Positions 1 through 64,000 of a DNA stretch of 64,000 nt are shown here, piece by piece. Within the stretch, counting starts at the first letter, position 1. Each line of letters opens with the position of its first letter. The notes beneath the pieces are model-generated. The model did not search any database. It worked only from the letters and a program-made list of their open reading frames with translations, and was not told the origin of the DNA. Origin of the DNA: a virus; IMG/VR virus record IMGVR_UViG_3300035204_001874, positions 1-64,000 of that record; one strand, written 5' to 3'. Made by a program: the position numbers and the translations under genes.

Positions 1-108
1 CAAAGAACAACTCTTGCTAATAAAAAGCTCTTTGCCTTTTTTAATGTTGTCGTCTGCTTGAGCAAGGCTAACAAACACTAATAATAAAATTGGTAATGCT
101 ATATTCAT
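1..108 (-). CDS. Secreted protein, truncated by the window edge; possible c-type cytochrome
   Basis: Manual translation MNIALPILLLVFVSLAQADDNIKKAKELFISKSCSL: signal peptide, then ELF..K.CS. which could be the start of CxxCH. SD-like AAGGGG upstream. Confidence 0.5.
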   Translation of the reverse strand, partial: MNIALPILLLVFVSLAQADDNIKKGKELFISKSCSL

Positions 109-183
109 TTATCCCCCTTAATTAATTTTATTAATAATAATACCGCAATCACAATTAAAGTCCACTTAATCCAAAGTAAAGCC

Positions 184-678
184 TCAGTAACTTCTGGAGG
201 TGTCACTAGCAACATAATATTCACCCGCAGACTTCCATCCTTCCTTAGGCGGCTCAAGCTCTCTATGTTGCCCGTAGTCAGCCAACAACTCTTCTCCCGC
301 CTTTATCTCCCTTAACGAGAATAGATGGTAAAAATTATCAAATTTGACAGCCTTGCAATTGGGCGATTCTGAAGAATGATTGTATAAATTGTTCGGCTTT
401 ATGTTGACAACCCCATACTCTGGGTGTATTACGTGAGTTTGGTGGATATCAAAATTTTCGCTGATGTCCTCTTTAGCAAACAAGCCGACCCCATGTATAC
501 TACTGGGTTTACATTCAACTTTATTGCCTAATTCTCCGTTTACCGACCTCGTAAACGTTATAGGTATTTCGTTTAAAGTTATGCTCTCTTTTTCCATAAA
601 AAATGCTCTCGTTTTATGTGGTTGCGAGAGCGGGAGATATGAAATAACCAGCATAAATATTGCCGCCACAATTCCCAA
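184..678 (-). CDS. SET-domain protein (putative lysine methyltransferase)
   Basis: SSIHGVGLFAKEDI, YNHSSESPNC and REIKAGEELLADYG SET motifs. Start codon uncertain. Confidence 0.85.
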   Translation of the reverse strand: MGIVAAIFMLVISYLPLSQPHKTRAFFMEKESITLNEIPITFTRSVNGELGNKVECKPSSIHGVGLFAKEDISENFDIHQTHVIHPEYGVVNIKPNNLYNHSSESPNCKAVKFDNFYHLFSLREIKAGEELLADYGQHRELEPPKEGWKSAGEYYVASDTSRSY

Positions 679-680
679 AA

Positions 681-1115
681 TTACTTTAACATTTTTCTTA
701 GTTTATTCCAAGTGTGATTTACTTCTCCGTCCGTATTAAGCAGGTGGTCTGGGTTACCTGACTCAAAATCTTTTACGTGATATTCCCTTCTTAGTTCTCG
801 ACTAGACTCTAATAAGATTTCTATTACTCGGCCCGCGTTATTCTCTTTCAGTTCGTTCCTAAGATGCAAGTAAGGATTTACTAAGCTTATGATTACGTCA
901 TTGCCTTTTTTACTTAGATAAGTGGCTACAGCGTTAGCATTTCTAATATTCTCCTCGCGTCCTTGTTTGCTGTAATTTTTGTTGGCAAACATCCCCCTGA
1001 ACTCATCGCCGTCAATAATGGTTGGGGCTACTAGATAATTAGGCTGATTACCAGCTAACAACTTACCTAAGGTGGTTTTGCCTGACCCCGGTTGTCCATA
1101 AACTACATAAATCAT
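681..1115 (-). CDS. cysC: Adenylylsulfate (APS) kinase
   Basis: P-loop GQPGSGKTT, IDGDEFR, YSKQGREENIR, SLVNPY. Confidence 0.8.
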   Translation of the reverse strand: MIYVVYGQPGSGKTTLGKLLAGNQPNYLVAPTIIDGDEFRGMFANKNYSKQGREENIRNANAVATYLSKKGNDVIISLVNPYLHLRNELKENNAGRVIEILLESSRELRREYHVKDFESGNPDHLLNTDGEVNHTWNKLRKMLK

Positions 1116-1305
1116 TTTTTGCTAAATAGTGATTTCACCCACAAATAAGGTATCTCAACCATAGCCTTTAAAAGGTAGGCTGTACCCCAAAAAACAACCA
1201 AAAATAAATCTTTAATGCGCTCTAGTTTTTTCATAATTATTCGAGGGGTTTATACAGCTTTTACCTCGAAGCTGTTGGCCTCCACCCAACACCCTGAGTA
1301 AGAAA

Positions 1306-1380
1306 TTATTTACCCTTCTTCTTTTTTTCTTTCTTGGGTTTTTTCTTTTCCCTTTTTGGTTTATCTCTTCCTTTTCCCAT
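1306..1380 (-). CDS. Tiny Lys-rich peptide (24 aa)
   Basis: Manual translation MGKGRDKPKREKKKPKKEKKKKGK; starts 2 nt after the upstream stop. Confidence 0.45.
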   Translation of the reverse strand: MGKGRDKPKREKKKPKKEKKKKGK

Positions 1381-1382
1381 AA

Positions 1383-1583
1383 TTATTCCTCTCCTGCTTT
1401 CCAACCTTCTCCGTCTGAAGAGTAATGGATAAGTCTTTCCAGCCACTCGTTAAAAGAGTCTTGGTCGTAATCATCCACGCCCATCTCTGCCATATAGACA
1501 CCGAGCAACTCATCGTCCACCTCTAGAAGAAGTTCGCGTCTGTCGTACCCAGCGGCCATATCCCTTATTATTTTTATCTTCAT
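1383..1583 (-). CDS. Hypothetical acidic protein
   Basis: ORF track 1383..1646; the likely start is MKIKIIRD at 1583, an ATGA overlap with the upstream peptide. Confidence 0.6.
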   Translation of the reverse strand: MKIKIIRDMAAGYDRRELLLEVDDELLGVYMAEMGVDDYDQDSFNEWLERLIHYSSDGEGWKAGEE

Positions 1584-1693
1584 TTTTTTATAAACTCTTT
1601 TAAAAACAAATAAACAGTTATGCCCCACATGGAGACAGCAATACAAACTAATGTCATTTTTATTGCCGCCAATTCTGATACCGCATTTTCCAT
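1580..1693 (-). CDS. Small single-TM peptide (37 aa)
   Basis: Manual translation MENAVSELAAIKMTLVCIAVSMWGITVYLFLKEFIKK; fills the gap between neighbours exactly. Confidence 0.55.
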   Translation of the reverse strand: MENAVSELAAIKMTLVCIAVSMWGITVYLFLKEFIKK

Positions 1694-1695
1694 AG

Positions 1696-2304
1696 TTACT
1701 CTCCTAGGGGATTAAGTAAATTTGCTGGTAGCTCGTTAACTTCTACCACCTCTCCGTTCTTGTCTGTCCTAAAACGAAAAGCCGTCTTTTCATCGCCCGT
1801 TGCGTTAAAGATTCTCTTTTTTAATACTATTTCTTTGTATGGCTTTATTTTTATTAATGTTATCGTAGCTTGCGTTGAGGTCTCATCTTTCTTTGAGTAA
1901 ACGTGGACATTGACAATATTGTCTCCTTCTGTTGCCCCGCGAAAGGCCACGATCTCCTCATTAAACCCAACGACTTTACCTTCCGCGTCTTTCGCTAAAC
2001 TGTTGTTTCTTGATTTACCAAGAGCATCATGATTCAAGCTGATAAGGCTTCCTTCTCCGCCCTCCCTATTATTGAAGCTGACAATGTGGCCTGACGCAGC
2101 CTGAACATAAAGGTCTAAATCATCTTCGCTGTTTCCGTCCCACGTAAGTATTACTTCATATAAAGTGTTTGGTGGGCGCATTTTTGTCTCCTCTTCTTCC
2201 GCTTTTAAAAGGAAAAGGATTGCGACCAACATTAACAGGCAACAAAAAAGCACATCAATGAATGGCCTAAACGAAAAGAATTTTTTATACCCTTTATTGA
2301 TCAT
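1696..2304 (-). CDS. ExbD/MotB-like TM anchor with a YfaP/DUF2135-like soluble domain
   Basis: N-terminal RPFIDVLFCCLLMLVAILFLL (Asp in TM, like ExbD PLIDV); VILTWDGNSEDDLDLYV motif. Confidence 0.65.
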   Translation of the reverse strand: MINKGYKKFFSFRPFIDVLFCCLLMLVAILFLLKAEEEETKMRPPNTLYEVILTWDGNSEDDLDLYVQAASGHIVSFNNREGGEGSLISLNHDALGKSRNNSLAKDAEGKVVGFNEEIVAFRGATEGDNIVNVHVYSKKDETSTQATITLIKIKPYKEIVLKKRIFNATGDEKTAFRFRTDKNGEVVEVNELPANLLNPLGE

Positions 2305-2779
2305 CTTCTTCTAGCTTAAATCTTAAAATCATTAGTTGAACCTGCAATGGAAGGCTGCAAGCTATTCCACAAATTGTAGTGTAAAATGCGGTATTCAGCC
2401 CTGTCTTAAGTCCAGCTACAATATCGCTCACTTGAGCTTCTGCGTTAAGATTTGTGGCAGTTGCTACACACAACCCAAAGACTGTACCTAGTAATCCTAA
2501 AGAGAAAAAGTGCTCTGCCGCAAACCACCCTATTTCAGAGCGGCGTGACAAGTTCCCTCTGTCGTCTATGTCTTTGGTTGTGTTCCCGCTCGCTCGATCA
2601 GCCAAATAGCATAATTTGCCCACATACGCTGAAAGACCAACGTACAGAGCCATAATCAAAATTGAGATATGCGAAATATCATTTTTAATTATTGTCGAAA
2701 TTGCGCCTTTCTGTTCCGCAAAAAAAATCACCGTCAATACGACAGCGTTCAGCAAAAACCATTTCGTAAACGTTTTCAT
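2294..2779 (-). CDS. MotA/TolQ/ExbB proton channel family protein
   Basis: LGLLGTVFGL ... GLNTAFYTTICGI signature; several hydrophobic helices. Confidence 0.85.
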   Translation of the reverse strand: MKTFTKWFLLNAVVLTVIFFAEQKGAISTIIKNDISHISILIMALYVGLSAYVGKLCYLADRASGNTTKDIDDRGNLSRRSEIGWFAAEHFFSLGLLGTVFGLCVATATNLNAEAQVSDIVAGLKTGLNTAFYTTICGIACSLPLQVQLMILRFKLEEDDQ

Positions 2780-2809
2780 TGTCTATTGTAGACGGAGAAT
2801 TCCCGTTTT

Positions 2810-3013
2810 CTATTGATTTTTTTTGATTGGCGGGATATGTCCTCCGTCGTCGGTAAGTAGCCTATTGATCCTAAAAATGTGAAATTTTGCCTTTATATCC
2901 TCCTCTATTTTCTCTGCTAAAGCGTCACAACAAGCTTCTGACGCTAAATTTGGCTGCTTAGAGGATTCTCTTTGGAGAGTTGCCATCACTATTCTTTTAA
3001 ATTCGCCCTTCAT
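2810..3013 (-). CDS. Hypothetical protein
   Basis: ORF in a tightly packed operon. Confidence 0.55.
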   Translation of the reverse strand: MKGEFKRIVMATLQRESSKQPNLASEACCDALAEKIEEDIKAKFHIFRINRLLTDDGGHIPPIKKNQ

Positions 3014-3014
3014 A

Positions 3015-3332
3015 TCATTCGGCTTTTGTAGGAAAAAGCTCTAAAAGCTTTTGTCTTACAACGTCAATTGGGGCAGACCCTTTAACCCAATCAATTCTAT
3101 TTCCATCTTTAAAAGCATAAACCGAGGGAAAAACATCAGGGCCAAACATTTGCTTCTCTGCGGTTGAATTTACCTTAAGTATCTCTAAGTGAGGCATTTC
3201 AGATTCGATACCCCCCAAGACTTCGGGGATAAACTTCTGGCAAACGGGGCATCTATCGCTGGTAAATACAACCAAAACGTTCGGCTTGCTATTGATTAAT
3301 TCAACGGCTTCTTGTCTAGTTGCGTCTTTCAT
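3015..3332 (-). CDS. Thioredoxin-like protein
   Basis: LVVFTSDRCPVCQ (CxxC); cis-Pro motif FPSVYAFKDG. Confidence 0.85.
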   Translation of the reverse strand: MKDATRQEAVELINSKPNVLVVFTSDRCPVCQKFIPEVLGGIESEMPHLEILKVNSTAEKQMFGPDVFPSVYAFKDGNRIDWVKGSAPIDVVRQKLLELFPTKAE

Positions 3333-3624
3333 CTTTCATTTCCTCTTTCGTTATTTTGTATAATATTCTTTTTTGTAATTGGTCATTATCGTAATGTCCT
3401 TTAAGCTTTTCAATCCTAAAAAATACATCTCCAAGCTCTTCGATAACCTCGTCGTCTAAGTCCTTGTGGGGCTTGTTTAATTGTTGCAATAAAATCGTTG
3501 CAAGCTCGCTACACTCTTCGGCTGCTTTTCTCATGTCCCACTCCCGACGAGAAAGGGTAGTAGAAAAATCACTCATGCCAAGAGCCCCCCTCTTCCTCAC
3601 ACTCATCGTCACCCTCAAGATCAT
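3316..3624 (-). CDS. MazG-like nucleotide pyrophosphohydrolase
   Basis: KAAEECSEL ... IEELGDV; true start probably MSDFSTT. Confidence 0.65.
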   Translation of the reverse strand: MILRVTMSVRKRGALGMSDFSTTLSRREWDMRKAAEECSELATILLQQLNKPHKDLDDEVIEELGDVFFRIEKLKGHYDNDQLQKRILYKITKEEMKDERRN

Positions 3625-3796
3625 TATGCCAGTTCCTGTGGTCTTCCACGTTCATCCAAACCCTAAATAGTTTATCAGCTTCATCAAATGTCATATCAAA
3701 CTCTTTCGCGAAAGCGTTTAATGACTCAGCGGGATTGCTGAAGCCAGCGAATTTAAGGTCAAGCCACTTGATCATTTTGAAGCTTAATTTTCTCAT
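3569..3796 (-). CDS. Hypothetical protein
   Basis: ORF overlapping both neighbours. Confidence 0.55.
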   Translation of the reverse strand: MRKLSFKMIKWLDLKFAGFSNPAESLNAFAKEFDMTFDEADKLFRVWMNVEDHRNWHNDLEGDDECEEEGGSWHE

Positions 3797-4284
3797 TCCG
3801 TATTATTTAAAGCTTCGTAGTGGACGTCCAAAAGCTTAATCATATCAAAATAAGATTCTTGAGAATCCTCTACCGCATCCTCAAGTTTAGCTTTTAAAAA
3901 AACGTCTTCCCCCAAATCTCCTATTTCATAATTTTGAACAAGAAAAGTCATTTCTTTGAAGTTCTTTACTTGATTAGAGTGGAGAGTTTTTAGCTCCCTG
4001 TTCATCGTCTTCGCTTGGTTTACGAGTTGGTCTCTGTCCAATTCGAAATCTTCCTCTACCTCTCTAATGGAGTCATTTAAACCACTAGCAAGGTCTGAAG
4101 GGATAATTTTTTGAGCCTTAGGATCATCCAGTACGCCTTTGGCAACCTTTGCTAAATCTTGCGCGTAAGAATCATTAATTTGAGCAAGCAGATAGTCGTA
4201 CTCTCCCTCAATCTGCCTTATTTGCCCCCTAGTAACCTCATGGTCATCAGACAGCCCAACGTACTCTTTTTCTTGTGGAGTCAT
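3793..4284 (-). CDS. Hypothetical coiled-coil protein
   Basis: 163-aa acidic helical ORF. Confidence 0.65.
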   Translation of the reverse strand: MTPQEKEYVGLSDDHEVTRGQIRQIEGEYDYLLAQINDSYAQDLAKVAKGVLDDPKAQKIIPSDLASGLNDSIREVEEDFELDRDQLVNQAKTMNRELKTLHSNQVKNFKEMTFLVQNYEIGDLGEDVFLKAKLEDAVEDSQESYFDMIKLLDVHYEALNNTE

Positions 4285-4304
4285 TTTATTACTTAATCTA
4301 GAAT

Positions 4305-5750
4305 CTAGGGCTTTTTACTGTTTAACGCAAATGTTTTCACGTTCTTGGCAGCTAATTCATCACGATCATTTTTCACGCCACACTTGGGGCAGTCCCATTT
4401 TCTTTGGGAAAGCTTCAATCCTTTGTTAATGTAGCCGCATTTGCACATTTTTGAAGTTGGGTCATACCTGTTAGCCTTAATGAGGCTTTTTCCTTCAAAG
4501 TTGGTTTTGTACTCGATACGGCTAAATAAAGCCCCCCAAGCAACATCGTTGATTTGTTTATTTAATTTACGTTTTTGAACCTGACCATTACGTTTATATT
4601 TACCGCTTTTATCTTTGATGGGGGCTTTTTTTTGCTTCATGCTCACGATATCTAAATCTTCAATAGCGATAGCGTTGTAAGGCGTTTCAACTAAAGCTCG
4701 ACTGAGTTCGTGAGTAAAATCGTTCCTCTTTTCCGCAATCTTTTCGTCAACTTTGGCACAAGCTATTTTTTGTTTTTGATAATTTTTACTTTTGAAGACT
4801 TTCCGACTGAGCCGCCTTTGACGAATCGATTTGCGTCGAGTAAGCCTTGGGTCAGTCTTGTAAGGAGATAATTTACCATTTTCAAGTTTAAGATTGAATT
4901 TTTCTAAAAATTTAGAGTTTCGTATCTCAACGGGATCAGAAAAAGTAACGTAATTTCTAATCCCAACATCAAGGCCAATCGTGTTCGACTTGTTAAACTT
5001 CTTTTTCGGGGGGATTGGTGCGCCAGTATCTACCACTATGTATACGTAGTACTTCATGGTCGCTGTTCGCGTAAATACGCAAGTTTTAAGTTTTCCCTCA
5101 GGAAGCCCGTTGGGAAGCTTAAATTTAATCCATACTTTGGAATTGGGCAGCTTAAGTTTATTTGTATCCCAATCCCACTTTATTTGGTTTGCTTCACACC
5201 CAAAATAATTATTATCTCCATACTTAGCGTAACGAGGGAACCCTTTGTTTGGTTTTTTCGCGGTGACAAACCCCTTTACCCGCCTCTTTTTCCAAGCCTC
5301 TCTATAGGCTACATCCATCCTTTTAAAAACGTCTCCGACAAGACGGCTAGGAGTTTCTTGCATCCAAGAGTAATCTTCATCATTACTCCTTCTAAGTTTA
5401 CGAAAATCCTTATCCGCTTGCGCTATATTTATGAGAGAAAAGCCGACTCCAGAGATTTCTTTTTTTGCAGCCTTATGTTCTGGGGAGCCTTTTATGATAA
5501 CGCCCGAGGCAAGATTTTTTTCTAAATCTTCTTTGAGTTTTTTTTCTATCTCTTCGCCACCTTCCGCAACCCACTTCTCTTTTCGCTCCTTTCGGGTTTC
5601 CCACATTTCCTTCTGATAGGCTACTTGAAAATTCCAACATCTACGCCTTGCTGCGAAACATTTATCAAGTTGGTGAAAGCCAGCTTTGTTAGTGTAAATT
5701 CGAGCCTTTAAGGCTTTGACAATTGTTTGGGGGTTGTCTTCTTTTTTCAT
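4305..5750 (-). CDS. tnpB: TnpB (IS200/IS605-family RNA-guided endonuclease), stand-alone
   Basis: N-terminal KALKARIY; RuvC-I IGLDVG; RuvC-II IAIEDL; Zn finger TSKMCKC...WDCPKCG; RuvC-III NDRDELAAKNV. No tnpA nearby. Confidence 0.93.
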   Translation of the reverse strand: MKKEDNPQTIVKALKARIYTNKAGFHQLDKCFAARRRCWNFQVAYQKEMWETRKERKEKWVAEGGEEIEKKLKEDLEKNLASGVIIKGSPEHKAAKKEISGVGFSLINIAQADKDFRKLRRSNDEDYSWMQETPSRLVGDVFKRMDVAYREAWKKRRVKGFVTAKKPNKGFPRYAKYGDNNYFGCEANQIKWDWDTNKLKLPNSKVWIKFKLPNGLPEGKLKTCVFTRTATMKYYVYIVVDTGAPIPPKKKFNKSNTIGLDVGIRNYVTFSDPVEIRNSKFLEKFNLKLENGKLSPYKTDPRLTRRKSIRQRRLSRKVFKSKNYQKQKIACAKVDEKIAEKRNDFTHELSRALVETPYNAIAIEDLDIVSMKQKKAPIKDKSGKYKRNGQVQKRKLNKQINDVAWGALFSRIEYKTNFEGKSLIKANRYDPTSKMCKCGYINKGLKLSQRKWDCPKCGVKNDRDELAAKNVKTFALNSKKP

Positions 5751-5958
5751 AGTCCCTTTTCGGCTTCTGATGTTCAGTTGTCGTAATCCTTTTTTAAGCG
5801 GGGGTGAGAGGGAGGATTAATCTCTCCCACCCCCTAGAGGATTTTGCTGCCCCGATAACGACCCTTTTGTGGACAAGCCACCAAGTAATCTCCATCGTAT
5901 CTGACAGCCGTGACTTTCCGTGCAACCCACGGTAGAGTTCCAGCATCAGGAGGAACTA
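5751..5958 (-). ncRNA. Putative omegaRNA-like structured RNA / 5' leader of tnpB
   Basis: Minus strand has ACCGTGGGTTGCACGGAAAGTCACGGCTGT ... CTGAACATCAGAAGCCG, resembling IS605 omegaRNA motifs. Hairpins at 5936-5957, 5918-5932 and 5800-5834. Confidence 0.6.
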
Positions 5959-5964
5959 TAAAAG

Positions 5965-5992
5965 AGTATAGCCTAACCTTGATCTATGTCAA
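5965..5992 (-). promoter_or_regulatory. Sigma-70-type promoter for the tnpB leader RNA
   Basis: TTGACA-N16-TATACT on the minus strand. Confidence 0.7.
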
Positions 5993-6503
5993 GAGTTAAT
6001 TCTGATAGACGAAGATTATAACAGTCCGCTGGCCACGGATATGGGAAACTGCTGTATGGGTCTAAATCTCCCTTTTTGCCAAAAACTGCTTTTTTCAAAA
6101 ATTCCTGTCTTGAAATTTTGCCTAAATACCACCCACCAGAATAATCTTTCTTCACCCTTACGAAAGCGTACTCGTCGCACTTTTGTCTAGCGTTAGCCGC
6201 ATAAACTGTGCAGTTCCAATCAGATTGAGGGGTATAATCTGATTCTTTTGTTTTAACTTCGACTTTCGTTTCATTATTATAAATAACGTCACAATCGTAA
6301 GTGTTTTCTCTTTTGCCCGAAAGGACAGCTTCAGCTATAAGTTCACCGATAATTCCAACAAGCCTACCTCCGCCTTCCCTATAAGAGTCTTTCAACAAGG
6401 GTATTTCCGCTGCCTCCTTCTCTGCTAGGTCTCGACCATAGTCAGTTAATCTAAACCACCTATACATTTTTGCCAAACACCTCGTTTGATTGTTGCGTAA
6501 CAC
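5973..6503 (-). CDS. PD-(D/E)XK-like nuclease-fold protein
   Basis: GIIGELIA...YDCDV...VEVKTK; start probably MYRWFR. Confidence 0.55.
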
Positions 6504-7614
6504 GTATGAACGTAGCGCACTTGGGCATGTCTTTTAGTCTCCGCGCCCCAATATAAGTACAAGCAGAACGTAACCCGCCAAGAATATCCTCTATGGTATG
6601 TTTTACGAGGCCGCGATGTTTCACTCTTATCGTCTTCCCTTCTGAGGAGCGATAGTCAGCAACTCCACCATTGTGCTTCTTCATTGCTGTCTCCGAACTC
6701 ATCCCATAGAAAACTTTATACTTTTCACCGTCAACTATTTCTTCCTGCCCGTCACACTCTGTATGGCCAGCAAGCATCCCCCCCAACATAACAAAATCAG
6801 CACCAGCACAAAAGGCTTTTGCGATGTCCCCAGGGCAGCAACAGCCACCATCAGCCATAACATGCCCACCAAGGCCGTGAGCAGCATCGGCGCATTCAAT
6901 GACCGTGCTGAGTTGTGGATATCCAACACCAGTCTGAATGCGAGTAGTACAAACACTCCCACTACCAATACCCACTTTAACAATGTCGGCTCCATTTAAA
7001 ATCAATTGTTCTGTCATCTCTCCCGTGACGACATTTCCAGCTATTATAATGAGAGCGGGATGCTCTTCTCTAACTCTTTTTATAAAATCACAAAATCTTG
7101 ACGTATATCCATTAGCCGCGTCAATACATACAAACCTAGTGTGATAAAAATTCCAAGTAATATTTTGCAGATAATCTAAATCGTCTGTTTTTTTCGGATC
7201 ATACTTGATTCCAATAGAGGGAGATATGTGTTCGTAAATTCTATTTTGCCAATTATCGGAGTGACGGTCATGCTTCCAAACACCACCCTTCCTTTGTTCT
7301 GAGCTTTTGTAGACTCCATAGCCATTTAATTTATGGAGCCATCTTTTTATATCGTTATGCTTACTGATGCAAGTGAGCATACGGCGTTGAGCAAGAGCCT
7401 TCGCCATCTCGAAAGTCCCAACTGTATCCATATTTGAGGCTACAATCGGTATGCCTTTCCAACCATACGCTTTGGGGTCAGAGCCTTCTCCACCAGCGTT
7501 GGGAAAGGTAAATTCGCGAACCAAATCGACTTCCTTGCGAGAATTCAACGTGGAACGTTTCGGGCACATGAGAACGTCCTTATAGTCTAACTTTATTTCT
7601 GGCTCTATTCGCAT
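6460..7614 (-). CDS. guaC: GMP reductase
   Basis: [60 protein letters not shown]. Confidence 0.95.
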
Positions 7615-8933
7615 TTTTTAATAGAATGTGAATGAATAGCGTCTATCCAAAACAAAAACGCTTCTTCGGATAATTTATTCTTCATGATATTTACCGTCGC
7701 ATGAGTCCACTGACAATTATCAGCACGATACACTTTAATTCTGCTAACTACTCTATCTAAAGAAGCCGTCTGTACTTGTCTTTCTGAGCCGTTTCCCTTA
7801 ACTGGGTTATCCCCCACACCGTTACCACGTTGAGGACCAAAAAAGATGGGTGTTCCCGTGTAAATGCATTTACCATCTTGTTTTAAATAAATCTGGTATG
7901 CTTCATCTGGGGTTATTTCGAATTTAATATTTCGTTTTTTTGCGCCCGATTTTAATTTCCCCCAATAAGTCCCGCTGATTATATCATGCTCATCCCACCA
8001 CCTTGTGTTAGTGTTTCCGAGATGATGACCCTTTACTTCTCGAAAAGCCTCCAAATTAGACCTTTCAACAAAATCCCTAATGGTGCTATGAACAACCCCT
8101 TCCTCTTGCGCGATTTCGTTGTAGGATTTAGTTTTTAATTGTTCTACCATCCAATCTATGGGAGGACTGTATATGGGGCTTCCATTCTTATTTAATTTAC
8201 CGTAATGACCATTGAGAAATGCTGGGGAGTCTTGGACTTGGAGTTTTTTTCTTGGAACATAGTCAATATCGTGTCTTATAATAAACCTCTTAACAGCCCG
8301 TCTACTGTATCCGTTGCCCCACTCAAGAGGACACTCTTCCGCTATTTTTGACAACGACCATCCTTCTTCAAGTTTTTCTTCCACCCATTCGACAGGGGGG
8401 TTAAATTCACGAACGCTTCGCTCTTCTTGTTTTCGGGAAGATGCAATTTCGTACATCTTTCCTTCTCGGCCCCCTGCTCTTTCTATTCCGTGGTGCGCTA
8501 AATAACGCCTAACAGTATTTTCACTTACACTGTATATCTCTGCGATAGCCGCTGGGCTGTGTCCTTCTTCGAATTTTTCCCTAATCTTTTCGACTGAAGC
8601 TAGTTTATCTAAAAGATGCCACTTGGGCTCAGGTAGAGTTATGTTGTTCTCGTATACAAATCTTAAAACTGGCGTTTTTGATTCAAACCCTTTTAGCTTG
8701 GCTATTTCCAAAGGATTAAGACCTTCTTCAAGTTTTTCTTTTACCCACCCTACGGTAGCACCAGAATCTTCAAATTTTAAAATGGGACGTTTGAGATTGT
8801 GTTTTTGCACAAACCTACAAGTAGTGGTTACTCCTATCCCTAATTCCCTAGCAATAGCGGAGGCGGTATTGCCTTCGTCCATTTTTTGTTGCACCCAATC
8901 AGGGCCGAGATCGTATAATTTAGAACGTTTCAT
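7605..8933 (-). CDS. HNH-type endonuclease with five N-terminal HTH-like repeats
   Basis: Repeats W(V/M)xEKLEEG.s..xIA; C-terminal QDGKCIYTG...SLDRV...[14 protein letters not shown]. Confidence 0.75.
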
Positions 8934-8935
8934 TG

Positions 8936-8978
8936 TATATCGTCCACTATATAGTTATTTTGAGTTGGGGGAAAAATT
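8936..8978 (-). promoter_or_regulatory. Bipartite motif, copy 1 (AATTTTTCCCC-N17-ATAGTGGACGATATA)
   Basis: Same blocks and spacing as 15361-15403; lies 2 nt before the HNH start codon. Confidence 0.6.
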
Positions 8979-10097
8979 CCGTTTTTTCCAAATCCACATT
9001 GGTTCGGCAAATTTTCCAGTTTTCCCTTTGAGCGCACCACTGTTGGGTCTGGTTCTCATTTGGTATCCGTAGCACCCAACATATTCCGCACCTTTCAAAG
9101 ATTTAATATAATCATTCATTGGGTCACAAATTTTATTAATTGTGTGGTTTGAATATACATCACTCACATTGATAACGAGGCAACCATCTGGTCTAAGATG
9201 CTTCCACGACAAGTCTATTGCTTTAAAGAGGAAAGACTCCAACCAGTTTTCTATTTTTCTGTATTTTTTAAATGATTGGTTGTCTTCTTGGGTATACCTC
9301 TCAATATTAAAGTAGGGTGGAGAAGTAAAAACTAAATCAAACTTTCTCCTGCCAAGGGTGGTATTCTCTGCACATTTATTTATAAGTTTAATCTTTTTAT
9401 TACCAGCACCTAAGTCCTCAATCATTTTATCGTACTGAGGGAATAGTCTTTCATTAGGATCAATACCCACATAAGACCTTGCGTTACTAGCTAAAAAACC
9501 GCAAAGGCGATCCCCCCAACCAGAACTGAAATCTAAAACGTCCTTAGCTCCGAAGTGGTCGTAAATTGCTTTTGCTGTAGAAGGTCTAAATTGGCTGGCT
9601 ATATATTTTCTTAACCCTATGCAGGTGCGTAAGACTTTAGAGTTTACCTCTGTACATTTAAGAGTCCACAGCGCGTTAAGAAGGGTCAACTTAAACCTTT
9701 CGGTTGTCCACGTCCGATAGGGGCTTGGAGCATTGATGCTATCACATAACCAACGATTAGATTGCTGATAATAATCTGAAGCTTTGTTTCCCACGGTTGA
9801 ACAACCAAAAAGAATATCGCCCAAGGGATACTTATAGTCGTATCGAGTAAACCAAGATTCATTTGTTACAACTTCAGAAGTATTTAAGGATAAAAGCTTT
9901 CGGAACCCTTCGAGAGCGTCCCTCTTTTTTATCTTCCTCATGGGGAGAGGGAGATCATTTTCTTCAATAGCGTCAGAAATTATTTTTTTAATCTCTTCTT
10001 TGCTATGGGACTTATTGAGCCTCCTCCACTTGGTAGGGGAAATCTTTATTTCGTTACCCCTTACTACTTTCATTTGCTGAGTAACGCTAGATAACAT
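8955..10097 (-). CDS. Amino (m4C/m6A) DNA methyltransferase
   Basis: LDFSSGWGDRL (SAM-binding) and DLVFTSPPYF (catalytic). Confidence 0.85.
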   Translation of the reverse strand: MLSSVTQQMKVVRGNEIKISPTKWRRLNKSHSKEEIKKIISDAIEENDLPLPMRKIKKRDALEGFRKLLSLNTSEVVTNESWFTRYDYKYPLGDILFGCSTVGNKASDYYQQSNRWLCDSINAPSPYRTWTTERFKLTLLNALWTLKCTEVNSKVLRTCIGLRKYIASQFRPSTAKAIYDHFGAKDVLDFSSGWGDRLCGFLASNARSYVGIDPNERLFPQYDKMIEDLGAGNKKIKLINKCAENTTLGRRKFDLVFTSPPYFNIERYTQEDNQSFKKYRKIENWLESFLFKAIDLSWKHLRPDGCLVINVSDVYSNHTINKICDPMNDYIKSLKGAEYVGCYGYQMRTRPNSGALKGKTGKFAEPMWIWKKRNFSPNSK

Positions 10098-10365
10098 TAA
10101 ATAATTTTAATAAAATTATGATCTGAAGGACCAACGTGCAGAACCCCAAAAGGGTGCGTAAGAACTCCATTAGGTGATTGTACCTATCTAACTTCCACTC
10201 TGTTTTTCTTACCCAATCTGGGGTATTTTTGTACTTACCCTCTCCAATTTCGAGTTTTTCGAGCTTTTCGAGAAGTTTTGCTCTTTTTTTCTCTGAATTT
10301 TTCTCTTTTTTGTAAGGTATCCCCGCCATAGAAAAAACTATAACACCTTTATTATTACTTGTCAA
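10087..10365 (-). CDS. Hypothetical protein with a C-terminal TM helix
   Basis: Hydrophobic C-terminus. Confidence 0.55.
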   Translation of the reverse strand: MTSNNKGVIVFSMAGIPYKKEKNSEKKRAKLLEKLEKLEIGEGKYKNTPDWVRKTEWKLDRYNHLMEFLRTLLGFCTLVLQIIILLKLFNVI

Positions 10366-10627
10366 GCCAATTAAAATAGCCGTAAATATTTAAAATTACC
10401 AAGGCGAAAGACATGGCCGCTGTAGGGTACGCCTCTTTATTGAAGCAATAAATTCCTATAAGAGTATTGCCCACTATCCAAACAAGCCAAGACTGTATAA
10501 ACTCATTAGCATTAAGATAATACCCCAGAAGAACGAGCAATGCGCCCATCCACCCTAATACGTGAGTCTCGTAGTATTTTTTCAAACAGTCGTAACTCCC
10601 CGCTTTGCGACGACTTGAGAAGCGCAT
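10355..10627 (-). CDS. Small PnuC-like three-TM membrane protein
   Basis: GWMGALLVLLGY..WLVWIVGN..NIYGYFNW pattern; start uncertain. Confidence 0.55.
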   Translation of the reverse strand: MRFSSRRKAGSYDCLKKYYETHVLGWMGALLVLLGYYLNANEFIQSWLVWIVGNTLIGIYCFNKEAYPTAAMSFALVILNIYGYFNWLDK

Positions 10628-11334
10628 TTGTTTGCAAAATCTAAAGCTCTAGACGCACTTTTGCATGACATCATGTTCACGGCAAATGCTGCCAAAAAAG
10701 TATCTCCCGCCCCAGATAAGTCCTGAACTTCCCTAGCTTTAAATGATGGGTGTAGTTCTTTCCTGTACCGACAGCCCTTTTCTCCTTGGGTCACTATCAA
10801 CTTGTCCACCCAAACGTTATCGAGTTCCTCGTTGTCTTTTTTGTAGTGCTCTTTACTTTTCTCATACTCCTGCTGATTTATCACGAAAAACCTCATGTCG
10901 CGCCCCAAAGGCAAAATGAAATTTTTCTTACTATGAACAAAAACATTTGGGTGATTCTTGCAAATCCAAGCGATATCTAGGTTAGTAAGAAAGCCTTTAT
11001 TATAGTCTGAGATTATTACTGCGTCGTAAAGCGATAAGTTAGCCTTCTCTTTACTGAATTTCTCCACGGTCTGGTCATTTTCGTCAACCCTAAGAAGCAT
11101 TTGGTTGGTTTTCAAATCAACGTATCTTGATTTTGTGATATGATTTCGATTAGTAACAATGTCGCACTCCACACCAAGAGCGAGGACATTAGCTTGTACG
11201 TTTTTAGCCATGCCTCCATTTGAAGTCTCCTCTACTGGATTAAAGACAGGAACAGGAGCTTCGGGGCAAATTCTTTCGCACTCACCGTAATTGAATACGT
11301 CCGTGCAGCTATCGCCTATTACTAAAAATTTCAT
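10582..11334 (-). CDS. Heptose-7-phosphate kinase (RfaE/HldE domain I, PfkB family)
   Basis: VIGDSCTD, RICPEAPVPV, IISDYNKG, DLSGAGDTF. Confidence 0.88.
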   Translation of the reverse strand: MKFLVIGDSCTDVFNYGECERICPEAPVPVFNPVEETSNGGMAKNVQANVLALGVECDIVTNRNHITKSRYVDLKTNQMLLRVDENDQTVEKFSKEKANLSLYDAVIISDYNKGFLTNLDIAWICKNHPNVFVHSKKNFILPLGRDMRFFVINQQEYEKSKEHYKKDNEELDNVWVDKLIVTQGEKGCRYRKELHPSFKAREVQDLSGAGDTFLAAFAVNMMSCKSASRALDFANKCASQVVAKRGVTTV

Positions 11335-11335
11335 A

Positions 11336-11830
11336 TTAATTTTGTCCCTTTCTCCGTATCCTTTTCAACCTCTCCATAGAAAACATATCCTCATGTTTCA
11401 AGCACAGCCTATTTCCGTAACCAAAGTCCATCTTAAAGTTCTTCTCGACAAAGTTCGGCTTGGTTGTCCATCCAACTAAGTTAACGCTTTCCCTGTTTTT
11501 TATAGGGTTAACCAACACGGCAACATCGCACTTGAAATGGCCTAGACTGTTAAAAGCTAAATAAAGTTGAAGATTTTTCACCTCCAAAGGAATATCGTTA
11601 TACTCTACATCCCACCCCTTATCTTTACCAGCCCAGAGCTCTCTATCAAAATCACAGTCTAAAAATTTAGAAACAGCGTAAGCCCCCTTGATCCCTTTAT
11701 AGTTCCTCTCTTCAAATCCTATTCCATCCCAAGTGTTGTCAGTAAGTTCTTTCGTTTTATTTTCTCTTATTTTGCGAGCCAATTCTCTACACGCCCAGAG
11801 CTCCAGTCCGGTAAAATTTACTTCAATCAT
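11336..11830 (-). CDS. PD-(D/E)XK-like nuclease-fold protein (related to 5973..6503)
   Basis: GIKGAYAV...DKGWDV...LEVKN...LVGW. Confidence 0.5.
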   Translation of the reverse strand: MIEVNFTGLELWACRELARKIRENKTKELTDNTWDGIGFEERNYKGIKGAYAVSKFLDCDFDRELWAGKDKGWDVEYNDIPLEVKNLQLYLAFNSLGHFKCDVAVLVNPIKNRESVNLVGWTTKPNFVEKNFKMDFGYGNRLCLKHEDMFSMERLKRIRRKGQN

Positions 11831-12444
11831 ATTAGCCTTTGGCTTTCTCTGTCTTTAAAAAGCTTTTTCTCTGTGCAATAGTAGCACCTCAGTAGATTAC
11901 TGTCTATCCCTAGCAAACGCCTTATTTCTGTCAACTCTAAGTCGCGATCCAGTAACGCTTTAAAATCTACTTTAGTAAGGTCCGCTTCGCATCTGCTACC
12001 TGCCATTACGCCATTATAAAAAACAAACCTTTCTTCTTCTCCAAAGCGGTACCCCTCTGGGTAAAGGTTCTTGCAAATCCACATAAATAAATTTCTACGC
12101 CACCTTTTCATTTTTTTAGCTGACCCCATCGTATACCCAATGACAAAAGCCTCATCCTTAACCAGCAAACCCCTCCCCAAAACTATATGTATACAATCGT
12201 GAGCAAATAAATCTACCGCTCCAGTAAACAACCTAGACGTGAAGTATTTAGGGTTTTCAGTCAATTTAATTATTAGTGGAACATCCTCTTGGGCTAATGC
12301 GAAAAACTTCATGCTTCCTTTCGCTTCACTCAATGTGATTGTTCTGCCTAGTCGAATATGCCACTTCTCAGACCTTTCTTGAGCTATCTGTTTTTGATAG
12401 TCTTCTTCGGCTTTAGCGTACGCCTTGTGATGTCGAGGGGTCAT
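11827..12444 (-). CDS. Coq4-like HDxxH-x11-E metalloprotein
   Basis: HDCIH-IVLGRGLLVKD-E. Confidence 0.5.
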   Translation of the reverse strand: MTPRHHKAYAKAEEDYQKQIAQERSEKWHIRLGRTITLSEAKGSMKFFALAQEDVPLIIKLTENPKYFTSRLFTGAVDLFAHDCIHIVLGRGLLVKDEAFVIGYTMGSAKKMKRWRRNLFMWICKNLYPEGYRFGEEERFVFYNGVMAGSRCEADLTKVDFKALLDRDLELTEIRRLLGIDSNLLRCYYCTEKKLFKDRESQRLI

Positions 12445-13187
12445 TATTCGTGCGCTGATTCATTTGGTTTTCGATGAAAACTTTGAAAATCTTGCCAGCC
12501 CATTTCTTCTATCTCCTCTTTTGTCCACTCGTGAAGCTTCCAGCCTAAAGCCTCGCTTGTGTTTGGAAAATGATTAATAAATATATTTTTTATAGCGTTA
12601 GCTATGTCCCTGTGCTCCTTTTGTGTGTTCTCTTCTGTTCTTAAGTTGATATAGTGAATCCAACTACGAACTGTACCATTCATGTACATGGTCGTCTCTG
12701 TATTAAGGGGTAATATAGCTCTCGCACACTCTTTAGCTACCCCAAGCTCAAGCAAGTGTTTGTAAGAGGCCATAGCTAACTCCATGGAACTCTTTGCAAT
12801 CTTGTAGGCTTCGTGTTCCTTGTTTAATGTTTCGCTACTGCTTTGCCTATTCTTCTCCGCTGGGGAACGAAGCTCTAACCCCTCGACCTCTAAAGCTTGA
12901 CTGTATCTCTGGCTAAACTCTTGAAAACTAAAACTTCTATGACGTAATATTTGCGCTGCAATTCCTCTGCTTGTTTTTATTTCTACACACATATTCGCAA
13001 GCTCAAACGGTGACCAATGCTTGTGTTTGATAAGAAACTTAATTAATTTTGGCGCAGTCTTTGTGTTCGCTTGGTTCTTGGGGTTAGAAACTCTCGCACA
13101 ATAAGTAATTATTTCCTCTGCGCTCATAGAAGCGCGATCCGGTGTACTTATTTGTGGTTGGGTGAGTGATATTAACTTTACGTTCAT
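12444..13187 (-). CDS. thyX: Flavin-dependent thymidylate synthase
   Basis: HWSPFE, QILRHRSFSFQEFSQRY, KECARAILP, TQKEHR. Confidence 0.96.
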   Translation of the reverse strand: MNVKLISLTQPQISTPDRASMSAEEIITYCARVSNPKNQANTKTAPKLIKFLIKHKHWSPFELANMCVEIKTSRGIAAQILRHRSFSFQEFSQRYSQALEVEGLELRSPAEKNRQSSSETLNKEHEAYKIAKSSMELAMASYKHLLELGVAKECARAILPLNTETTMYMNGTVRSWIHYINLRTEENTQKEHRDIANAIKNIFINHFPNTSEALGWKLHEWTKEEIEEMGWQDFQSFHRKPNESAHE

Positions 13188-13576
13188 ATATGAACCCTGT
13201 AACTATCATTATCCCTATGAAAAGTGCTTACCTCAATCATTACTACGTCTCCGTCTGCCCCACTTAAGCGGTGAGGTTGACCTTGGGGAATCTCCAAAGT
13301 CTCCCCCTCTCTTACGTAAAGAACCTCTTCTTCGCCAGAAGCCGTATCAATCAAATGAACTATGAGCTTCCCTTCTAAAACGTAAAAGGTTTCGTGCTTA
13401 TCCAAATGATAATGCATCGAGCTACAGTTACCCTTTGATATCTTTAATATCTTTCCACAATAATCATGAATGTGGGTGTTAGCGAACCAAGTCTCTGATC
13501 CCCACCTCTTTTCTACAAACTTGGGGGCTTTAACTTCTGGAATCGATTTTTGCGAGTAGAATCCTTTACGTTTCAT
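13184..13576 (-). CDS. Cupin (mannose-6-phosphate isomerase-like)
   Basis: KRWGSE, SMHYHLDKHETFYVLEG, PHRL, IEVST. Confidence 0.8.
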   Translation of the reverse strand: MKRKGFYSQKSIPEVKAPKFVEKRWGSETWFANTHIHDYCGKILKISKGNCSSMHYHLDKHETFYVLEGKLIVHLIDTASGEEEVLYVREGETLEIPQGQPHRLSGADGDVVMIEVSTFHRDNDSYRVHI

Positions 13577-13929
13577 ATTGCCTTCGCGTGTCCTTCCTTA
13601 ACCATCATTTCGTTTATGGATTTACCGTGATATTTAGAGCTTTTGATATATTTTGCTGTGATGTGGATTTCACCCAAGCATCTTCCATACTTCCCAACGC
13701 CATGGGAAATTAAACTAAACTTATCTTCATCCTCAAGGATTTCTTTCAATCGAGCTTTTGCCGCAAGACCCTTTTTCTTTTCTTCTTTGTTTCTGGTCCT
13801 AGTTTCGTAAGCATCGATGCCGACTAACCTAACACGCCTTTTAATCCAAACATTAAAGCCAAGGTCAACAAAAACATCCAAAGTATCCCCATCAACTACC
13901 CGAACTAATTTTGCTTTGTAGGTGTACAC
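13573..13929 (-). CDS. Thermonuclease (SNase) family protein
   Basis: VVDGDT, VRLVGIDAYE, GKYGRCL, MVKEGHA. Confidence 0.9.
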   Translation of the reverse strand: MYTYKAKLVRVVDGDTLDVFVDLGFNVWIKRRVRLVGIDAYETRTRNKEEKKKGLAAKARLKEILEDEDKFSLISHGVGKYGRCLGEIHITAKYIKSSKYHGKSINEMMVKEGHAKAI

Positions 13930-14255
13930 CTTCTTTTAATCCCAAAATATTTTCTCATATCGGTTATTTGTCTTGGGGTTTTGTTTGGCAAAAATCTTTT
14001 ACGCATCTCTCTGTGGCTGTAGTTAGCTCCATGCTCTAACAGTAGCCCCCTTTCTTCTTCACTCCATATCCTTCTGCCCTTTAGGCCCAAGTGCATTTTC
14101 TTTTGAAGAACTTGATTCACCGTTTTGTCAGGAAAAAATTTTTCCTTAAGCTCACGCTGGTCATAAGATTTCCAATGTTCCCTAAGGAGCTCGACCTCTT
14201 CCTCTGTCCAAATTCGTTTAAAACAGGTTGATCTGATATTTTTGTAATTAGGCAT
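13905..14255 (-). CDS. Myb/SANT-like tandem-repeat DNA-binding protein
   Basis: Two repeats: RIWTEEEVELL...FPDKT and RIWSEEERGLL...LPNKT. Confidence 0.65.
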   Translation of the reverse strand: MPNYKNIRSTCFKRIWTEEEVELLREHWKSYDQRELKEKFFPDKTVNQVLQKKMHLGLKGRRIWSEEERGLLLEHGANYSHREMRKRFLPNKTPRQITDMRKYFGIKRRCTPTKQN

Positions 14256-14772
14256 ACTCTATCTTGTTTGAATTCATATTAAATCCATCAGCTTCCCAAT
14301 GTATCTGGGTACCCGTATCTCCGTTAAACCAATAATGAGCGACGTGCATTTCAACTCCACCTTCGCCTTCATCGTAACGGCCTTCATAATAAATATCATA
14401 AATCGAATCTATGAGGTTGACATCATCTTTGGTTCTAACGTGCATATCTACAAAATCTGTGGCGTCTTGAAAATTCATAAAATGCAAAACTCCGCCATCC
14501 ATCCAGCCAGCATAAGGCCACCCTTGATCCTCCTCAAAGGTCATGTACTCTCTTTGGTAAGAGAAACTTCCCTTGATGTTCTTGGTAAATGTCCATTCGC
14601 CCTGCTGCCTTTCAAAACAGTAGACTCGATAAGGCCAGCTACAGTGCCCCAAAGGTCTCTCCTTTGATTCTTTTTTTGGGCCTTTTTCGTCGTCTTCGTA
14701 TTTGCAGGTTATTGCAATCGCTGGTAAAGCTACCGCTGGAACCGACGCTTTAATAAAATCTCTTCTGTTCAT
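14248..14772 (-). CDS. Protein with a twin-arginine (Tat) signal
   Basis: MNRRDFIKASVPAVALPAIAITC. Confidence 0.6.
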   Translation of the reverse strand: MNRRDFIKASVPAVALPAIAITCKYEDDEKGPKKESKERPLGHCSWPYRVYCFERQQGEWTFTKNIKGSFSYQREYMTFEEDQGWPYAGWMDGGVLHFMNFQDATDFVDMHVRTKDDVNLIDSIYDIYYEGRYDEGEGGVEMHVAHYWFNGDTGTQIHWEADGFNMNSNKIEYA

Positions 14773-14774
14773 AT

Positions 14775-15089
14775 TTATTTGTAGACCTTATAAAATTTAC
14801 GTTTAGGAGCAGACTTTTGTTTCCTTATGGAGTGTCCCTTATCTAAAGAACCGTCTTCTCGATCTTTTAGCAACTTAAGAATAAATTTATTAATACCTTT
14901 CTCCGTCACTCTTTTTCTGCCCGTTTGCATCTTGTAGTATAAAATAAAATCTTCATCATACTCAAAAGAGTAGGTTGTCGTGCCGTCTTCATTCTCTTTC
15001 GCGTCCGCTATTTTAAAGGTTCCAGCGTGTATCTTCTTCTTAAGCCCCCCCGACTCATCGAACATACTTTTCTTTTTTTTCTTCTTCAT
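14775..15089 (-). CDS. Basic hypothetical protein
   Basis: Lys-rich ORF in the operon. Confidence 0.55.
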   Translation of the reverse strand: MKKKKKKSMFDESGGLKKKIHAGTFKIADAKENEDGTTTYSFEYDEDFILYYKMQTGRKRVTEKGINKFILKLLKDREDGSLDKGHSIRKQKSAPKRKFYKVYK

Positions 15090-15361
15090 TTGTACTTTTT
15101 CGTAAATTTACCACTTTTACTTTTCTTTTTCCTCTTCTTGCCCCAGTCTATTAGGGAGTAGTTTTTGTGCCACGCTTCGGAAGAATTGTTGCGAGGAGCA
15201 TCCCCTTTACCTCCGCTTTCTCTTCTGTCATGTTCTTTTTTGAGACTTTTTTGCCCCTGATTTCTATCGTCCTTCATCTCGAACAGCCTCTTGCCGCTTG
15301 GCTTGCCTCCTCGAATTGACGATAAGTCCCTCTTTCGTTGCTCTTTCCATCCCTTTTTCAT
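15086..15361 (-). CDS. Basic hypothetical phage protein
   Basis: GKGDAPR...NYSLIDW motif; Lys-rich. Confidence 0.6.
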   Translation of the reverse strand: MKKGWKEQRKRDLSSIRGGKPSGKRLFEMKDDRNQGQKSLKKEHDRRESGGKGDAPRNNSSEAWHKNYSLIDWGKKRKKKSKSGKFTKKYK

Positions 15362-15403
15362 ATATCGTCCACTATGTGTTCCCCGATGCGTCGGGGAAAA
15401 ATT
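15361..15403 (-). promoter_or_regulatory. Bipartite motif, copy 2
   Basis: Matches 8936-8978 in both blocks and the 17-nt spacing; abuts the ATG. Confidence 0.6.
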
Positions 15404-15476
15404 TCATTTTTTTTACTTTATCAACCACCAGAGTATTATATTTTTTTTACGAAAAATAGTCAAGTATTTTTACTGC

Positions 15477-15665
15477 TTATTCGTCTTTTCTAAGCTTTTT
15501 GTACGCATCATCTCTTTCTACTACCCCCTCAAGCTCGTCAAGACAAGTCATCATAATAACTATAACATTCAAAGCTGCCTCCTCATTTTTGGGATCATAA
15601 AAATCGTACTCAAGACCCTCTATGGTTGCGGCGACTTCGTCTAGGTTGTGTTTAAACTGTTTCAC
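15477..15665 (-). CDS. Hypothetical protein
   Basis: ORF with a G-rich SD. Confidence 0.5.
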   Translation of the reverse strand: MKQFKHNLDEVAATIEGLEYDFYDPKNEEAALNVIVIMMTCLDELEGVVERDDAYKKLRKDE

Positions 15666-15677
15666 TCCCCCCCTTTT

Positions 15678-16340
15678 TTAATTTATCCATCTGTCAACCT
15701 TCCAAGTTAACTGCACAAGCTTCCCCAAAACCCAGCGAATAAGAAAATTAATAAACATAACCACTTTTCGTAAAACATTAGTTAAAGGAAACCACCACTT
15801 ATTCTTTTTTTTCTCCAAGTTCGAAACGTAATTGTTTAATTTTTTTTGAGCCTTCTTCCTCACGCTGCTGTCCTCTTCCTCAACGTTCTCTAAATTGAGT
15901 TCCTTCAGGTCGCCCTTCCAAAAAAGAGCCTTATACTCCATAAAGTAATCAATTTTTTCGCCTAAGTATAGACTTGAGAAGGTAACCTCTCCGGTATAAT
16001 CTTCTTTGGTTAGGTCTTTTTTTATCTCTCGTAATTCTAGCTGGTTATCTTTCCCGTTTTTTTCTACACGCCTCTCAATTTCCCATTTGTATAACTGTCC
16101 ATCTTCAGTAATTTCGTATTCATCCATACATGAGGGGGGAAACGAACAAGTTTGGAACTCTAACTTTTCGATATCAAAGCCCTCATCTTCCTTCAGGGCT
16201 TCAGGAATAACTAAGGGGTATTCGCATTTTAAATAATCAAACATCTGACTTTTCAATTGCGCTAGATAGCGGAACAGGCTCAACGATGGAGTTTGTCTGA
16301 GTCCAAGCGTACTTAGTAAGCCAAGACTCATCTCCGCCAT
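15678..16340 (-). CDS. Hypothetical phage protein
   Basis: Likely start MFDYLKCEYPL; EFQT and YEITEDGQLY motifs. Confidence 0.6.
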   Translation of the reverse strand: MAEMSLGLLSTLGLRQTPSLSLFRYLAQLKSQMFDYLKCEYPLVIPEALKEDEGFDIEKLEFQTCSFPPSCMDEYEITEDGQLYKWEIERRVEKNGKDNQLELREIKKDLTKEDYTGEVTFSSLYLGEKIDYFMEYKALFWKGDLKELNLENVEEEDSSVRKKAQKKLNNYVSNLEKKKNKWWFPLTNVLRKVVMFINFLIRWVLGKLVQLTWKVDRWIN

Positions 16341-16572
16341 CTATACACTCAATTATCTTGTGTATCCTATCGCAAGACTCGATACCAAACCAATTCGCTT
16401 CTCCGTATATATCCTCTTCCCAAATTTTACGCTCTTTGTAAGTTAATTTTATTTTGTTATCGTTTATTTTTCCCAATAAATTTTTACCCTTGATTTCGAT
16501 AGAGAAAGAAAGCTCACCCTCAAGATAGCGAGCGATAAAGTCTAATTCGTGAACTGCTCCAACGGTAATCAT
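16237..16572 (-). CDS. Hypothetical protein
   Basis: ORF track. Confidence 0.55.
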   Translation of the reverse strand: MITVGAVHELDFIARYLEGELSFSIEIKGKNLLGKINDNKIKLTYKERKIWEEDIYGEANWFGIESCDRIHKIIECIDGGDESWLTKYAWTQTNSIVEPVPLSSAIEKSDV

Positions 16573-16900
16573 TTATTCCCCTTTTTTTAGTAATTCATCT
16601 AGTAAGCTTAGGTGAAAAACCAACCAACTTTCCCCAACAGACTTCTCTGCTCGATGGTTTTTTACAGCCTTATCCCCATCTTTCTCGTCTACCACCTTTG
16701 CAAATTCAATGATTTGACCCAGAAGTTTTTCTGATTTTTTTTTCATTTTTCTCTTATGAAAAATTTTTCCTTATAAACCTTCTCAAGTTTTTTTATGTAT
16801 TTTTCAGCCTCCTCAAAGCCTCTCTTGGTGAAAGGGAATATTCCATATCTATATTTCCTTTTGTCGGACAAAATTTCATAGTATTTTTCTTTGTTTTTCA

Positions 16901-17188
16901 TTAAAACCTTATGGCTATTTCGTCTTTTTCTGTATTGATTTTTAGTATGACCTTGTTTACTTCAAGCCCTTCCTTAAGTTTTCCAGCAAGCCTATATAAG
17001 CATTGGTGACAAACAATGCGCTTAGGAAGCTCTTTTAGCCTAAAATAACTAAGCTTTTCTACTTCGTACAAAATTCCGTAGTGCTTTCGCGTGTAAGTCA
17101 TCGCGCACTCCTCGCACTTAAGCTTCCTCTTTCTAGTTATGCGTGGCTCAATTATATCCAACTCAATAACTGGAATTTTTTTTGCCAT
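16901..17188 (-). CDS. Hypothetical Zn-binding protein
   Basis: CEEC...CHQC. Confidence 0.55.
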   Translation of the reverse strand: MAKKIPVIELDIIEPRITRKRKLKCEECAMTYTRKHYGILYEVEKLSYFRLKELPKRIVCHQCLYRLAGKLKEGLEVNKVILKINTEKDEIAIRF

Positions 17189-17224
17189 TATTTATTTTAG
17201 TTTTAAAAATTAAAAAAATCAAAA

Positions 17225-17413
17225 TTAAATACTTTTATCTTCTGGATCATCAAGTATTTCCAAGAATACCTGTTCACTTAATAAAAAACCCTCAGATTTT
17301 AAATACTTAAGCAGGACAATAGCTTCAGGTTTAGTTAGGTCTCCGTCCTTATCGTAGATGGTAACTTTATCTCGAAGTACGTCTATGTGCAGACCTTTCA
17401 AGAAGACTTTCAT
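17225..17413 (-). CDS. Hypothetical protein (paralog of 24170..24397)
   Basis: IYDKDGDL...YLKSEGFL versus IHDKDGSL...YLYEEGFI. Confidence 0.65.
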   Translation of the reverse strand: MKVFLKGLHIDVLRDKVTIYDKDGDLTKPEAIVLLKYLKSEGFLLSEQVFLEILDDPEDKSI

Positions 17414-17508
17414 GTTAATAATTACACTTTTTTCGTTGACATAAAAAAAGGTTTGACTATTATCCTTCTACGCTGAGACAAAGAACCAGCGAAAGTATAC
17501 ATAATAAC

Positions 17509-17709
17509 ATGAAAAAACTAGCAGCTATAGCAGCAGTGACGCTCTTAGGAGCAGGTTGTACGAGTACCGTAACTCTAGGCCCAAAAGCTAATGAGTCCAC
17601 AATTGTGGGAGCTTCAGCGAGCACAGAAGAAGCGAGCGTAACAGTGCCCTTCATTAAAGCTCAAGTAGGTACCGCCACAACCGCACAAACGACTACTAAG
17701 AAAAAATAA
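17509..17709 (+). CDS. Small lipoprotein
   Basis: MKKLAAIAAVTLLGAGC signal ending in a lipobox-like Cys; followed by a terminator. Confidence 0.75.
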   Translation: MKKLAAIAAVTLLGAGCTSTVTLGPKANESTIVGASASTEEASVTVPFIKAQVGTATTAQTTTKKK

Positions 17710-17746
17710 ATTAATTTTAATTAATTTTAATTAGTCGTACACTCAC

Positions 17747-17774
17747 GACCCCGTCTTTTCGGACGGGGTTTTTT
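17747..17774 (+). terminator. Intrinsic terminator
   Basis: GACCCCGTC...GACGGGGTT followed by a T-run. Confidence 0.85.
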
Positions 17775-17800
17775 CCTTTTTAGGTGTAATTATAAATACG

Positions 17801-18229
17801 ATGAAATCCCGATGGATCAAGCTAAAAAACGCCTCACAAAAACTGTTTAGCACCCTAAAAAGACATCAAATAACTATTTATTACACGCTTCTTGCGTTAT
17901 TGCTATCGTTTAGCTTTATCGTCATTCAAGACATAAGACATACGAAGGAAATACTAAAGCTTCAAAATGAAAAGGCAGCTTTACTGTTTGAACTCGAAGA
18001 CGTTAGCGAGCTTGCTTTTGACCAACTCGAAGTCATGAAGAATCAAGTGCTACTTGTTAATAAATATGAAATTACTATTGAGGCAGCTAAAGAAGCTTTA
18101 GGAGACCAGAGTAGGCTGATTAATGATTTAGTAAATTATCTAAAAGGTATAGGTCACTGGCCACCCAAAAAACCCAGGCCACCAGAGGTAGATAAGGGGA
18201 AGTGGGCAATTTCAAAGGGGGAAATTTAA
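17801..18229 (+). CDS. TM plus coiled-coil protein
   Basis: One TM helix followed by a long heptad helix; GTGTAAT motif upstream. Confidence 0.65.
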   Translation: MKSRWIKLKNASQKLFSTLKRHQITIYYTLLALLLSFSFIVIQDIRHTKEILKLQNEKAALLFELEDVSELAFDQLEVMKNQVLLVNKYEITIEAAKEALGDQSRLINDLVNYLKGIGHWPPKKPRPPEVDKGKWAISKGEI

Positions 18230-18230
18230 A

Positions 18231-18962
18231 ATGAGCGAAGTAAAAGACACTAGATCAAAAAAAGAAATAGCCGCTGACATCTTGCTAAAAGAGTCCGAGG
18301 CCGCACTGAAAGCAGCCGAAGCCTTAAAGACCAAAGCTGAAGCGCAAAAAGCTCAATATGAAGCACATGAATCAGAGCTAAGGTATCACGAAGCAAGACT
18401 TAAGTATGATCGTCAAGCGGCAGAAGACGATAGGAACCACCTTTATAGATTTGATGGAGAAGTTACTGCGGGCTCCGTAAAAAGCTGCATGAAAAAGCTC
18501 ACAGAATGGTCAAGACTAAGCCCAGGGTGCAACATCGAAATCGTTTTCTCTTCTCCTGGAGGAAATATCATCGATGGCTTCGAATTATTTGATTTTATTC
18601 AAGGACTAAGAGCCAAGGGACACCACATCACAACAGGCTCCTTGGGCTACGCGGCATCAATGGCTGGAATTTTGTTGATGGCTGGAGATACCCGCTGGAT
18701 CGGGCACCAAAGTTGGATGATGATTCACCGCGCAGCCTTTGGAGCTTACGGTAAGACTTTTGAAATTGAAGATGAAGTTAAATTTGTAAGAAGGATCGAA
18801 GCGAGAATCTTAGATATTTTCACTTTAAGATCGGGCCTTACCAAACTGAAAATTAAAAGAAACTGGGATAGAAAAGACTGGTGGATTTCAGCAGATGAGT
18901 GCTTGGAGCTCCAACTCGTAGACGAAATTAGAGGCATGATGCCCGAATATAAAAAGGATTAA
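18231..18962 (+). CDS. ClpP-family protease with an N-terminal coiled coil
   Basis: SSPGG, AASMAG (Ser), MMIH (His), DWWISADEC. Confidence 0.88.
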   Translation: MSEVKDTRSKKEIAADILLKESEAALKAAEALKTKAEAQKAQYEAHESELRYHEARLKYDRQAAEDDRNHLYRFDGEVTAGSVKSCMKKLTEWSRLSPGCNIEIVFSSPGGNIIDGFELFDFIQGLRAKGHHITTGSLGYAASMAGILLMAGDTRWIGHQSWMMIHRAAFGAYGKTFEIEDEVKFVRRIEARILDIFTLRSGLTKLKIKRNWDRKDWWISADECLELQLVDEIRGMMPEYKKD

Positions 18963-18968
18963 AACAAA

Positions 18969-19421
18969 ATGGCTGACGAAATTAAGGTACAATTAAACAC
19001 TAACATCACGACTTCTGGAGGAATAAGGGTAAACGACGCCAAACTCTTTAACGTTTCAATGACGGGTGCTGGCGTTAGCCACCACGCTCAAATCGTTGGA
19101 GACACAGAAGAAGCTCTAATACATGGACTAGATATTACAGCCTACACTGACGAAGGCTACTATTCAATAAAGCATCTAACTCCCGCCGATAACTCTACTG
19201 CTGCTGGATGGGTTACTATTGGAACATTGGGGTCATGCAGTAATGTTAATCACAAAAACGAAGCGGACTGCGTTGGTGCTAGTGCTACTTGGACAGATGG
19301 AGTGCACGTTATGAAGCTGCTCATTGGAGAATCATGTCTATTTAGAGGGGGTTTATCTAATTTAAGTGTAAAAGCTAACACTTTATCCGCTCAACTAGAG
19401 GTAGTCGCAGTTCAAAACTAA
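18969..19421 (+). CDS. Putative virion protein with an inserted Cys-rich module
   Basis: Beta-rich ORF containing GSCSNVNHKNEADCVGASATWT. Confidence 0.55.
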   Translation: MADEIKVQLNTNITTSGGIRVNDAKLFNVSMTGAGVSHHAQIVGDTEEALIHGLDITAYTDEGYYSIKHLTPADNSTAAGWVTIGTLGSCSNVNHKNEADCVGASATWTDGVHVMKLLIGESCLFRGGLSNLSVKANTLSAQLEVVAVQN

Positions 19422-19424
19422 AAT

Positions 19425-19458
19425 AAAAAAGACGCAGCCAGCCTTAGCCAACTGCGCC
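19425..19458 (-). terminator. Intrinsic terminator between convergent genes
   Basis: Minus strand GGCGCAGTTGGC-TAAG-GCTGGCTGCGTC-TTTTTT. Confidence 0.7.
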
Positions 19459-19476
19459 TTCTCACTGCCCACTTGT

Positions 19477-20433
19477 CTATTTGTTTATTGGCTTCCCCCT
19501 CGACTCCAAAATAATTACAGGCTTAGGAATAATGCGAAGCTGAAAAGGGAATAATTTTTTAGTGGCCTCCCTCTCCGCATCTTTAGCCTCCTCTTTCTCT
19601 TTCGGGGTATTTTCTACAGGAATTTTCTTTAGTTCGTCTTCGCTAGGCATTTTAATATTTTTATCTAAAGCCCACATGATTTTATGTTTTTCGCAATAGT
19701 CAACCATCCTACGAACCGGAACAATAAGATTGAACCCTTCTCCCGCTCCCCGGACAAGCATACCTACGTACCTAGTTTCTCCGTCGTGTTTTAAAAACAC
19801 TCCACCCCCAGAGCTTCCTGGGAAAGCCACGCAAGTAGTCTGATCAAATATGTGCTTATTTAAAGTTTTAATAACTCTACCGTGTTGGGAGTAAATTCCA
19901 TCCGTCATACTATTAGCTCCAAATTGACCCAAAAGAGACCCAACATGCAGCAAGTCCGTGCCTAGTGGGGGGATGCTTTTGTCCAAATAAAACACCACAC
20001 TATCAGTTACAAAATTAAGCTTACGAACACGAAGTAATGCGAGATCGTGACCGTCTTCGCTTTCGGAATACTTTAGCACCTCTGCGTCCATCTGAAGTCG
20101 TCCAACGGTTCTCCCGTCCTGCCTAATCTCCTTGATAACTACTGGGTCTTTAAATTCTACTAAAGTTTTAGGGGAGCCATTGACTAGTATTTTTCTCTCG
20201 GTTCGTAAGTTATCTATGACATGAGCAGCAGTCCAAATAAAATTCACCAAGTTCCCCTTTGAGTCTTTTCGGGTGAAAATAACCCCTGATCCCTCTCCTG
20301 TGGAAAATGCAGCTTCCGCTCTGATTGTAACAGAGACATTCTGGAGATGCTCTGCTGTGGTCTGTTTCTTCTCTGCTCCAAACGAAATAAAAGTGAGGGC
20401 AAAGCTTAAGGCTAGAATTCCAAGGTTTTTCAT
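19477..20433 (-). CDS. Secreted trypsin-like serine protease
   Basis: Signal peptide; GSGV, TAAH, DLALL, PGSSGGGV. Confidence 0.9.
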   Translation of the reverse strand: MKNLGILALSFALTFISFGAEKKQTTAEHLQNVSVTIRAEAAFSTGEGSGVIFTRKDSKGNLVNFIWTAAHVIDNLRTERKILVNGSPKTLVEFKDPVVIKEIRQDGRTVGRLQMDAEVLKYSESEDGHDLALLRVRKLNFVTDSVVFYLDKSIPPLGTDLLHVGSLLGQFGANSMTDGIYSQHGRVIKTLNKHIFDQTTCVAFPGSSGGGVFLKHDGETRYVGMLVRGAGEGFNLIVPVRRMVDYCEKHKIMWALDKNIKMPSEDELKKIPVENTPKEKEEAKDAEREATKKLFPFQLRIIPKPVIILESRGKPINK

Positions 20434-20516
20434 AACGAATAGCTTCCTTAATATTCTAGAAGGGGCAGCAATAAAGTTCTAAAAAAACTAACGTAAGGGT
20501 GTAATTAAATTAAGAG

Positions 20517-20852
20517 ATGAATTTAATTATAGTGGCTGATCTAAGTAGCGATCCTCCTTCCGAGGGGTTGTATTTTCGTTTTCTAACTATGATTGCTAAA
20601 AAAGACTTAGATTACGATGTAGTATTAGAGTCTGACAAGGAAATGATTGACAATTACTGGAAATTTTTAAAGAAAAAGGGGTGGTTCGATTTTGTGGATG
20701 ATATTGTGGTACCGGAGTGGAAAATCGAAGGAGTAAGGATAGACACAGAAAATAATTACCCCATGACAATACAAACAAAATATATCAAATGCGAAAATAC
20801 ACCCAACTTGCTTGGTCAGATAAAGTCCCTAAGAAACATTAACTTTTTTTAA
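20517..20852 (+). CDS. Hypothetical protein
   Basis: ORF preceded by the GTGTAAT motif. Confidence 0.6.
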   Translation: MNLIIVADLSSDPPSEGLYFRFLTMIAKKDLDYDVVLESDKEMIDNYWKFLKKKGWFDFVDDIVVPEWKIEGVRIDTENNYPMTIQTKYIKCENTPNLLGQIKSLRNINFF

Positions 20853-21126
20853 GGTTGTCTATCTTTTCTTCTAGTCGATCAAATCGATCATTCATACGCT
20901 CAGAGAACATCTTGAAATCCTCTTTGCTTACGTATTTTTCAGGAAGAGAAAGGGCAAGGCTGGTGTGCCTTTCCTTAATCTTGTCAACATCATCGTGATG
21001 CCTCTTCATTAAGTCGTGATGTTCGCCTTTGATTTCGTTTACGTGCCCAAGTATCATCTTAAAAACCCAGCCCCCCATAAGCGTAACCACACCTACAGCT
21101 ATATTAACGAGAATTTGGTAATCCAT
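20839..21126 (-). CDS. TM plus coiled-coil protein (holin-like candidate)
   Basis: N-terminal TM, YVSKEDF...RFDRLEEKID. Confidence 0.5.
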   Translation of the reverse strand: MDYQILVNIAVGVVTLMGGWVFKMILGHVNEIKGEHHDLMKRHHDDVDKIKERHTSLALSLPEKYVSKEDFKMFSERMNDRFDRLEEKIDNLKKS

Positions 21127-21171
21127 ACCCTTATTTACACGAAAAATAAGGTTAATCAGTAAGAATTTTTA

Positions 21172-21552
21172 TCACCCGCAACACTCTAGAATAGAAATTG
21201 CCGAAGCCATATCTTGGTTGTGAGCTAAAGATACGTGACACTTGTACCCGTTGTCTTTGACCTTCTTGCCTATTGAATTTCTGAACCGAACAAAAGGTTT
21301 ACCTAATTCATTTTGGTACACAACGATATCTTTCCAGTCCAGACATTTACCAAATCCGATGCCTAAAGACTTAGCTACGGCCTCCTTAGCGGCAAAGCGA
21401 GCAGCGTAATGCTGACTAGAATTGTCGTATTGCCCACAGTACTTTTTCTCAGAAGGAGTGAAGATTTTATTTAGGAATTTGTTTCCATATTTATCCTTCA
21501 GCCTCTTTACCTCAGGTATGCTTACTACATCTGTCCCTGTTCCTACAATCAT
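21172..21552 (-). CDS. acpS: Holo-ACP synthase (phosphopantetheinyl transferase)
   Basis: GTGTDVV, IFTPSE, AARFAAKEAVAKSLGIG, GKP, VSLAH. Confidence 0.93.
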   Translation of the reverse strand: MIVGTGTDVVSIPEVKRLKDKYGNKFLNKIFTPSEKKYCGQYDNSSQHYAARFAAKEAVAKSLGIGFGKCLDWKDIVVYQNELGKPFVRFRNSIGKKVKDNGYKCHVSLAHNQDMASAISILECCG

Positions 21553-21623
21553 TTAGCTCTAAAAAAAGGATACCTCTTTTGTGATAAAAAAGCAAGAAAT
21601 TATAAAAAAGTGTAATACTTTAC

Positions 21624-21839
21624 ATGCATTACTATGCCTGTCCATATTGTTTTGCGAACCCGAAAGCCACACTATCACGAGTAGTGGTGGAGGAGGTAAG
21701 ATGTAAATACGATAACGAAAAATCATGTGAAGAAAAACATAAATGCAAAGAGGTTATGGAGTGTAAAGAGTGCAAAAGCATCTTCAAAATTACTAAAAGA
21801 TTTTTAAGAGAACAAAAAAGAAAAGTAAAAGATGGATAA
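21624..21839 (+). CDS. Small Zn-ribbon protein
   Basis: CPYC...CKEC. Confidence 0.55.
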   Translation: MHYYACPYCFANPKATLSRVVVEEVRCKYDNEKSCEEKHKCKEVMECKECKSIFKITKRFLREQKRKVKDG

Positions 21840-21850
21840 TTTAAATTGAA

Positions 21851-22504
21851 ATGATCATCTCTCACAAGCACAAGTTTATATTTTTAAAATCGACAAAAAC
21901 AGCAGGAACCTCTTTGGAGGTCTCTTTAGCCTCAGTTTGCGGCCCAAAAGATGTTATTACTACAATTACCAAGGATGGTTTGCCCGAAGACTACTCTCAC
22001 CCGCACAAAAACGACAAGGAGTTCCAGCCTCACCTTCGACCCGAAAGCATAATTTCAAAAATTAATATCAATATATGGAATGAATACTACAAAATTTTGC
22101 CCATCAGGAATCCTTGGGATAGGATGGTTTCTTATTGGTATTGGGATGTTAATAAATGCAAAAAAACTTATACCTTTTCTGAGTACATTGAATTTAAACA
22201 AATACACTCGTTGTTAGAATGGTATAAAATGCCCCCGAATAGCTGGCACACAACAACTTCGAACGATAAAGAATCCTGTGCCGATTTTTTAATCAGATTT
22301 GAGCACATCAATGAAGATTTCTCAAAACTATGCGATCTACTCAAAATTAATCCCGTCAAGCTCCCGCACGCGAAAGGGAACTTTAGAACAAACAAAAAGC
22401 CCTATCAAAAATACTACTCAAACAAAACAAAAGAAATCATAGCAAACCGATACCACAAAGAAATAGAGCTATTTGGTTATAGTTTCAACGACAAAAGCGA
22501 ATAA
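21851..22504 (+). CDS. Sulfotransferase family 2 protein
   Basis: HKFIFLKSTKTAGTS, IRNPWDRMVSYW, FGYSF. Confidence 0.88.
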   Translation: MIISHKHKFIFLKSTKTAGTSLEVSLASVCGPKDVITTITKDGLPEDYSHPHKNDKEFQPHLRPESIISKININIWNEYYKILPIRNPWDRMVSYWYWDVNKCKKTYTFSEYIEFKQIHSLLEWYKMPPNSWHTTTSNDKESCADFLIRFEHINEDFSKLCDLLKINPVKLPHAKGNFRTNKKPYQKYYSNKTKEIIANRYHKEIELFGYSFNDKSE

Positions 22505-23085
22505 TGAAAACAAAATACCAAAAAGAAGGAAATTTGATCCCCCACTACGATAAGCACGGTTACTACTATTCACCGATAGGGGGAAAAGTGGGAGCTTCTT
22601 TTTTAGAAAATTTTTTTAGTAATTTAAACGTGGACATAAGCAAAGTACACTCAGTGCTTGATCTTGGTTGTGGAGACGGTAGGTTAAGCGGTCTTTTGGA
22701 CTCCTCCAAGGGCTATGTTGGGGTAGACTATTCAAATGTACGCATAGATCGAGCAAAAAAAACCTACCCCCAAAGGAGATTTTATCATGACGATCTGCAC
22801 AGATTTATAGATTCAAATAATCTGAGGTTTTACGACCTAATCGTTTGCATAGAAGTTCTTGAGCATTTAGAAGACCCAAAGCTGCTTTTAAACAATATAA
22901 TCCAAAGAAAAGATAAAGACGCAGTAATCGTCGCCACCATTCCAATCAATCTTCCCTATGTCGCCCACCTACAAACATGGAAAACGAACCAAGAAGTAGA
23001 AGATCACCTGTCTCCAGCCCTAATAAAAAGAAGGAAAGGAGAGAGCGCAATGAAAATGCCCCACTGGGTGTGCAAATGGGTGTAA
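22504..23085 (+). CDS. Class I SAM-dependent methyltransferase
   Basis: VLDLGCGDG, EVLEHLEDP. Confidence 0.88.
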   Translation: MKTKYQKEGNLIPHYDKHGYYYSPIGGKVGASFLENFFSNLNVDISKVHSVLDLGCGDGRLSGLLDSSKGYVGVDYSNVRIDRAKKTYPQRRFYHDDLHRFIDSNNLRFYDLIVCIEVLEHLEDPKLLLNNIIQRKDKDAVIVATIPINLPYVAHLQTWKTNQEVEDHLSPALIKRRKGESAMKMPHWVCKWV

Positions 23086-23093
23086 TTACATAA

Positions 23094-23729
23094 GTGAAAA
23101 AAGATGGAATACTTTTCGTTCATATACCTAGAACAGGAGGCACTCATTTCGAAAAACTTTTAGGATTCGAAGGTCACAATTACCCACCCCGCTGTGGTTC
23201 GGCAGCTTACGGAGCTAACCGTGAAGAAATTATGGGGTGGGATAAAAATCTAAAAATAATGCTTACTCACGCTACGTACGAAGAGATGATAAAGCATAGT
23301 CTGGTCTCCCTAAACGAGAAGCTTACAAACGTGTCCATAGTAAGGAACCCGTATCATAGAACTGTTTCGTTGTTTAACTATTTTGGCGGACACGAAAAGT
23401 GGGGCAACTTCAAAAGTTTTTTAAAGATTCTAAAAGAAGACCTTTCTTTAACTAAATATTTTTATTTGCCTCAGTATAAATATTTAACTTATAAAGGCGA
23501 GGTGGCTATAGAAAACTTAATTAAATTCGAAAACTACATACTGGATGCCGAAAAGTTTAAATCCAAATACGGCTTAAGACTTAACGTAACCTTCAATACT
23601 GAAATGCAAATTAAAAAATCCAAAAATAACCTCAATAAATTTTACAACCACAAAAACAACTTAAGTGAAGTAGAAGAGATTTACCAAAAAGACTTTGAGT
23701 TATTCGGTTACAATTATGGCGACTTTTAA
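23094..23729 (+). CDS. Sulfotransferase family 2 protein
   Basis: FVHIPRTGGT, VRNPYHRTVS, DFELFGY. Confidence 0.88.
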   Translation: MKKDGILFVHIPRTGGTHFEKLLGFEGHNYPPRCGSAAYGANREEIMGWDKNLKIMLTHATYEEMIKHSLVSLNEKLTNVSIVRNPYHRTVSLFNYFGGHEKWGNFKSFLKILKEDLSLTKYFYLPQYKYLTYKGEVAIENLIKFENYILDAEKFKSKYGLRLNVTFNTEMQIKKSKNNLNKFYNHKNNLSEVEEIYQKDFELFGYNYGDF

Positions 23730-23732
23730 AAT

Positions 23733-23758
23733 AAAAAAACCCCGCAAAAGCGAGGTTT
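23733..23758 (-). terminator. Intrinsic terminator
   Basis: Minus strand AAACCTCGC-TTTT-GCGGGGTTT followed by T's. Confidence 0.7.
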
Positions 23759-23842
23759 AGGTTTCTAAATGCTGATTAGTTACTTCAGTCTTCCCTTGCC
23801 GCAACAAGAGCGTGCGAACTCACACCACATTCAGATACAAGC

Positions 23843-24136
23843 TTAAAGCCATCTATCTCTCAAGTCTAGCAGTAAGCGAACTCCACCTACCGCAAGGGCC
23901 GCGTAAGCAATTACACTCCAAGGAGCCATTGCTGGCCACAACATAGCCGCACCGAAGGCGACAAGGCCCAAAGACCAAAGTGTGTGGGTATTCCATTCAA
24001 GCCAATGCAGTAACTTTTCGCCCCAACCCGTAAGCATATTCCAGTGCTTCCTTAAAAAGGAGGGTTTTGAGCGGTTTTTTTTACTTTTTCTTGTTTTTTT
24101 AGTTTTCATAATACAACGCCCTCGACAAGAAGGCAC
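23843..24136 (-). CDS. Small membrane protein
   Basis: Basic N-terminus and two TM helices. Confidence 0.6.
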   Translation of the reverse strand: MPSCRGRCIMKTKKTRKSKKNRSKPSFLRKHWNMLTGWGEKLLHWLEWNTHTLWSLGLVAFGAAMLWPAMAPWSVIAYAALAVGGVRLLLDLRDRWL

Positions 24137-24140
24137 TCCA

Positions 24141-24163
24141 TATTACACTTAAAAAGTGTAATA
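24141..24163. promoter_or_regulatory. Back-to-back GTGTAAT motifs (putative divergent phage promoters)
   Basis: TATTACACTT-AAA-AAGTGTAATA inverted repeat between divergent ORFs. Confidence 0.65.
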
Positions 24164-24169
24164 CTTTAC

Positions 24170-24397
24170 GTGAAACTCGTCGTAAATTCACGCCCTATCG
24201 TATTCAAGCCAGATTTCGAAACCGAATTCTGGATGAAGGAAAAGATTTTAATTCACGACAAAGATGGCTCCTTGGGGGAGTTAGAAATAAGAAAAATTAT
24301 AGGATATTTGTACGAAGAAGGCTTCATTCTCGACAGAAGAACCCCTTACGAAGTGGTGCGAGCGGAAGGGATCGAACCTCCGACGAACACGGTGTAA
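24170..24397 (+). CDS. Hypothetical protein (paralog of 17225..17413)
   Basis: Shared DKDG...YL..EGF motif; 3' end is antisense to tRNA-Val. Confidence 0.65.
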   Translation: MKLVVNSRPIVFKPDFETEFWMKEKILIHDKDGSLGELEIRKIIGYLYEEGFILDRRTPYEVVRAEGIEPPTNTV

Positions 24398-24428
24398 ACG
24401 TGCCGCTCTACCTCTGAGCTACGCTCGC
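24354..24428 (-). tRNA. tRNA-Val (anticodon TAC)
   Basis: GCGAGCG/CGCTCGC acceptor stem, anticodon arm GCACG-TTTACAC-CGTGT, GGTTCGATCC T-loop, encoded CCA. Confidence 0.95.
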
Positions 24429-24451
24429 AAAAAAGGCCCGACAAGCGGGCC
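24429..24451 (-). terminator. Terminator-like hairpin directly 5' of tRNA-Val
   Basis: GGCCCG-CTTGT-CGGGCC-TTTTTT. Confidence 0.6.
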
Positions 24452-24483
24452 AGCCCTGAGTTTTATATCAAGGGGTTTTTATT

Positions 24484-24819
24484 CTACTTGTCTCTAGTTA
24501 TAACAGGAGAGGCTGTCGAGCCTTGCTCTGTTTGAGTGTCAGTAGTTTGGGGGGCTTGACCTGTTGCCGTGCTCGCTTGCGTGGTCGCTTGCTGAGTTGT
24601 CTGACTTGTTTCGGTGGCTCCCGTAATGCCGTCAATTTGGGCCTGTGTAGTTTGGTTCATGTTGTAAACCACATAACCAGTAAGGCAAAAGTTAAGTGCC
24701 AGCAGGACTAGCGCAGCCCTAGCATAAACAGTCTTAACAGTTGTTAGTTTGCTTTCTTTCGTCGTACTGCAAGTCTCCGTTTGAATATCGCAGTTTTCGT
24801 TTGTATCTTTTGTTGTCAT
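24484..24819 (-). CDS. Single-TM protein with a Thr/Gln-rich tail
   Basis: ARAALVLLALNFCLTGYVVY followed by a low-complexity T/Q region. Confidence 0.65.
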   Translation of the reverse strand: MTTKDTNENCDIQTETCSTTKESKLTTVKTVYARAALVLLALNFCLTGYVVYNMNQTTQAQIDGITGATETSQTTQQATTQASTATGQAPQTTDTQTEQGSTASPVITRDK

Positions 24820-25016
24820 GGTTTTGGTTTTACGACAACTGGTCGTAAAGTCTTATGTTTCCAAGCGTCAGGGTTCTCTTCCCTTTTTCTTCTCATGTAG
24901 TCTCGCTTTTGCTTACGCCTTCTTTCGGGGTCTCTAGCATCGTAAGCTTTCCTAGCTTTTTTTAAAGCTTTTTTTCCCCTATCCGTTTTGAAGTATCTTT
25001 TCGCAGCCTTATTCAT
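24816..25016 (-). CDS. Small basic protein
   Basis: Arg/Lys-rich helix. Confidence 0.55.
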   Translation of the reverse strand: MNKAAKRYFKTDRGKKALKKARKAYDARDPERRRKQKRDYMRRKREENPDAWKHKTLRPVVVKPKP

Positions 25017-25028
25017 AATTTTTTAAGG

Positions 25029-25105
25029 TGGTACTCTCGCTGGGACTTGAACCCAGAACCCTCTGTTTAGAAGACAGATGCTCTATCCAATTGAGCTACG
25101 AGAGC
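25029..25105 (-). tRNA. tRNA-Arg (anticodon TCT)
   Basis: GCTCTCG/CGAGAGT acceptor stem, anticodon arm TCTGT-CTTCTAA-ACAGA, GGTTCAAGTCC, encoded CCA. Confidence 0.95.
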
Positions 25106-25476
25106 TAAACAATTTCTATAGAGATCGACTTTGCCTTTTCCGCTTTGGGGATATGTAAATCAAGAATTCCATTTTCATATTTAGCTTTAGCTTTTTCGGG
25201 CTCAATTTTTTTTGAAGGAATATGGCATTTATAGTGATACTCAATATCGTCCTCCGCTTGAGCTAAAACTGTCACCATGTTGTCTTCGAAGGATATATCA
25301 ACATTTTCCTTTGGTGCTCCAGCAAGATTTAATTTTAATTTAAAATAATCTTTGTCTTCCACAAGCTTATTTAGAGGTTCAGGCAAACTTTCAGAGTGAC
25401 TCCGCCAATACTCGTTGGGATCGGAGAGTTGAGACATTACGTTGTTCATTCTATTCAGTATTGAGAGTGTATTCAT
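25105..25476 (-). CDS. Hsp20 / alpha-crystallin small heat-shock protein
   Basis: LAGAPKENVDIS...AKYENGILDLHIPK; ATG at 25476 preferred over the TTG at 25494. Confidence 0.9.
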   Translation of the reverse strand: MNTLSILNRMNNVMSQLSDPNEYWRSHSESLPEPLNKLVEDKDYFKLKLNLAGAPKENVDISFEDNMVTVLAQAEDDIEYHYKCHIPSKKIEPEKAKAKYENGILDLHIPKAEKAKSISIEIV

Positions 25477-25489
25477 GATAGCTTGGTAC

Positions 25490-25506
25490 TGCAAGAACTA
25501 TGCCAA
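25490..25506 (-). promoter_or_regulatory. Sigma-54-type (-24/-12) promoter of hsp20
   Basis: Minus strand TTGGCATAGTTCTTGCA fits TGGCAC-N5-TTGCW. Confidence 0.65.
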
Positions 25507-25704
25507 TTCAAAAACGCAGGTTTCTTAGGTTATTTGAAAAAATAGTACAAAATGGTGACTTTGTGACGCTTTCAGTTCTAGCCTGAACTGCGTCAACATG
25601 ACATAAATAAAATAAGAAGTGTAAAATTCAGTTTCTTCCTCAGATAGAGTTGTCTCGTATTAAGACCTGTTTCTTTCATCTACCTTCTGTACCCTATATT
25701 ACAC

Positions 25705-35454: not shown

Positions 35455-36463
35455 TGGTCAAGTTGATGACCACTCCGCCAAATCAATGGTAGCTCAAGGG
35501 GAGGACGTTCGACAAATTTTAGCCGCTGTTGAGACTGACAAAAAGACCTCAACAGATGGGTTAAAAAATTGCTACAACAAACTAGAAGTACGGTCATCAT
35601 CTATTGAGGGCTTTGGCGTTTTCGCTACCGCTGACATTAAAAAGGGTGAAATTCTAGAGGAAATACCATTTATTCTTTGGCCCCGCTATACTCTTCTGGG
35701 GGGCAAAATTTATCAAGCATTAAGAGGCAAAGATGACAATGGACCAGACTGGGTCTGTGATCGCGAAAAACATAACGAAGATATCTTGACCATGTTTGGG
35801 TTTAAAACGCCAGAAAAATACTATTTCAAATGGCACCCCCCACATCAAGACATTCACTTTAGCGTAATCCCTTTAGGCTTTGGTCCAATATACAACTCTT
35901 CAAACACAGACAACAACGCGGGGTGGCAAGCCAAAGAAAAAACCTTCGTATTTGTTTCCACTAGAGATATTAAAAAAGGCGAGGAAATATGTACCTTCTA
36001 CGGGTATTTTCTTTCTGAGCAGGGCGCGATATTCGGCGTTACAGACGTTTTAGGTTTAGGGGTAGACAAGTCCACTAAAGACGGACATACCTACTTAAGA
36101 TGTGTGAGGTTTGTAGGCCCAGAAGATATACAGATGAAAACTAATGATGCTGGATATCAAAAAATCAACTCTCTTTTAGGGGAAGCGAAAAAGAGCGGAG
36201 CAGAAGGGTTAAAAGTAAGAAGGATCAATATAGTAGAGAACGGTGAAGACAAGCATGTTTTTGATTTTCCTGAAAAATGGACAATCCACAATACCTACCT
36301 GAAGCTTAAGGAATTTAGGTTTTCAAGATTTAAAAATATAAAACTTCTTCTTACTTACGAAGAATCTTCTGAAAAAGAGGCCAACGACAAGAGGAGAGCA
36401 AAGAAAGAGCAAATAGTAGAGTTGGGAGAAGAAGTTGTAATTACTAATTTCAATGGTGTATGA
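35384..36463 (+). CDS. SET-domain protein with a C-terminal extension
   Basis: SSIEGFGVFATADIKKGE, IYNSS, RDIKKGEEICTFYG; start uncertain (ORF track 35294). Confidence 0.8.
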   Translation: MKNEQEKNTPTQEEAEAVEASPSDGQVDDHSAKSMVAQGEDVRQILAAVETDKKTSTDGLKNCYNKLEVRSSSIEGFGVFATADIKKGEILEEIPFILWPRYTLLGGKIYQALRGKDDNGPDWVCDREKHNEDILTMFGFKTPEKYYFKWHPPHQDIHFSVIPLGFGPIYNSSNTDNNAGWQAKEKTFVFVSTRDIKKGEEICTFYGYFLSEQGAIFGVTDVLGLGVDKSTKDGHTYLRCVRFVGPEDIQMKTNDAGYQKINSLLGEAKKSGAEGLKVRRINIVENGEDKHVFDFPEKWTIHNTYLKLKEFRFSRFKNIKLLLTYEESSEKEANDKRRAKKEQIVELGEEVVITNFNGV

Positions 36464-37410
36464 GGATAAGCGTTAGACTAGAAGGTGGACTAGGAGACCA
36501 CTTATGCGCTACTAGATTTATCCCAGCCATACAAGAAGAGTACCCCGAAGCGGTAATTACAGCGTACTCCGACACTTCTGGCAACTTTTTCCAGAAGGAA
36601 TGCTTAGATATTCTCTACCCTCATCTCTATGACGAAATTAAGGTAATTCCTAGTAAAAAATACGAAGAGTTTTGGATCAATTGTCAGTTCGGGGAAGACG
36701 TAGGCTTTGGTGCTCTAGAGAATATTCCTGATGACTGGGTAAATGAAATGGAATCTTATGAAAAGTTTTACGATCTCCATATCGACTCTCTCAAATGGCT
36801 AGATTACGATTTTGATTGGTATCGGTATTTTAGATTTTTTCCCGCACCGATAATTAAAAAAAATAAAAATAAAGACCCATATATAATATTCCAACTCCAC
36901 ACATCTCGCTCTGGAGAAAAAAACAAAAGCCACTACTTGGAGTCTTGGTACGTAAAAAAGATAATAGATGCACTTAGCGCAGAGTATAAATGTAAAATTA
37001 TCTCGACCCCCGAATTGTTAGATGAATACGAAGAGCTAAGAAAAAACGATAATGTAGAAATAGTGGTGGGGGAAATCGAGCACATAATAAATGAAATTAA
37101 AGACGCCTCCCTCTTCTTGGGGATAGACTCTGGCTTTAGATTCATTGGGTACTCTTTTGGTATACCAGCTATTTTGTTTGGCACTTTCTATGATAGGCCA
37201 AATTGGTGTGCTCCATTTCATCAGATAAGGTGGAGTTTTTTCCCAGAACAATGTTTCCCCCTGCATCACGACAGTAAAGCTATAACTAATTTGGCTTTTA
37301 AAATCATGGAAAACAAAGCATTTTCCCTGTATCCTTTTATCAATGATTTTGATATGGAAATGGTGAGAAGAAAGTGGACCATTAATAAAGAAAGAAGCGT
37401 CCTCGCATGA
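36460..37410 (+). CDS. GT9-like (heptosyltransferase-like) glycosyltransferase
   Basis: GGLGD, FLGIDSG, IPAILFG. Confidence 0.7.
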   Translation: MRISVRLEGGLGDHLCATRFIPAIQEEYPEAVITAYSDTSGNFFQKECLDILYPHLYDEIKVIPSKKYEEFWINCQFGEDVGFGALENIPDDWVNEMESYEKFYDLHIDSLKWLDYDFDWYRYFRFFPAPIIKKNKNKDPYIIFQLHTSRSGEKNKSHYLESWYVKKIIDALSAEYKCKIISTPELLDEYEELRKNDNVEIVVGEIEHIINEIKDASLFLGIDSGFRFIGYSFGIPAILFGTFYDRPNWCAPFHQIRWSFFPEQCFPLHHDSKAITNLAFKIMENKAFSLYPFINDFDMEMVRRKWTINKERSVLA

Positions 37411-38012
37411 TAGTAGACTGTTGCAATTTAGAAAATAACCTAGAATTATTAAACGTAAGACTGGGCATCCTAAACCCTTACGTTGATAAGTTTTTGGTTT
37501 TTGACTTTGATAATAACAACCTTCAACACGATAAAGTCTCAGTGATAACAGAACAAAACGACGGTTGGAACTGGGATAACCTAACGAGCCCCCTGCAAAA
37601 CCTAGGGCTAACTTCTGGTGACTTGGTTATCTTCTCAGATGTTAATGAAATTCCCAACTTGTCAGAGCTTGCGGCATTGTCAGAATTTACGAGAGGTGCC
37701 CGCGCTGCCTCTTTTACCAATCTTACCTTCTCTAACTTTTTTAACATGAAATCTTTCGACGTTATAGAAGGCAACAATCAAATAGATAAACTTTCACACA
37801 ATTCTATTGCGTGCTTCTATGAAACATTTAAAATGTGGAACCCGCAAAAAATTTGGGATAAGAGAGCATCCCTATCTAAATTTGACCAAGCTAAAGGCTG
37901 GCGTTTAGAAATTGATGACTCCGCAAACTCTAGAAAAATAGATATCGAAGATTACTTTCCAGATCATTTTGTAGAGGAAAAAGATAAATACAAAAATTTA
38001 ATTAAGCCATGA
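37407..38012 (+). CDS. GT17-like glycosyltransferase (divergent)
   Basis: LELLNVRL...VDKF, DLVIFSDVNEIP, GW. Confidence 0.6.
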   Translation: MIVDCCNLENNLELLNVRLGILNPYVDKFLVFDFDNNNLQHDKVSVITEQNDGWNWDNLTSPLQNLGLTSGDLVIFSDVNEIPNLSELAALSEFTRGARAASFTNLTFSNFFNMKSFDVIEGNNQIDKLSHNSIACFYETFKMWNPQKIWDKRASLSKFDQAKGWRLEIDDSANSRKIDIEDYFPDHFVEEKDKYKNLIKP

Positions 38013-38716
38013 AGCGTGACCCTAACTTTCATAACTTGGCTGGCGGACTTTATCTAACAGAAAAATTCATTTCTATATCAAGGTCTCTCTTAAGGGATGA
38101 AGACGTAGAGGTGATTTTTGATTTAGGTTCTCGTGATGGAGTAGAATCGTTAGCTATTTCCCACCATTACCAAAATGCAAAAATTTACGCTTTTGAATGT
38201 AATTCCGTTACGTTACCATTAGCTCACGAGCTTACGTTGGGTAACCTCAATATAGAAATTGTCGAAAAAGCGGTTTTAAATTACTCTGGCAAAACTAAAT
38301 TTAATGTTGTTGGCCCAGATAATGAAGACTATAACCCAGGAGCTTCCTCTGTATTTCAATTTGGAGAAGAGAAAGAATCTAAATATCAAACCACAACTGA
38401 GGTTGAAGTAGAATGCGTTAGGTTAGATGACTGGATGAAGGAAAACTCTATACCAAAAGTTGACTTAATATGGATGGACCTACAGGGGGCCGAACTTTTA
38501 GCGATGGAGGGACTGGGCAGCTTTTTGAAAAATGTAAAAGTTATCCATACCGAAGTAGAGTTGCGTCAATATTACAAAGACCAACCTCTCGCTAATGAAG
38601 TGGAAGAGTGGTTTGATAGTAGGGGCTTTTCGAAAGTATATGTGAGGCCACATGACTCTGACGCTCTTGATACTGATTATATTTTTGTAAACAGGTCGTT
38701 AATGTCGTCTTGTTAA
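38009..38716 (+). CDS. FkbM-family methyltransferase
   Basis: FDLGSRDG, AFECN, GASS, WMDLQGAEL. Confidence 0.85.
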   Translation: MKRDPNFHNLAGGLYLTEKFISISRSLLRDEDVEVIFDLGSRDGVESLAISHHYQNAKIYAFECNSVTLPLAHELTLGNLNIEIVEKAVLNYSGKTKFNVVGPDNEDYNPGASSVFQFGEEKESKYQTTTEVEVECVRLDDWMKENSIPKVDLIWMDLQGAELLAMEGLGSFLKNVKVIHTEVELRQYYKDQPLANEVEEWFDSRGFSKVYVRPHDSDALDTDYIFVNRSLMSSC

Positions 38717-39144
38717 ATTTTATGAAAGTATTCACTAATGGCTGTTTCGACGTGCTGCATAGAGCTCACGTAGAATTATTGCTTTATTGCCACAGGCTCG
38801 CTGTCCCTGTTATTGGTGGAGAAGTAATTGTTGGGATAAACTCTGACGAAAGCATCAAAAAACTAAAGGGAGAAGATAGACCGTTCAACCACCAAGTGGA
38901 TAGACAGTTTGTTTTAAAAAGCCTCAAATTCGTAGATAACGTTCACATTTTTGAAGAAGATACTCCTTACGAATTAATAAGAAGAATTAGACCTGACATA
39001 ATAGTTAAGGGTGGAGACTATAAGGAAGAAGACGTGGTTGGAGGTGACCTTTGTGAGGTGATGATTTTCGACTATATAGATGGATACTCAACCACCGACG
39101 CTTTAGAAAGGATGAGTCAATGCCCTCAAGAAAAAAAGTCATAA
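38710..39144 (+). CDS. Heptose-1-phosphate adenylyltransferase (RfaE/HldE domain II)
   Basis: FTNGCFDVLHRAH, GINSDESI, KGEDRP, VKGGDY, YSTT. Confidence 0.9.
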   Translation: MLNFMKVFTNGCFDVLHRAHVELLLYCHRLAVPVIGGEVIVGINSDESIKKLKGEDRPFNHQVDRQFVLKSLKFVDNVHIFEEDTPYELIRRIRPDIIVKGGDYKEEDVVGGDLCEVMIFDYIDGYSTTDALERMSQCPQEKKS

Positions 39145-40190
39145 TCACTGGAGCCCTTGGTCAAGACGGATCGAACATGTCGGATTACCTTTTAAGCAAG
39201 GGGTACAAAGTTTACGGCATGATGAGGCGTTCTGCTACTCCAAATTTCAGCAACATAAAAGAAGCACTCAAGAATTCTCGCTTCGAACTTGTTGATGGAG
39301 ATTTAACGGATGAAGTTTGCATATCTAATCTCATAAAAAAAATCAAGCCTTCTTACCTTGTGAATTTTGGTGCGAATTCTTTTGTCGGGTGCAGTTGGAA
39401 CATGCCCCTACAGGTTTTTGACACCAACGCCTTAGGAGTTATAAGATGTCTAGAGGCAATCAAAACTCACAAACCTAATTGCAGATTCTATAGTGCTGGA
39501 AGCAGTGAAGAATTTGGAGACGTTGATTACAGCCCGCAAGATATTCTTCACCCACTTAAACCTAGAAGCCCCTATGGAGCTTCAAAATGTGCTGCTCGAC
39601 ACGCAGTAAAAGTATATAGAGAAAGTTACAATATATATGCTGTTCACGGAGTCCTTTTCAATCACGAAGGAGTGAGGAGAGGCGAAGAATTTGTTACTAG
39701 AAAAATTTCAAAGGGAGCCTCTCGAATTTATCACGAAATGAGGGATGTAGATAAATGGAGAAAGCGTAATGGGGGAATCCCCAAATTTGACCCAATAGAA
39801 CTTGGGAATCTTGACGCAAAAAGAGACTGGAGCGATAGTGAAGATTTTGTTCGAGGAGTATGGTTAATGCTAAACCGAAAAACGCCGAAAGATTATGTTC
39901 TCGCCAGCGGAGAAACTCATTCGATTAGAGAGTTCGTGGAAGAAGCCTTCCTCTGCCTTAAGATAGACGGTAAGTGGGTCGGCAAAAATGAAAATACGAC
40001 CTTTGTTCACGCTTGGCACAATGAAAAGCTCGCCTTGGTGAAGGTCAACCCAGAATTCTATAGACCAGCAGAAGTCGAGCTTTTAATTGGCGATTCTTCC
40101 CCAATTAGAAAGGAATTAAAATGGAAACCTAAAACAAATTTTAAAGAACTCGTTCAGAAGATGGTTAAATATGATTTGAAAAATCCTTGA
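39120..40190 (+). CDS. gmd: GDP-mannose 4,6-dehydratase
   Basis: ITGALGQDGS, PRSPYGASK, FNHEG, FVTRKI, LGNLDAKRDW, YRPAEV. Confidence 0.93.
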   Translation: MPSRKKVIITGALGQDGSNMSDYLLSKGYKVYGMMRRSATPNFSNIKEALKNSRFELVDGDLTDEVCISNLIKKIKPSYLVNFGANSFVGCSWNMPLQVFDTNALGVIRCLEAIKTHKPNCRFYSAGSSEEFGDVDYSPQDILHPLKPRSPYGASKCAARHAVKVYRESYNIYAVHGVLFNHEGVRRGEEFVTRKISKGASRIYHEMRDVDKWRKRNGGIPKFDPIELGNLDAKRDWSDSEDFVRGVWLMLNRKTPKDYVLASGETHSIREFVEEAFLCLKIDGKWVGKNENTTFVHAWHNEKLALVKVNPEFYRPAEVELLIGDSSPIRKELKWKPKTNFKELVQKMVKYDLKNP

Positions 40191-40224
40191 CTCTCTTTCA
40201 AATAGAGAGTATCATACCTCATGA

Positions 40225-40590
40225 ATGAAAGAGAAAGGCACAGCCCCAAAGGGATTCTACCATTTTATGGTACAGAGATTTTTGAAGGAGGATAAGGAGT
40301 TGACTCCCAGAGTGTGGGCTAGGGAAATTAAAATAGCAAAAAAAATTTTTAATTCATACCCTAATGTGTATTTTTGGAATCAAGTAGACCTTGGTTTTCC
40401 GTTAAATTCTCTAGCTTGGTTTTGCTCCCCCGAAGGGAAGTACGCCTTGATCATTCAGCGTAAGAAAATCAGCTATAAGCCAAAAAAGAATAAGACTTAC
40501 GAGTTGTCAAAAAAAATTGGCAAAAACAAAGAGATAACGAAAAGAAAAAAAACATTAATGGATTTTCTAAATGAGCAAAAAAAGAATTAG
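40225..40590 (+). CDS. Hypothetical protein
   Basis: Preceded by TTGACT-N17-TATCAT (40187-40215). Confidence 0.6.
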   Translation: MKEKGTAPKGFYHFMVQRFLKEDKELTPRVWAREIKIAKKIFNSYPNVYFWNQVDLGFPLNSLAWFCSPEGKYALIIQRKKISYKPKKNKTYELSKKIGKNKEITKRKKTLMDFLNEQKKN

Positions 40591-41644
40591 TTCACTACTC
40601 GAAGATAAAAGATTCAAGGGTGACCACTACAATCACTTAGAAAAAGTAAGTTGGGTTTGCAGCACGGGAAGCTTACAACTTGACCTTTTTCTAGATGGAG
40701 GAATCAGGCCTGGGTTTTTCAGGATTTCCGGTGAACCTGAGAGCGGCAAAACCAGCTTCGCCCTCAACGCCGCAAAGATATTTCAAGAGAGTATTCCGAA
40801 TGGCTTTGTGTTTTACATTAACGCGGAAGGAAGACTTACTGATGAATTGATAGAGCGTTCTGGGGTTGACACTAGCGAAAATAAATGGTGCTGCTTTGAT
40901 TCGAATATTCTAGAAACAGCGATGGGAATGGTTAAAGAGCTCATTAGTGAAAACGGGAAAGGGGAAGACAAGGAGCAGTATCGATACTTGTTTGTTATTG
41001 ACTCTACAGACGCGCTGATAAAAAAAGCAGACCTTGGTAAAAAATTCGAAGAAGGACAGAAGGTCGCTGGGTCAGCCGTAATTTTTTCTCACGTAGGCAA
41101 AGTAACGAGCTTGCCTCTATCAAAAAATGGACATGCGATGTTTATTCTTTCTCAAACTCGATACAAAATGAACATGGGAATGGGCACGGGCTCTGGAACT
41201 ACTCAGTCTGGAGGCAAAGCTCTTAATTTTTATAGTTCCCTTATTGCTGAAATTAAACCTCTCTGGACTGATCTTTATATTTGGGAGAACCCCAGCGGAG
41301 CATCAATAGATAAAAAGGGAAAAAGGCTTGGGCATCAATGCGTTTTTAGGTTTACAAAAACCCGCAACGAAAAAACTGGCCAAGTGATAGACGTGCCAAT
41401 TAAATACGGGACGAAAGGAGGAGCGATATGGACAGAGCACGAAGTTATGAATCTTTGTCTTCAATTTGAATTTCTTCATAAAAAGAACGCTGGATGGTTT
41501 GAGTTCGACAAAGAACTAATCGATGACGCTGGAGATATAGAGTTCAAAGCGAAACACCAAGGGTTAAATAACCTAATTAACTACTTAGAGGAGAACGAGG
41601 AAGTAACCCAGTTCTTAGTAAAGAAATTCAAACAACTACTATGA
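40571..41644 (+). CDS. recA: RecA-like recombinase
   Basis: STGSLQLDLFL, GEPESGKT, VIDS, SGGKALNFYSS. Confidence 0.85.
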   Translation: MSKKRISSLLEDKRFKGDHYNHLEKVSWVCSTGSLQLDLFLDGGIRPGFFRISGEPESGKTSFALNAAKIFQESIPNGFVFYINAEGRLTDELIERSGVDTSENKWCCFDSNILETAMGMVKELISENGKGEDKEQYRYLFVIDSTDALIKKADLGKKFEEGQKVAGSAVIFSHVGKVTSLPLSKNGHAMFILSQTRYKMNMGMGTGSGTTQSGGKALNFYSSLIAEIKPLWTDLYIWENPSGASIDKKGKRLGHQCVFRFTKTRNEKTGQVIDVPIKYGTKGGAIWTEHEVMNLCLQFEFLHKKNAGWFEFDKELIDDAGDIEFKAKHQGLNNLINYLEENEEVTQFLVKKFKQLL

Positions 41645-42054
41645 GACTGTATAGCGTAACAGGTAGGTTGGTAAATAAAAATGTAAGCAGATACCTAATA
41701 AATTGGGATAAAAAATCTAGATCAAAAATACAATTTAAAACAAAACAATTTTTAAAAGAGTACTGGGAAAACCATATTGTTTACGAGGAATTCCCAGTGT
41801 ACGGCACGAGACTAAAAGTGGACATTTTGAATGCTACAAAAAAAATCGCAATAGAAGTGAACGGAAGACAGCACACTTCTTTTAGTAAGTTTTTCCACAA
41901 GACTCGAATAAATTATTTACGTTCCCTTAAGAGGGATCATAAAAAGCTAGAGTGGTTGAGAGTAAACGACTTTGAACTAATAGAAATAGAAGAAAAAGAA
42001 GTACCCTTAATAAGTTATGAATTCATTGAGGATAAATTTGGAGTAAAATTATAA
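41641..42054 (+). CDS. DUF559/Vsr-like PD-(D/E)XK endonuclease
   Basis: EEFPV...VDIL...AIEVNGRQH...RD. Confidence 0.75.
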   Translation: MRLYSVTGRLVNKNVSRYLINWDKKSRSKIQFKTKQFLKEYWENHIVYEEFPVYGTRLKVDILNATKKIAIEVNGRQHTSFSKFFHKTRINYLRSLKRDHKKLEWLRVNDFELIEIEEKEVPLISYEFIEDKFGVKL

Positions 42055-43541
42055 TGGCGTTACATTCGTATAACATAGAGAAGCACGTTTTAGGAGGTTT
42101 AATTAATAATTCGGAGGTTTTTGCGGACATTGAAGCGTTCGTGTCTGACAAGGATTTTTATTCAGACGTACACAGCACCATCTACTGTTGTGTAAGAGAC
42201 ATACTAATAAAAAATGAAAAAATTGATAAAGTTATTTTATCTCAAAAGATAAAGAATTTGGGGATATCTTTTAAAGACGACATTAACATTTTTGATTATG
42301 TCGATAGCATATCCTTTACTCAAATTTCTGCGAAGGCAACGATAGAAGCAGCTAAAGAGCTAGTTTCATTAAGGGTAAGGCGAGACTTAGATAGGACGGC
42401 GGGTCAAATCAAACGGCACGTACTAGATTCCTTAGATAAAGATATTTCGTCAGTTATATCTGAGGTTGACGCTATTTATGGAGATAAGGTATCTAGTTAT
42501 TACTCGGAAGAAGATAGACCTAAACCTTTGTTGGATGGAATTATCGAAAAAATTGAAGAACGAGGCAATAAGGTGCAAGAGGAAATCGGATTTCAAGTAC
42601 CTTATCCTGACTTCAACAGGCTTTATGGTGGACTGCGTCCAAAATGTCTTTATGTATTTATCGCTCGACCAGGAAACGGCAAAACCACGTTAATCAACGA
42701 TTTGTTATTTAAAGCTTGCGAGATAAACAACACGAAAGCTTTAGTGTTAGATACGGAAATGGCGAGCGAAGATATCGAATTTAGAATGTTTTCTTCGATG
42801 AGTCAGGTGCCCATGTGGCATTTGGAAACAGGTAATTGGAGAAAAAATCCAGAATTAGCAAAAAAAACCAACGAAGGGTTCAAAAAGGTCAAGGAGTATC
42901 TAGAGACAGGCAAGATAGACCATCATTTTATCGCAGATAAACACATTGACGAAGTCTGCTCACTTATTCGACGTTGGAAATTGGCTCACGTAGGCAGAAA
43001 TGGCAGGTGCATTATCGCTTTGGACTATCTTAAGCTTACTGGCGAAGGCGTAGATAAATCTTGGATGGAGTACCAAGCTATTGGCGAAAAAGTTAATAAA
43101 TTAAAAAAGCTTGCTTCAGAATTAGATTGCCCAATCGTAACAGCGGTACAATCTAACCGTAGTGGTGAAGGCAGAAGAGTCGGAGACCCAGTTGACTCAG
43201 GAGTGATAGCTTTATCAGATAGAATTCAATGGTTTGCTGACTTTACCGCTTTCTTGACAAGAAAAACTCGTGAGGAAATAGCTTGGGACGGAGAACGCTT
43301 TGGAACCCATATGCTTGTACCTTTTAAAACTCGATATCAAGGACAAGACGCGGCTGGTCATCAAGACTTAGTAAGACGAACAGACCCCAATGGCAGAGAA
43401 AAATTTTATGAAAATTTCTTAAACTTCAACATCGAAAATTTTAACGTGGAAGAGAGAGGTACCCTGCGTGACATAGCCGAACAAGAGTTAGGTATGGTTA
43501 GGCCAGACGACGTTAACAATCGAGACGGAGAACTGCTTTAA
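42054..43541 (+). CDS. dnaB: Replicative DNA helicase
   Basis: EKHVLGGL, ARPGNGKT, LDTEM, LDYLKL, VQSNR. Confidence 0.92.
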   Translation: MALHSYNIEKHVLGGLINNSEVFADIEAFVSDKDFYSDVHSTIYCCVRDILIKNEKIDKVILSQKIKNLGISFKDDINIFDYVDSISFTQISAKATIEAAKELVSLRVRRDLDRTAGQIKRHVLDSLDKDISSVISEVDAIYGDKVSSYYSEEDRPKPLLDGIIEKIEERGNKVQEEIGFQVPYPDFNRLYGGLRPKCLYVFIARPGNGKTTLINDLLFKACEINNTKALVLDTEMASEDIEFRMFSSMSQVPMWHLETGNWRKNPELAKKTNEGFKKVKEYLETGKIDHHFIADKHIDEVCSLIRRWKLAHVGRNGRCIIALDYLKLTGEGVDKSWMEYQAIGEKVNKLKKLASELDCPIVTAVQSNRSGEGRRVGDPVDSGVIALSDRIQWFADFTAFLTRKTREEIAWDGERFGTHMLVPFKTRYQGQDAAGHQDLVRRTDPNGREKFYENFLNFNIENFNVEERGTLRDIAEQELGMVRPDDVNNRDGELL

Positions 43542-44458
43542 TGTATAGTTCAGTAAAAGATATACTTACGGAAATTGGTTACGATCTATTAGATCAAGGC
43601 AAAAATTACCGCACGAAGCCCCTCTATCGAGATTCTGATAGCAGTAATGTCCTATCGATAGATAAAGAGTCGGGAGTTTGGTATGACTTCAAAGAGAAGC
43701 GGGGGGGCAAATTCGAAGAGTTGATTCGCTTATCTCTTAAGCAGGGAGACATTACAGAAACGAAAGAGTGGCTGAAGTTAAAGGCTGGGAGAAGTGGCCC
43801 AATAGTTAAAAAAGAAAAACCCAAACTTAAAATGCCCAAAAAATACCCTAAAGAGATACTTCTCAAACTAAAAAAGGACCATTCGTATTGGGAAGGGAGG
43901 GGCATAAATCCCGAAGTCTCAAAGATTTTCGAAGGAGGGGTGGCTGAATCAGGGCAAATGGCAAACAGGTATGTCTTCCCAATATTCAACTCTCTAGACG
44001 AAGTGGTCGGTTTCACTGGTCGTTATCTTAAAGATATACCTGCGAATTCCAAAATACCAAAATGGAAACACGTTGGAGGAACATCGGGTTGGTGCTTCCC
44101 ACTAAAACACAACAAGAAGCACATATTTAAAAACAAAAGCATCATCTTAGTTGAAAGTGTGGGCGATACACTTGCGCTATGGAATGCTGGGATTTATAAT
44201 TCAATGGTGACCTTTGGGTTAACGGTAAGCAAAGCTGTCACATTGGTTTTATTGAGGATGGATGTTCAGCAAATTTTTATTTCATTTAATAATGATTTCG
44301 AAAACAACGCGGGCAATAGAGCCGCCGAAGAAGCTAAGAAACAGTTGCTGAAACATTTCGATTCTGAACAAGTGAAAGTATCCCTACCGTTTAAGAATGA
44401 CTTTGGAGACATGAACGTTAGCGAGATAAACCAATGGCATTCAACTATAAATAAATAA
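43541..44458 (+). CDS. DnaG-like primase (TOPRIM)
   Basis: RYVFPI, VGFTGR, PKWKH, ILVESVGD, SFNND, NDFGD. Confidence 0.85.
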   Translation: MYSSVKDILTEIGYDLLDQGKNYRTKPLYRDSDSSNVLSIDKESGVWYDFKEKRGGKFEELIRLSLKQGDITETKEWLKLKAGRSGPIVKKEKPKLKMPKKYPKEILLKLKKDHSYWEGRGINPEVSKIFEGGVAESGQMANRYVFPIFNSLDEVVGFTGRYLKDIPANSKIPKWKHVGGTSGWCFPLKHNKKHIFKNKSIILVESVGDTLALWNAGIYNSMVTFGLTVSKAVTLVLLRMDVQQIFISFNNDFENNAGNRAAEEAKKQLLKHFDSEQVKVSLPFKNDFGDMNVSEINQWHSTINK

Positions 44459-44459
44459 T

Positions 44460-45455
44460 ATGTCCAAAGAGGTATATTTATCTGCATCTAGGATGAAGAC
44501 TCTTGAGTCTTGTTCTTGGCTGTATTGGTGTAAGTACGGACTAAAACTCCCAGATACCACAAACTCAGGAGCATTAAGGGGTACCATTTGCCATTTGGTT
44601 TTCGAACTCCTATTAAACCCAAAGCATAAAAAGCATCACAGTTCTATTTCCGCAAATAAAACTATAGAAGCGTCTAAGTCTGTAGACAGGTTGGTGAGGA
44701 AGCACCTAAAGTCTTCTGGAATTCTTGATACTGAAAATTACGATTTAGTAAACGAAATGATTGTGGTGGGTTTACGCAACGACTTTTTCGTAGAAGGAGC
44801 AGAGCTCTTAGACCCAGAATTTGAATTCGATATAACGAACGAAGAACCTCGCTACAGAATCTTCGGGTTTATAGATAAAGCTGCTAAGTTTAAAAAGGAA
44901 AATAAAATTTTAATCAGCGATTACAAGTCAAGCAAAGCGAAATTTAAAGGAGAAGAGCTCGACTGCAATATTCAAGCCATGATATATAGCTTGGTAGCCA
45001 AGAAAACTTGGCCCAAACTAAAGCCTGTTATCGAATTCATTTTTCTTCGGTTTCCTAGAAAGCCAATTCAAAAACTTGAGTTTAGTGATGACACGCTAAA
45101 GGGGTTTGAGTATTACCTAGAGGAAACCTACAAAAGAATTTGCGAATTTGATGAAAACGACGCCAAGTCTAATTTCGCTGCCGATAAGCCTATACCCAAA
45201 GTAGGGTTTAGCGGCAAATTAATGTGTGGGTTTGCCAAATACCCTGGTCAATTAAAAAAGGATGGTAACCTTATGTGGCATTGTCCATATAAATTCTCTT
45301 TCTCCTATTACGTTTTAAAAAATAAAAATGGGAAAATTTTAAAAACAAGCTTTGAGAACACCTTCTCCCCAAAGAATGGAGAAACTGTGGAAAAGAACGA
45401 ATACGAAGGGTGCCCAAAACACAAAAGCAAAGACATATTGGACTCTTTTTCTTGA
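44460..45455 (+). CDS. Cas4/RecB-like PD-(D/E)XK exonuclease
   Basis: LSASR...C, GTICH, GFIDK, ISDYKSSK, QAMIY, C-terminal cysteines. Confidence 0.82.
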   Translation: MSKEVYLSASRMKTLESCSWLYWCKYGLKLPDTTNSGALRGTICHLVFELLLNPKHKKHHSSISANKTIEASKSVDRLVRKHLKSSGILDTENYDLVNEMIVVGLRNDFFVEGAELLDPEFEFDITNEEPRYRIFGFIDKAAKFKKENKILISDYKSSKAKFKGEELDCNIQAMIYSLVAKKTWPKLKPVIEFIFLRFPRKPIQKLEFSDDTLKGFEYYLEETYKRICEFDENDAKSNFAADKPIPKVGFSGKLMCGFAKYPGQLKKDGNLMWHCPYKFSFSYYVLKNKNGKILKTSFENTFSPKNGETVEKNEYEGCPKHKSKDILDSFS

Positions 45456-45479
45456 CAAAGCCTAAGACTCCCTTACAAT
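45452..45479 (+). promoter_or_regulatory. Sigma-70-type promoter
   Basis: TTGACA-N16-TACAAT, 8 nt before the ATG at 45488. Confidence 0.65.
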
Positions 45480-45487
45480 CTCCCTTG

Positions 45488-46795
45488 ATGAGCGATTGCA
45501 TACCGCTATTTAAATCGCATTACAGTATTGGCAGATCAATACTAACGTTAAATGCTCCGTCTGAAAATGGAGACAGTTCCCCTAGGTCGATCTTCGATAT
45601 TTTAATTAAAAATAAAATTAAGGAATTTTTTTTGGTTGAAGACTCTATGAGCGGGTTTCTGGAGGCTTACGTTAACTCCAAAGAAAACAAAATTAAATTA
45701 AACTTTGGTTTAAGACTCAACTTCCTATGTAGCATAGAAGAAAAAAACGAAGAAGCAGTTAGAGATAGATGTAAATATATAATCTTTGCGAAAAACACAG
45801 AGGGATATAAACGCCTCATAAAGATTTGGACGCTTGCCTCAAAAGAAGGTTTTTACTATACCCCCAACATTGACTTTAAAGTTCTAAAGCAATTTTGGGA
45901 TAACGACGATCTACTTCTTTGTGTTCCCTTTTATGATTCCTATCTTCATCGAAACTGTTTAGAGTCTGCTAATTGCGTGCCCGATCTTTCGTATACAGAA
46001 CCTACCCATTTCATTGAAGATAATGGGGTTCCATTTGATTACCTTATTAAAAATAGGATAATGAATTACGTTAAGGATACTGGACACAAAACTCAAGAAA
46101 CCAAAAGTATTTACTACGAAAATAAAGAAGACTTTTTATCTTATCTTACGTTTAGGTGTGTTAACAACAGGTCTACGTTAGAAAAACCCAACATAGACCA
46201 TATGTGTAGTGATGAATTTTGCTTCGAGAGTTGGGCGAAGCAAATGAATCTAGAAGTCATTAACAAAAAACCTGAAAAGAAAACTGCCGTTCCTAAAAAC
46301 AAAAAAGACAATATAATAACTTTGACAAAAGAACAGCAGAAATACGCGAACCAAATTGGAAGCAAGAGGCAAGAGTATAACGAATCTATAAATAAAAAAG
46401 ACGCCTACGGCTTCAAAGGTGACGGAAAAAAAATTCACATACAAGGAGCAAGAGCGGAACTGTCTGTAGCCTTAGCTCTGAAACAGGATTGGGCAGACTT
46501 CAAGGAAGACTATACGTCCATAATGGCTGATGTTGGAGACAACATTCAAGTTAGGAGTACCGATTACAAAGACGGTAATCTTTTAGTCCACCCGAAGGAT
46601 AAAGATAATCAAGTTTTTGTTCTAGTGAAATCTCACAACTATCCAGAGATGGAAATTTCTGGCTGGGTTTTGGGTAAAGACGCTAAAAAGAAAGAGTTCT
46701 GGGAGGATGGCTCTAACTTTCCTAAGTTCAAGGGGAGAGCTTGCTATCGATTTCCTCATGAAAAATTAAATCCAATTATAACTTTAGAGGTGTAA
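45488..46795 (+). CDS. DnaE N-terminal PHP-domain piece fused to a PD-(D/E)XK-like domain
   Basis: PLFKSHYSIG, SMSGF, FAKNTEGYKRL, GFYYTPNID; then QGARAELSVA...ADVGDNIQVRST. Confidence 0.8.
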   Translation: MSDCIPLFKSHYSIGRSILTLNAPSENGDSSPRSIFDILIKNKIKEFFLVEDSMSGFLEAYVNSKENKIKLNFGLRLNFLCSIEEKNEEAVRDRCKYIIFAKNTEGYKRLIKIWTLASKEGFYYTPNIDFKVLKQFWDNDDLLLCVPFYDSYLHRNCLESANCVPDLSYTEPTHFIEDNGVPFDYLIKNRIMNYVKDTGHKTQETKSIYYENKEDFLSYLTFRCVNNRSTLEKPNIDHMCSDEFCFESWAKQMNLEVINKKPEKKTAVPKNKKDNIITLTKEQQKYANQIGSKRQEYNESINKKDAYGFKGDGKKIHIQGARAELSVALALKQDWADFKEDYTSIMADVGDNIQVRSTDYKDGNLLVHPKDKDNQVFVLVKSHNYPEMEISGWVLGKDAKKKEFWEDGSNFPKFKGRACYRFPHEKLNPIITLEV

Positions 46796-46801
46796 TATAA
46801 T

Positions 46802-47008
46802 ATGTGGGAGTCTTTACGTACAAAGAGGTTCAAGATACGCTTTTTAAAGAAAAAAAAAGGCATCAAGAACGACTTAAGTCTAGTAGCCCACAAGTTGACA
46901 AAGAATACTCCCGCCACGCCATCTTTGTTATCTCAGACCTTCAGAAAGATTTTAAAAAGCTTTTTACGGACAAGTACAGCTAAGAGAACTGGGGGTGCTT
47001 ATGCGTGA
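46802..47008 (+). CDS. Small basic ORF (uncertain)
   Basis: Preceded by the GTGTAAT motif. Confidence 0.35.
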   Translation: MWESLRTKRFKIRFLKKKKGIKNDLSLVAHKLTKNTPATPSLLSQTFRKILKSFLRTSTAKRTGGAYA

Positions 47009-47642
47009 GCATCTACTTAGGTTTGATAAATCTAAAACTTACGTTTTCATAGACTGTGAGACGTTTAACCTATGCTTAAATAACTCATACAATCTCCCTT
47101 GGCAAATCGCAATGATTAAAGCCGTCTCTGGCAAAAAGGTAGCGGAAAAAGACTTTTACATCAAATGGGACACAGACCTAGAGATAGGAGAAGAAGCCGC
47201 CAGAATCACACGTTATAGTCAGAAGAAAATGGACGATATAGGCATCCCCCCAGAGCAAGCTTTCCCTACAATAAGAGATTGGCTAGATAACGCTGACTGG
47301 ATAGTAGCTCACAACATGCTCGGGTTTGATCTGTATCTAATTAAAGACTTTTATAAGGTAAACAACTTAGATTATAGGCATTTGATGCCCAAGATTCTTG
47401 ATACTAACTCTCTTGCGAGAGGTATCAAAATTGGCATCCCCCACAAGGAAGAAGAGGGCTCTTTAATTGAGTACCAGTACCGTATGACTAATATGCGTAA
47501 AAAAGGCGTTAGAACGAATCTGACGGCCCTTGGGAAGGAGTATGGGATTGATCATGACTACAGCAAACTGCACGATGCCATAGTTGATTTGGAGTTAAAT
47601 TTGAAAGTTTGGAACAAGATAAAATGGCAGATAGAAATATAG
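46995..47642 (+). CDS. DnaQ-like DEDDh 3'-5' exonuclease
   Basis: IDCET, AHNMLGFD, LDT, LHDAIVD. Confidence 0.9.
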   Translation: MLMREHLLRFDKSKTYVFIDCETFNLCLNNSYNLPWQIAMIKAVSGKKVAEKDFYIKWDTDLEIGEEAARITRYSQKKMDDIGIPPEQAFPTIRDWLDNADWIVAHNMLGFDLYLIKDFYKVNNLDYRHLMPKILDTNSLARGIKIGIPHKEEEGSLIEYQYRMTNMRKKGVRTNLTALGKEYGIDHDYSKLHDAIVDLELNLKVWNKIKWQIEI

Positions 47643-50218
47643 ATTTTAAGTCTCATTTTGAAGGGATAAATCTACCTCTTTACGGGGTGCGTTTACCCAG
47701 TTTTAAAATTGAAAATGAGTACAAAAGGGAGATTCACGTTAGTGAAGATATTAGTAATTATGATTTTCTTCGTTCATTAGCTAACTTAGGATTTAAAAAT
47801 TTAAAAATAAATAAAAATAACCCCTTATATAACCGCTATGTCGAAAGAGCTAAGTATGAAATTGATACTCTTGCAGACTTAGGCTTCGTGGATTATGTAT
47901 TGCTGGTCTGGGACGTTATTAATTATTGCAAGAAAAACGATATTCCTACGGGCCTTGGGCGAGGCAGTGCTGCTGGCAGTTTAATTCTGTTTTTAATAGG
48001 GGTAACAAAGGTTGACCCCATCGAGTACGGACTTTATTTTGAGAGGTTTGTTTCCAAGGTTCGAGCTAAGAAGCGCATTGTTGATGGGGTGACATACCTC
48101 GACGGTTCCTTAATGTGTGATGTCGATCTTGATATATGCTATTATAATCGATTAAATGTCATAAAATATTTAGAAGAAAAGTTCAAAGGTAAGACTTCTA
48201 AAATTCTCACCTTCAATACTCTTAGCGGCAAGCTGTGCATTAAAGAGTGTGGCAAAATTGTAGGAAAGAAAAACGAGCAAGAGATGAATTTAGTTTCCTC
48301 AATGATTCCAAAAGTTTTTGGCAAAGTTAAAGACATTGAAGAAGCTTATAATGAGGTGGACGAATTCAAGGAATGGTGTGACGAAAACAAGCTCTCTTAC
48401 GAAATCGCCTTGAAGATTAAGGGTCTCATAAAAAACAAAGGAGTACACCCCTCTGCCTTAGCTTTATCATATGAAAATATGATGGAGAGTTGCCCAACCG
48501 AGCTCACTAAAGTCTCCGAAAAATCATCAGATAAAGTTTCAGTATCGTCTTACGATATGAATTGGACATCTGTTTCAAACGTAAAGCTTGATCTGCTCGG
48601 TTTACGTTCCGTTTCAGTCATTGATGATGTTTGCAAAAATGTAAAAGTTGAGGTTCAAGATATCGATCTGAATGACAGTTTTATATATGAAAAGCTTCAA
48701 GACCTAAGGACTCCACATGGACTATTTCAAATTGAAGCGGACACCAACTTTAAAGTATGCAGAAAAGTTAAACCTAAAACGCTCGAAGAATTGAGCGCAG
48801 TACTAGCCTTAGCTCGACCAGGAGCATTAGCTTACGTAGATCAATACGCTGATTACGCAAACAATGGAATTTATGAGCCAAGCCACCCCTTCTTTGACGA
48901 CATCTTAAAAGAGACTGGGGGAGTTGCGTTATATCAAGAACAACTAATGAAAATGGCGAACAAAATCGGCTTCACCCTTGACGAAGCGGAGCTATTGCGT
49001 CGTATAGTTGGTAAGAAGAAAAGAGCCGAAGTTAGAAAATGGAAAAAGAAAATTAAAAGCAAAGTTAAAGAGAGCGGCCTTGACCCTGACGTCGGTAAAG
49101 TTCTTTGGAAAATTCTTGAGGATTCAGCAAACTATTCATTCAATAAATCTCATTCTATTTCTTACGCTGCCTTAGCGGCCACCACAATTTACCTCAAGTT
49201 TAAATATCCACAGCAGTTTTTCTTGAGTTTGCTAAGGATGACTAGGCACGAGCCAGACCCGATAAACGAAATTTCAAAAATTCAAAAAGAAATGTCGGCG
49301 TTCGATACTCGTCTCTTGGCTCCTCATATTACAAAATCTAGAATGGACTTCACCGTTGAAGGCGACGACATTCGGTTTGGCTTGCTTTCTATTAAAGGGA
49401 TTTCCGATAAGTCGATAGAAAAGCTAAACAAATTCAAAAAAGATACCTCTACCAAATTTGAAGTGTTCGAAGCGGCCAGCGAGGCTGGGCTTACTATTGG
49501 TATTTTGTGCGCTTTGATTCAAGCTGGAGCTTTTCAAGGGTTCATTCAATCTAGAACAAAAATCGTATATGAAGCTCAACTATGGAACGTCTTAACAAAA
49601 AGGGAAAAAAAGTTCTGCATGGAAGCTTCAGCCAAGCATGATCATGATTTAGTAAAAGCGTTAAAATATGTTTGCTCTCAAAATAATGAGAGAGGTAAGC
49701 CTTTAATTAAAGAATCAAGGTTAGGAACAATAAAAAAGAAATCCCTACCCTACAAAGAGATTTTTGAGCTCAATAGGTTCTCGGAAAGTTTTGCTAATTG
49801 GTATTACGAAAATCATTTGCTGGGATACACCTACGGAAAAACCTTGAGAGATATTTTCATTGATACCTTACCGGACTTAGAGTCCATTAGAAACGTGAAC
49901 AGCAGAGAGCAAAGGGATACGGTCCATTTTGTTGGGACAATAAGCGGTAAACCTTCAACGAGGATGTCCAAAAAGGGTAACCGCTATTTTGTTGCTGATG
50001 TTGGAGACGAATCTGCCAATGTAAAAATAATGATGTTTGGAGGTAGAATTGAAGAATGCCAAGAACGTAACGCTAACGAGTTACCTAAAGAAAAAAATAT
50101 AGTCGTTGTCAAAGGACAAAAGCAGGAAGACAACACTGTGTTTGCCAATTCGATTACGATCCAAACAAATAAAATTTATACCCGCTTCTCTGAAATAAAT
50201 AAAAAGCTAAGAATATAG
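47609..50218 (+). CDS. dnaE: DNA polymerase III alpha catalytic core (no N-terminal PHP)
   Basis: GRGSAAGSL, LYFERF, CDVDLD, KLDLLGL, LYQEQLM, YSFNKSH, C-terminal OB fold. Confidence 0.93.
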   Translation: MEQDKMADRNIDFKSHFEGINLPLYGVRLPSFKIENEYKREIHVSEDISNYDFLRSLANLGFKNLKINKNNPLYNRYVERAKYEIDTLADLGFVDYVLLVWDVINYCKKNDIPTGLGRGSAAGSLILFLIGVTKVDPIEYGLYFERFVSKVRAKKRIVDGVTYLDGSLMCDVDLDICYYNRLNVIKYLEEKFKGKTSKILTFNTLSGKLCIKECGKIVGKKNEQEMNLVSSMIPKVFGKVKDIEEAYNEVDEFKEWCDENKLSYEIALKIKGLIKNKGVHPSALALSYENMMESCPTELTKVSEKSSDKVSVSSYDMNWTSVSNVKLDLLGLRSVSVIDDVCKNVKVEVQDIDLNDSFIYEKLQDLRTPHGLFQIEADTNFKVCRKVKPKTLEELSAVLALARPGALAYVDQYADYANNGIYEPSHPFFDDILKETGGVALYQEQLMKMANKIGFTLDEAELLRRIVGKKKRAEVRKWKKKIKSKVKESGLDPDVGKVLWKILEDSANYSFNKSHSISYAALAATTIYLKFKYPQQFFLSLLRMTRHEPDPINEISKIQKEMSAFDTRLLAPHITKSRMDFTVEGDDIRFGLLSIKGISDKSIEKLNKFKKDTSTKFEVFEAASEAGLTIGILCALIQAGAFQGFIQSRTKIVYEAQLWNVLTKREKKFCMEASAKHDHDLVKALKYVCSQNNERGKPLIKESRLGTIKKKSLPYKEIFELNRFSESFANWYYENHLLGYTYGKTLRDIFIDTLPDLESIRNVNSREQRDTVHFVGTISGKPSTRMSKKGNRYFVADVGDESANVKIMMFGGRIEECQERNANELPKEKNIVVVKGQKQEDNTVFANSITIQTNKIYTRFSEINKKLRI

Positions 50219-50221
50219 ACA

Positions 50222-53200
50222 TCAAAGACTGTCTTCCTTATAGCCCTCTTCTCCTTGTTTATCTCCGGTGACTAGCCCCTGCTTAATATCCCAACAAGTG
50301 GTGCCTTCTGGAACCACGTATCCCCCCTTTGGCATTATCGTGTCACCAATGTTGCCAACAGGCTTGTCAAGTTTTAGCTTGTATCTTGGGTTTATCATTG
50401 GGTCAACAGTTAAAGAATCATAAATAGCCCAATGTTGGGTAATTAAGTAACGTTTTGTTATGTGGTCGCTGTTTTCACCAACGTCCATTGGTTGTCCAGC
50501 TTCTCCACAGATCATTAAGTAGGTATTGGTATACGTATAACCGTCGTCTTTTGGTTTGCTTTCCCAAGACATATGCCCCCCATTATAATGAAAAGCATCG
50601 CTAATTGTGGGCCATAAGTATTTATTATAATTTTCAGGAGCCTCGCTTTTAATCGCTAACATGTGGCCGCCACTCACCGTTGATCCTTCGATGGTGCTAA
50701 CGTTCCATCTTGTGAGCATTTTAGACGGAGCCGAATGTACGGGGTGTTTGTCATCGTTGGGCATCACGATATCTCCCCTTTTAAGAACGTCGGATGCGTA
50801 GTGAGGGTAGTCTATAAGGTCAAACCATGGGTCATCACTAACATCTTTCAGAACTATACCCTCAGTAAATATTGATGCCTCCTCTTGATTCTGGTAAGAC
50901 AAGTATCCCGTTAACGAGCAGTTTCCGCTTTGTACAAACTTAAATTCTGAATCGTTAGGTAGTTCACCTGGGGTCTCATAGTATGGTTGGAAATCTTTTA
51001 ATGTAACTTTTATTGTTGAAATTTCTCTCCATCCAGAAACCTTAACATACGTAGCTGGAATAGTACCCTCTTCACATTCAGTATCACCAGGTTCACAGGT
51101 TGTGGTAGTCGTTGTTGTTGACATATCACCCCCAAAAGGGTCCATTCCAACGCACCCTGTAGCAGCCCATCCTCTTGCTAACATTCTTCCGTGTCCGGTG
51201 ATTTTTTCATAATCATAACCACCATCTCCGTTGGCGATGCAACTCCATTCTCCAGTCGAAGCAGCATCAAAAAGAAATCCTTCGTTACGTATTACTTCTT
51301 TGTGAAATTCAAGTTCGAGATCGTTATCCTTTGCAAATAATTCAATTTTTTTATTTCCGATTGGGCCTGTTCCAGTAATTGAAATCGAATGAGGTATTGA
51401 GTATATAGGGCAACCGCCCAATCCCATATCTCCTCCTCCGTAACCATTTGGCGGACCAAAATCATACATTGCCATCTCCATCCCGTCAGCCATCTCAAAT
51501 CCGTCTAAATAAACTGGCCTTCTAAAATGCATATGTATTCCAGTATCAGAAAGATTAAATAAAAATACTTTATCTTCTGCGAATTGTGGATAGGGATCGA
51601 CACCGGGGTGTATACCTAATTCGCCCTCAAGATTAGTGCACGCTTCCTCTAGGTACATCTCTTTTTCCGACAGAAGATTGTCTTCGCATTGAGCCATCTG
51701 GGGGTCTAAAGGTTCAAAACCAGTTCCCTTAAAGTCATAATTCCCAGTTACTGCAATAAGACAGCCGGACCTTAATCCCATCCAATGATCTCCATAGATG
51801 TTATGCTCATTATACATTGACCCAGTAAAGGACTTTGCTTCCGTTGGGTGATATCTGTTTTTGGTCCAAATGCCAGTAGTTCCATCATCGCTGACCATGG
51901 GGTCAAAATAAATTGGGTCATATGTATCCAACATTTCGCCATCCCAAAAAATATTACAATTGTATGCGCCTTCGTTTTGAACAGATAGAGCTTCAATAAT
52001 AGAAGAATAATCTAGCCCGTATTTTTCTAAGACAAATGAGGGCTTGGCATACGTTGCCTCGATATCAAATATATAGCCCGTGAAACGATGATAACCTCCA
52101 AACGCCATCGTCGCCCTCTTTGGACCATCACCGATGTATTGAACAATGTCTGGTGTCCCTATTTTGTTTCCCGCACAAAAGCTTACTTCATTATCATAAA
52201 AAGAATGATTTCTTGTTTGCGTGCTATCCTCAATAACCGTGTTATTGCTGGAGGGGTCATTGTTATTATCGAACTCTGCCGTTTCAGATTGTGGCGAAAA
52301 GTTTTCATCTATTAAATTGCCCCAAGACATTCCAGCGTGCTCTTTTTGATGAACAGGTTGGTATTTCCCTTCTTCGTTTTTGACTCCATGAGTCATAACG
52401 ATTTCTCCACGCTCACTAATGTAGCCGCCAGAACAAATATCTTTAGAAATATACTCTTCTATTTTGACAGAAAATTTAATCTTCGTCGGGAATCCAGATA
52501 TCAAACTCGCATACTCTGGGTCTTTCAGTTCTGACTCGTAATATTTTGCGAAAGCTCCTGAGGCGTGAGGGTACATGAACTTGTAACGAGTGCTTGCGAA
52601 TGGGCCTCGCCAATACCTTGGTGGATTTTCTCCCCTTTGTTTACCGTAGAGCGGAGCCCACCCCCACTCTTCTGGCGTGATTCCATTATCATAAGAACCA
52701 TCACTACACATGCCATTAATGCATTGTGTATAATTACAAAACTCAAGCTCGTCGCCTTCTTGGCCCGCCATGCAATCAAATGGACATTGGACTTTTATCG
52801 GGTTATCGCACATGGCCATCATGGGGTCTTCGGAGGTGGTGGTTGTTGTGCTTCCACCTGCTCCTCCCCCGCCACACTCTGGGTCCATCGGATCACACGT
52901 TGTTGTCGTCGTTGGAGCGGCAGTTGTTGTCGGGGCGGCGGTTGTCGTGGTAGTCGTTCCAAAGAGTGCTCTACATCTAGATAAATTTGGAATAGAAGCT
53001 AAAGAACGGCTGGTGTGCCAACCATTTTCAATTCCACTAAATGGAAAATAAGACGGAGGATTTGGGTCTACCCACCAATAATTTAAAGTCTTACTTGAGG
53101 TTGTTGAATACCCCGTCCATTCGGACATGCATGAAACAATTTCTCCTGCGTGTTCTTCTCCGGTATATATGTAGCCAGTTATAAATTCATCCCAATAACT

Positions 53201-55696
53201 TGGGCCTGAGACCCCAAGAATAGTTTCTGAATATAAAATTTCGGCTCCGCTAACAGCCAATACGTCAGACAAAGGCGCACTTTGATTAATCGTGTAACTT
53301 GTATCCGAGTTCGTTTTATATAATCTATCTGGATCAATGTTTCCAGTGGGAACGGAATAAAAGGTCCATTTATGTCCAGCGTTTTCTCTATTCCAGCCTG
53401 AAATCTCATAATCTTGAGAGCAATCTCCCATCCCGAAGAATCTATTAGCTGTTAATTTTTGATTATGACGCCCTTCGGTTGGGTGGATTGTTTTTTCATA
53501 TGCGCTATTGTGTATATTGGGGTGTACGTTATTTCCTGTAAGTTGGCCTAAGTTATCTAGCCCTGGTTCATAAAGATAAGTTTCATCGTAGTTATTTGAA
53601 ATTGGGTCTGATTCAAATATAAGGTCCATTTCTCCATTGATGGCCTCAGAAAATCCAGGGTTAGTATATTTTCGGGACATTGGAATATTCCACCCTCCCG
53701 TTTCCATCGTGTGGTAAGGAGGAAGGGTAGGATTATTTATAAATTTCCACATCCACCCCGGAGTAATTGTGAGCGATGCACTTTGCCTATTTGTTTTGTT
53801 GTCTGATACGATTTGTGCGTGAGCAAATGGACCTCCTTCGAAATCATTAGCCCAACCACCCTTGGCGACTTCAGCGTATCTTAGATACGCGGGTTGAGGG
53901 GGGCCAACCGTACCTTTTATGACTCCCGCTGTGGGAACGGTAGCGGCGAAAGCTCTTCTTCCGACGCTCGTGAAATTTATAATTGGGTTAACTTTATGAT
54001 CTTTATATTGTCCGTAAAGCCTCGCTGGATGAAATTCTATGGGAGCTATAGCAAACCCAGTTCTTTCTATTACTGTCGTATCATCCCACCAATAAGCCGC
54101 AGAACCTATATCCTCTTTAAGGATGTGATGCCTTAAGCTCATATCTCGCTCTACCCCCACCGGAAACGCAAGTGGAGCTTGTATTTCGTATTGGTCAGCC
54201 CACTGCCAAGAATAAGGACTCCAAGTTCCCCCGCCATTCTGACATTTTGCTTCGGTTGTAAAATCGCAATGGCCATGCTCTTCACTTCCCGGACCTTCAT
54301 TGTGTGCATGGCTTGCTCCCGCAGCCCAATACCCACCAACATTTTCACAATCTTCTTTGCTTGTTATGGTAAAACCAGCGCATTGTGATGCCCACGTTAG
54401 GCAGTAATTCTTTCCTTCTACTCCGTACCCACACATTCCATACAGGTAATTTCCTTGCGAGTTGTAACAACACCCATGTCTATAAGCATCTCTCCAAGGT
54501 CTCCCGTCTGTTGTTTCGTGATCGTTCACATAGGAGTAAGCTTCAAAGTGAGAGCCATCGGTAACCGTATGCATTAAATTTGAGCCCTCATACCAAGCAG
54601 TCAGCCATGTACCGTCTGCGTGCTTATATGATTCAGCGTTATCAAAGTCCCAGTTATCGCCGTAAAGTGCTCCGATTGGGTAATTTTCTCTTAACCTTTG
54701 CTCTATGTACTCTATAGCTTTTGAGGAATACTGTCCGTACACTGGGGGAGCTTCTACGGTTACCCTACTCAACATGCTTCCGGTAACTGGAGCGATATTG
54801 TAGGATTCATCTATGCATGGATAATCTATTGGTCCGATATTTTTGTACCCAGTTATCTTATCGTCGTCATTCAACACTGGAACGGACACGTCTTCGCAAT
54901 AACGCTCATCTTTCCAGCTAAGGTCTGAATAAACAAATTCTGCTTCAAGTTTGTAGGCTTGAAGCTCGCTATCTTTCATTACTTGGGGATCAAGGTGTCC
55001 ATCGGAAAAGATGTCAGTTAAATCTTCAAAACCAAAAGACGTCATTATCGTCTCCACGGTTCCTTCTGAAGATTGTTCGACTTTAACTTCTTTTAGGACG
55101 TCTTCATAACTTAATTCAGTAAGCGCGACCATGTCTCCAAAAGTCATTTCTACTGATATCCTGTGTTTAAAAGCGAAATACCCAAGCATTCTTTGGTATA
55201 AAAAGAAAACCTCAAAACCGCTTTTCATCCCCTCCATTCCCATCGATAAACCTAATGCTACGGCACACGCAGCAATATCAGTCTTAAGTTCTGAACTGCC
55301 CGAACTTATAACCACCTTTGGTTTAGCGTATTCAACATATTGGTGAAACTTAGATTCGCTATCAAATCCTTCGGCGGCTTGTAATTTTTCTATATTGTCT
55401 TCACCCGAGTCGCTCACTACTGATTCGCCAGCCATACTTTCACTTTTTACAGTTTTGTAACCGCCCCTACCAAGAATGTCCTGAACGGTACTTCCTGCTG
55501 TGGCTCCTGCTGAATCTGACGCCATGCCTAAAATTGCCGCTAATGCTGTTTCCAGCCTTGGAGCAAAATCAGGATTTGGAATATTCTTTACAAAATAACA
55601 AATAACAAAAGAAGAAGATTTCCCCGTAACTCTTATGAAAGTTTTCTCTGGTGAAGTTCGATAAAATTCACTATTATATTTTGTCGGCTTTGACAT
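50222..55696 (-). CDS. Giant putative virion/tail-associated protein (1824 aa)
   Basis: G/S/T/Y-rich, C..C..GG.W modules, poly-Thr linkers; function inferred only. Confidence 0.6.
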   Translation of the reverse strand: MSKPTKYNSEFYRTSPEKTFIRVTGKSSSFVICYFVKNIPNPDFAPRLETALAAILGMASDSAGATAGSTVQDILGRGGYKTVKSESMAGESVVSDSGEDNIEKLQAAEGFDSESKFHQYVEYAKPKVVISSGSSELKTDIAACAVALGLSMGMEGMKSGFEVFFLYQRMLGYFAFKHRISVEMTFGDMVALTELSYEDVLKEVKVEQSSEGTVETIMTSFGFEDLTDIFSDGHLDPQVMKDSELQAYKLEAEFVYSDLSWKDERYCEDVSVPVLNDDDKITGYKNIGPIDYPCIDESYNIAPVTGSMLSRVTVEAPPVYGQYSSKAIEYIEQRLRENYPIGALYGDNWDFDNAESYKHADGTWLTAWYEGSNLMHTVTDGSHFEAYSYVNDHETTDGRPWRDAYRHGCCYNSQGNYLYGMCGYGVEGKNYCLTWASQCAGFTITSKEDCENVGGYWAAGASHAHNEGPGSEEHGHCDFTTEAKCQNGGGTWSPYSWQWADQYEIQAPLAFPVGVERDMSLRHHILKEDIGSAAYWWDDTTVIERTGFAIAPIEFHPARLYGQYKDHKVNPIINFTSVGRRAFAATVPTAGVIKGTVGPPQPAYLRYAEVAKGGWANDFEGGPFAHAQIVSDNKTNRQSASLTITPGWMWKFINNPTLPPYHTMETGGWNIPMSRKYTNPGFSEAINGEMDLIFESDPISNNYDETYLYEPGLDNLGQLTGNNVHPNIHNSAYEKTIHPTEGRHNQKLTANRFFGMGDCSQDYEISGWNRENAGHKWTFYSVPTGNIDPDRLYKTNSDTSYTINQSAPLSDVLAVSGAEILYSETILGVSGPSYWDEFITGYIYTGEEHAGEIVSCMSEWTGYSTTSSKTLNYWWVDPNPPSYFPFSGIENGWHTSRSLASIPNLSRCRALFGTTTTTTAAPTTTAAPTTTTTCDPMDPECGGGGAGGSTTTTTSEDPMMAMCDNPIKVQCPFDCMAGQEGDELEFCNYTQCINGMCSDGSYDNGITPEEWGWAPLYGKQRGENPPRYWRGPFASTRYKFMYPHASGAFAKYYESELKDPEYASLISGFPTKIKFSVKIEEYISKDICSGGYISERGEIVMTHGVKNEEGKYQPVHQKEHAGMSWGNLIDENFSPQSETAEFDNNNDPSSNNTVIEDSTQTRNHSFYDNEVSFCAGNKIGTPDIVQYIGDGPKRATMAFGGYHRFTGYIFDIEATYAKPSFVLEKYGLDYSSIIEALSVQNEGAYNCNIFWDGEMLDTYDPIYFDPMVSDDGTTGIWTKNRYHPTEAKSFTGSMYNEHNIYGDHWMGLRSGCLIAVTGNYDFKGTGFEPLDPQMAQCEDNLLSEKEMYLEEACTNLEGELGIHPGVDPYPQFAEDKVFLFNLSDTGIHMHFRRPVYLDGFEMADGMEMAMYDFGPPNGYGGGDMGLGGCPIYSIPHSISITGTGPIGNKKIELFAKDNDLELEFHKEVIRNEGFLFDAASTGEWSCIANGDGGYDYEKITGHGRMLARGWAATGCVGMDPFGGDMSTTTTTTTCEPGDTECEEGTIPATYVKVSGWREISTIKVTLKDFQPYYETPGELPNDSEFKFVQSGNCSLTGYLSYQNQEEASIFTEGIVLKDVSDDPWFDLIDYPHYASDVLKRGDIVMPNDDKHPVHSAPSKMLTRWNVSTIEGSTVSGGHMLAIKSEAPENYNKYLWPTISDAFHYNGGHMSWESKPKDDGYTYTNTYLMICGEAGQPMDVGENSDHITKRYLITQHWAIYDSLTVDPMINPRYKLKLDKPVGNIGDTIMPKGGYVVPEGTTCWDIKQGLVTGDKQGEEGYKEDSL

Positions 55697-55723
55697 TTTT
55701 TATTCAGGATAACGGATGTTATT

Positions 55724-58700
55724 CTACTCTAAGCCTCCTAATGGATTATTACCACCAGCAGCTTCATATGCATCTGCTATAGTACAGTTTATACCACATT
55801 CCATCATAATTCTAGACGCTTCTTGTGATCTTTTTGCTGCTTCCCGTTCACTTAACGTCTGCCAATCTGGGGTACTGTCAGGTGCGGGGGGCTTGGTGTC
55901 TTTCCAGCATTTATTTACGCAAGCTTTCATTTGCACTCGATCATGTAAGACCGCCCCCCCAAGCATATCTCTCACTACAAACCATGCTTCTTGGTTAGTG
56001 GCCTTAGGCCCATCTACAATGACCCACCTTGTAACTACGCCGCCAACAACGATGCCAATCTTCCAACCTACCCCCACGGGGAAACATATTAAAGCTGCTG
56101 CTCCTCCCGCTATTGTGGCAGCCGAGAGGGCAGCTTTCCCAGCTTCTGCCAAGCCTTCCATAACTGCATTCGCTAGTTCTTGGGTCGCGTTAAACTCTTT
56201 ACTATCTTCAAATTTTCCAGCGAGCGCGGCCCCCCAATGAGCAAAAACATCTTGTTGACCCACAACTATGCTATCCATGCCTAAATGGCAGGTCGCGGTT
56301 AGATAATTGCAATGGTCTGCCCCCCGAGAAGTGCAGGGGCTAACTTCTGTACCTAAGTATTCTGCGTATTTTTTATTTATATAAGTGTTACTTCGTTTTT
56401 CTATACTGTAATCCGCCCTAGAGTACCACGCTGGCATTTTACACTGAGTACCTATAGCTAGTCGTTTTTGATGGTCGAATTTCTTGTATTTTGTTAGGTT
56501 ATTTCCCTTTAAATCTGCAAGTATAGACTCCCTTACTAATTTATATGGAGTAGCCCATGGACCCCTCATTATTCTACGGTACCCTCCCCTAACTGGTTTT
56601 GGACCCATCCCAGGATGCGCTGTGTAGGATATAGTTTCGTCTTTGTATCTGTGATCTGCTGATATTTGAATTATATATTTATCAAATCCTATGCTCGGTT
56701 GAGCTTCTTTAACTAAAGTTCTTTTAAATTTTACATAGTTTGATAGTGCCAGCAATTTTCCTCCTGGGAAAAACCCGTAATTGTATTTCATGCTTAGGCA
56801 CGGGTCGAAACAAAGACCCGCCATTAACTGCAAATTGTCACAGCCGTAATTTTTTCCAGGATCAACCCCTAAGTTTTTTCCGTAATAATAATACGTACAT
56901 CTTGGGTCTCCGTGGGTAAGGGGGTGGCTTACTAGGGGGCTACCTGGTTCTTCTCTACGGTCATCTACGCAATGTAGTCTGATTGTGCCACATCCAGTTT
57001 TCATGCCGTGTCTGCCAAATCGTAAACCTTTAGTATTGTAACCAGCACCAAAAGCTTTTTTGCGGGTGTCCTTCATCCATTTAACTTTTGCACTAATTTT
57101 TTTGCCTTGTTGCTTTAAATAAAGACCGTAAATAGCGGGAGGATCATAAAGGTGAATTTGTCTATTGTGACCAGCGGAATAGAAAGCTTCAGATAGTCCG
57201 TTCCCGTTTCTATCCCTGTTGTGGTTCATCGTTTTCCATTCAAAAGCATAAGGACCATACATTGGCTCTCTTTTTAAGTAAGTATTGTAAGGTTTTCCCC
57301 CCCAAAAAAATTGGATAGCTGATGAGCCCCTCCTTAAACCTGGAGCAATGTAGCTGTGGTTCGCTGTTCTCTTCGTGCCTTTCCCGTTACAAGCTAACCA
57401 AACCCTTTGGTGATTCTCTACAAAATAAAGCATGAATCTTCCAGCGGAACCAGAGCGTGCGTTTATTTCGCTCCCCGGAATTGGTTCTCCATGGCCGCAC
57501 CAGCCACAATTGCTACCAGCAAGCGTAGTTCCTCCAATTAATCGTTGAGCATCCTTAAAATTTCGCTCTCTTGTCCCGCTTCTTTCCCCTCCCCAATAGT
57601 AGACATCATCTGTGTCGGCAGCTTCGTATTTAAATATCTTGCCTTGACCGAGACCTTTGGTTTCATGATATCCTGCTTTGCCAAATCTTGGTATTTTTCC
57701 TAAAAGATTTGAAAATTGCCAAGCTGTTCCCATGCCCCAATAACCAATCATAAGTTCTGGATAATCCCGATAAGAGTCTGTCTCTGGCCAAGGGTAAAAT
57801 TCTCCATGATGAAAAAGCTGCCTTGGTTTTAGACCGGGTGGATTATGATCACACAATACAGCAGGATCACGAACACTAAAATGTCTAATGGCGGACCCAT
57901 TAAACGTGAGGCTTAATCTTGGACCCTTGTTCCCAGGGTACATTTCGTAATTTTTACACTTAGGTAAATGTTGATATCCGTAAATTAAATCCCCTACTGA
58001 TTGCGATCCTTTTTGGTTCGCGTCCAACATTAGCCCGAAAGGGTATAGTAACCCGTATTCGAAATAAGATGCTTGATCTGCTCGCGTACCCCGAATGTCT
58101 GTTTGCACAGGGGGTTGATAAGTTCTAGTTGTACCTCTAAAGTTTTCCATTCCAACTGGAGCGAATGATTCGCAGTTGTTGGATAGGTTCATGTACGTTC
58201 TCCAAGTATTTTCCCAAGCAGCGTTTGGGTCTCTTGTAATGCCAGCAAACGGCATAACCTTATTTCCTGCTGCCCCTGGTATCCCTTGCCACTTCATATT
58301 TGCGCCGAGTTGTTCTCCCGCTCCAAAAAGTCCAGGCACAAAAGATACAGACGTGAAGTCTTTTTTTCCAAACCAAGGATTTACGGATATCCCAAGGCCA
58401 AGTGTCCCTTCAGCGGGGGAACCGTTTCTAACTGACACATCCATTCGTAACCAGTTTTCCGTTTCTAAATTCGCATACTCACTCCTCCTCATTCCAAACC
58501 TTCCAGAGGCAAGCGCAAAATAGTAATATTCTTCATCAGGGTCATCACTACCGTACCCTTTCGCGCCTTTTTGAAATATCATTGATGCAGTATTGCGTCC
58601 TGTTTTTACCGTGTAAGAATCCATATCGGCTCCTGGTTTTAACCCGTCGCAAGATATCGATTCGAACCAACCTCCATTTTTTGGGTTTTGGTATACGATT

Positions 58701-61700
58701 CCTTCGCAATCTAGCTTATATCCAAATGTTCCATAACCAACGGTGTACGTGGTGTTACCGTTTACCACGTTCCCCTTTGTTAAAACGTAAGAGCTAGTTT
58801 GATTATTCGCTCCGTTATGCGTTTCTTCTAGGTTTACAGAGCCACTGACCCACAAAGTGGTAACGTCAGGGTTACCTCCAGCGCAAGGGGAGGCGTTATT
58901 CGCGCAATGAGTAAAGGTTCCGTGTAAGCCGATTTCTTCTGGACGGTAATTACAATAAGCTTCTGGGGGCCACTCCGCATCACCTTGAGCAATCGTTCCC
59001 GCTGTTAACATCGCATCTTGATTAATTTTGGGCGTGTTGGGCCATTTGCAGGTGTTAGGATTCCCAGCGTTTTTTAAGAATTGAGCTTCATTACCTTGGT
59101 ATTCGTCTACATGACTTTCAGCAACACTTTCGTAAGGGTGAAACAGGGTACAATCTTTGGTTCCTCTCCCTCCCCTTCCTTCTATGCAAGCCCAATTCCC
59201 CTCTAAGGAAGCTGGTTCTGCGTACTCTAAAACAGACAACATTGCTTTGTTGCCACCTATCGCGTCATCTAATGGGGAGCTTACGTTAGTAAGAGCAGGA
59301 TCATTTGTATCTAACTTACTTTTGTGAATTCTATACCACTGCATGTCTATTGGGTAAAGACTTTGCCCATCGGGGTCTACTAATTTTAAATTGTTTACCC
59401 AAAAGTCAATTTCTGGATATCCCTTACCGACTTTATCCTCTGGTATTGTGTGGTAATCTACAACGTCGCACCGGAACGTCGGGGATTGCCCAATTTTACA
59501 TACAGCATCCAATGGTTGTTGGGTGAAAATCGGAGTAAAGCAGGAAAAATTAGGATCAAGTTTACCTACGCCACCCATTCCTTGAAGCCTCCATGGAGAC
59601 CTTTTTATTGCAGCGTCTTTAATCTTTCCTATTATGCTTGCGCTAATGTTGTAGGATTTACGTGGCAAATCCCCGCCACAATTTACATTATTGTACATGC
59701 CCCCATAGAAAAAGTGATTTGCTCCTGCTTGAAGTTGCACAATGTCTTGTATACCTGTTACTAAATCCTTAGAAGCGTAAACACCTTGGAAGTATCTTCG
59801 TTCTACTTCCGGCATATCATCGACAGTTTGTGCGCTATCAACCGTAGCTCGCCCCCAATGATTGTCATTTAAATAGCCAGTCATATGGTCTACCGCAAAA
59901 GTTATTTGGCTTAGTGGGAATAGATCAGTAGCCATACCTCTGTTGTGGTTTTCTACGTATCTGGTAAGTAGCCTTCTTTCTCTGCTTTCGATGAGCCTTC
60001 TGTAAAAATCTTCATCAGCCTTCCCTGGTACTTCTACCACATAAGAACAAAAGTTTTTCAATATATGATTCCAAGCGTTGATAGCTTTTTCGCCATTGCA
60101 AAAGACGTTATTTCTTCTGTCATCTTGCAGTTCTCGCGTGAATCTTTCATATCTTTCATTTGTGAATAAAATATCGCTTCTATCTGAGTCTATTGAGTAG
60201 GTTAACGGTCCACTTTGAAATAGCTCATCTGGGCCTCCTCCGCCTTTGAACAAAATAAGATCGCTATTCTTCCATTTTCCTAGATTCGCTTTGCAGGTTA
60301 CTTCATCTGTGTATTGAGGAAGCATTTGATTGCTTGCTAGTGACCAACAAGTTCCAACTTCTACGCTTTTTAAAAAGTGCTCTTTTGTTCCGCCAAGATG
60401 ATAATCAAAGTCGTCCTTTAATCTGCTTAACGCTCTTTTAAATCCTTCTGATCCGTCTCCAACAAGGTCTTTTTTCCATTCGTTAGATGCGACTATTAGG
60501 GGCCAATTAGCCCAGATAAAGAAGCCTATATTTCCAGCAAACCACTCGCTTGCTCTTTGTTCGCTTTTAGCTACTTTCAGAAGGGTTCTGTAGTCGTCTT
60601 CAGAGCAGGAAGAGTTTAAAACGGGAGGTTCAATATAAGCGGCAGTTGTGTTGTTGACGCTTCCTGGAGGAATTTCATTCCCGACGCCATCACAACAATT
60701 ACAGTCGGAAATATTCAAAGGCCAATCTCTTGGAATGTCGCCAGCTACTGGTATAACACCTCCAGCGAGAGGTACCCCTGGATTAGGTGATGAAATTTGA
60801 TTTGGTTGATTATCACACGAAAGCTGCCATTTACGCACATTCCATTGTCCTGCCACCCACTGCTCCTTTCTAACATTGCACCAAAACTGAGTTACCCCAG
60901 GTTGCTCGACCCCCTTTACGTAACATCTACCGCCACCAAAACCTTCGCAATTCCACTCAGCGGTAATTTCGTTACCGTGAATATCATTCGTTGGAGTACA
61001 GTAGGAGTGGCAGTCTTCTTGTGGTAGACTGCTATCTCCCCAGCAAGTAGAAGAGGCGTTGGTGCTGCCAGCGGTAGAGCCTATTTCTATATCCCACGCA
61101 TTATTTAAGGCGTCACGTTCCTCTTGGGGGTCAGAATCAGCATTTAAAACATAACATTCCTCATCAATTTTAATAATTTTATATTTGAGATATTGAGTTT
61201 TAGCTTTATTTCGAGCCTCGAATGAAGGACCACTATCAAATTGTTTTTCTACCCTTAGTATTTTCGCAGCATTTCTAGATGTCCAATTGCCCCCGTCAAC
61301 AGCGTTGTTTGGTGGGAAGTTTTTAAATTCGTCAAGTCTCCTATAGTAGTAAAAATGATACGCTAAATCATCCACACCGTCATTGGTTGAACCAGAAAGA
61401 TCAGCGGAGGTTCTTCCGCATTTATTTAAAAATCTAGCCCCGTAAAAACCGAACTTGCCTATTGCAGCATAATAAGGAACATCAAAATATTCATTTGGGC
61501 AAGCGTGTATTGGGGTTGCTGAAGACCAAGGGAGATAATCGATAGTATTTGGGCACTGCCTGTATGTCCAATAATGATTTTGGGTCGCCATCGAAGCACC
61601 CTTGCCTTCCATTCCAACAAATGAAGTTACAAGATTACTTGAGGTGTTTTCCGTTTGGTTAAAGAACTCTTCGTGATTATATCTAAATATGAAATGCCAA

Positions 61701-63025
61701 TAGACAGAATCACTATAACCGAGGAAGTTAGCTTGATCATTAAATGCTGCTCCAGGTCCAGTCGCAGCCCCCAATTGAATATTCGTGCAAGAAGAGCAAG
61801 CTGACACTGCTGTATTTGTTTCTAACGCTCTAGCGTTGCAAATTTTTCCTCTTAATTTAGTTTCGGTAATGCCCGCAATTGGATAGGTTAGCCTAGGGTA
61901 AGCGTTATTTCCTCTTTGGTTCAAAAAAGTTCCTGCGTCATCCAAAAACCAACCTTGGTATAACCCTTGTCCACCCGTATAACAAGTCTGAGTCCTATAA
62001 ACATGGGCTTGCGCGTGCCCATCCATATCTACCGCCGAAGGAAATGGGTTGTCATTATAAAAATTTCCCGCTAAACGAGCGTACACTGAGCCTGGGTGCC
62101 AACCATAAGTCGTTTCAACAAAGTAAACGGACGGTTCAAATTCTGGAGGGCATTCCTCTGAAGGTGCATGAATGGGGTGGACTTCCCCTCTCTTCGTGTC
62201 TTGCGACACCAATGGGCCAGTAGTTGGGAAAGTCGTTCTGATACCCCAATAGGCGCGTTTTTCCTCAATGGACATTTTTTTGCAACACGACCCATAACCT
62301 CCGGGTAATTCTCCAGCTAACATGGACAATTCCGCCATCTGCCCCTCAAGTCCCTCATCGCCCCCTTCTATTGTTAGTGTCGGATTCTCTCCGTAGGGAG
62401 GTTGGTAATACCCCGGCGCATAAAATGCATTATAAAAATTATAATTACCGGATATTCCTTGATTTTCTATGGGCCTTGTCCCGTGGCAAAGCTCAAAAAT
62501 AGGCAATGAATAAGTGTATTCAAAAGTTACAGCTTCTCCTCGACCCTTGGTGCTTGCTATGGCCATGTGGGGGGATTGATAAAAGCTTTGTAATTTTCCT
62601 TCTTTTTTATTGTATTGATGAAAAGCGTCAGGGCCACGATCATTATCAGCAGCAACGTAACCTTGGTATATGAGAGGGAAGGTGCCTTCGCCAGCTATCC
62701 GAGTTACCAAAGCTCCCGTCCAGTAATTATCTACACTGTCGTCGCGAGCGTAACCAAGGGGAACAGATTTGATATTTAGCTGGCTCCAATTTAGCATGTT
62801 AGGCATTGTCCCATCAGGTGGGGAGCCAAGGTTGCCTCTCGTGTCAGATTTGAAATAATTTCCTTTATACTCAATTACGTCATTTAACTGGTAAGTTTCC
62901 CTACTTGACCACTGATAGGTGCCGCCTCCTTTGGGATATATTCTAAGATAGGTGGCCGTAAGAGCCCCCAAGAATTCGGGGGGGAGCTTTGTGCGATAAT
63001 TCTGTATGAACTCTGGTACCTGCAT
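55724..63025 (-). CDS. Giant putative virion/adhesion protein (2433 aa)
   Basis: N-terminal CBM5/12-like WSSRETYQLNDVIEYKGNYF; Ig-like PIFTQQP...TFRC; Cys-rich modules; hydrophobic C-terminal helices. Confidence 0.6.
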   Translation of the reverse strand: MQVPEFIQNYRTKLPPEFLGALTATYLRIYPKGGGTYQWSSRETYQLNDVIEYKGNYFKSDTRGNLGSPPDGTMPNMLNWSQLNIKSVPLGYARDDSVDNYWTGALVTRIAGEGTFPLIYQGYVAADNDRGPDAFHQYNKKEGKLQSFYQSPHMAIASTKGRGEAVTFEYTYSLPIFELCHGTRPIENQGISGNYNFYNAFYAPGYYQPPYGENPTLTIEGGDEGLEGQMAELSMLAGELPGGYGSCCKKMSIEEKRAYWGIRTTFPTTGPLVSQDTKRGEVHPIHAPSEECPPEFEPSVYFVETTYGWHPGSVYARLAGNFYNDNPFPSAVDMDGHAQAHVYRTQTCYTGGQGLYQGWFLDDAGTFLNQRGNNAYPRLTYPIAGITETKLRGKICNARALETNTAVSACSSCTNIQLGAATGPGAAFNDQANFLGYSDSVYWHFIFRYNHEEFFNQTENTSSNLVTSFVGMEGKGASMATQNHYWTYRQCPNTIDYLPWSSATPIHACPNEYFDVPYYAAIGKFGFYGARFLNKCGRTSADLSGSTNDGVDDLAYHFYYYRRLDEFKNFPPNNAVDGGNWTSRNAAKILRVEKQFDSGPSFEARNKAKTQYLKYKIIKIDEECYVLNADSDPQEERDALNNAWDIEIGSTAGSTNASSTCWGDSSLPQEDCHSYCTPTNDIHGNEITAEWNCEGFGGGRCYVKGVEQPGVTQFWCNVRKEQWVAGQWNVRKWQLSCDNQPNQISSPNPGVPLAGGVIPVAGDIPRDWPLNISDCNCCDGVGNEIPPGSVNNTTAAYIEPPVLNSSCSEDDYRTLLKVAKSEQRASEWFAGNIGFFIWANWPLIVASNEWKKDLVGDGSEGFKRALSRLKDDFDYHLGGTKEHFLKSVEVGTCWSLASNQMLPQYTDEVTCKANLGKWKNSDLILFKGGGGPDELFQSGPLTYSIDSDRSDILFTNERYERFTRELQDDRRNNVFCNGEKAINAWNHILKNFCSYVVEVPGKADEDFYRRLIESRERRLLTRYVENHNRGMATDLFPLSQITFAVDHMTGYLNDNHWGRATVDSAQTVDDMPEVERRYFQGVYASKDLVTGIQDIVQLQAGANHFFYGGMYNNVNCGGDLPRKSYNISASIIGKIKDAAIKRSPWRLQGMGGVGKLDPNFSCFTPIFTQQPLDAVCKIGQSPTFRCDVVDYHTIPEDKVGKGYPEIDFWVNNLKLVDPDGQSLYPIDMQWYRIHKSKLDTNDPALTNVSSPLDDAIGGNKAMLSVLEYAEPASLEGNWACIEGRGGRGTKDCTLFHPYESVAESHVDEYQGNEAQFLKNAGNPNTCKWPNTPKINQDAMLTAGTIAQGDAEWPPEAYCNYRPEEIGLHGTFTHCANNASPCAGGNPDVTTLWVSGSVNLEETHNGANNQTSSYVLTKGNVVNGNTTYTVGYGTFGYKLDCEGIVYQNPKNGGWFESISCDGLKPGADMDSYTVKTGRNTASMIFQKGAKGYGSDDPDEEYYYFALASGRFGMRRSEYANLETENWLRMDVSVRNGSPAEGTLGLGISVNPWFGKKDFTSVSFVPGLFGAGEQLGANMKWQGIPGAAGNKVMPFAGITRDPNAAWENTWRTYMNLSNNCESFAPVGMENFRGTTRTYQPPVQTDIRGTRADQASYFEYGLLYPFGLMLDANQKGSQSVGDLIYGYQHLPKCKNYEMYPGNKGPRLSLTFNGSAIRHFSVRDPAVLCDHNPPGLKPRQLFHHGEFYPWPETDSYRDYPELMIGYWGMGTAWQFSNLLGKIPRFGKAGYHETKGLGQGKIFKYEAADTDDVYYWGGERSGTRERNFKDAQRLIGGTTLAGSNCGWCGHGEPIPGSEINARSGSAGRFMLYFVENHQRVWLACNGKGTKRTANHSYIAPGLRRGSSAIQFFWGGKPYNTYLKREPMYGPYAFEWKTMNHNRDRNGNGLSEAFYSAGHNRQIHLYDPPAIYGLYLKQQGKKISAKVKWMKDTRKKAFGAGYNTKGLRFGRHGMKTGCGTIRLHCVDDRREEPGSPLVSHPLTHGDPRCTYYYYGKNLGVDPGKNYGCDNLQLMAGLCFDPCLSMKYNYGFFPGGKLLALSNYVKFKRTLVKEAQPSIGFDKYIIQISADHRYKDETISYTAHPGMGPKPVRGGYRRIMRGPWATPYKLVRESILADLKGNNLTKYKKFDHQKRLAIGTQCKMPAWYSRADYSIEKRSNTYINKKYAEYLGTEVSPCTSRGADHCNYLTATCHLGMDSIVVGQQDVFAHWGAALAGKFEDSKEFNATQELANAVMEGLAEAGKAALSAATIAGGAAALICFPVGVGWKIGIVVGGVVTRWVIVDGPKATNQEAWFVVRDMLGGAVLHDRVQMKACVNKCWKDTKPPAPDSTPDWQTLSEREAAKRSQEASRIMMECGINCTIADAYEAAGGNNPLGGLE

Positions 63026-63033
63026 CTTTTCCC

Positions 63034-63066
63034 TTGACTTTTCCTTCTACCCCTGTATAATTACAC
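63034..63066. promoter_or_regulatory. Overlapping divergent promoters
   Basis: Plus strand TTGACT-N16-TATAAT (63034-63061); minus strand GTGTAAT (63060-63066) upstream of the giant genes. Confidence 0.65.
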
Positions 63067-63071
63067 CTATT

Positions 63072-63644
63072 ATGATACAGTTTTATAAGCCTAATGCTAA
63101 AAATATGGGGGCTGCTTGCTCGTTTTGGTATAGCCCGCAAAATAAAGCATTCTTTGCGTCTATCATACGTCAAGCCTCTTGGGATGCTAAAAGCAGAACT
63201 GGTTCTTTTCGAAAAAATAAAGATAATCCACAAAAAAACGTTAAAATTAAATTAAATTTAAATGAAGTTGGTGGAATATTAGACTGTTTAGAGAATTGTA
63301 GAGAATTTGAAGGATATCACAACAGTCCACAGGCGGAACATATTACCAGAATGAAATTCGCCCCCTATATGAAGGAAGGTAACCAATTAGGACATATCTT
63401 TATGGCAACGAAAGAGCCAAAAGATGACCCCTCAGAAAAGGTATCTTTTAGTATAGCTCTAAACTTTGGAGAATCTATCGCTCTCCGTCAGTGCTTGCTA
63501 TTTATGATTGATACCCTATTCTCTGATAAGGTTGCGGAGATTAAAAGTAAAGATAACTCCAAAACTCAGAAATATCAAAAAACCGCCGCCCCCAAAGAGG
63601 AAAAAGCAGCATCTCCAGTTGATATAGATGACATCGTGTTTTAA
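63072..63644 (+). CDS. Putative ssDNA-binding protein (Whirly/PC4-like)
   Basis: Two beta-beta-alpha halves (KIKLNLNEVGGIL; SIALNFGESIAL); acidic aromatic tail DIDDIVF. Confidence 0.5.
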   Translation: MIQFYKPNAKNMGAACSFWYSPQNKAFFASIIRQASWDAKSRTGSFRKNKDNPQKNVKIKLNLNEVGGILDCLENCREFEGYHNSPQAEHITRMKFAPYMKEGNQLGHIFMATKEPKDDPSEKVSFSIALNFGESIALRQCLLFMIDTLFSDKVAEIKSKDNSKTQKYQKTAAPKEEKAASPVDIDDIVF

Positions 63645-64000
63645 ATGAAAAAGAAAAAAATACTTTTCCAAACTGATTACTGTTTGGCAAAGACTGGCTT
63701 CGGGCGTAATGCAAAAATCTTGCTTGAATACCTGTACAGAACGGGCAAGTACGACTTAGTCCATTACGTAGTTGGTCTAAATTATTCTAATCCCGAACTG
63801 AAGCGGACTCCTTGGAAATCTGTTGGGTGTTTACCTGACAGCCAGCAAGAAATGCAAGAGCTTCAAAAAGACCCAAACGTAGCGAGATTGGCCAGTTACG
63901 GGTCTCACTACATAGATAGAGTTATTCAAGAAGAGAAGCCAGATATTTATATGGCAACTCAAGATATCTGGGGCGTAGACTTCGCAATAGGGAAAAAATG
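63645..64000 (+). CDS. Glycosyltransferase (GT-B), partial
   Basis: Manual translation MKKKKILFQTDYCLAKTGFGR...EKPDIYMATQDIW; runs off the window. Confidence 0.75.
   Translation, partial: MKKKKILFQTDYCLAKTGFGRNAKILLEYLYRTGKYDLVHYVVGLNYSNPELKRTPWKSVGCLPDSQQEMQELQKDPNVARLASYGSHYIDRVIQEEKPDIYMATQDIWGVDFAIGKK

Follow-up and report, generated by a model that had tools for sequence, protein, structure and literature searches.

The window, i.e. the whole 64-kb stretch of viral DNA that was analysed, carries on its minus strand a tnpB gene (4305..5750) preceded by a predicted sigma-70-type promoter (5965..5992) and by a putative omegaRNA-like scaffold (5800..5957), which is delimited by the covariance model R1, covariation and bacterial homologues. 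Alignments place a tail, GCUUAAAAAAGGAUU, directly after the last hairpin of the scaffold (5785..5799). The tail is followed by a 34-nt spacer in guide position (5751..5784), which begins with ACGACAACUGAACAUCAG... and ends in the Shine-Dalgarno-like AAGGGA before the AUG. The gene upstream of this cassette ends at 5973. The next gene, encoding a 163-aa protein (3793..4284, minus strand), belongs to the right-hand context and lies outside the conserved unit.

The tnpB product has 481 amino acids, an intact RuvC triad and a zinc finger. The Pfam domains found in the ORF are HTH_OrfB_IS605, OrfB_IS605 (5.2e-16) and Cas12f1-like_TNB (2e-16). These assignments agree with the preliminary description, which had recognized the protein as a TnpB by its GLD, IED and DRD motifs and its zinc finger. 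The acidic residues D261 (GLD), E364 (IED) and D462/D464 (DRD), as well as the zinc-finger residues C436/C438/C454/C457, are invariant in 12 TnpB family members, and both sets of motifs align with the corresponding motifs in ISDra2 TnpB chains. Compared with ISDra2 TnpB, the phage protein is about 80 aa longer; the extra sequence is helical and belongs to the N-terminal part. The best fold matches are 8h1j (E 4.3e-13), 8iaz and 8exa, obtained with a weak query model of overall low confidence (mean pLDDT 67.6, below 50 around D261 and E364) that was used solely for confirming the family. The dN/dS ratio is 0.06 for the tnpB pair L006/L013. Judged by this value and by the invariant catalytic and zinc-binding residues, the phage TnpB is probably nuclease-competent.

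The gene stands alone, and both the absence of tnpA and the short gap to the next gene had already been noticed. Neither a Y1 nor a serine-recombinase transposase turned up in a scan of 15 ORFs between 184 and 13187. The gap between the tnpB stop and the next gene, which begins at 4284, is 20 nt. The cassette is present in one copy in the 64-kb window and in one copy in the related genome G155 (158 kb, 91% complete). The 163-aa neighbour has no Pfam or PHROG family and is common to the window and one other locus (L023) only; other loci have a different gene at this place. In related loci the gene after tnpB abuts or overlaps the tnpB stop. The genes upstream of the cassette encode a 176-aa protein, GMP reductase or other proteins, and no tnpB remnant is found among them; in total, the cassette occurs in at least four left and two right gene contexts. 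Comparison of the locus DNA with 50,697 phage records gave no match, while the TnpB protein matched 379 of these records, all at less than 60% identity and with no close relative among them. A search with GMP reductase yielded 21 close sister loci, one of which contains the cassette. The flanks of these 21 loci are mosaic, so that no empty site could be defined, and a search via the 163-aa neighbour found no empty-site sister phages.

The promoter consists of TTGACA (5992-5987), a 16-nt spacer and TATACT (5970-5965). It matches 11 of the 12 consensus positions and fronts a leader of 208 nt, as originally described. It is the best of six promoter-like sites in the region 3500-7000, where 5.9 sites are expected from shuffled sequence. 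Both hexamers are conserved and the spacer between them is variable in the nine loci that show the promoter stretch. The predicted transcription start, at about 5958, is the first base of the scaffold. A contig of 232 nt from a metatranscriptome library matches 5752-5981 at 100% identity; it is only a weak hint of transcription, since such libraries can hold DNA. Its upstream end, at 5981, lies 23 nt ahead of the predicted start, which may reflect read-through or DNA. The same contig occurs in two RNA-labelled runs, X20 and X19 (the latter marked 'probably DNA'), and these may be one data set. Neither run covers the tnpB ORF, which is uninformative for contigs at a depth of 3.4.

All ten related loci whose sequence extends upstream of tnpB contain a structured RNA of about 158-173 nt. 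With model R1 it scores 164 bits in the window and 164-208 bits in nine other full-length copies. Identity of the leader RNA across loci is 78-93%, versus 37-53% at third codon positions; the leader is thus conserved where synonymous sites are saturated. The scaffold starts with two hairpins, P1 (5957-5952/5941-5936) and P2 (5932-5928/5922-5918), followed by the junction AAAGUCACG (5917-5909). The third helix is composed of P3a (5908-5903/5851-5846), the bulge AGAUA (5902-5898), P3b (5897-5894/5856-5853), P3c (5890-5887/5863-5860) and P3d (5885-5883/5866-5864), and encloses P4 (5881-5878/5872-5869). The linker AAAAUCCUCUA (5845-5835) leads to the last hairpin, P5 (5834-5824/5810-5800). In alignment A5, which was fitted to the structure model and is biased towards that structure, pairing is possible in 96.8% of cells, and compensatory changes are seen in 24 of the 42 pairs. 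This number of compensatory pairs was reached in none of 500 shuffles, and slid controls gave 0-6 pairs. The conserved U-G pairs are compatible with the tnpB-sense strand only. The P3 core and the junctions are invariant and common to phage leaders and bacterial omegaRNAs. The folding z-score of the leader in the window is -3.86.

The hairpins that had been read by eye at 5957-5936, 5932-5918 and 5834-5800 therefore exist and are maintained by compensatory changes across related phage loci, the comparison that the preliminary description had called for. Its long-range pairings fared differently. The AGUC/GACU fold closing at the AUG and the pseudoknot CUGAUG/CAUCAG both use positions 5751-5772, in the window-specific spacer that is missing from seven of the ten related loci, and are not conserved. 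In the pairing CGGCU/AGCCG, the AGCCG part also falls in the non-conserved spacer, and CGGCU (5910-5906) lies mostly in a covarying helix with 5851-5846. The pseudoknot that defines omegaRNAs was sought by eye between the tail and the P2 loop or junction and could not be located, because the candidate partners never vary. The RNAalifold pairing GAUA/UAUC with CGAU/GUCG was rejected in favour of CGAU/AUCG with GAUU/GGUC, because L014 changes a U-A pair to C-G and the bacterial copies have A-U there. Comparison of the stretch 3500-7000 with Rfam release 15, with the HEARO, IS605-orfB and RAGATH motifs in so far as that release includes them, gave seven matches at E up to 10, none of them at the gathering score; the best match reached 23.1 bits against a threshold of 37.

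The tail contains a run of 5-9 U in six of nine loci and only 2 U in the window. In eight of nine loci P5 is followed by AGGAUU or AGGGUU, which could base-pair with AAUCCU, an invariant element of the linker. By eye, P5 is an 11-bp GC stem; the terminator scanner made no call in the window, L018 or L015. The bacterial homologues carry UUUU at the matching place, inside the scaffold. We place the probable end of the scaffold about 8-13 nt after P5. In seven of ten related loci the AUG lies only 21-23 nt after P5 and the 34-nt spacer (5784-5751) is missing. The guide slot of most family members would then be the approximately 16 nt from the Shine-Dalgarno sequence to the tnpB AUG, and in the window it would be the 34-nt spacer just ahead of these elements. 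The start of tnpB as a guide-position sequence, suggested earlier, would be consistent with this homology-based boundary. That the spacer occupies the slot in the window, and likewise in L006, argues against a slot formed by the Shine-Dalgarno sequence and the AUG. The sequence of the guide slot differs between loci.

The origin of the leader is indicated by its bacterial homologues. In bacteria, R1 matches lie on the tnpB strand and either overlap the 3' end of the gene or come after it. They are located directly 3' of tnpB in L029/L040 and L038/L041. The genome G002 has five R1 copies, of which three adjoin the 3' end of a tnpB gene, one (L044) has no adjoining tnpB, and one (L046) is cut by the contig start. 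An unbiased R1 scan of 151 genomes added five further genomes; four of the matches follow a full-length tnpB and one follows a C-terminal remnant. Sequence similarity among the bacterial copies is lost 13 nt beyond the last hairpin, as would be expected at a boundary between scaffold and guide. The motif ACCGUGGG..CACGGAAAGUCACG.CUGU recurs in bacterial tnpB genes immediately beyond the AARNI-type C-terminus, which bears out the initial impression that the leader resembles sequences following the AAxNI end of tnpB. Given that R1 homologues occupy the canonical omegaRNA position and diverge at the guide start, the leader is a relocated omegaRNA scaffold, and the earlier view of a stand-alone phage TnpB with a rearranged, omegaRNA-like scaffold upstream is upheld.

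The scope of the model was delimited by several further searches. In eight bacterial homologue loci, the sole Rfam matches were to a tRNA and to an unrelated sRNA. R1 did not match the distant viral TnpB loci L001-L004 and L007-L011 at E up to 10, either because their RNAs are of another kind or because they have diverged too far for the model. Twelve pattern hits in genome_contigs are within the range estimated for chance. Among them, L036/L042 (20.3 bits) was dismissed, having no tnpB nearby and the look of a chance pattern match, and eight others score at most 14 bits or have no R1 score. The 3' end of the phage tnpB ORF, where a functional omegaRNA would have spoken against the upstream scaffold, has no R1 match with filters off and no excess of synonymous conservation (0.40-0.46 versus 0.47 overall). 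A conserved RNA is absent from this end of the ORF.

The explanation that we favour, and consider somewhat better than an even bet, is that the relocated omegaRNA scaffold serves as the cognate partner of TnpB and also takes part in cis autoregulation. The proposed cassette is compact, running from the promoter through the scaffold to tnpB. The scaffold would originate from the right-end guide RNA of IS605/IS607-family elements, moved 5' of a nuclease-competent tnpB, where it would have acquired its own sigma-70-type promoter with transcription beginning at the first scaffold base. By homology, the guide of this RNA class would be located 3' of the scaffold. By binding the scaffold on the tnpB mRNA, TnpB could bury or trim the guide-slot segment and shut off its own translation, and transcripts ending at the last hairpin and the U tract could yield free scaffold RNA. 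Several points weigh against parts of this scheme. The sole visible guide matches the nuclease's own gene, and the nuclease has no evident target; P5 is not called by the terminator scanner. In L018 a run of 9 U, a second promoter and a 469-aa ORF come after the RNA, and tnpB is located 1501 nt downstream. In that locus the ribosome site of tnpB is out of reach of the RNA, whose conservation is nevertheless equally high (202 bits). Function is something we only infer, as the searches turned up neither an array nor a second copy nor a convincing target. A more specific claim, which we regard as doubtful, is that one lineage of marine phages has made a transposon guide RNA into an RNA gene of its own, driven by a promoter and placed in front of an active TnpB, with the guide slot reading the gene's own translation start.

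The cassette could instead encode an RNA-guided weapon or homing nuclease, in which a read-through RNA would be trimmed to the scaffold plus a fixed guide of about 16 nt and would direct cleavage of a TAM-adjacent site in a competing phage or the host. In favour are the intact nuclease residues, which purifying selection maintains, and the variation of the guide-slot sequence among loci; the variety of gene contexts and the presence in one of 21 sister loci are what a mobile or selected accessory unit would show. However, classical TnpB homing depends on a guide that matches the empty site, which is impossible for a slot inside the cassette. The 20-mer 5787-5768, covering the end of the tail and the start of the spacer, recurs nowhere else in the window at up to three mismatches and has no match in viral_contigs. 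The tested 20-mers match only themselves in the window and in G155, and the L015-type 20-mer has a single match, in L056, an AT-rich phage of no relation, and this match could equally be due to chance. We consider this explanation unlikely.

It is also improbable that the RNA has lost its guide use and is now only a cis-regulatory leader, an attenuator masking the ribosome site via AAUCCU/AGGAUU around P5. The pairable sequences after P5 in eight of nine loci, the U tracts in six of nine and the low folding z-score in the window would fit such a role. Conservation nevertheless extends well past the needs of a terminator or a Shine-Dalgarno mask, and the invariant junctions and P3 core are shared with bacterial omegaRNAs that, by their position, bind TnpB. 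Furthermore, L018 keeps the RNA without a Shine-Dalgarno sequence and 1.5 kb from tnpB, and the RNA is found beside this TnpB clade only.

The possibility of guides supplied in trans, raised in the preliminary description, implies a guide-less, tracrRNA-like scaffold ending at P5 and the U tract, with separate short RNAs as guides. We find this very unlikely. L018, where the RNA is a separate unit ending in 9 U ahead of another promoter, is compatible with it, and TnpB-to-Cas12 intermediates with separate RNAs are represented among the available structures (LaTranC). But the 64-kb window has no array (five short tandem repeats are present, none of them array-like). It also lacks any repeat of more than 13 nt in common with the leader and any partial or second copy of the scaffold, and G155 likewise has a single scaffold copy. 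The reading of the locus as an ordinary insertion sequence, with the leader as a functionless left end or as what remains of the right end of a neighbouring copy since lost, would suit the transposon-derived RNA class but is close to refuted by the upstream region free of TnpA and tnpB remnants, the single copy per genome in the window and G155, the conserved dedicated promoter, the conservation of the RNA far above neutral sites at saturated divergence, and the next gene abutting the tnpB stop.

The relocated scaffold with its TnpB can be compared with several known systems. TnpB-omegaRNA pairs of IS200/IS605 and IS607 elements (ISDra2, 8h1j/8exa; ISFba1, 8iaz) share the protein family, the catalytic residues and probably the fold, and the phage RNA is homologous to the right-end RNAs of their bacterial relatives. 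The ISDra2 omegaRNA is described, in the available part of the source, as having stems 1-4 and a pseudoknot (PMC10097598). The phage RNA resembles it in the 5' hairpin, the long-range helix around a flexible arm and the last hairpin before the guide, and its helices could tentatively be mapped onto the ISDra2 stems. Unlike these systems, the phage RNA is located 5' of the gene with its own promoter, not at the 3' end; its cassette is single-copy and has neither transposase nor transposon ends; the guide slot is the gene's own leader or start, not flanking DNA; and the defining pseudoknot could not be located. In CRISPR-Cas12 and TranC systems a CRISPR array or repeat-spacer unit is found near the effector, whereas the phage window has none. 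In Cas9 autoregulation, a long tracrRNA acts as a natural single guide and directs DNA binding at the promoter. The analogy is that an RNA of the own locus may program the effector to keep down its expression, through promoter DNA for Cas9 and, in our proposal, by scaffold binding on the mRNA.

Loci of IscB and IsrB have the omegaRNA upstream of the nuclease gene, according to the accessible part of a survey (PMC10691335). The gene order from RNA to nuclease is the same in the phage cassette, but protein and RNA are unrelated, and the IscB guide, derived from the left flank, occupies the 5' end of the RNA, in contrast to the 3' guide of the phage RNA class. The TldR proteins, as presented in the available portion of their report (10.1101/2023.11.30.569447), are TnpB-like repressors of phages and bacteria that are dead as nucleases. 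They are likewise immobile TnpB derivatives that phages have domesticated and retained, together with a fixed guide RNA; TldR has lost the RuvC residues, whereas the phage TnpB has an invariant triad and an upstream RNA. For the TldR-related flagellin-TnpB loci, the consulted part of the survey places likely guide RNAs in a long 3' UTR downstream of tnpB (PMC10691335). The same part states that TnpB and Cas12 loci, unlike those of IscB and Cas9, keep the guide RNA downstream. Our literature search did not find the upstream-scaffold TnpB arrangement described, and the supplementary tables of PMC10691335 may list the clade.

A conserved, probably nuclease-competent TnpB clade with an upstream scaffold breaks the downstream-guide-RNA rule, as given in the available part of that survey. 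The natural cassette of about 1.7 kb, with promoter, scaffold and gene, physically couples the expression of RNA and protein, and makes TnpB dosage control and the benefit of an immobile TnpB to the phage directly testable. The 5' end of the scaffold would be set by a promoter and not by processing, which may serve engineering. If the proposed mechanism is true, the cassette would be a natural self-programmed feedback loop of TnpB, and a free guide-less scaffold of the L018 type would represent a step towards a tracrRNA-type division of labour. It would thus suggest an evolutionary route from OMEGA systems that bypasses the downstream array.

The tnpB gene (481 aa, 5750-4305) lies in a series of minus-strand genes: a GMP reductase (6460-7614; Pfam IMPDH, 1.7e-74), a gene encoding 176 aa (5973-6503), 222 nt of non-coding DNA, tnpB itself and a 163-aa gene. 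The window is phage DNA, since ribonucleotide reductase, a DnaB-like helicase and DNA polymerase are present. Adjoining the GMP reductase is a 442-aa protein (7605-8933, minus strand) that contains multiple helix-turn-helix repeats, HTH_23 among them, and whose C-terminus, judged by eye, resembles a homing-endonuclease tail. Other minus-strand genes include an ORF with a SET-domain match (184-678; 3.2e-08) and two very large ORFs of 1824 aa (50222-55696) and 2433 aa (55724-63025).

Among the related loci, taken from collections of viral and metagenomic sequences, ten extend upstream of tnpB, and all ten have the same element there: TTGACA/T, 16 nt, TATACT or TATGCT, about 7 nt, and then a strongly conserved RNA of about 158 nt (5800-5957, minus strand, in the window) with a GC-rich hairpin at its 3' end. 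The promoter hexamers are kept across loci and the spacer between them is variable; the window promoter matches at 11 of 12 positions. Between family members the leader RNA is 78-93% identical versus 37-53% at tnpB third codon positions, with dS saturated.

The leader RNA contains five helical elements: P1, P2, the long-range P3, which encloses an irregular arm, P4 at the tip of this arm, and P5. Sixteen sequences from phages and bacteria were aligned; the alignment was fitted to the structure model and therefore favours it. In it, 96.8% of cells are paired, and compensatory changes occur in 24 of 42 pairs. None of 500 shuffles reaches 24 such pairs, and sliding the partners by 1-3 columns leaves 0-6. 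The conserved U-G pairs are compatible with the tnpB-sense strand only. No Rfam family matches the leader RNA. These comparisons show that a selected, structured RNA precedes tnpB. The preliminary description had paired CGGCU with AGCCG and AGUC with GACU and proposed a pseudoknot; all three use the window-specific spacer, and these pairings are not conserved. A contig from a DNA sequencing run (X4, record 15) holds a diverged leader copy that matches window 5895-5941 and differs in the promoter-proximal sequence, hence more family members exist in marine metagenomes.

The TnpB protein contains the Pfam domains HTH_OrfB_IS605, OrfB_IS605 and Cas12f1-like_TNB. Seventeen close relatives (48-83% identity) came up in a protein search, the next ones being at most 34% identical. 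Residues D261, E364 and D462/D464 and four cysteines are invariant in an alignment of 12 family members, and the family profile matches ISDra2 TnpB chains (E ~1e-29) with the catalytic motifs in register. The best fold matches are the ISDra2 and ISFba1 TnpB proteins, for a low-confidence model (mean pLDDT 67.6). The alignments thus show a TnpB predicted to be nuclease-competent and under selection. One related locus (L020:3001-4355) has a tnpB frame broken after about 324 codons, which reflects either a frameshift or an error in assembly; the leader there is the same as in L016, where tnpB is intact.

The next gene begins 20 nt past the tnpB stop in the window and in L023; in the other nine loci that show the stop, there is an 8-nt overlap with it. 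Synonymous-site identity is flat along tnpB (0.40-0.46 in the last windows, 0.47 overall). The covariance model of the leader RNA, run with filters off, found nothing else in the 64-kb window, and a 158-kb relative (91% complete) has a single RNA copy. As far as these searches can show, the tnpB 3' end carries no RNA. The overlapping gene of the nine loci (L006:4475-4726; L005, L013, L015, L016, L017, L019, L022 and L024) encodes a protein of 83 aa that has the motif CxCCG...C..H and no Pfam family; it is probably translationally coupled to tnpB, because its start lies 8 nt before the stop. The window and L023 have the 163-aa gene in its place.

An exact pattern of the invariant core was found in viral contigs only in two already known ones, and at 12 places in bacterial genomes; most of these bacterial hits appear to be chance. 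The whole covariance model matches three assemblies of Bacillota (L029, L035 and L038) with 25-32 bits, and these have ten more bases in common beside the pattern; in two of them, L029 and L038, the matching RNA directly follows the 3' end of a same-strand tnpB. A search with the model alone found five copies in one bacterial genome (G002), three of them next to a tnpB 3' end, one (L044) with no tnpB beside it and one (L046) truncated where the contig begins. Similarity between the bacterial copies persists for 13 nt beyond the last hairpin and then disappears, the pattern expected of a right end with a guide behind it. Elements with this homologous omegaRNA are IS607-type, because a serine-recombinase gene is located upstream of tnpB (seen in L136-L139 of G002); their RNA falls in no Rfam family. 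An unbiased scan covering 151 Bacillota genomes added five that match the model, four after a full-length tnpB and one after a C-terminal tnpB remnant. The stretch CUACCGUGGG..CCACGGAAAGUUACGCCUGU is common to the phage RNA and these five; it is the motif to which the preliminary description had pointed, and it is indeed present in bacterial copies 3' of tnpB. The shared core starts with the junction GAAAGUYACG, the helix NNUGUC/GGCANN and the bulge AGAUA, continues with the helix CGAU/AUCG (CGAA/UUCG in bacteria) and an arm, and ends with UCGGGGCAG, the last hairpin and a U-rich tail. Model matches and shared core together show the leader RNA to be homologous to canonical omegaRNA scaffolds.

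By homology, the scaffold would end 8-13 nt after P5. The tnpB AUG is 21-23 nt past P5 in seven of ten loci, so that a 16-nt guide slot would begin at the Shine-Dalgarno sequence and reach the start codon. The distance is 49 nt in the window and 48 nt in L006. In L013 an ORF of some 45 aa, rich in lysine (1037-1175), lies between P5 and tnpB; it takes over the ancestral SD-AUG that follows the scaffold and overlaps the tnpB start, and the AAGGAUU motif is duplicated at this locus. In L018, P5 is followed by nine U and, at 1536-3004, by a second promoter (TTGACT-16-TATACT) and a 469-aa ORF without a Pfam or PHROG family, whose stop overlaps the start of tnpB, 1501 nt away. A terminator scanner did not call P5 in the window, L018 or L015.

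Across loci, the unit from promoter to tnpB stop is flanked on the left by at least four different genes and on the right by two. In L005 GMP reductase is the next gene upstream; in the window and in L018 it is a few genes away on that side. Of 21 sister loci, whose GMP reductases are 73-89% identical and whose flanks are mosaic, a single one, the L005 contig, has the unit. No transposase was found among 15 ORFs scanned between 184 and 13187. By its distribution, the unit behaves as an accessory cassette in a variable region and not as a multi-copy insertion sequence, and the loci show no recognizable transposon features.

No array or repeat was found in the window. Guide-slot 20-mers gave only self-matches in the window and the 158-kb relative, and the window's own 20-mer had no match in viral contigs. 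The common, L015-type 20-mer has one, exact over 20 nt at a gene junction (L056:7178-7197) of an unrelated AT-rich phage without the scaffold; this match is indistinguishable from a chance one, though a target is conceivable. A 232-nt metatranscriptome contig, present also in a second library that is possibly the same data, exactly covers 5752-5981; it begins upstream of the predicted transcription start and such libraries can contain DNA, making it at most a weak hint of leader expression.

A large survey places omegaRNA downstream of TnpB, and upstream for IscB only (PMC10691335); the ISDra2 RNA architecture is described in PMC10097598. Our literature search for an upstream RNA or phage TnpB returned nothing relevant. 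We infer that the leader RNA is still a partner of TnpB. Because the guide slot falls on the tnpB initiation region, TnpB bound in cis to its own leader would be expected to reduce tnpB translation. The L018 arrangement argues that the RNA works in trans too.
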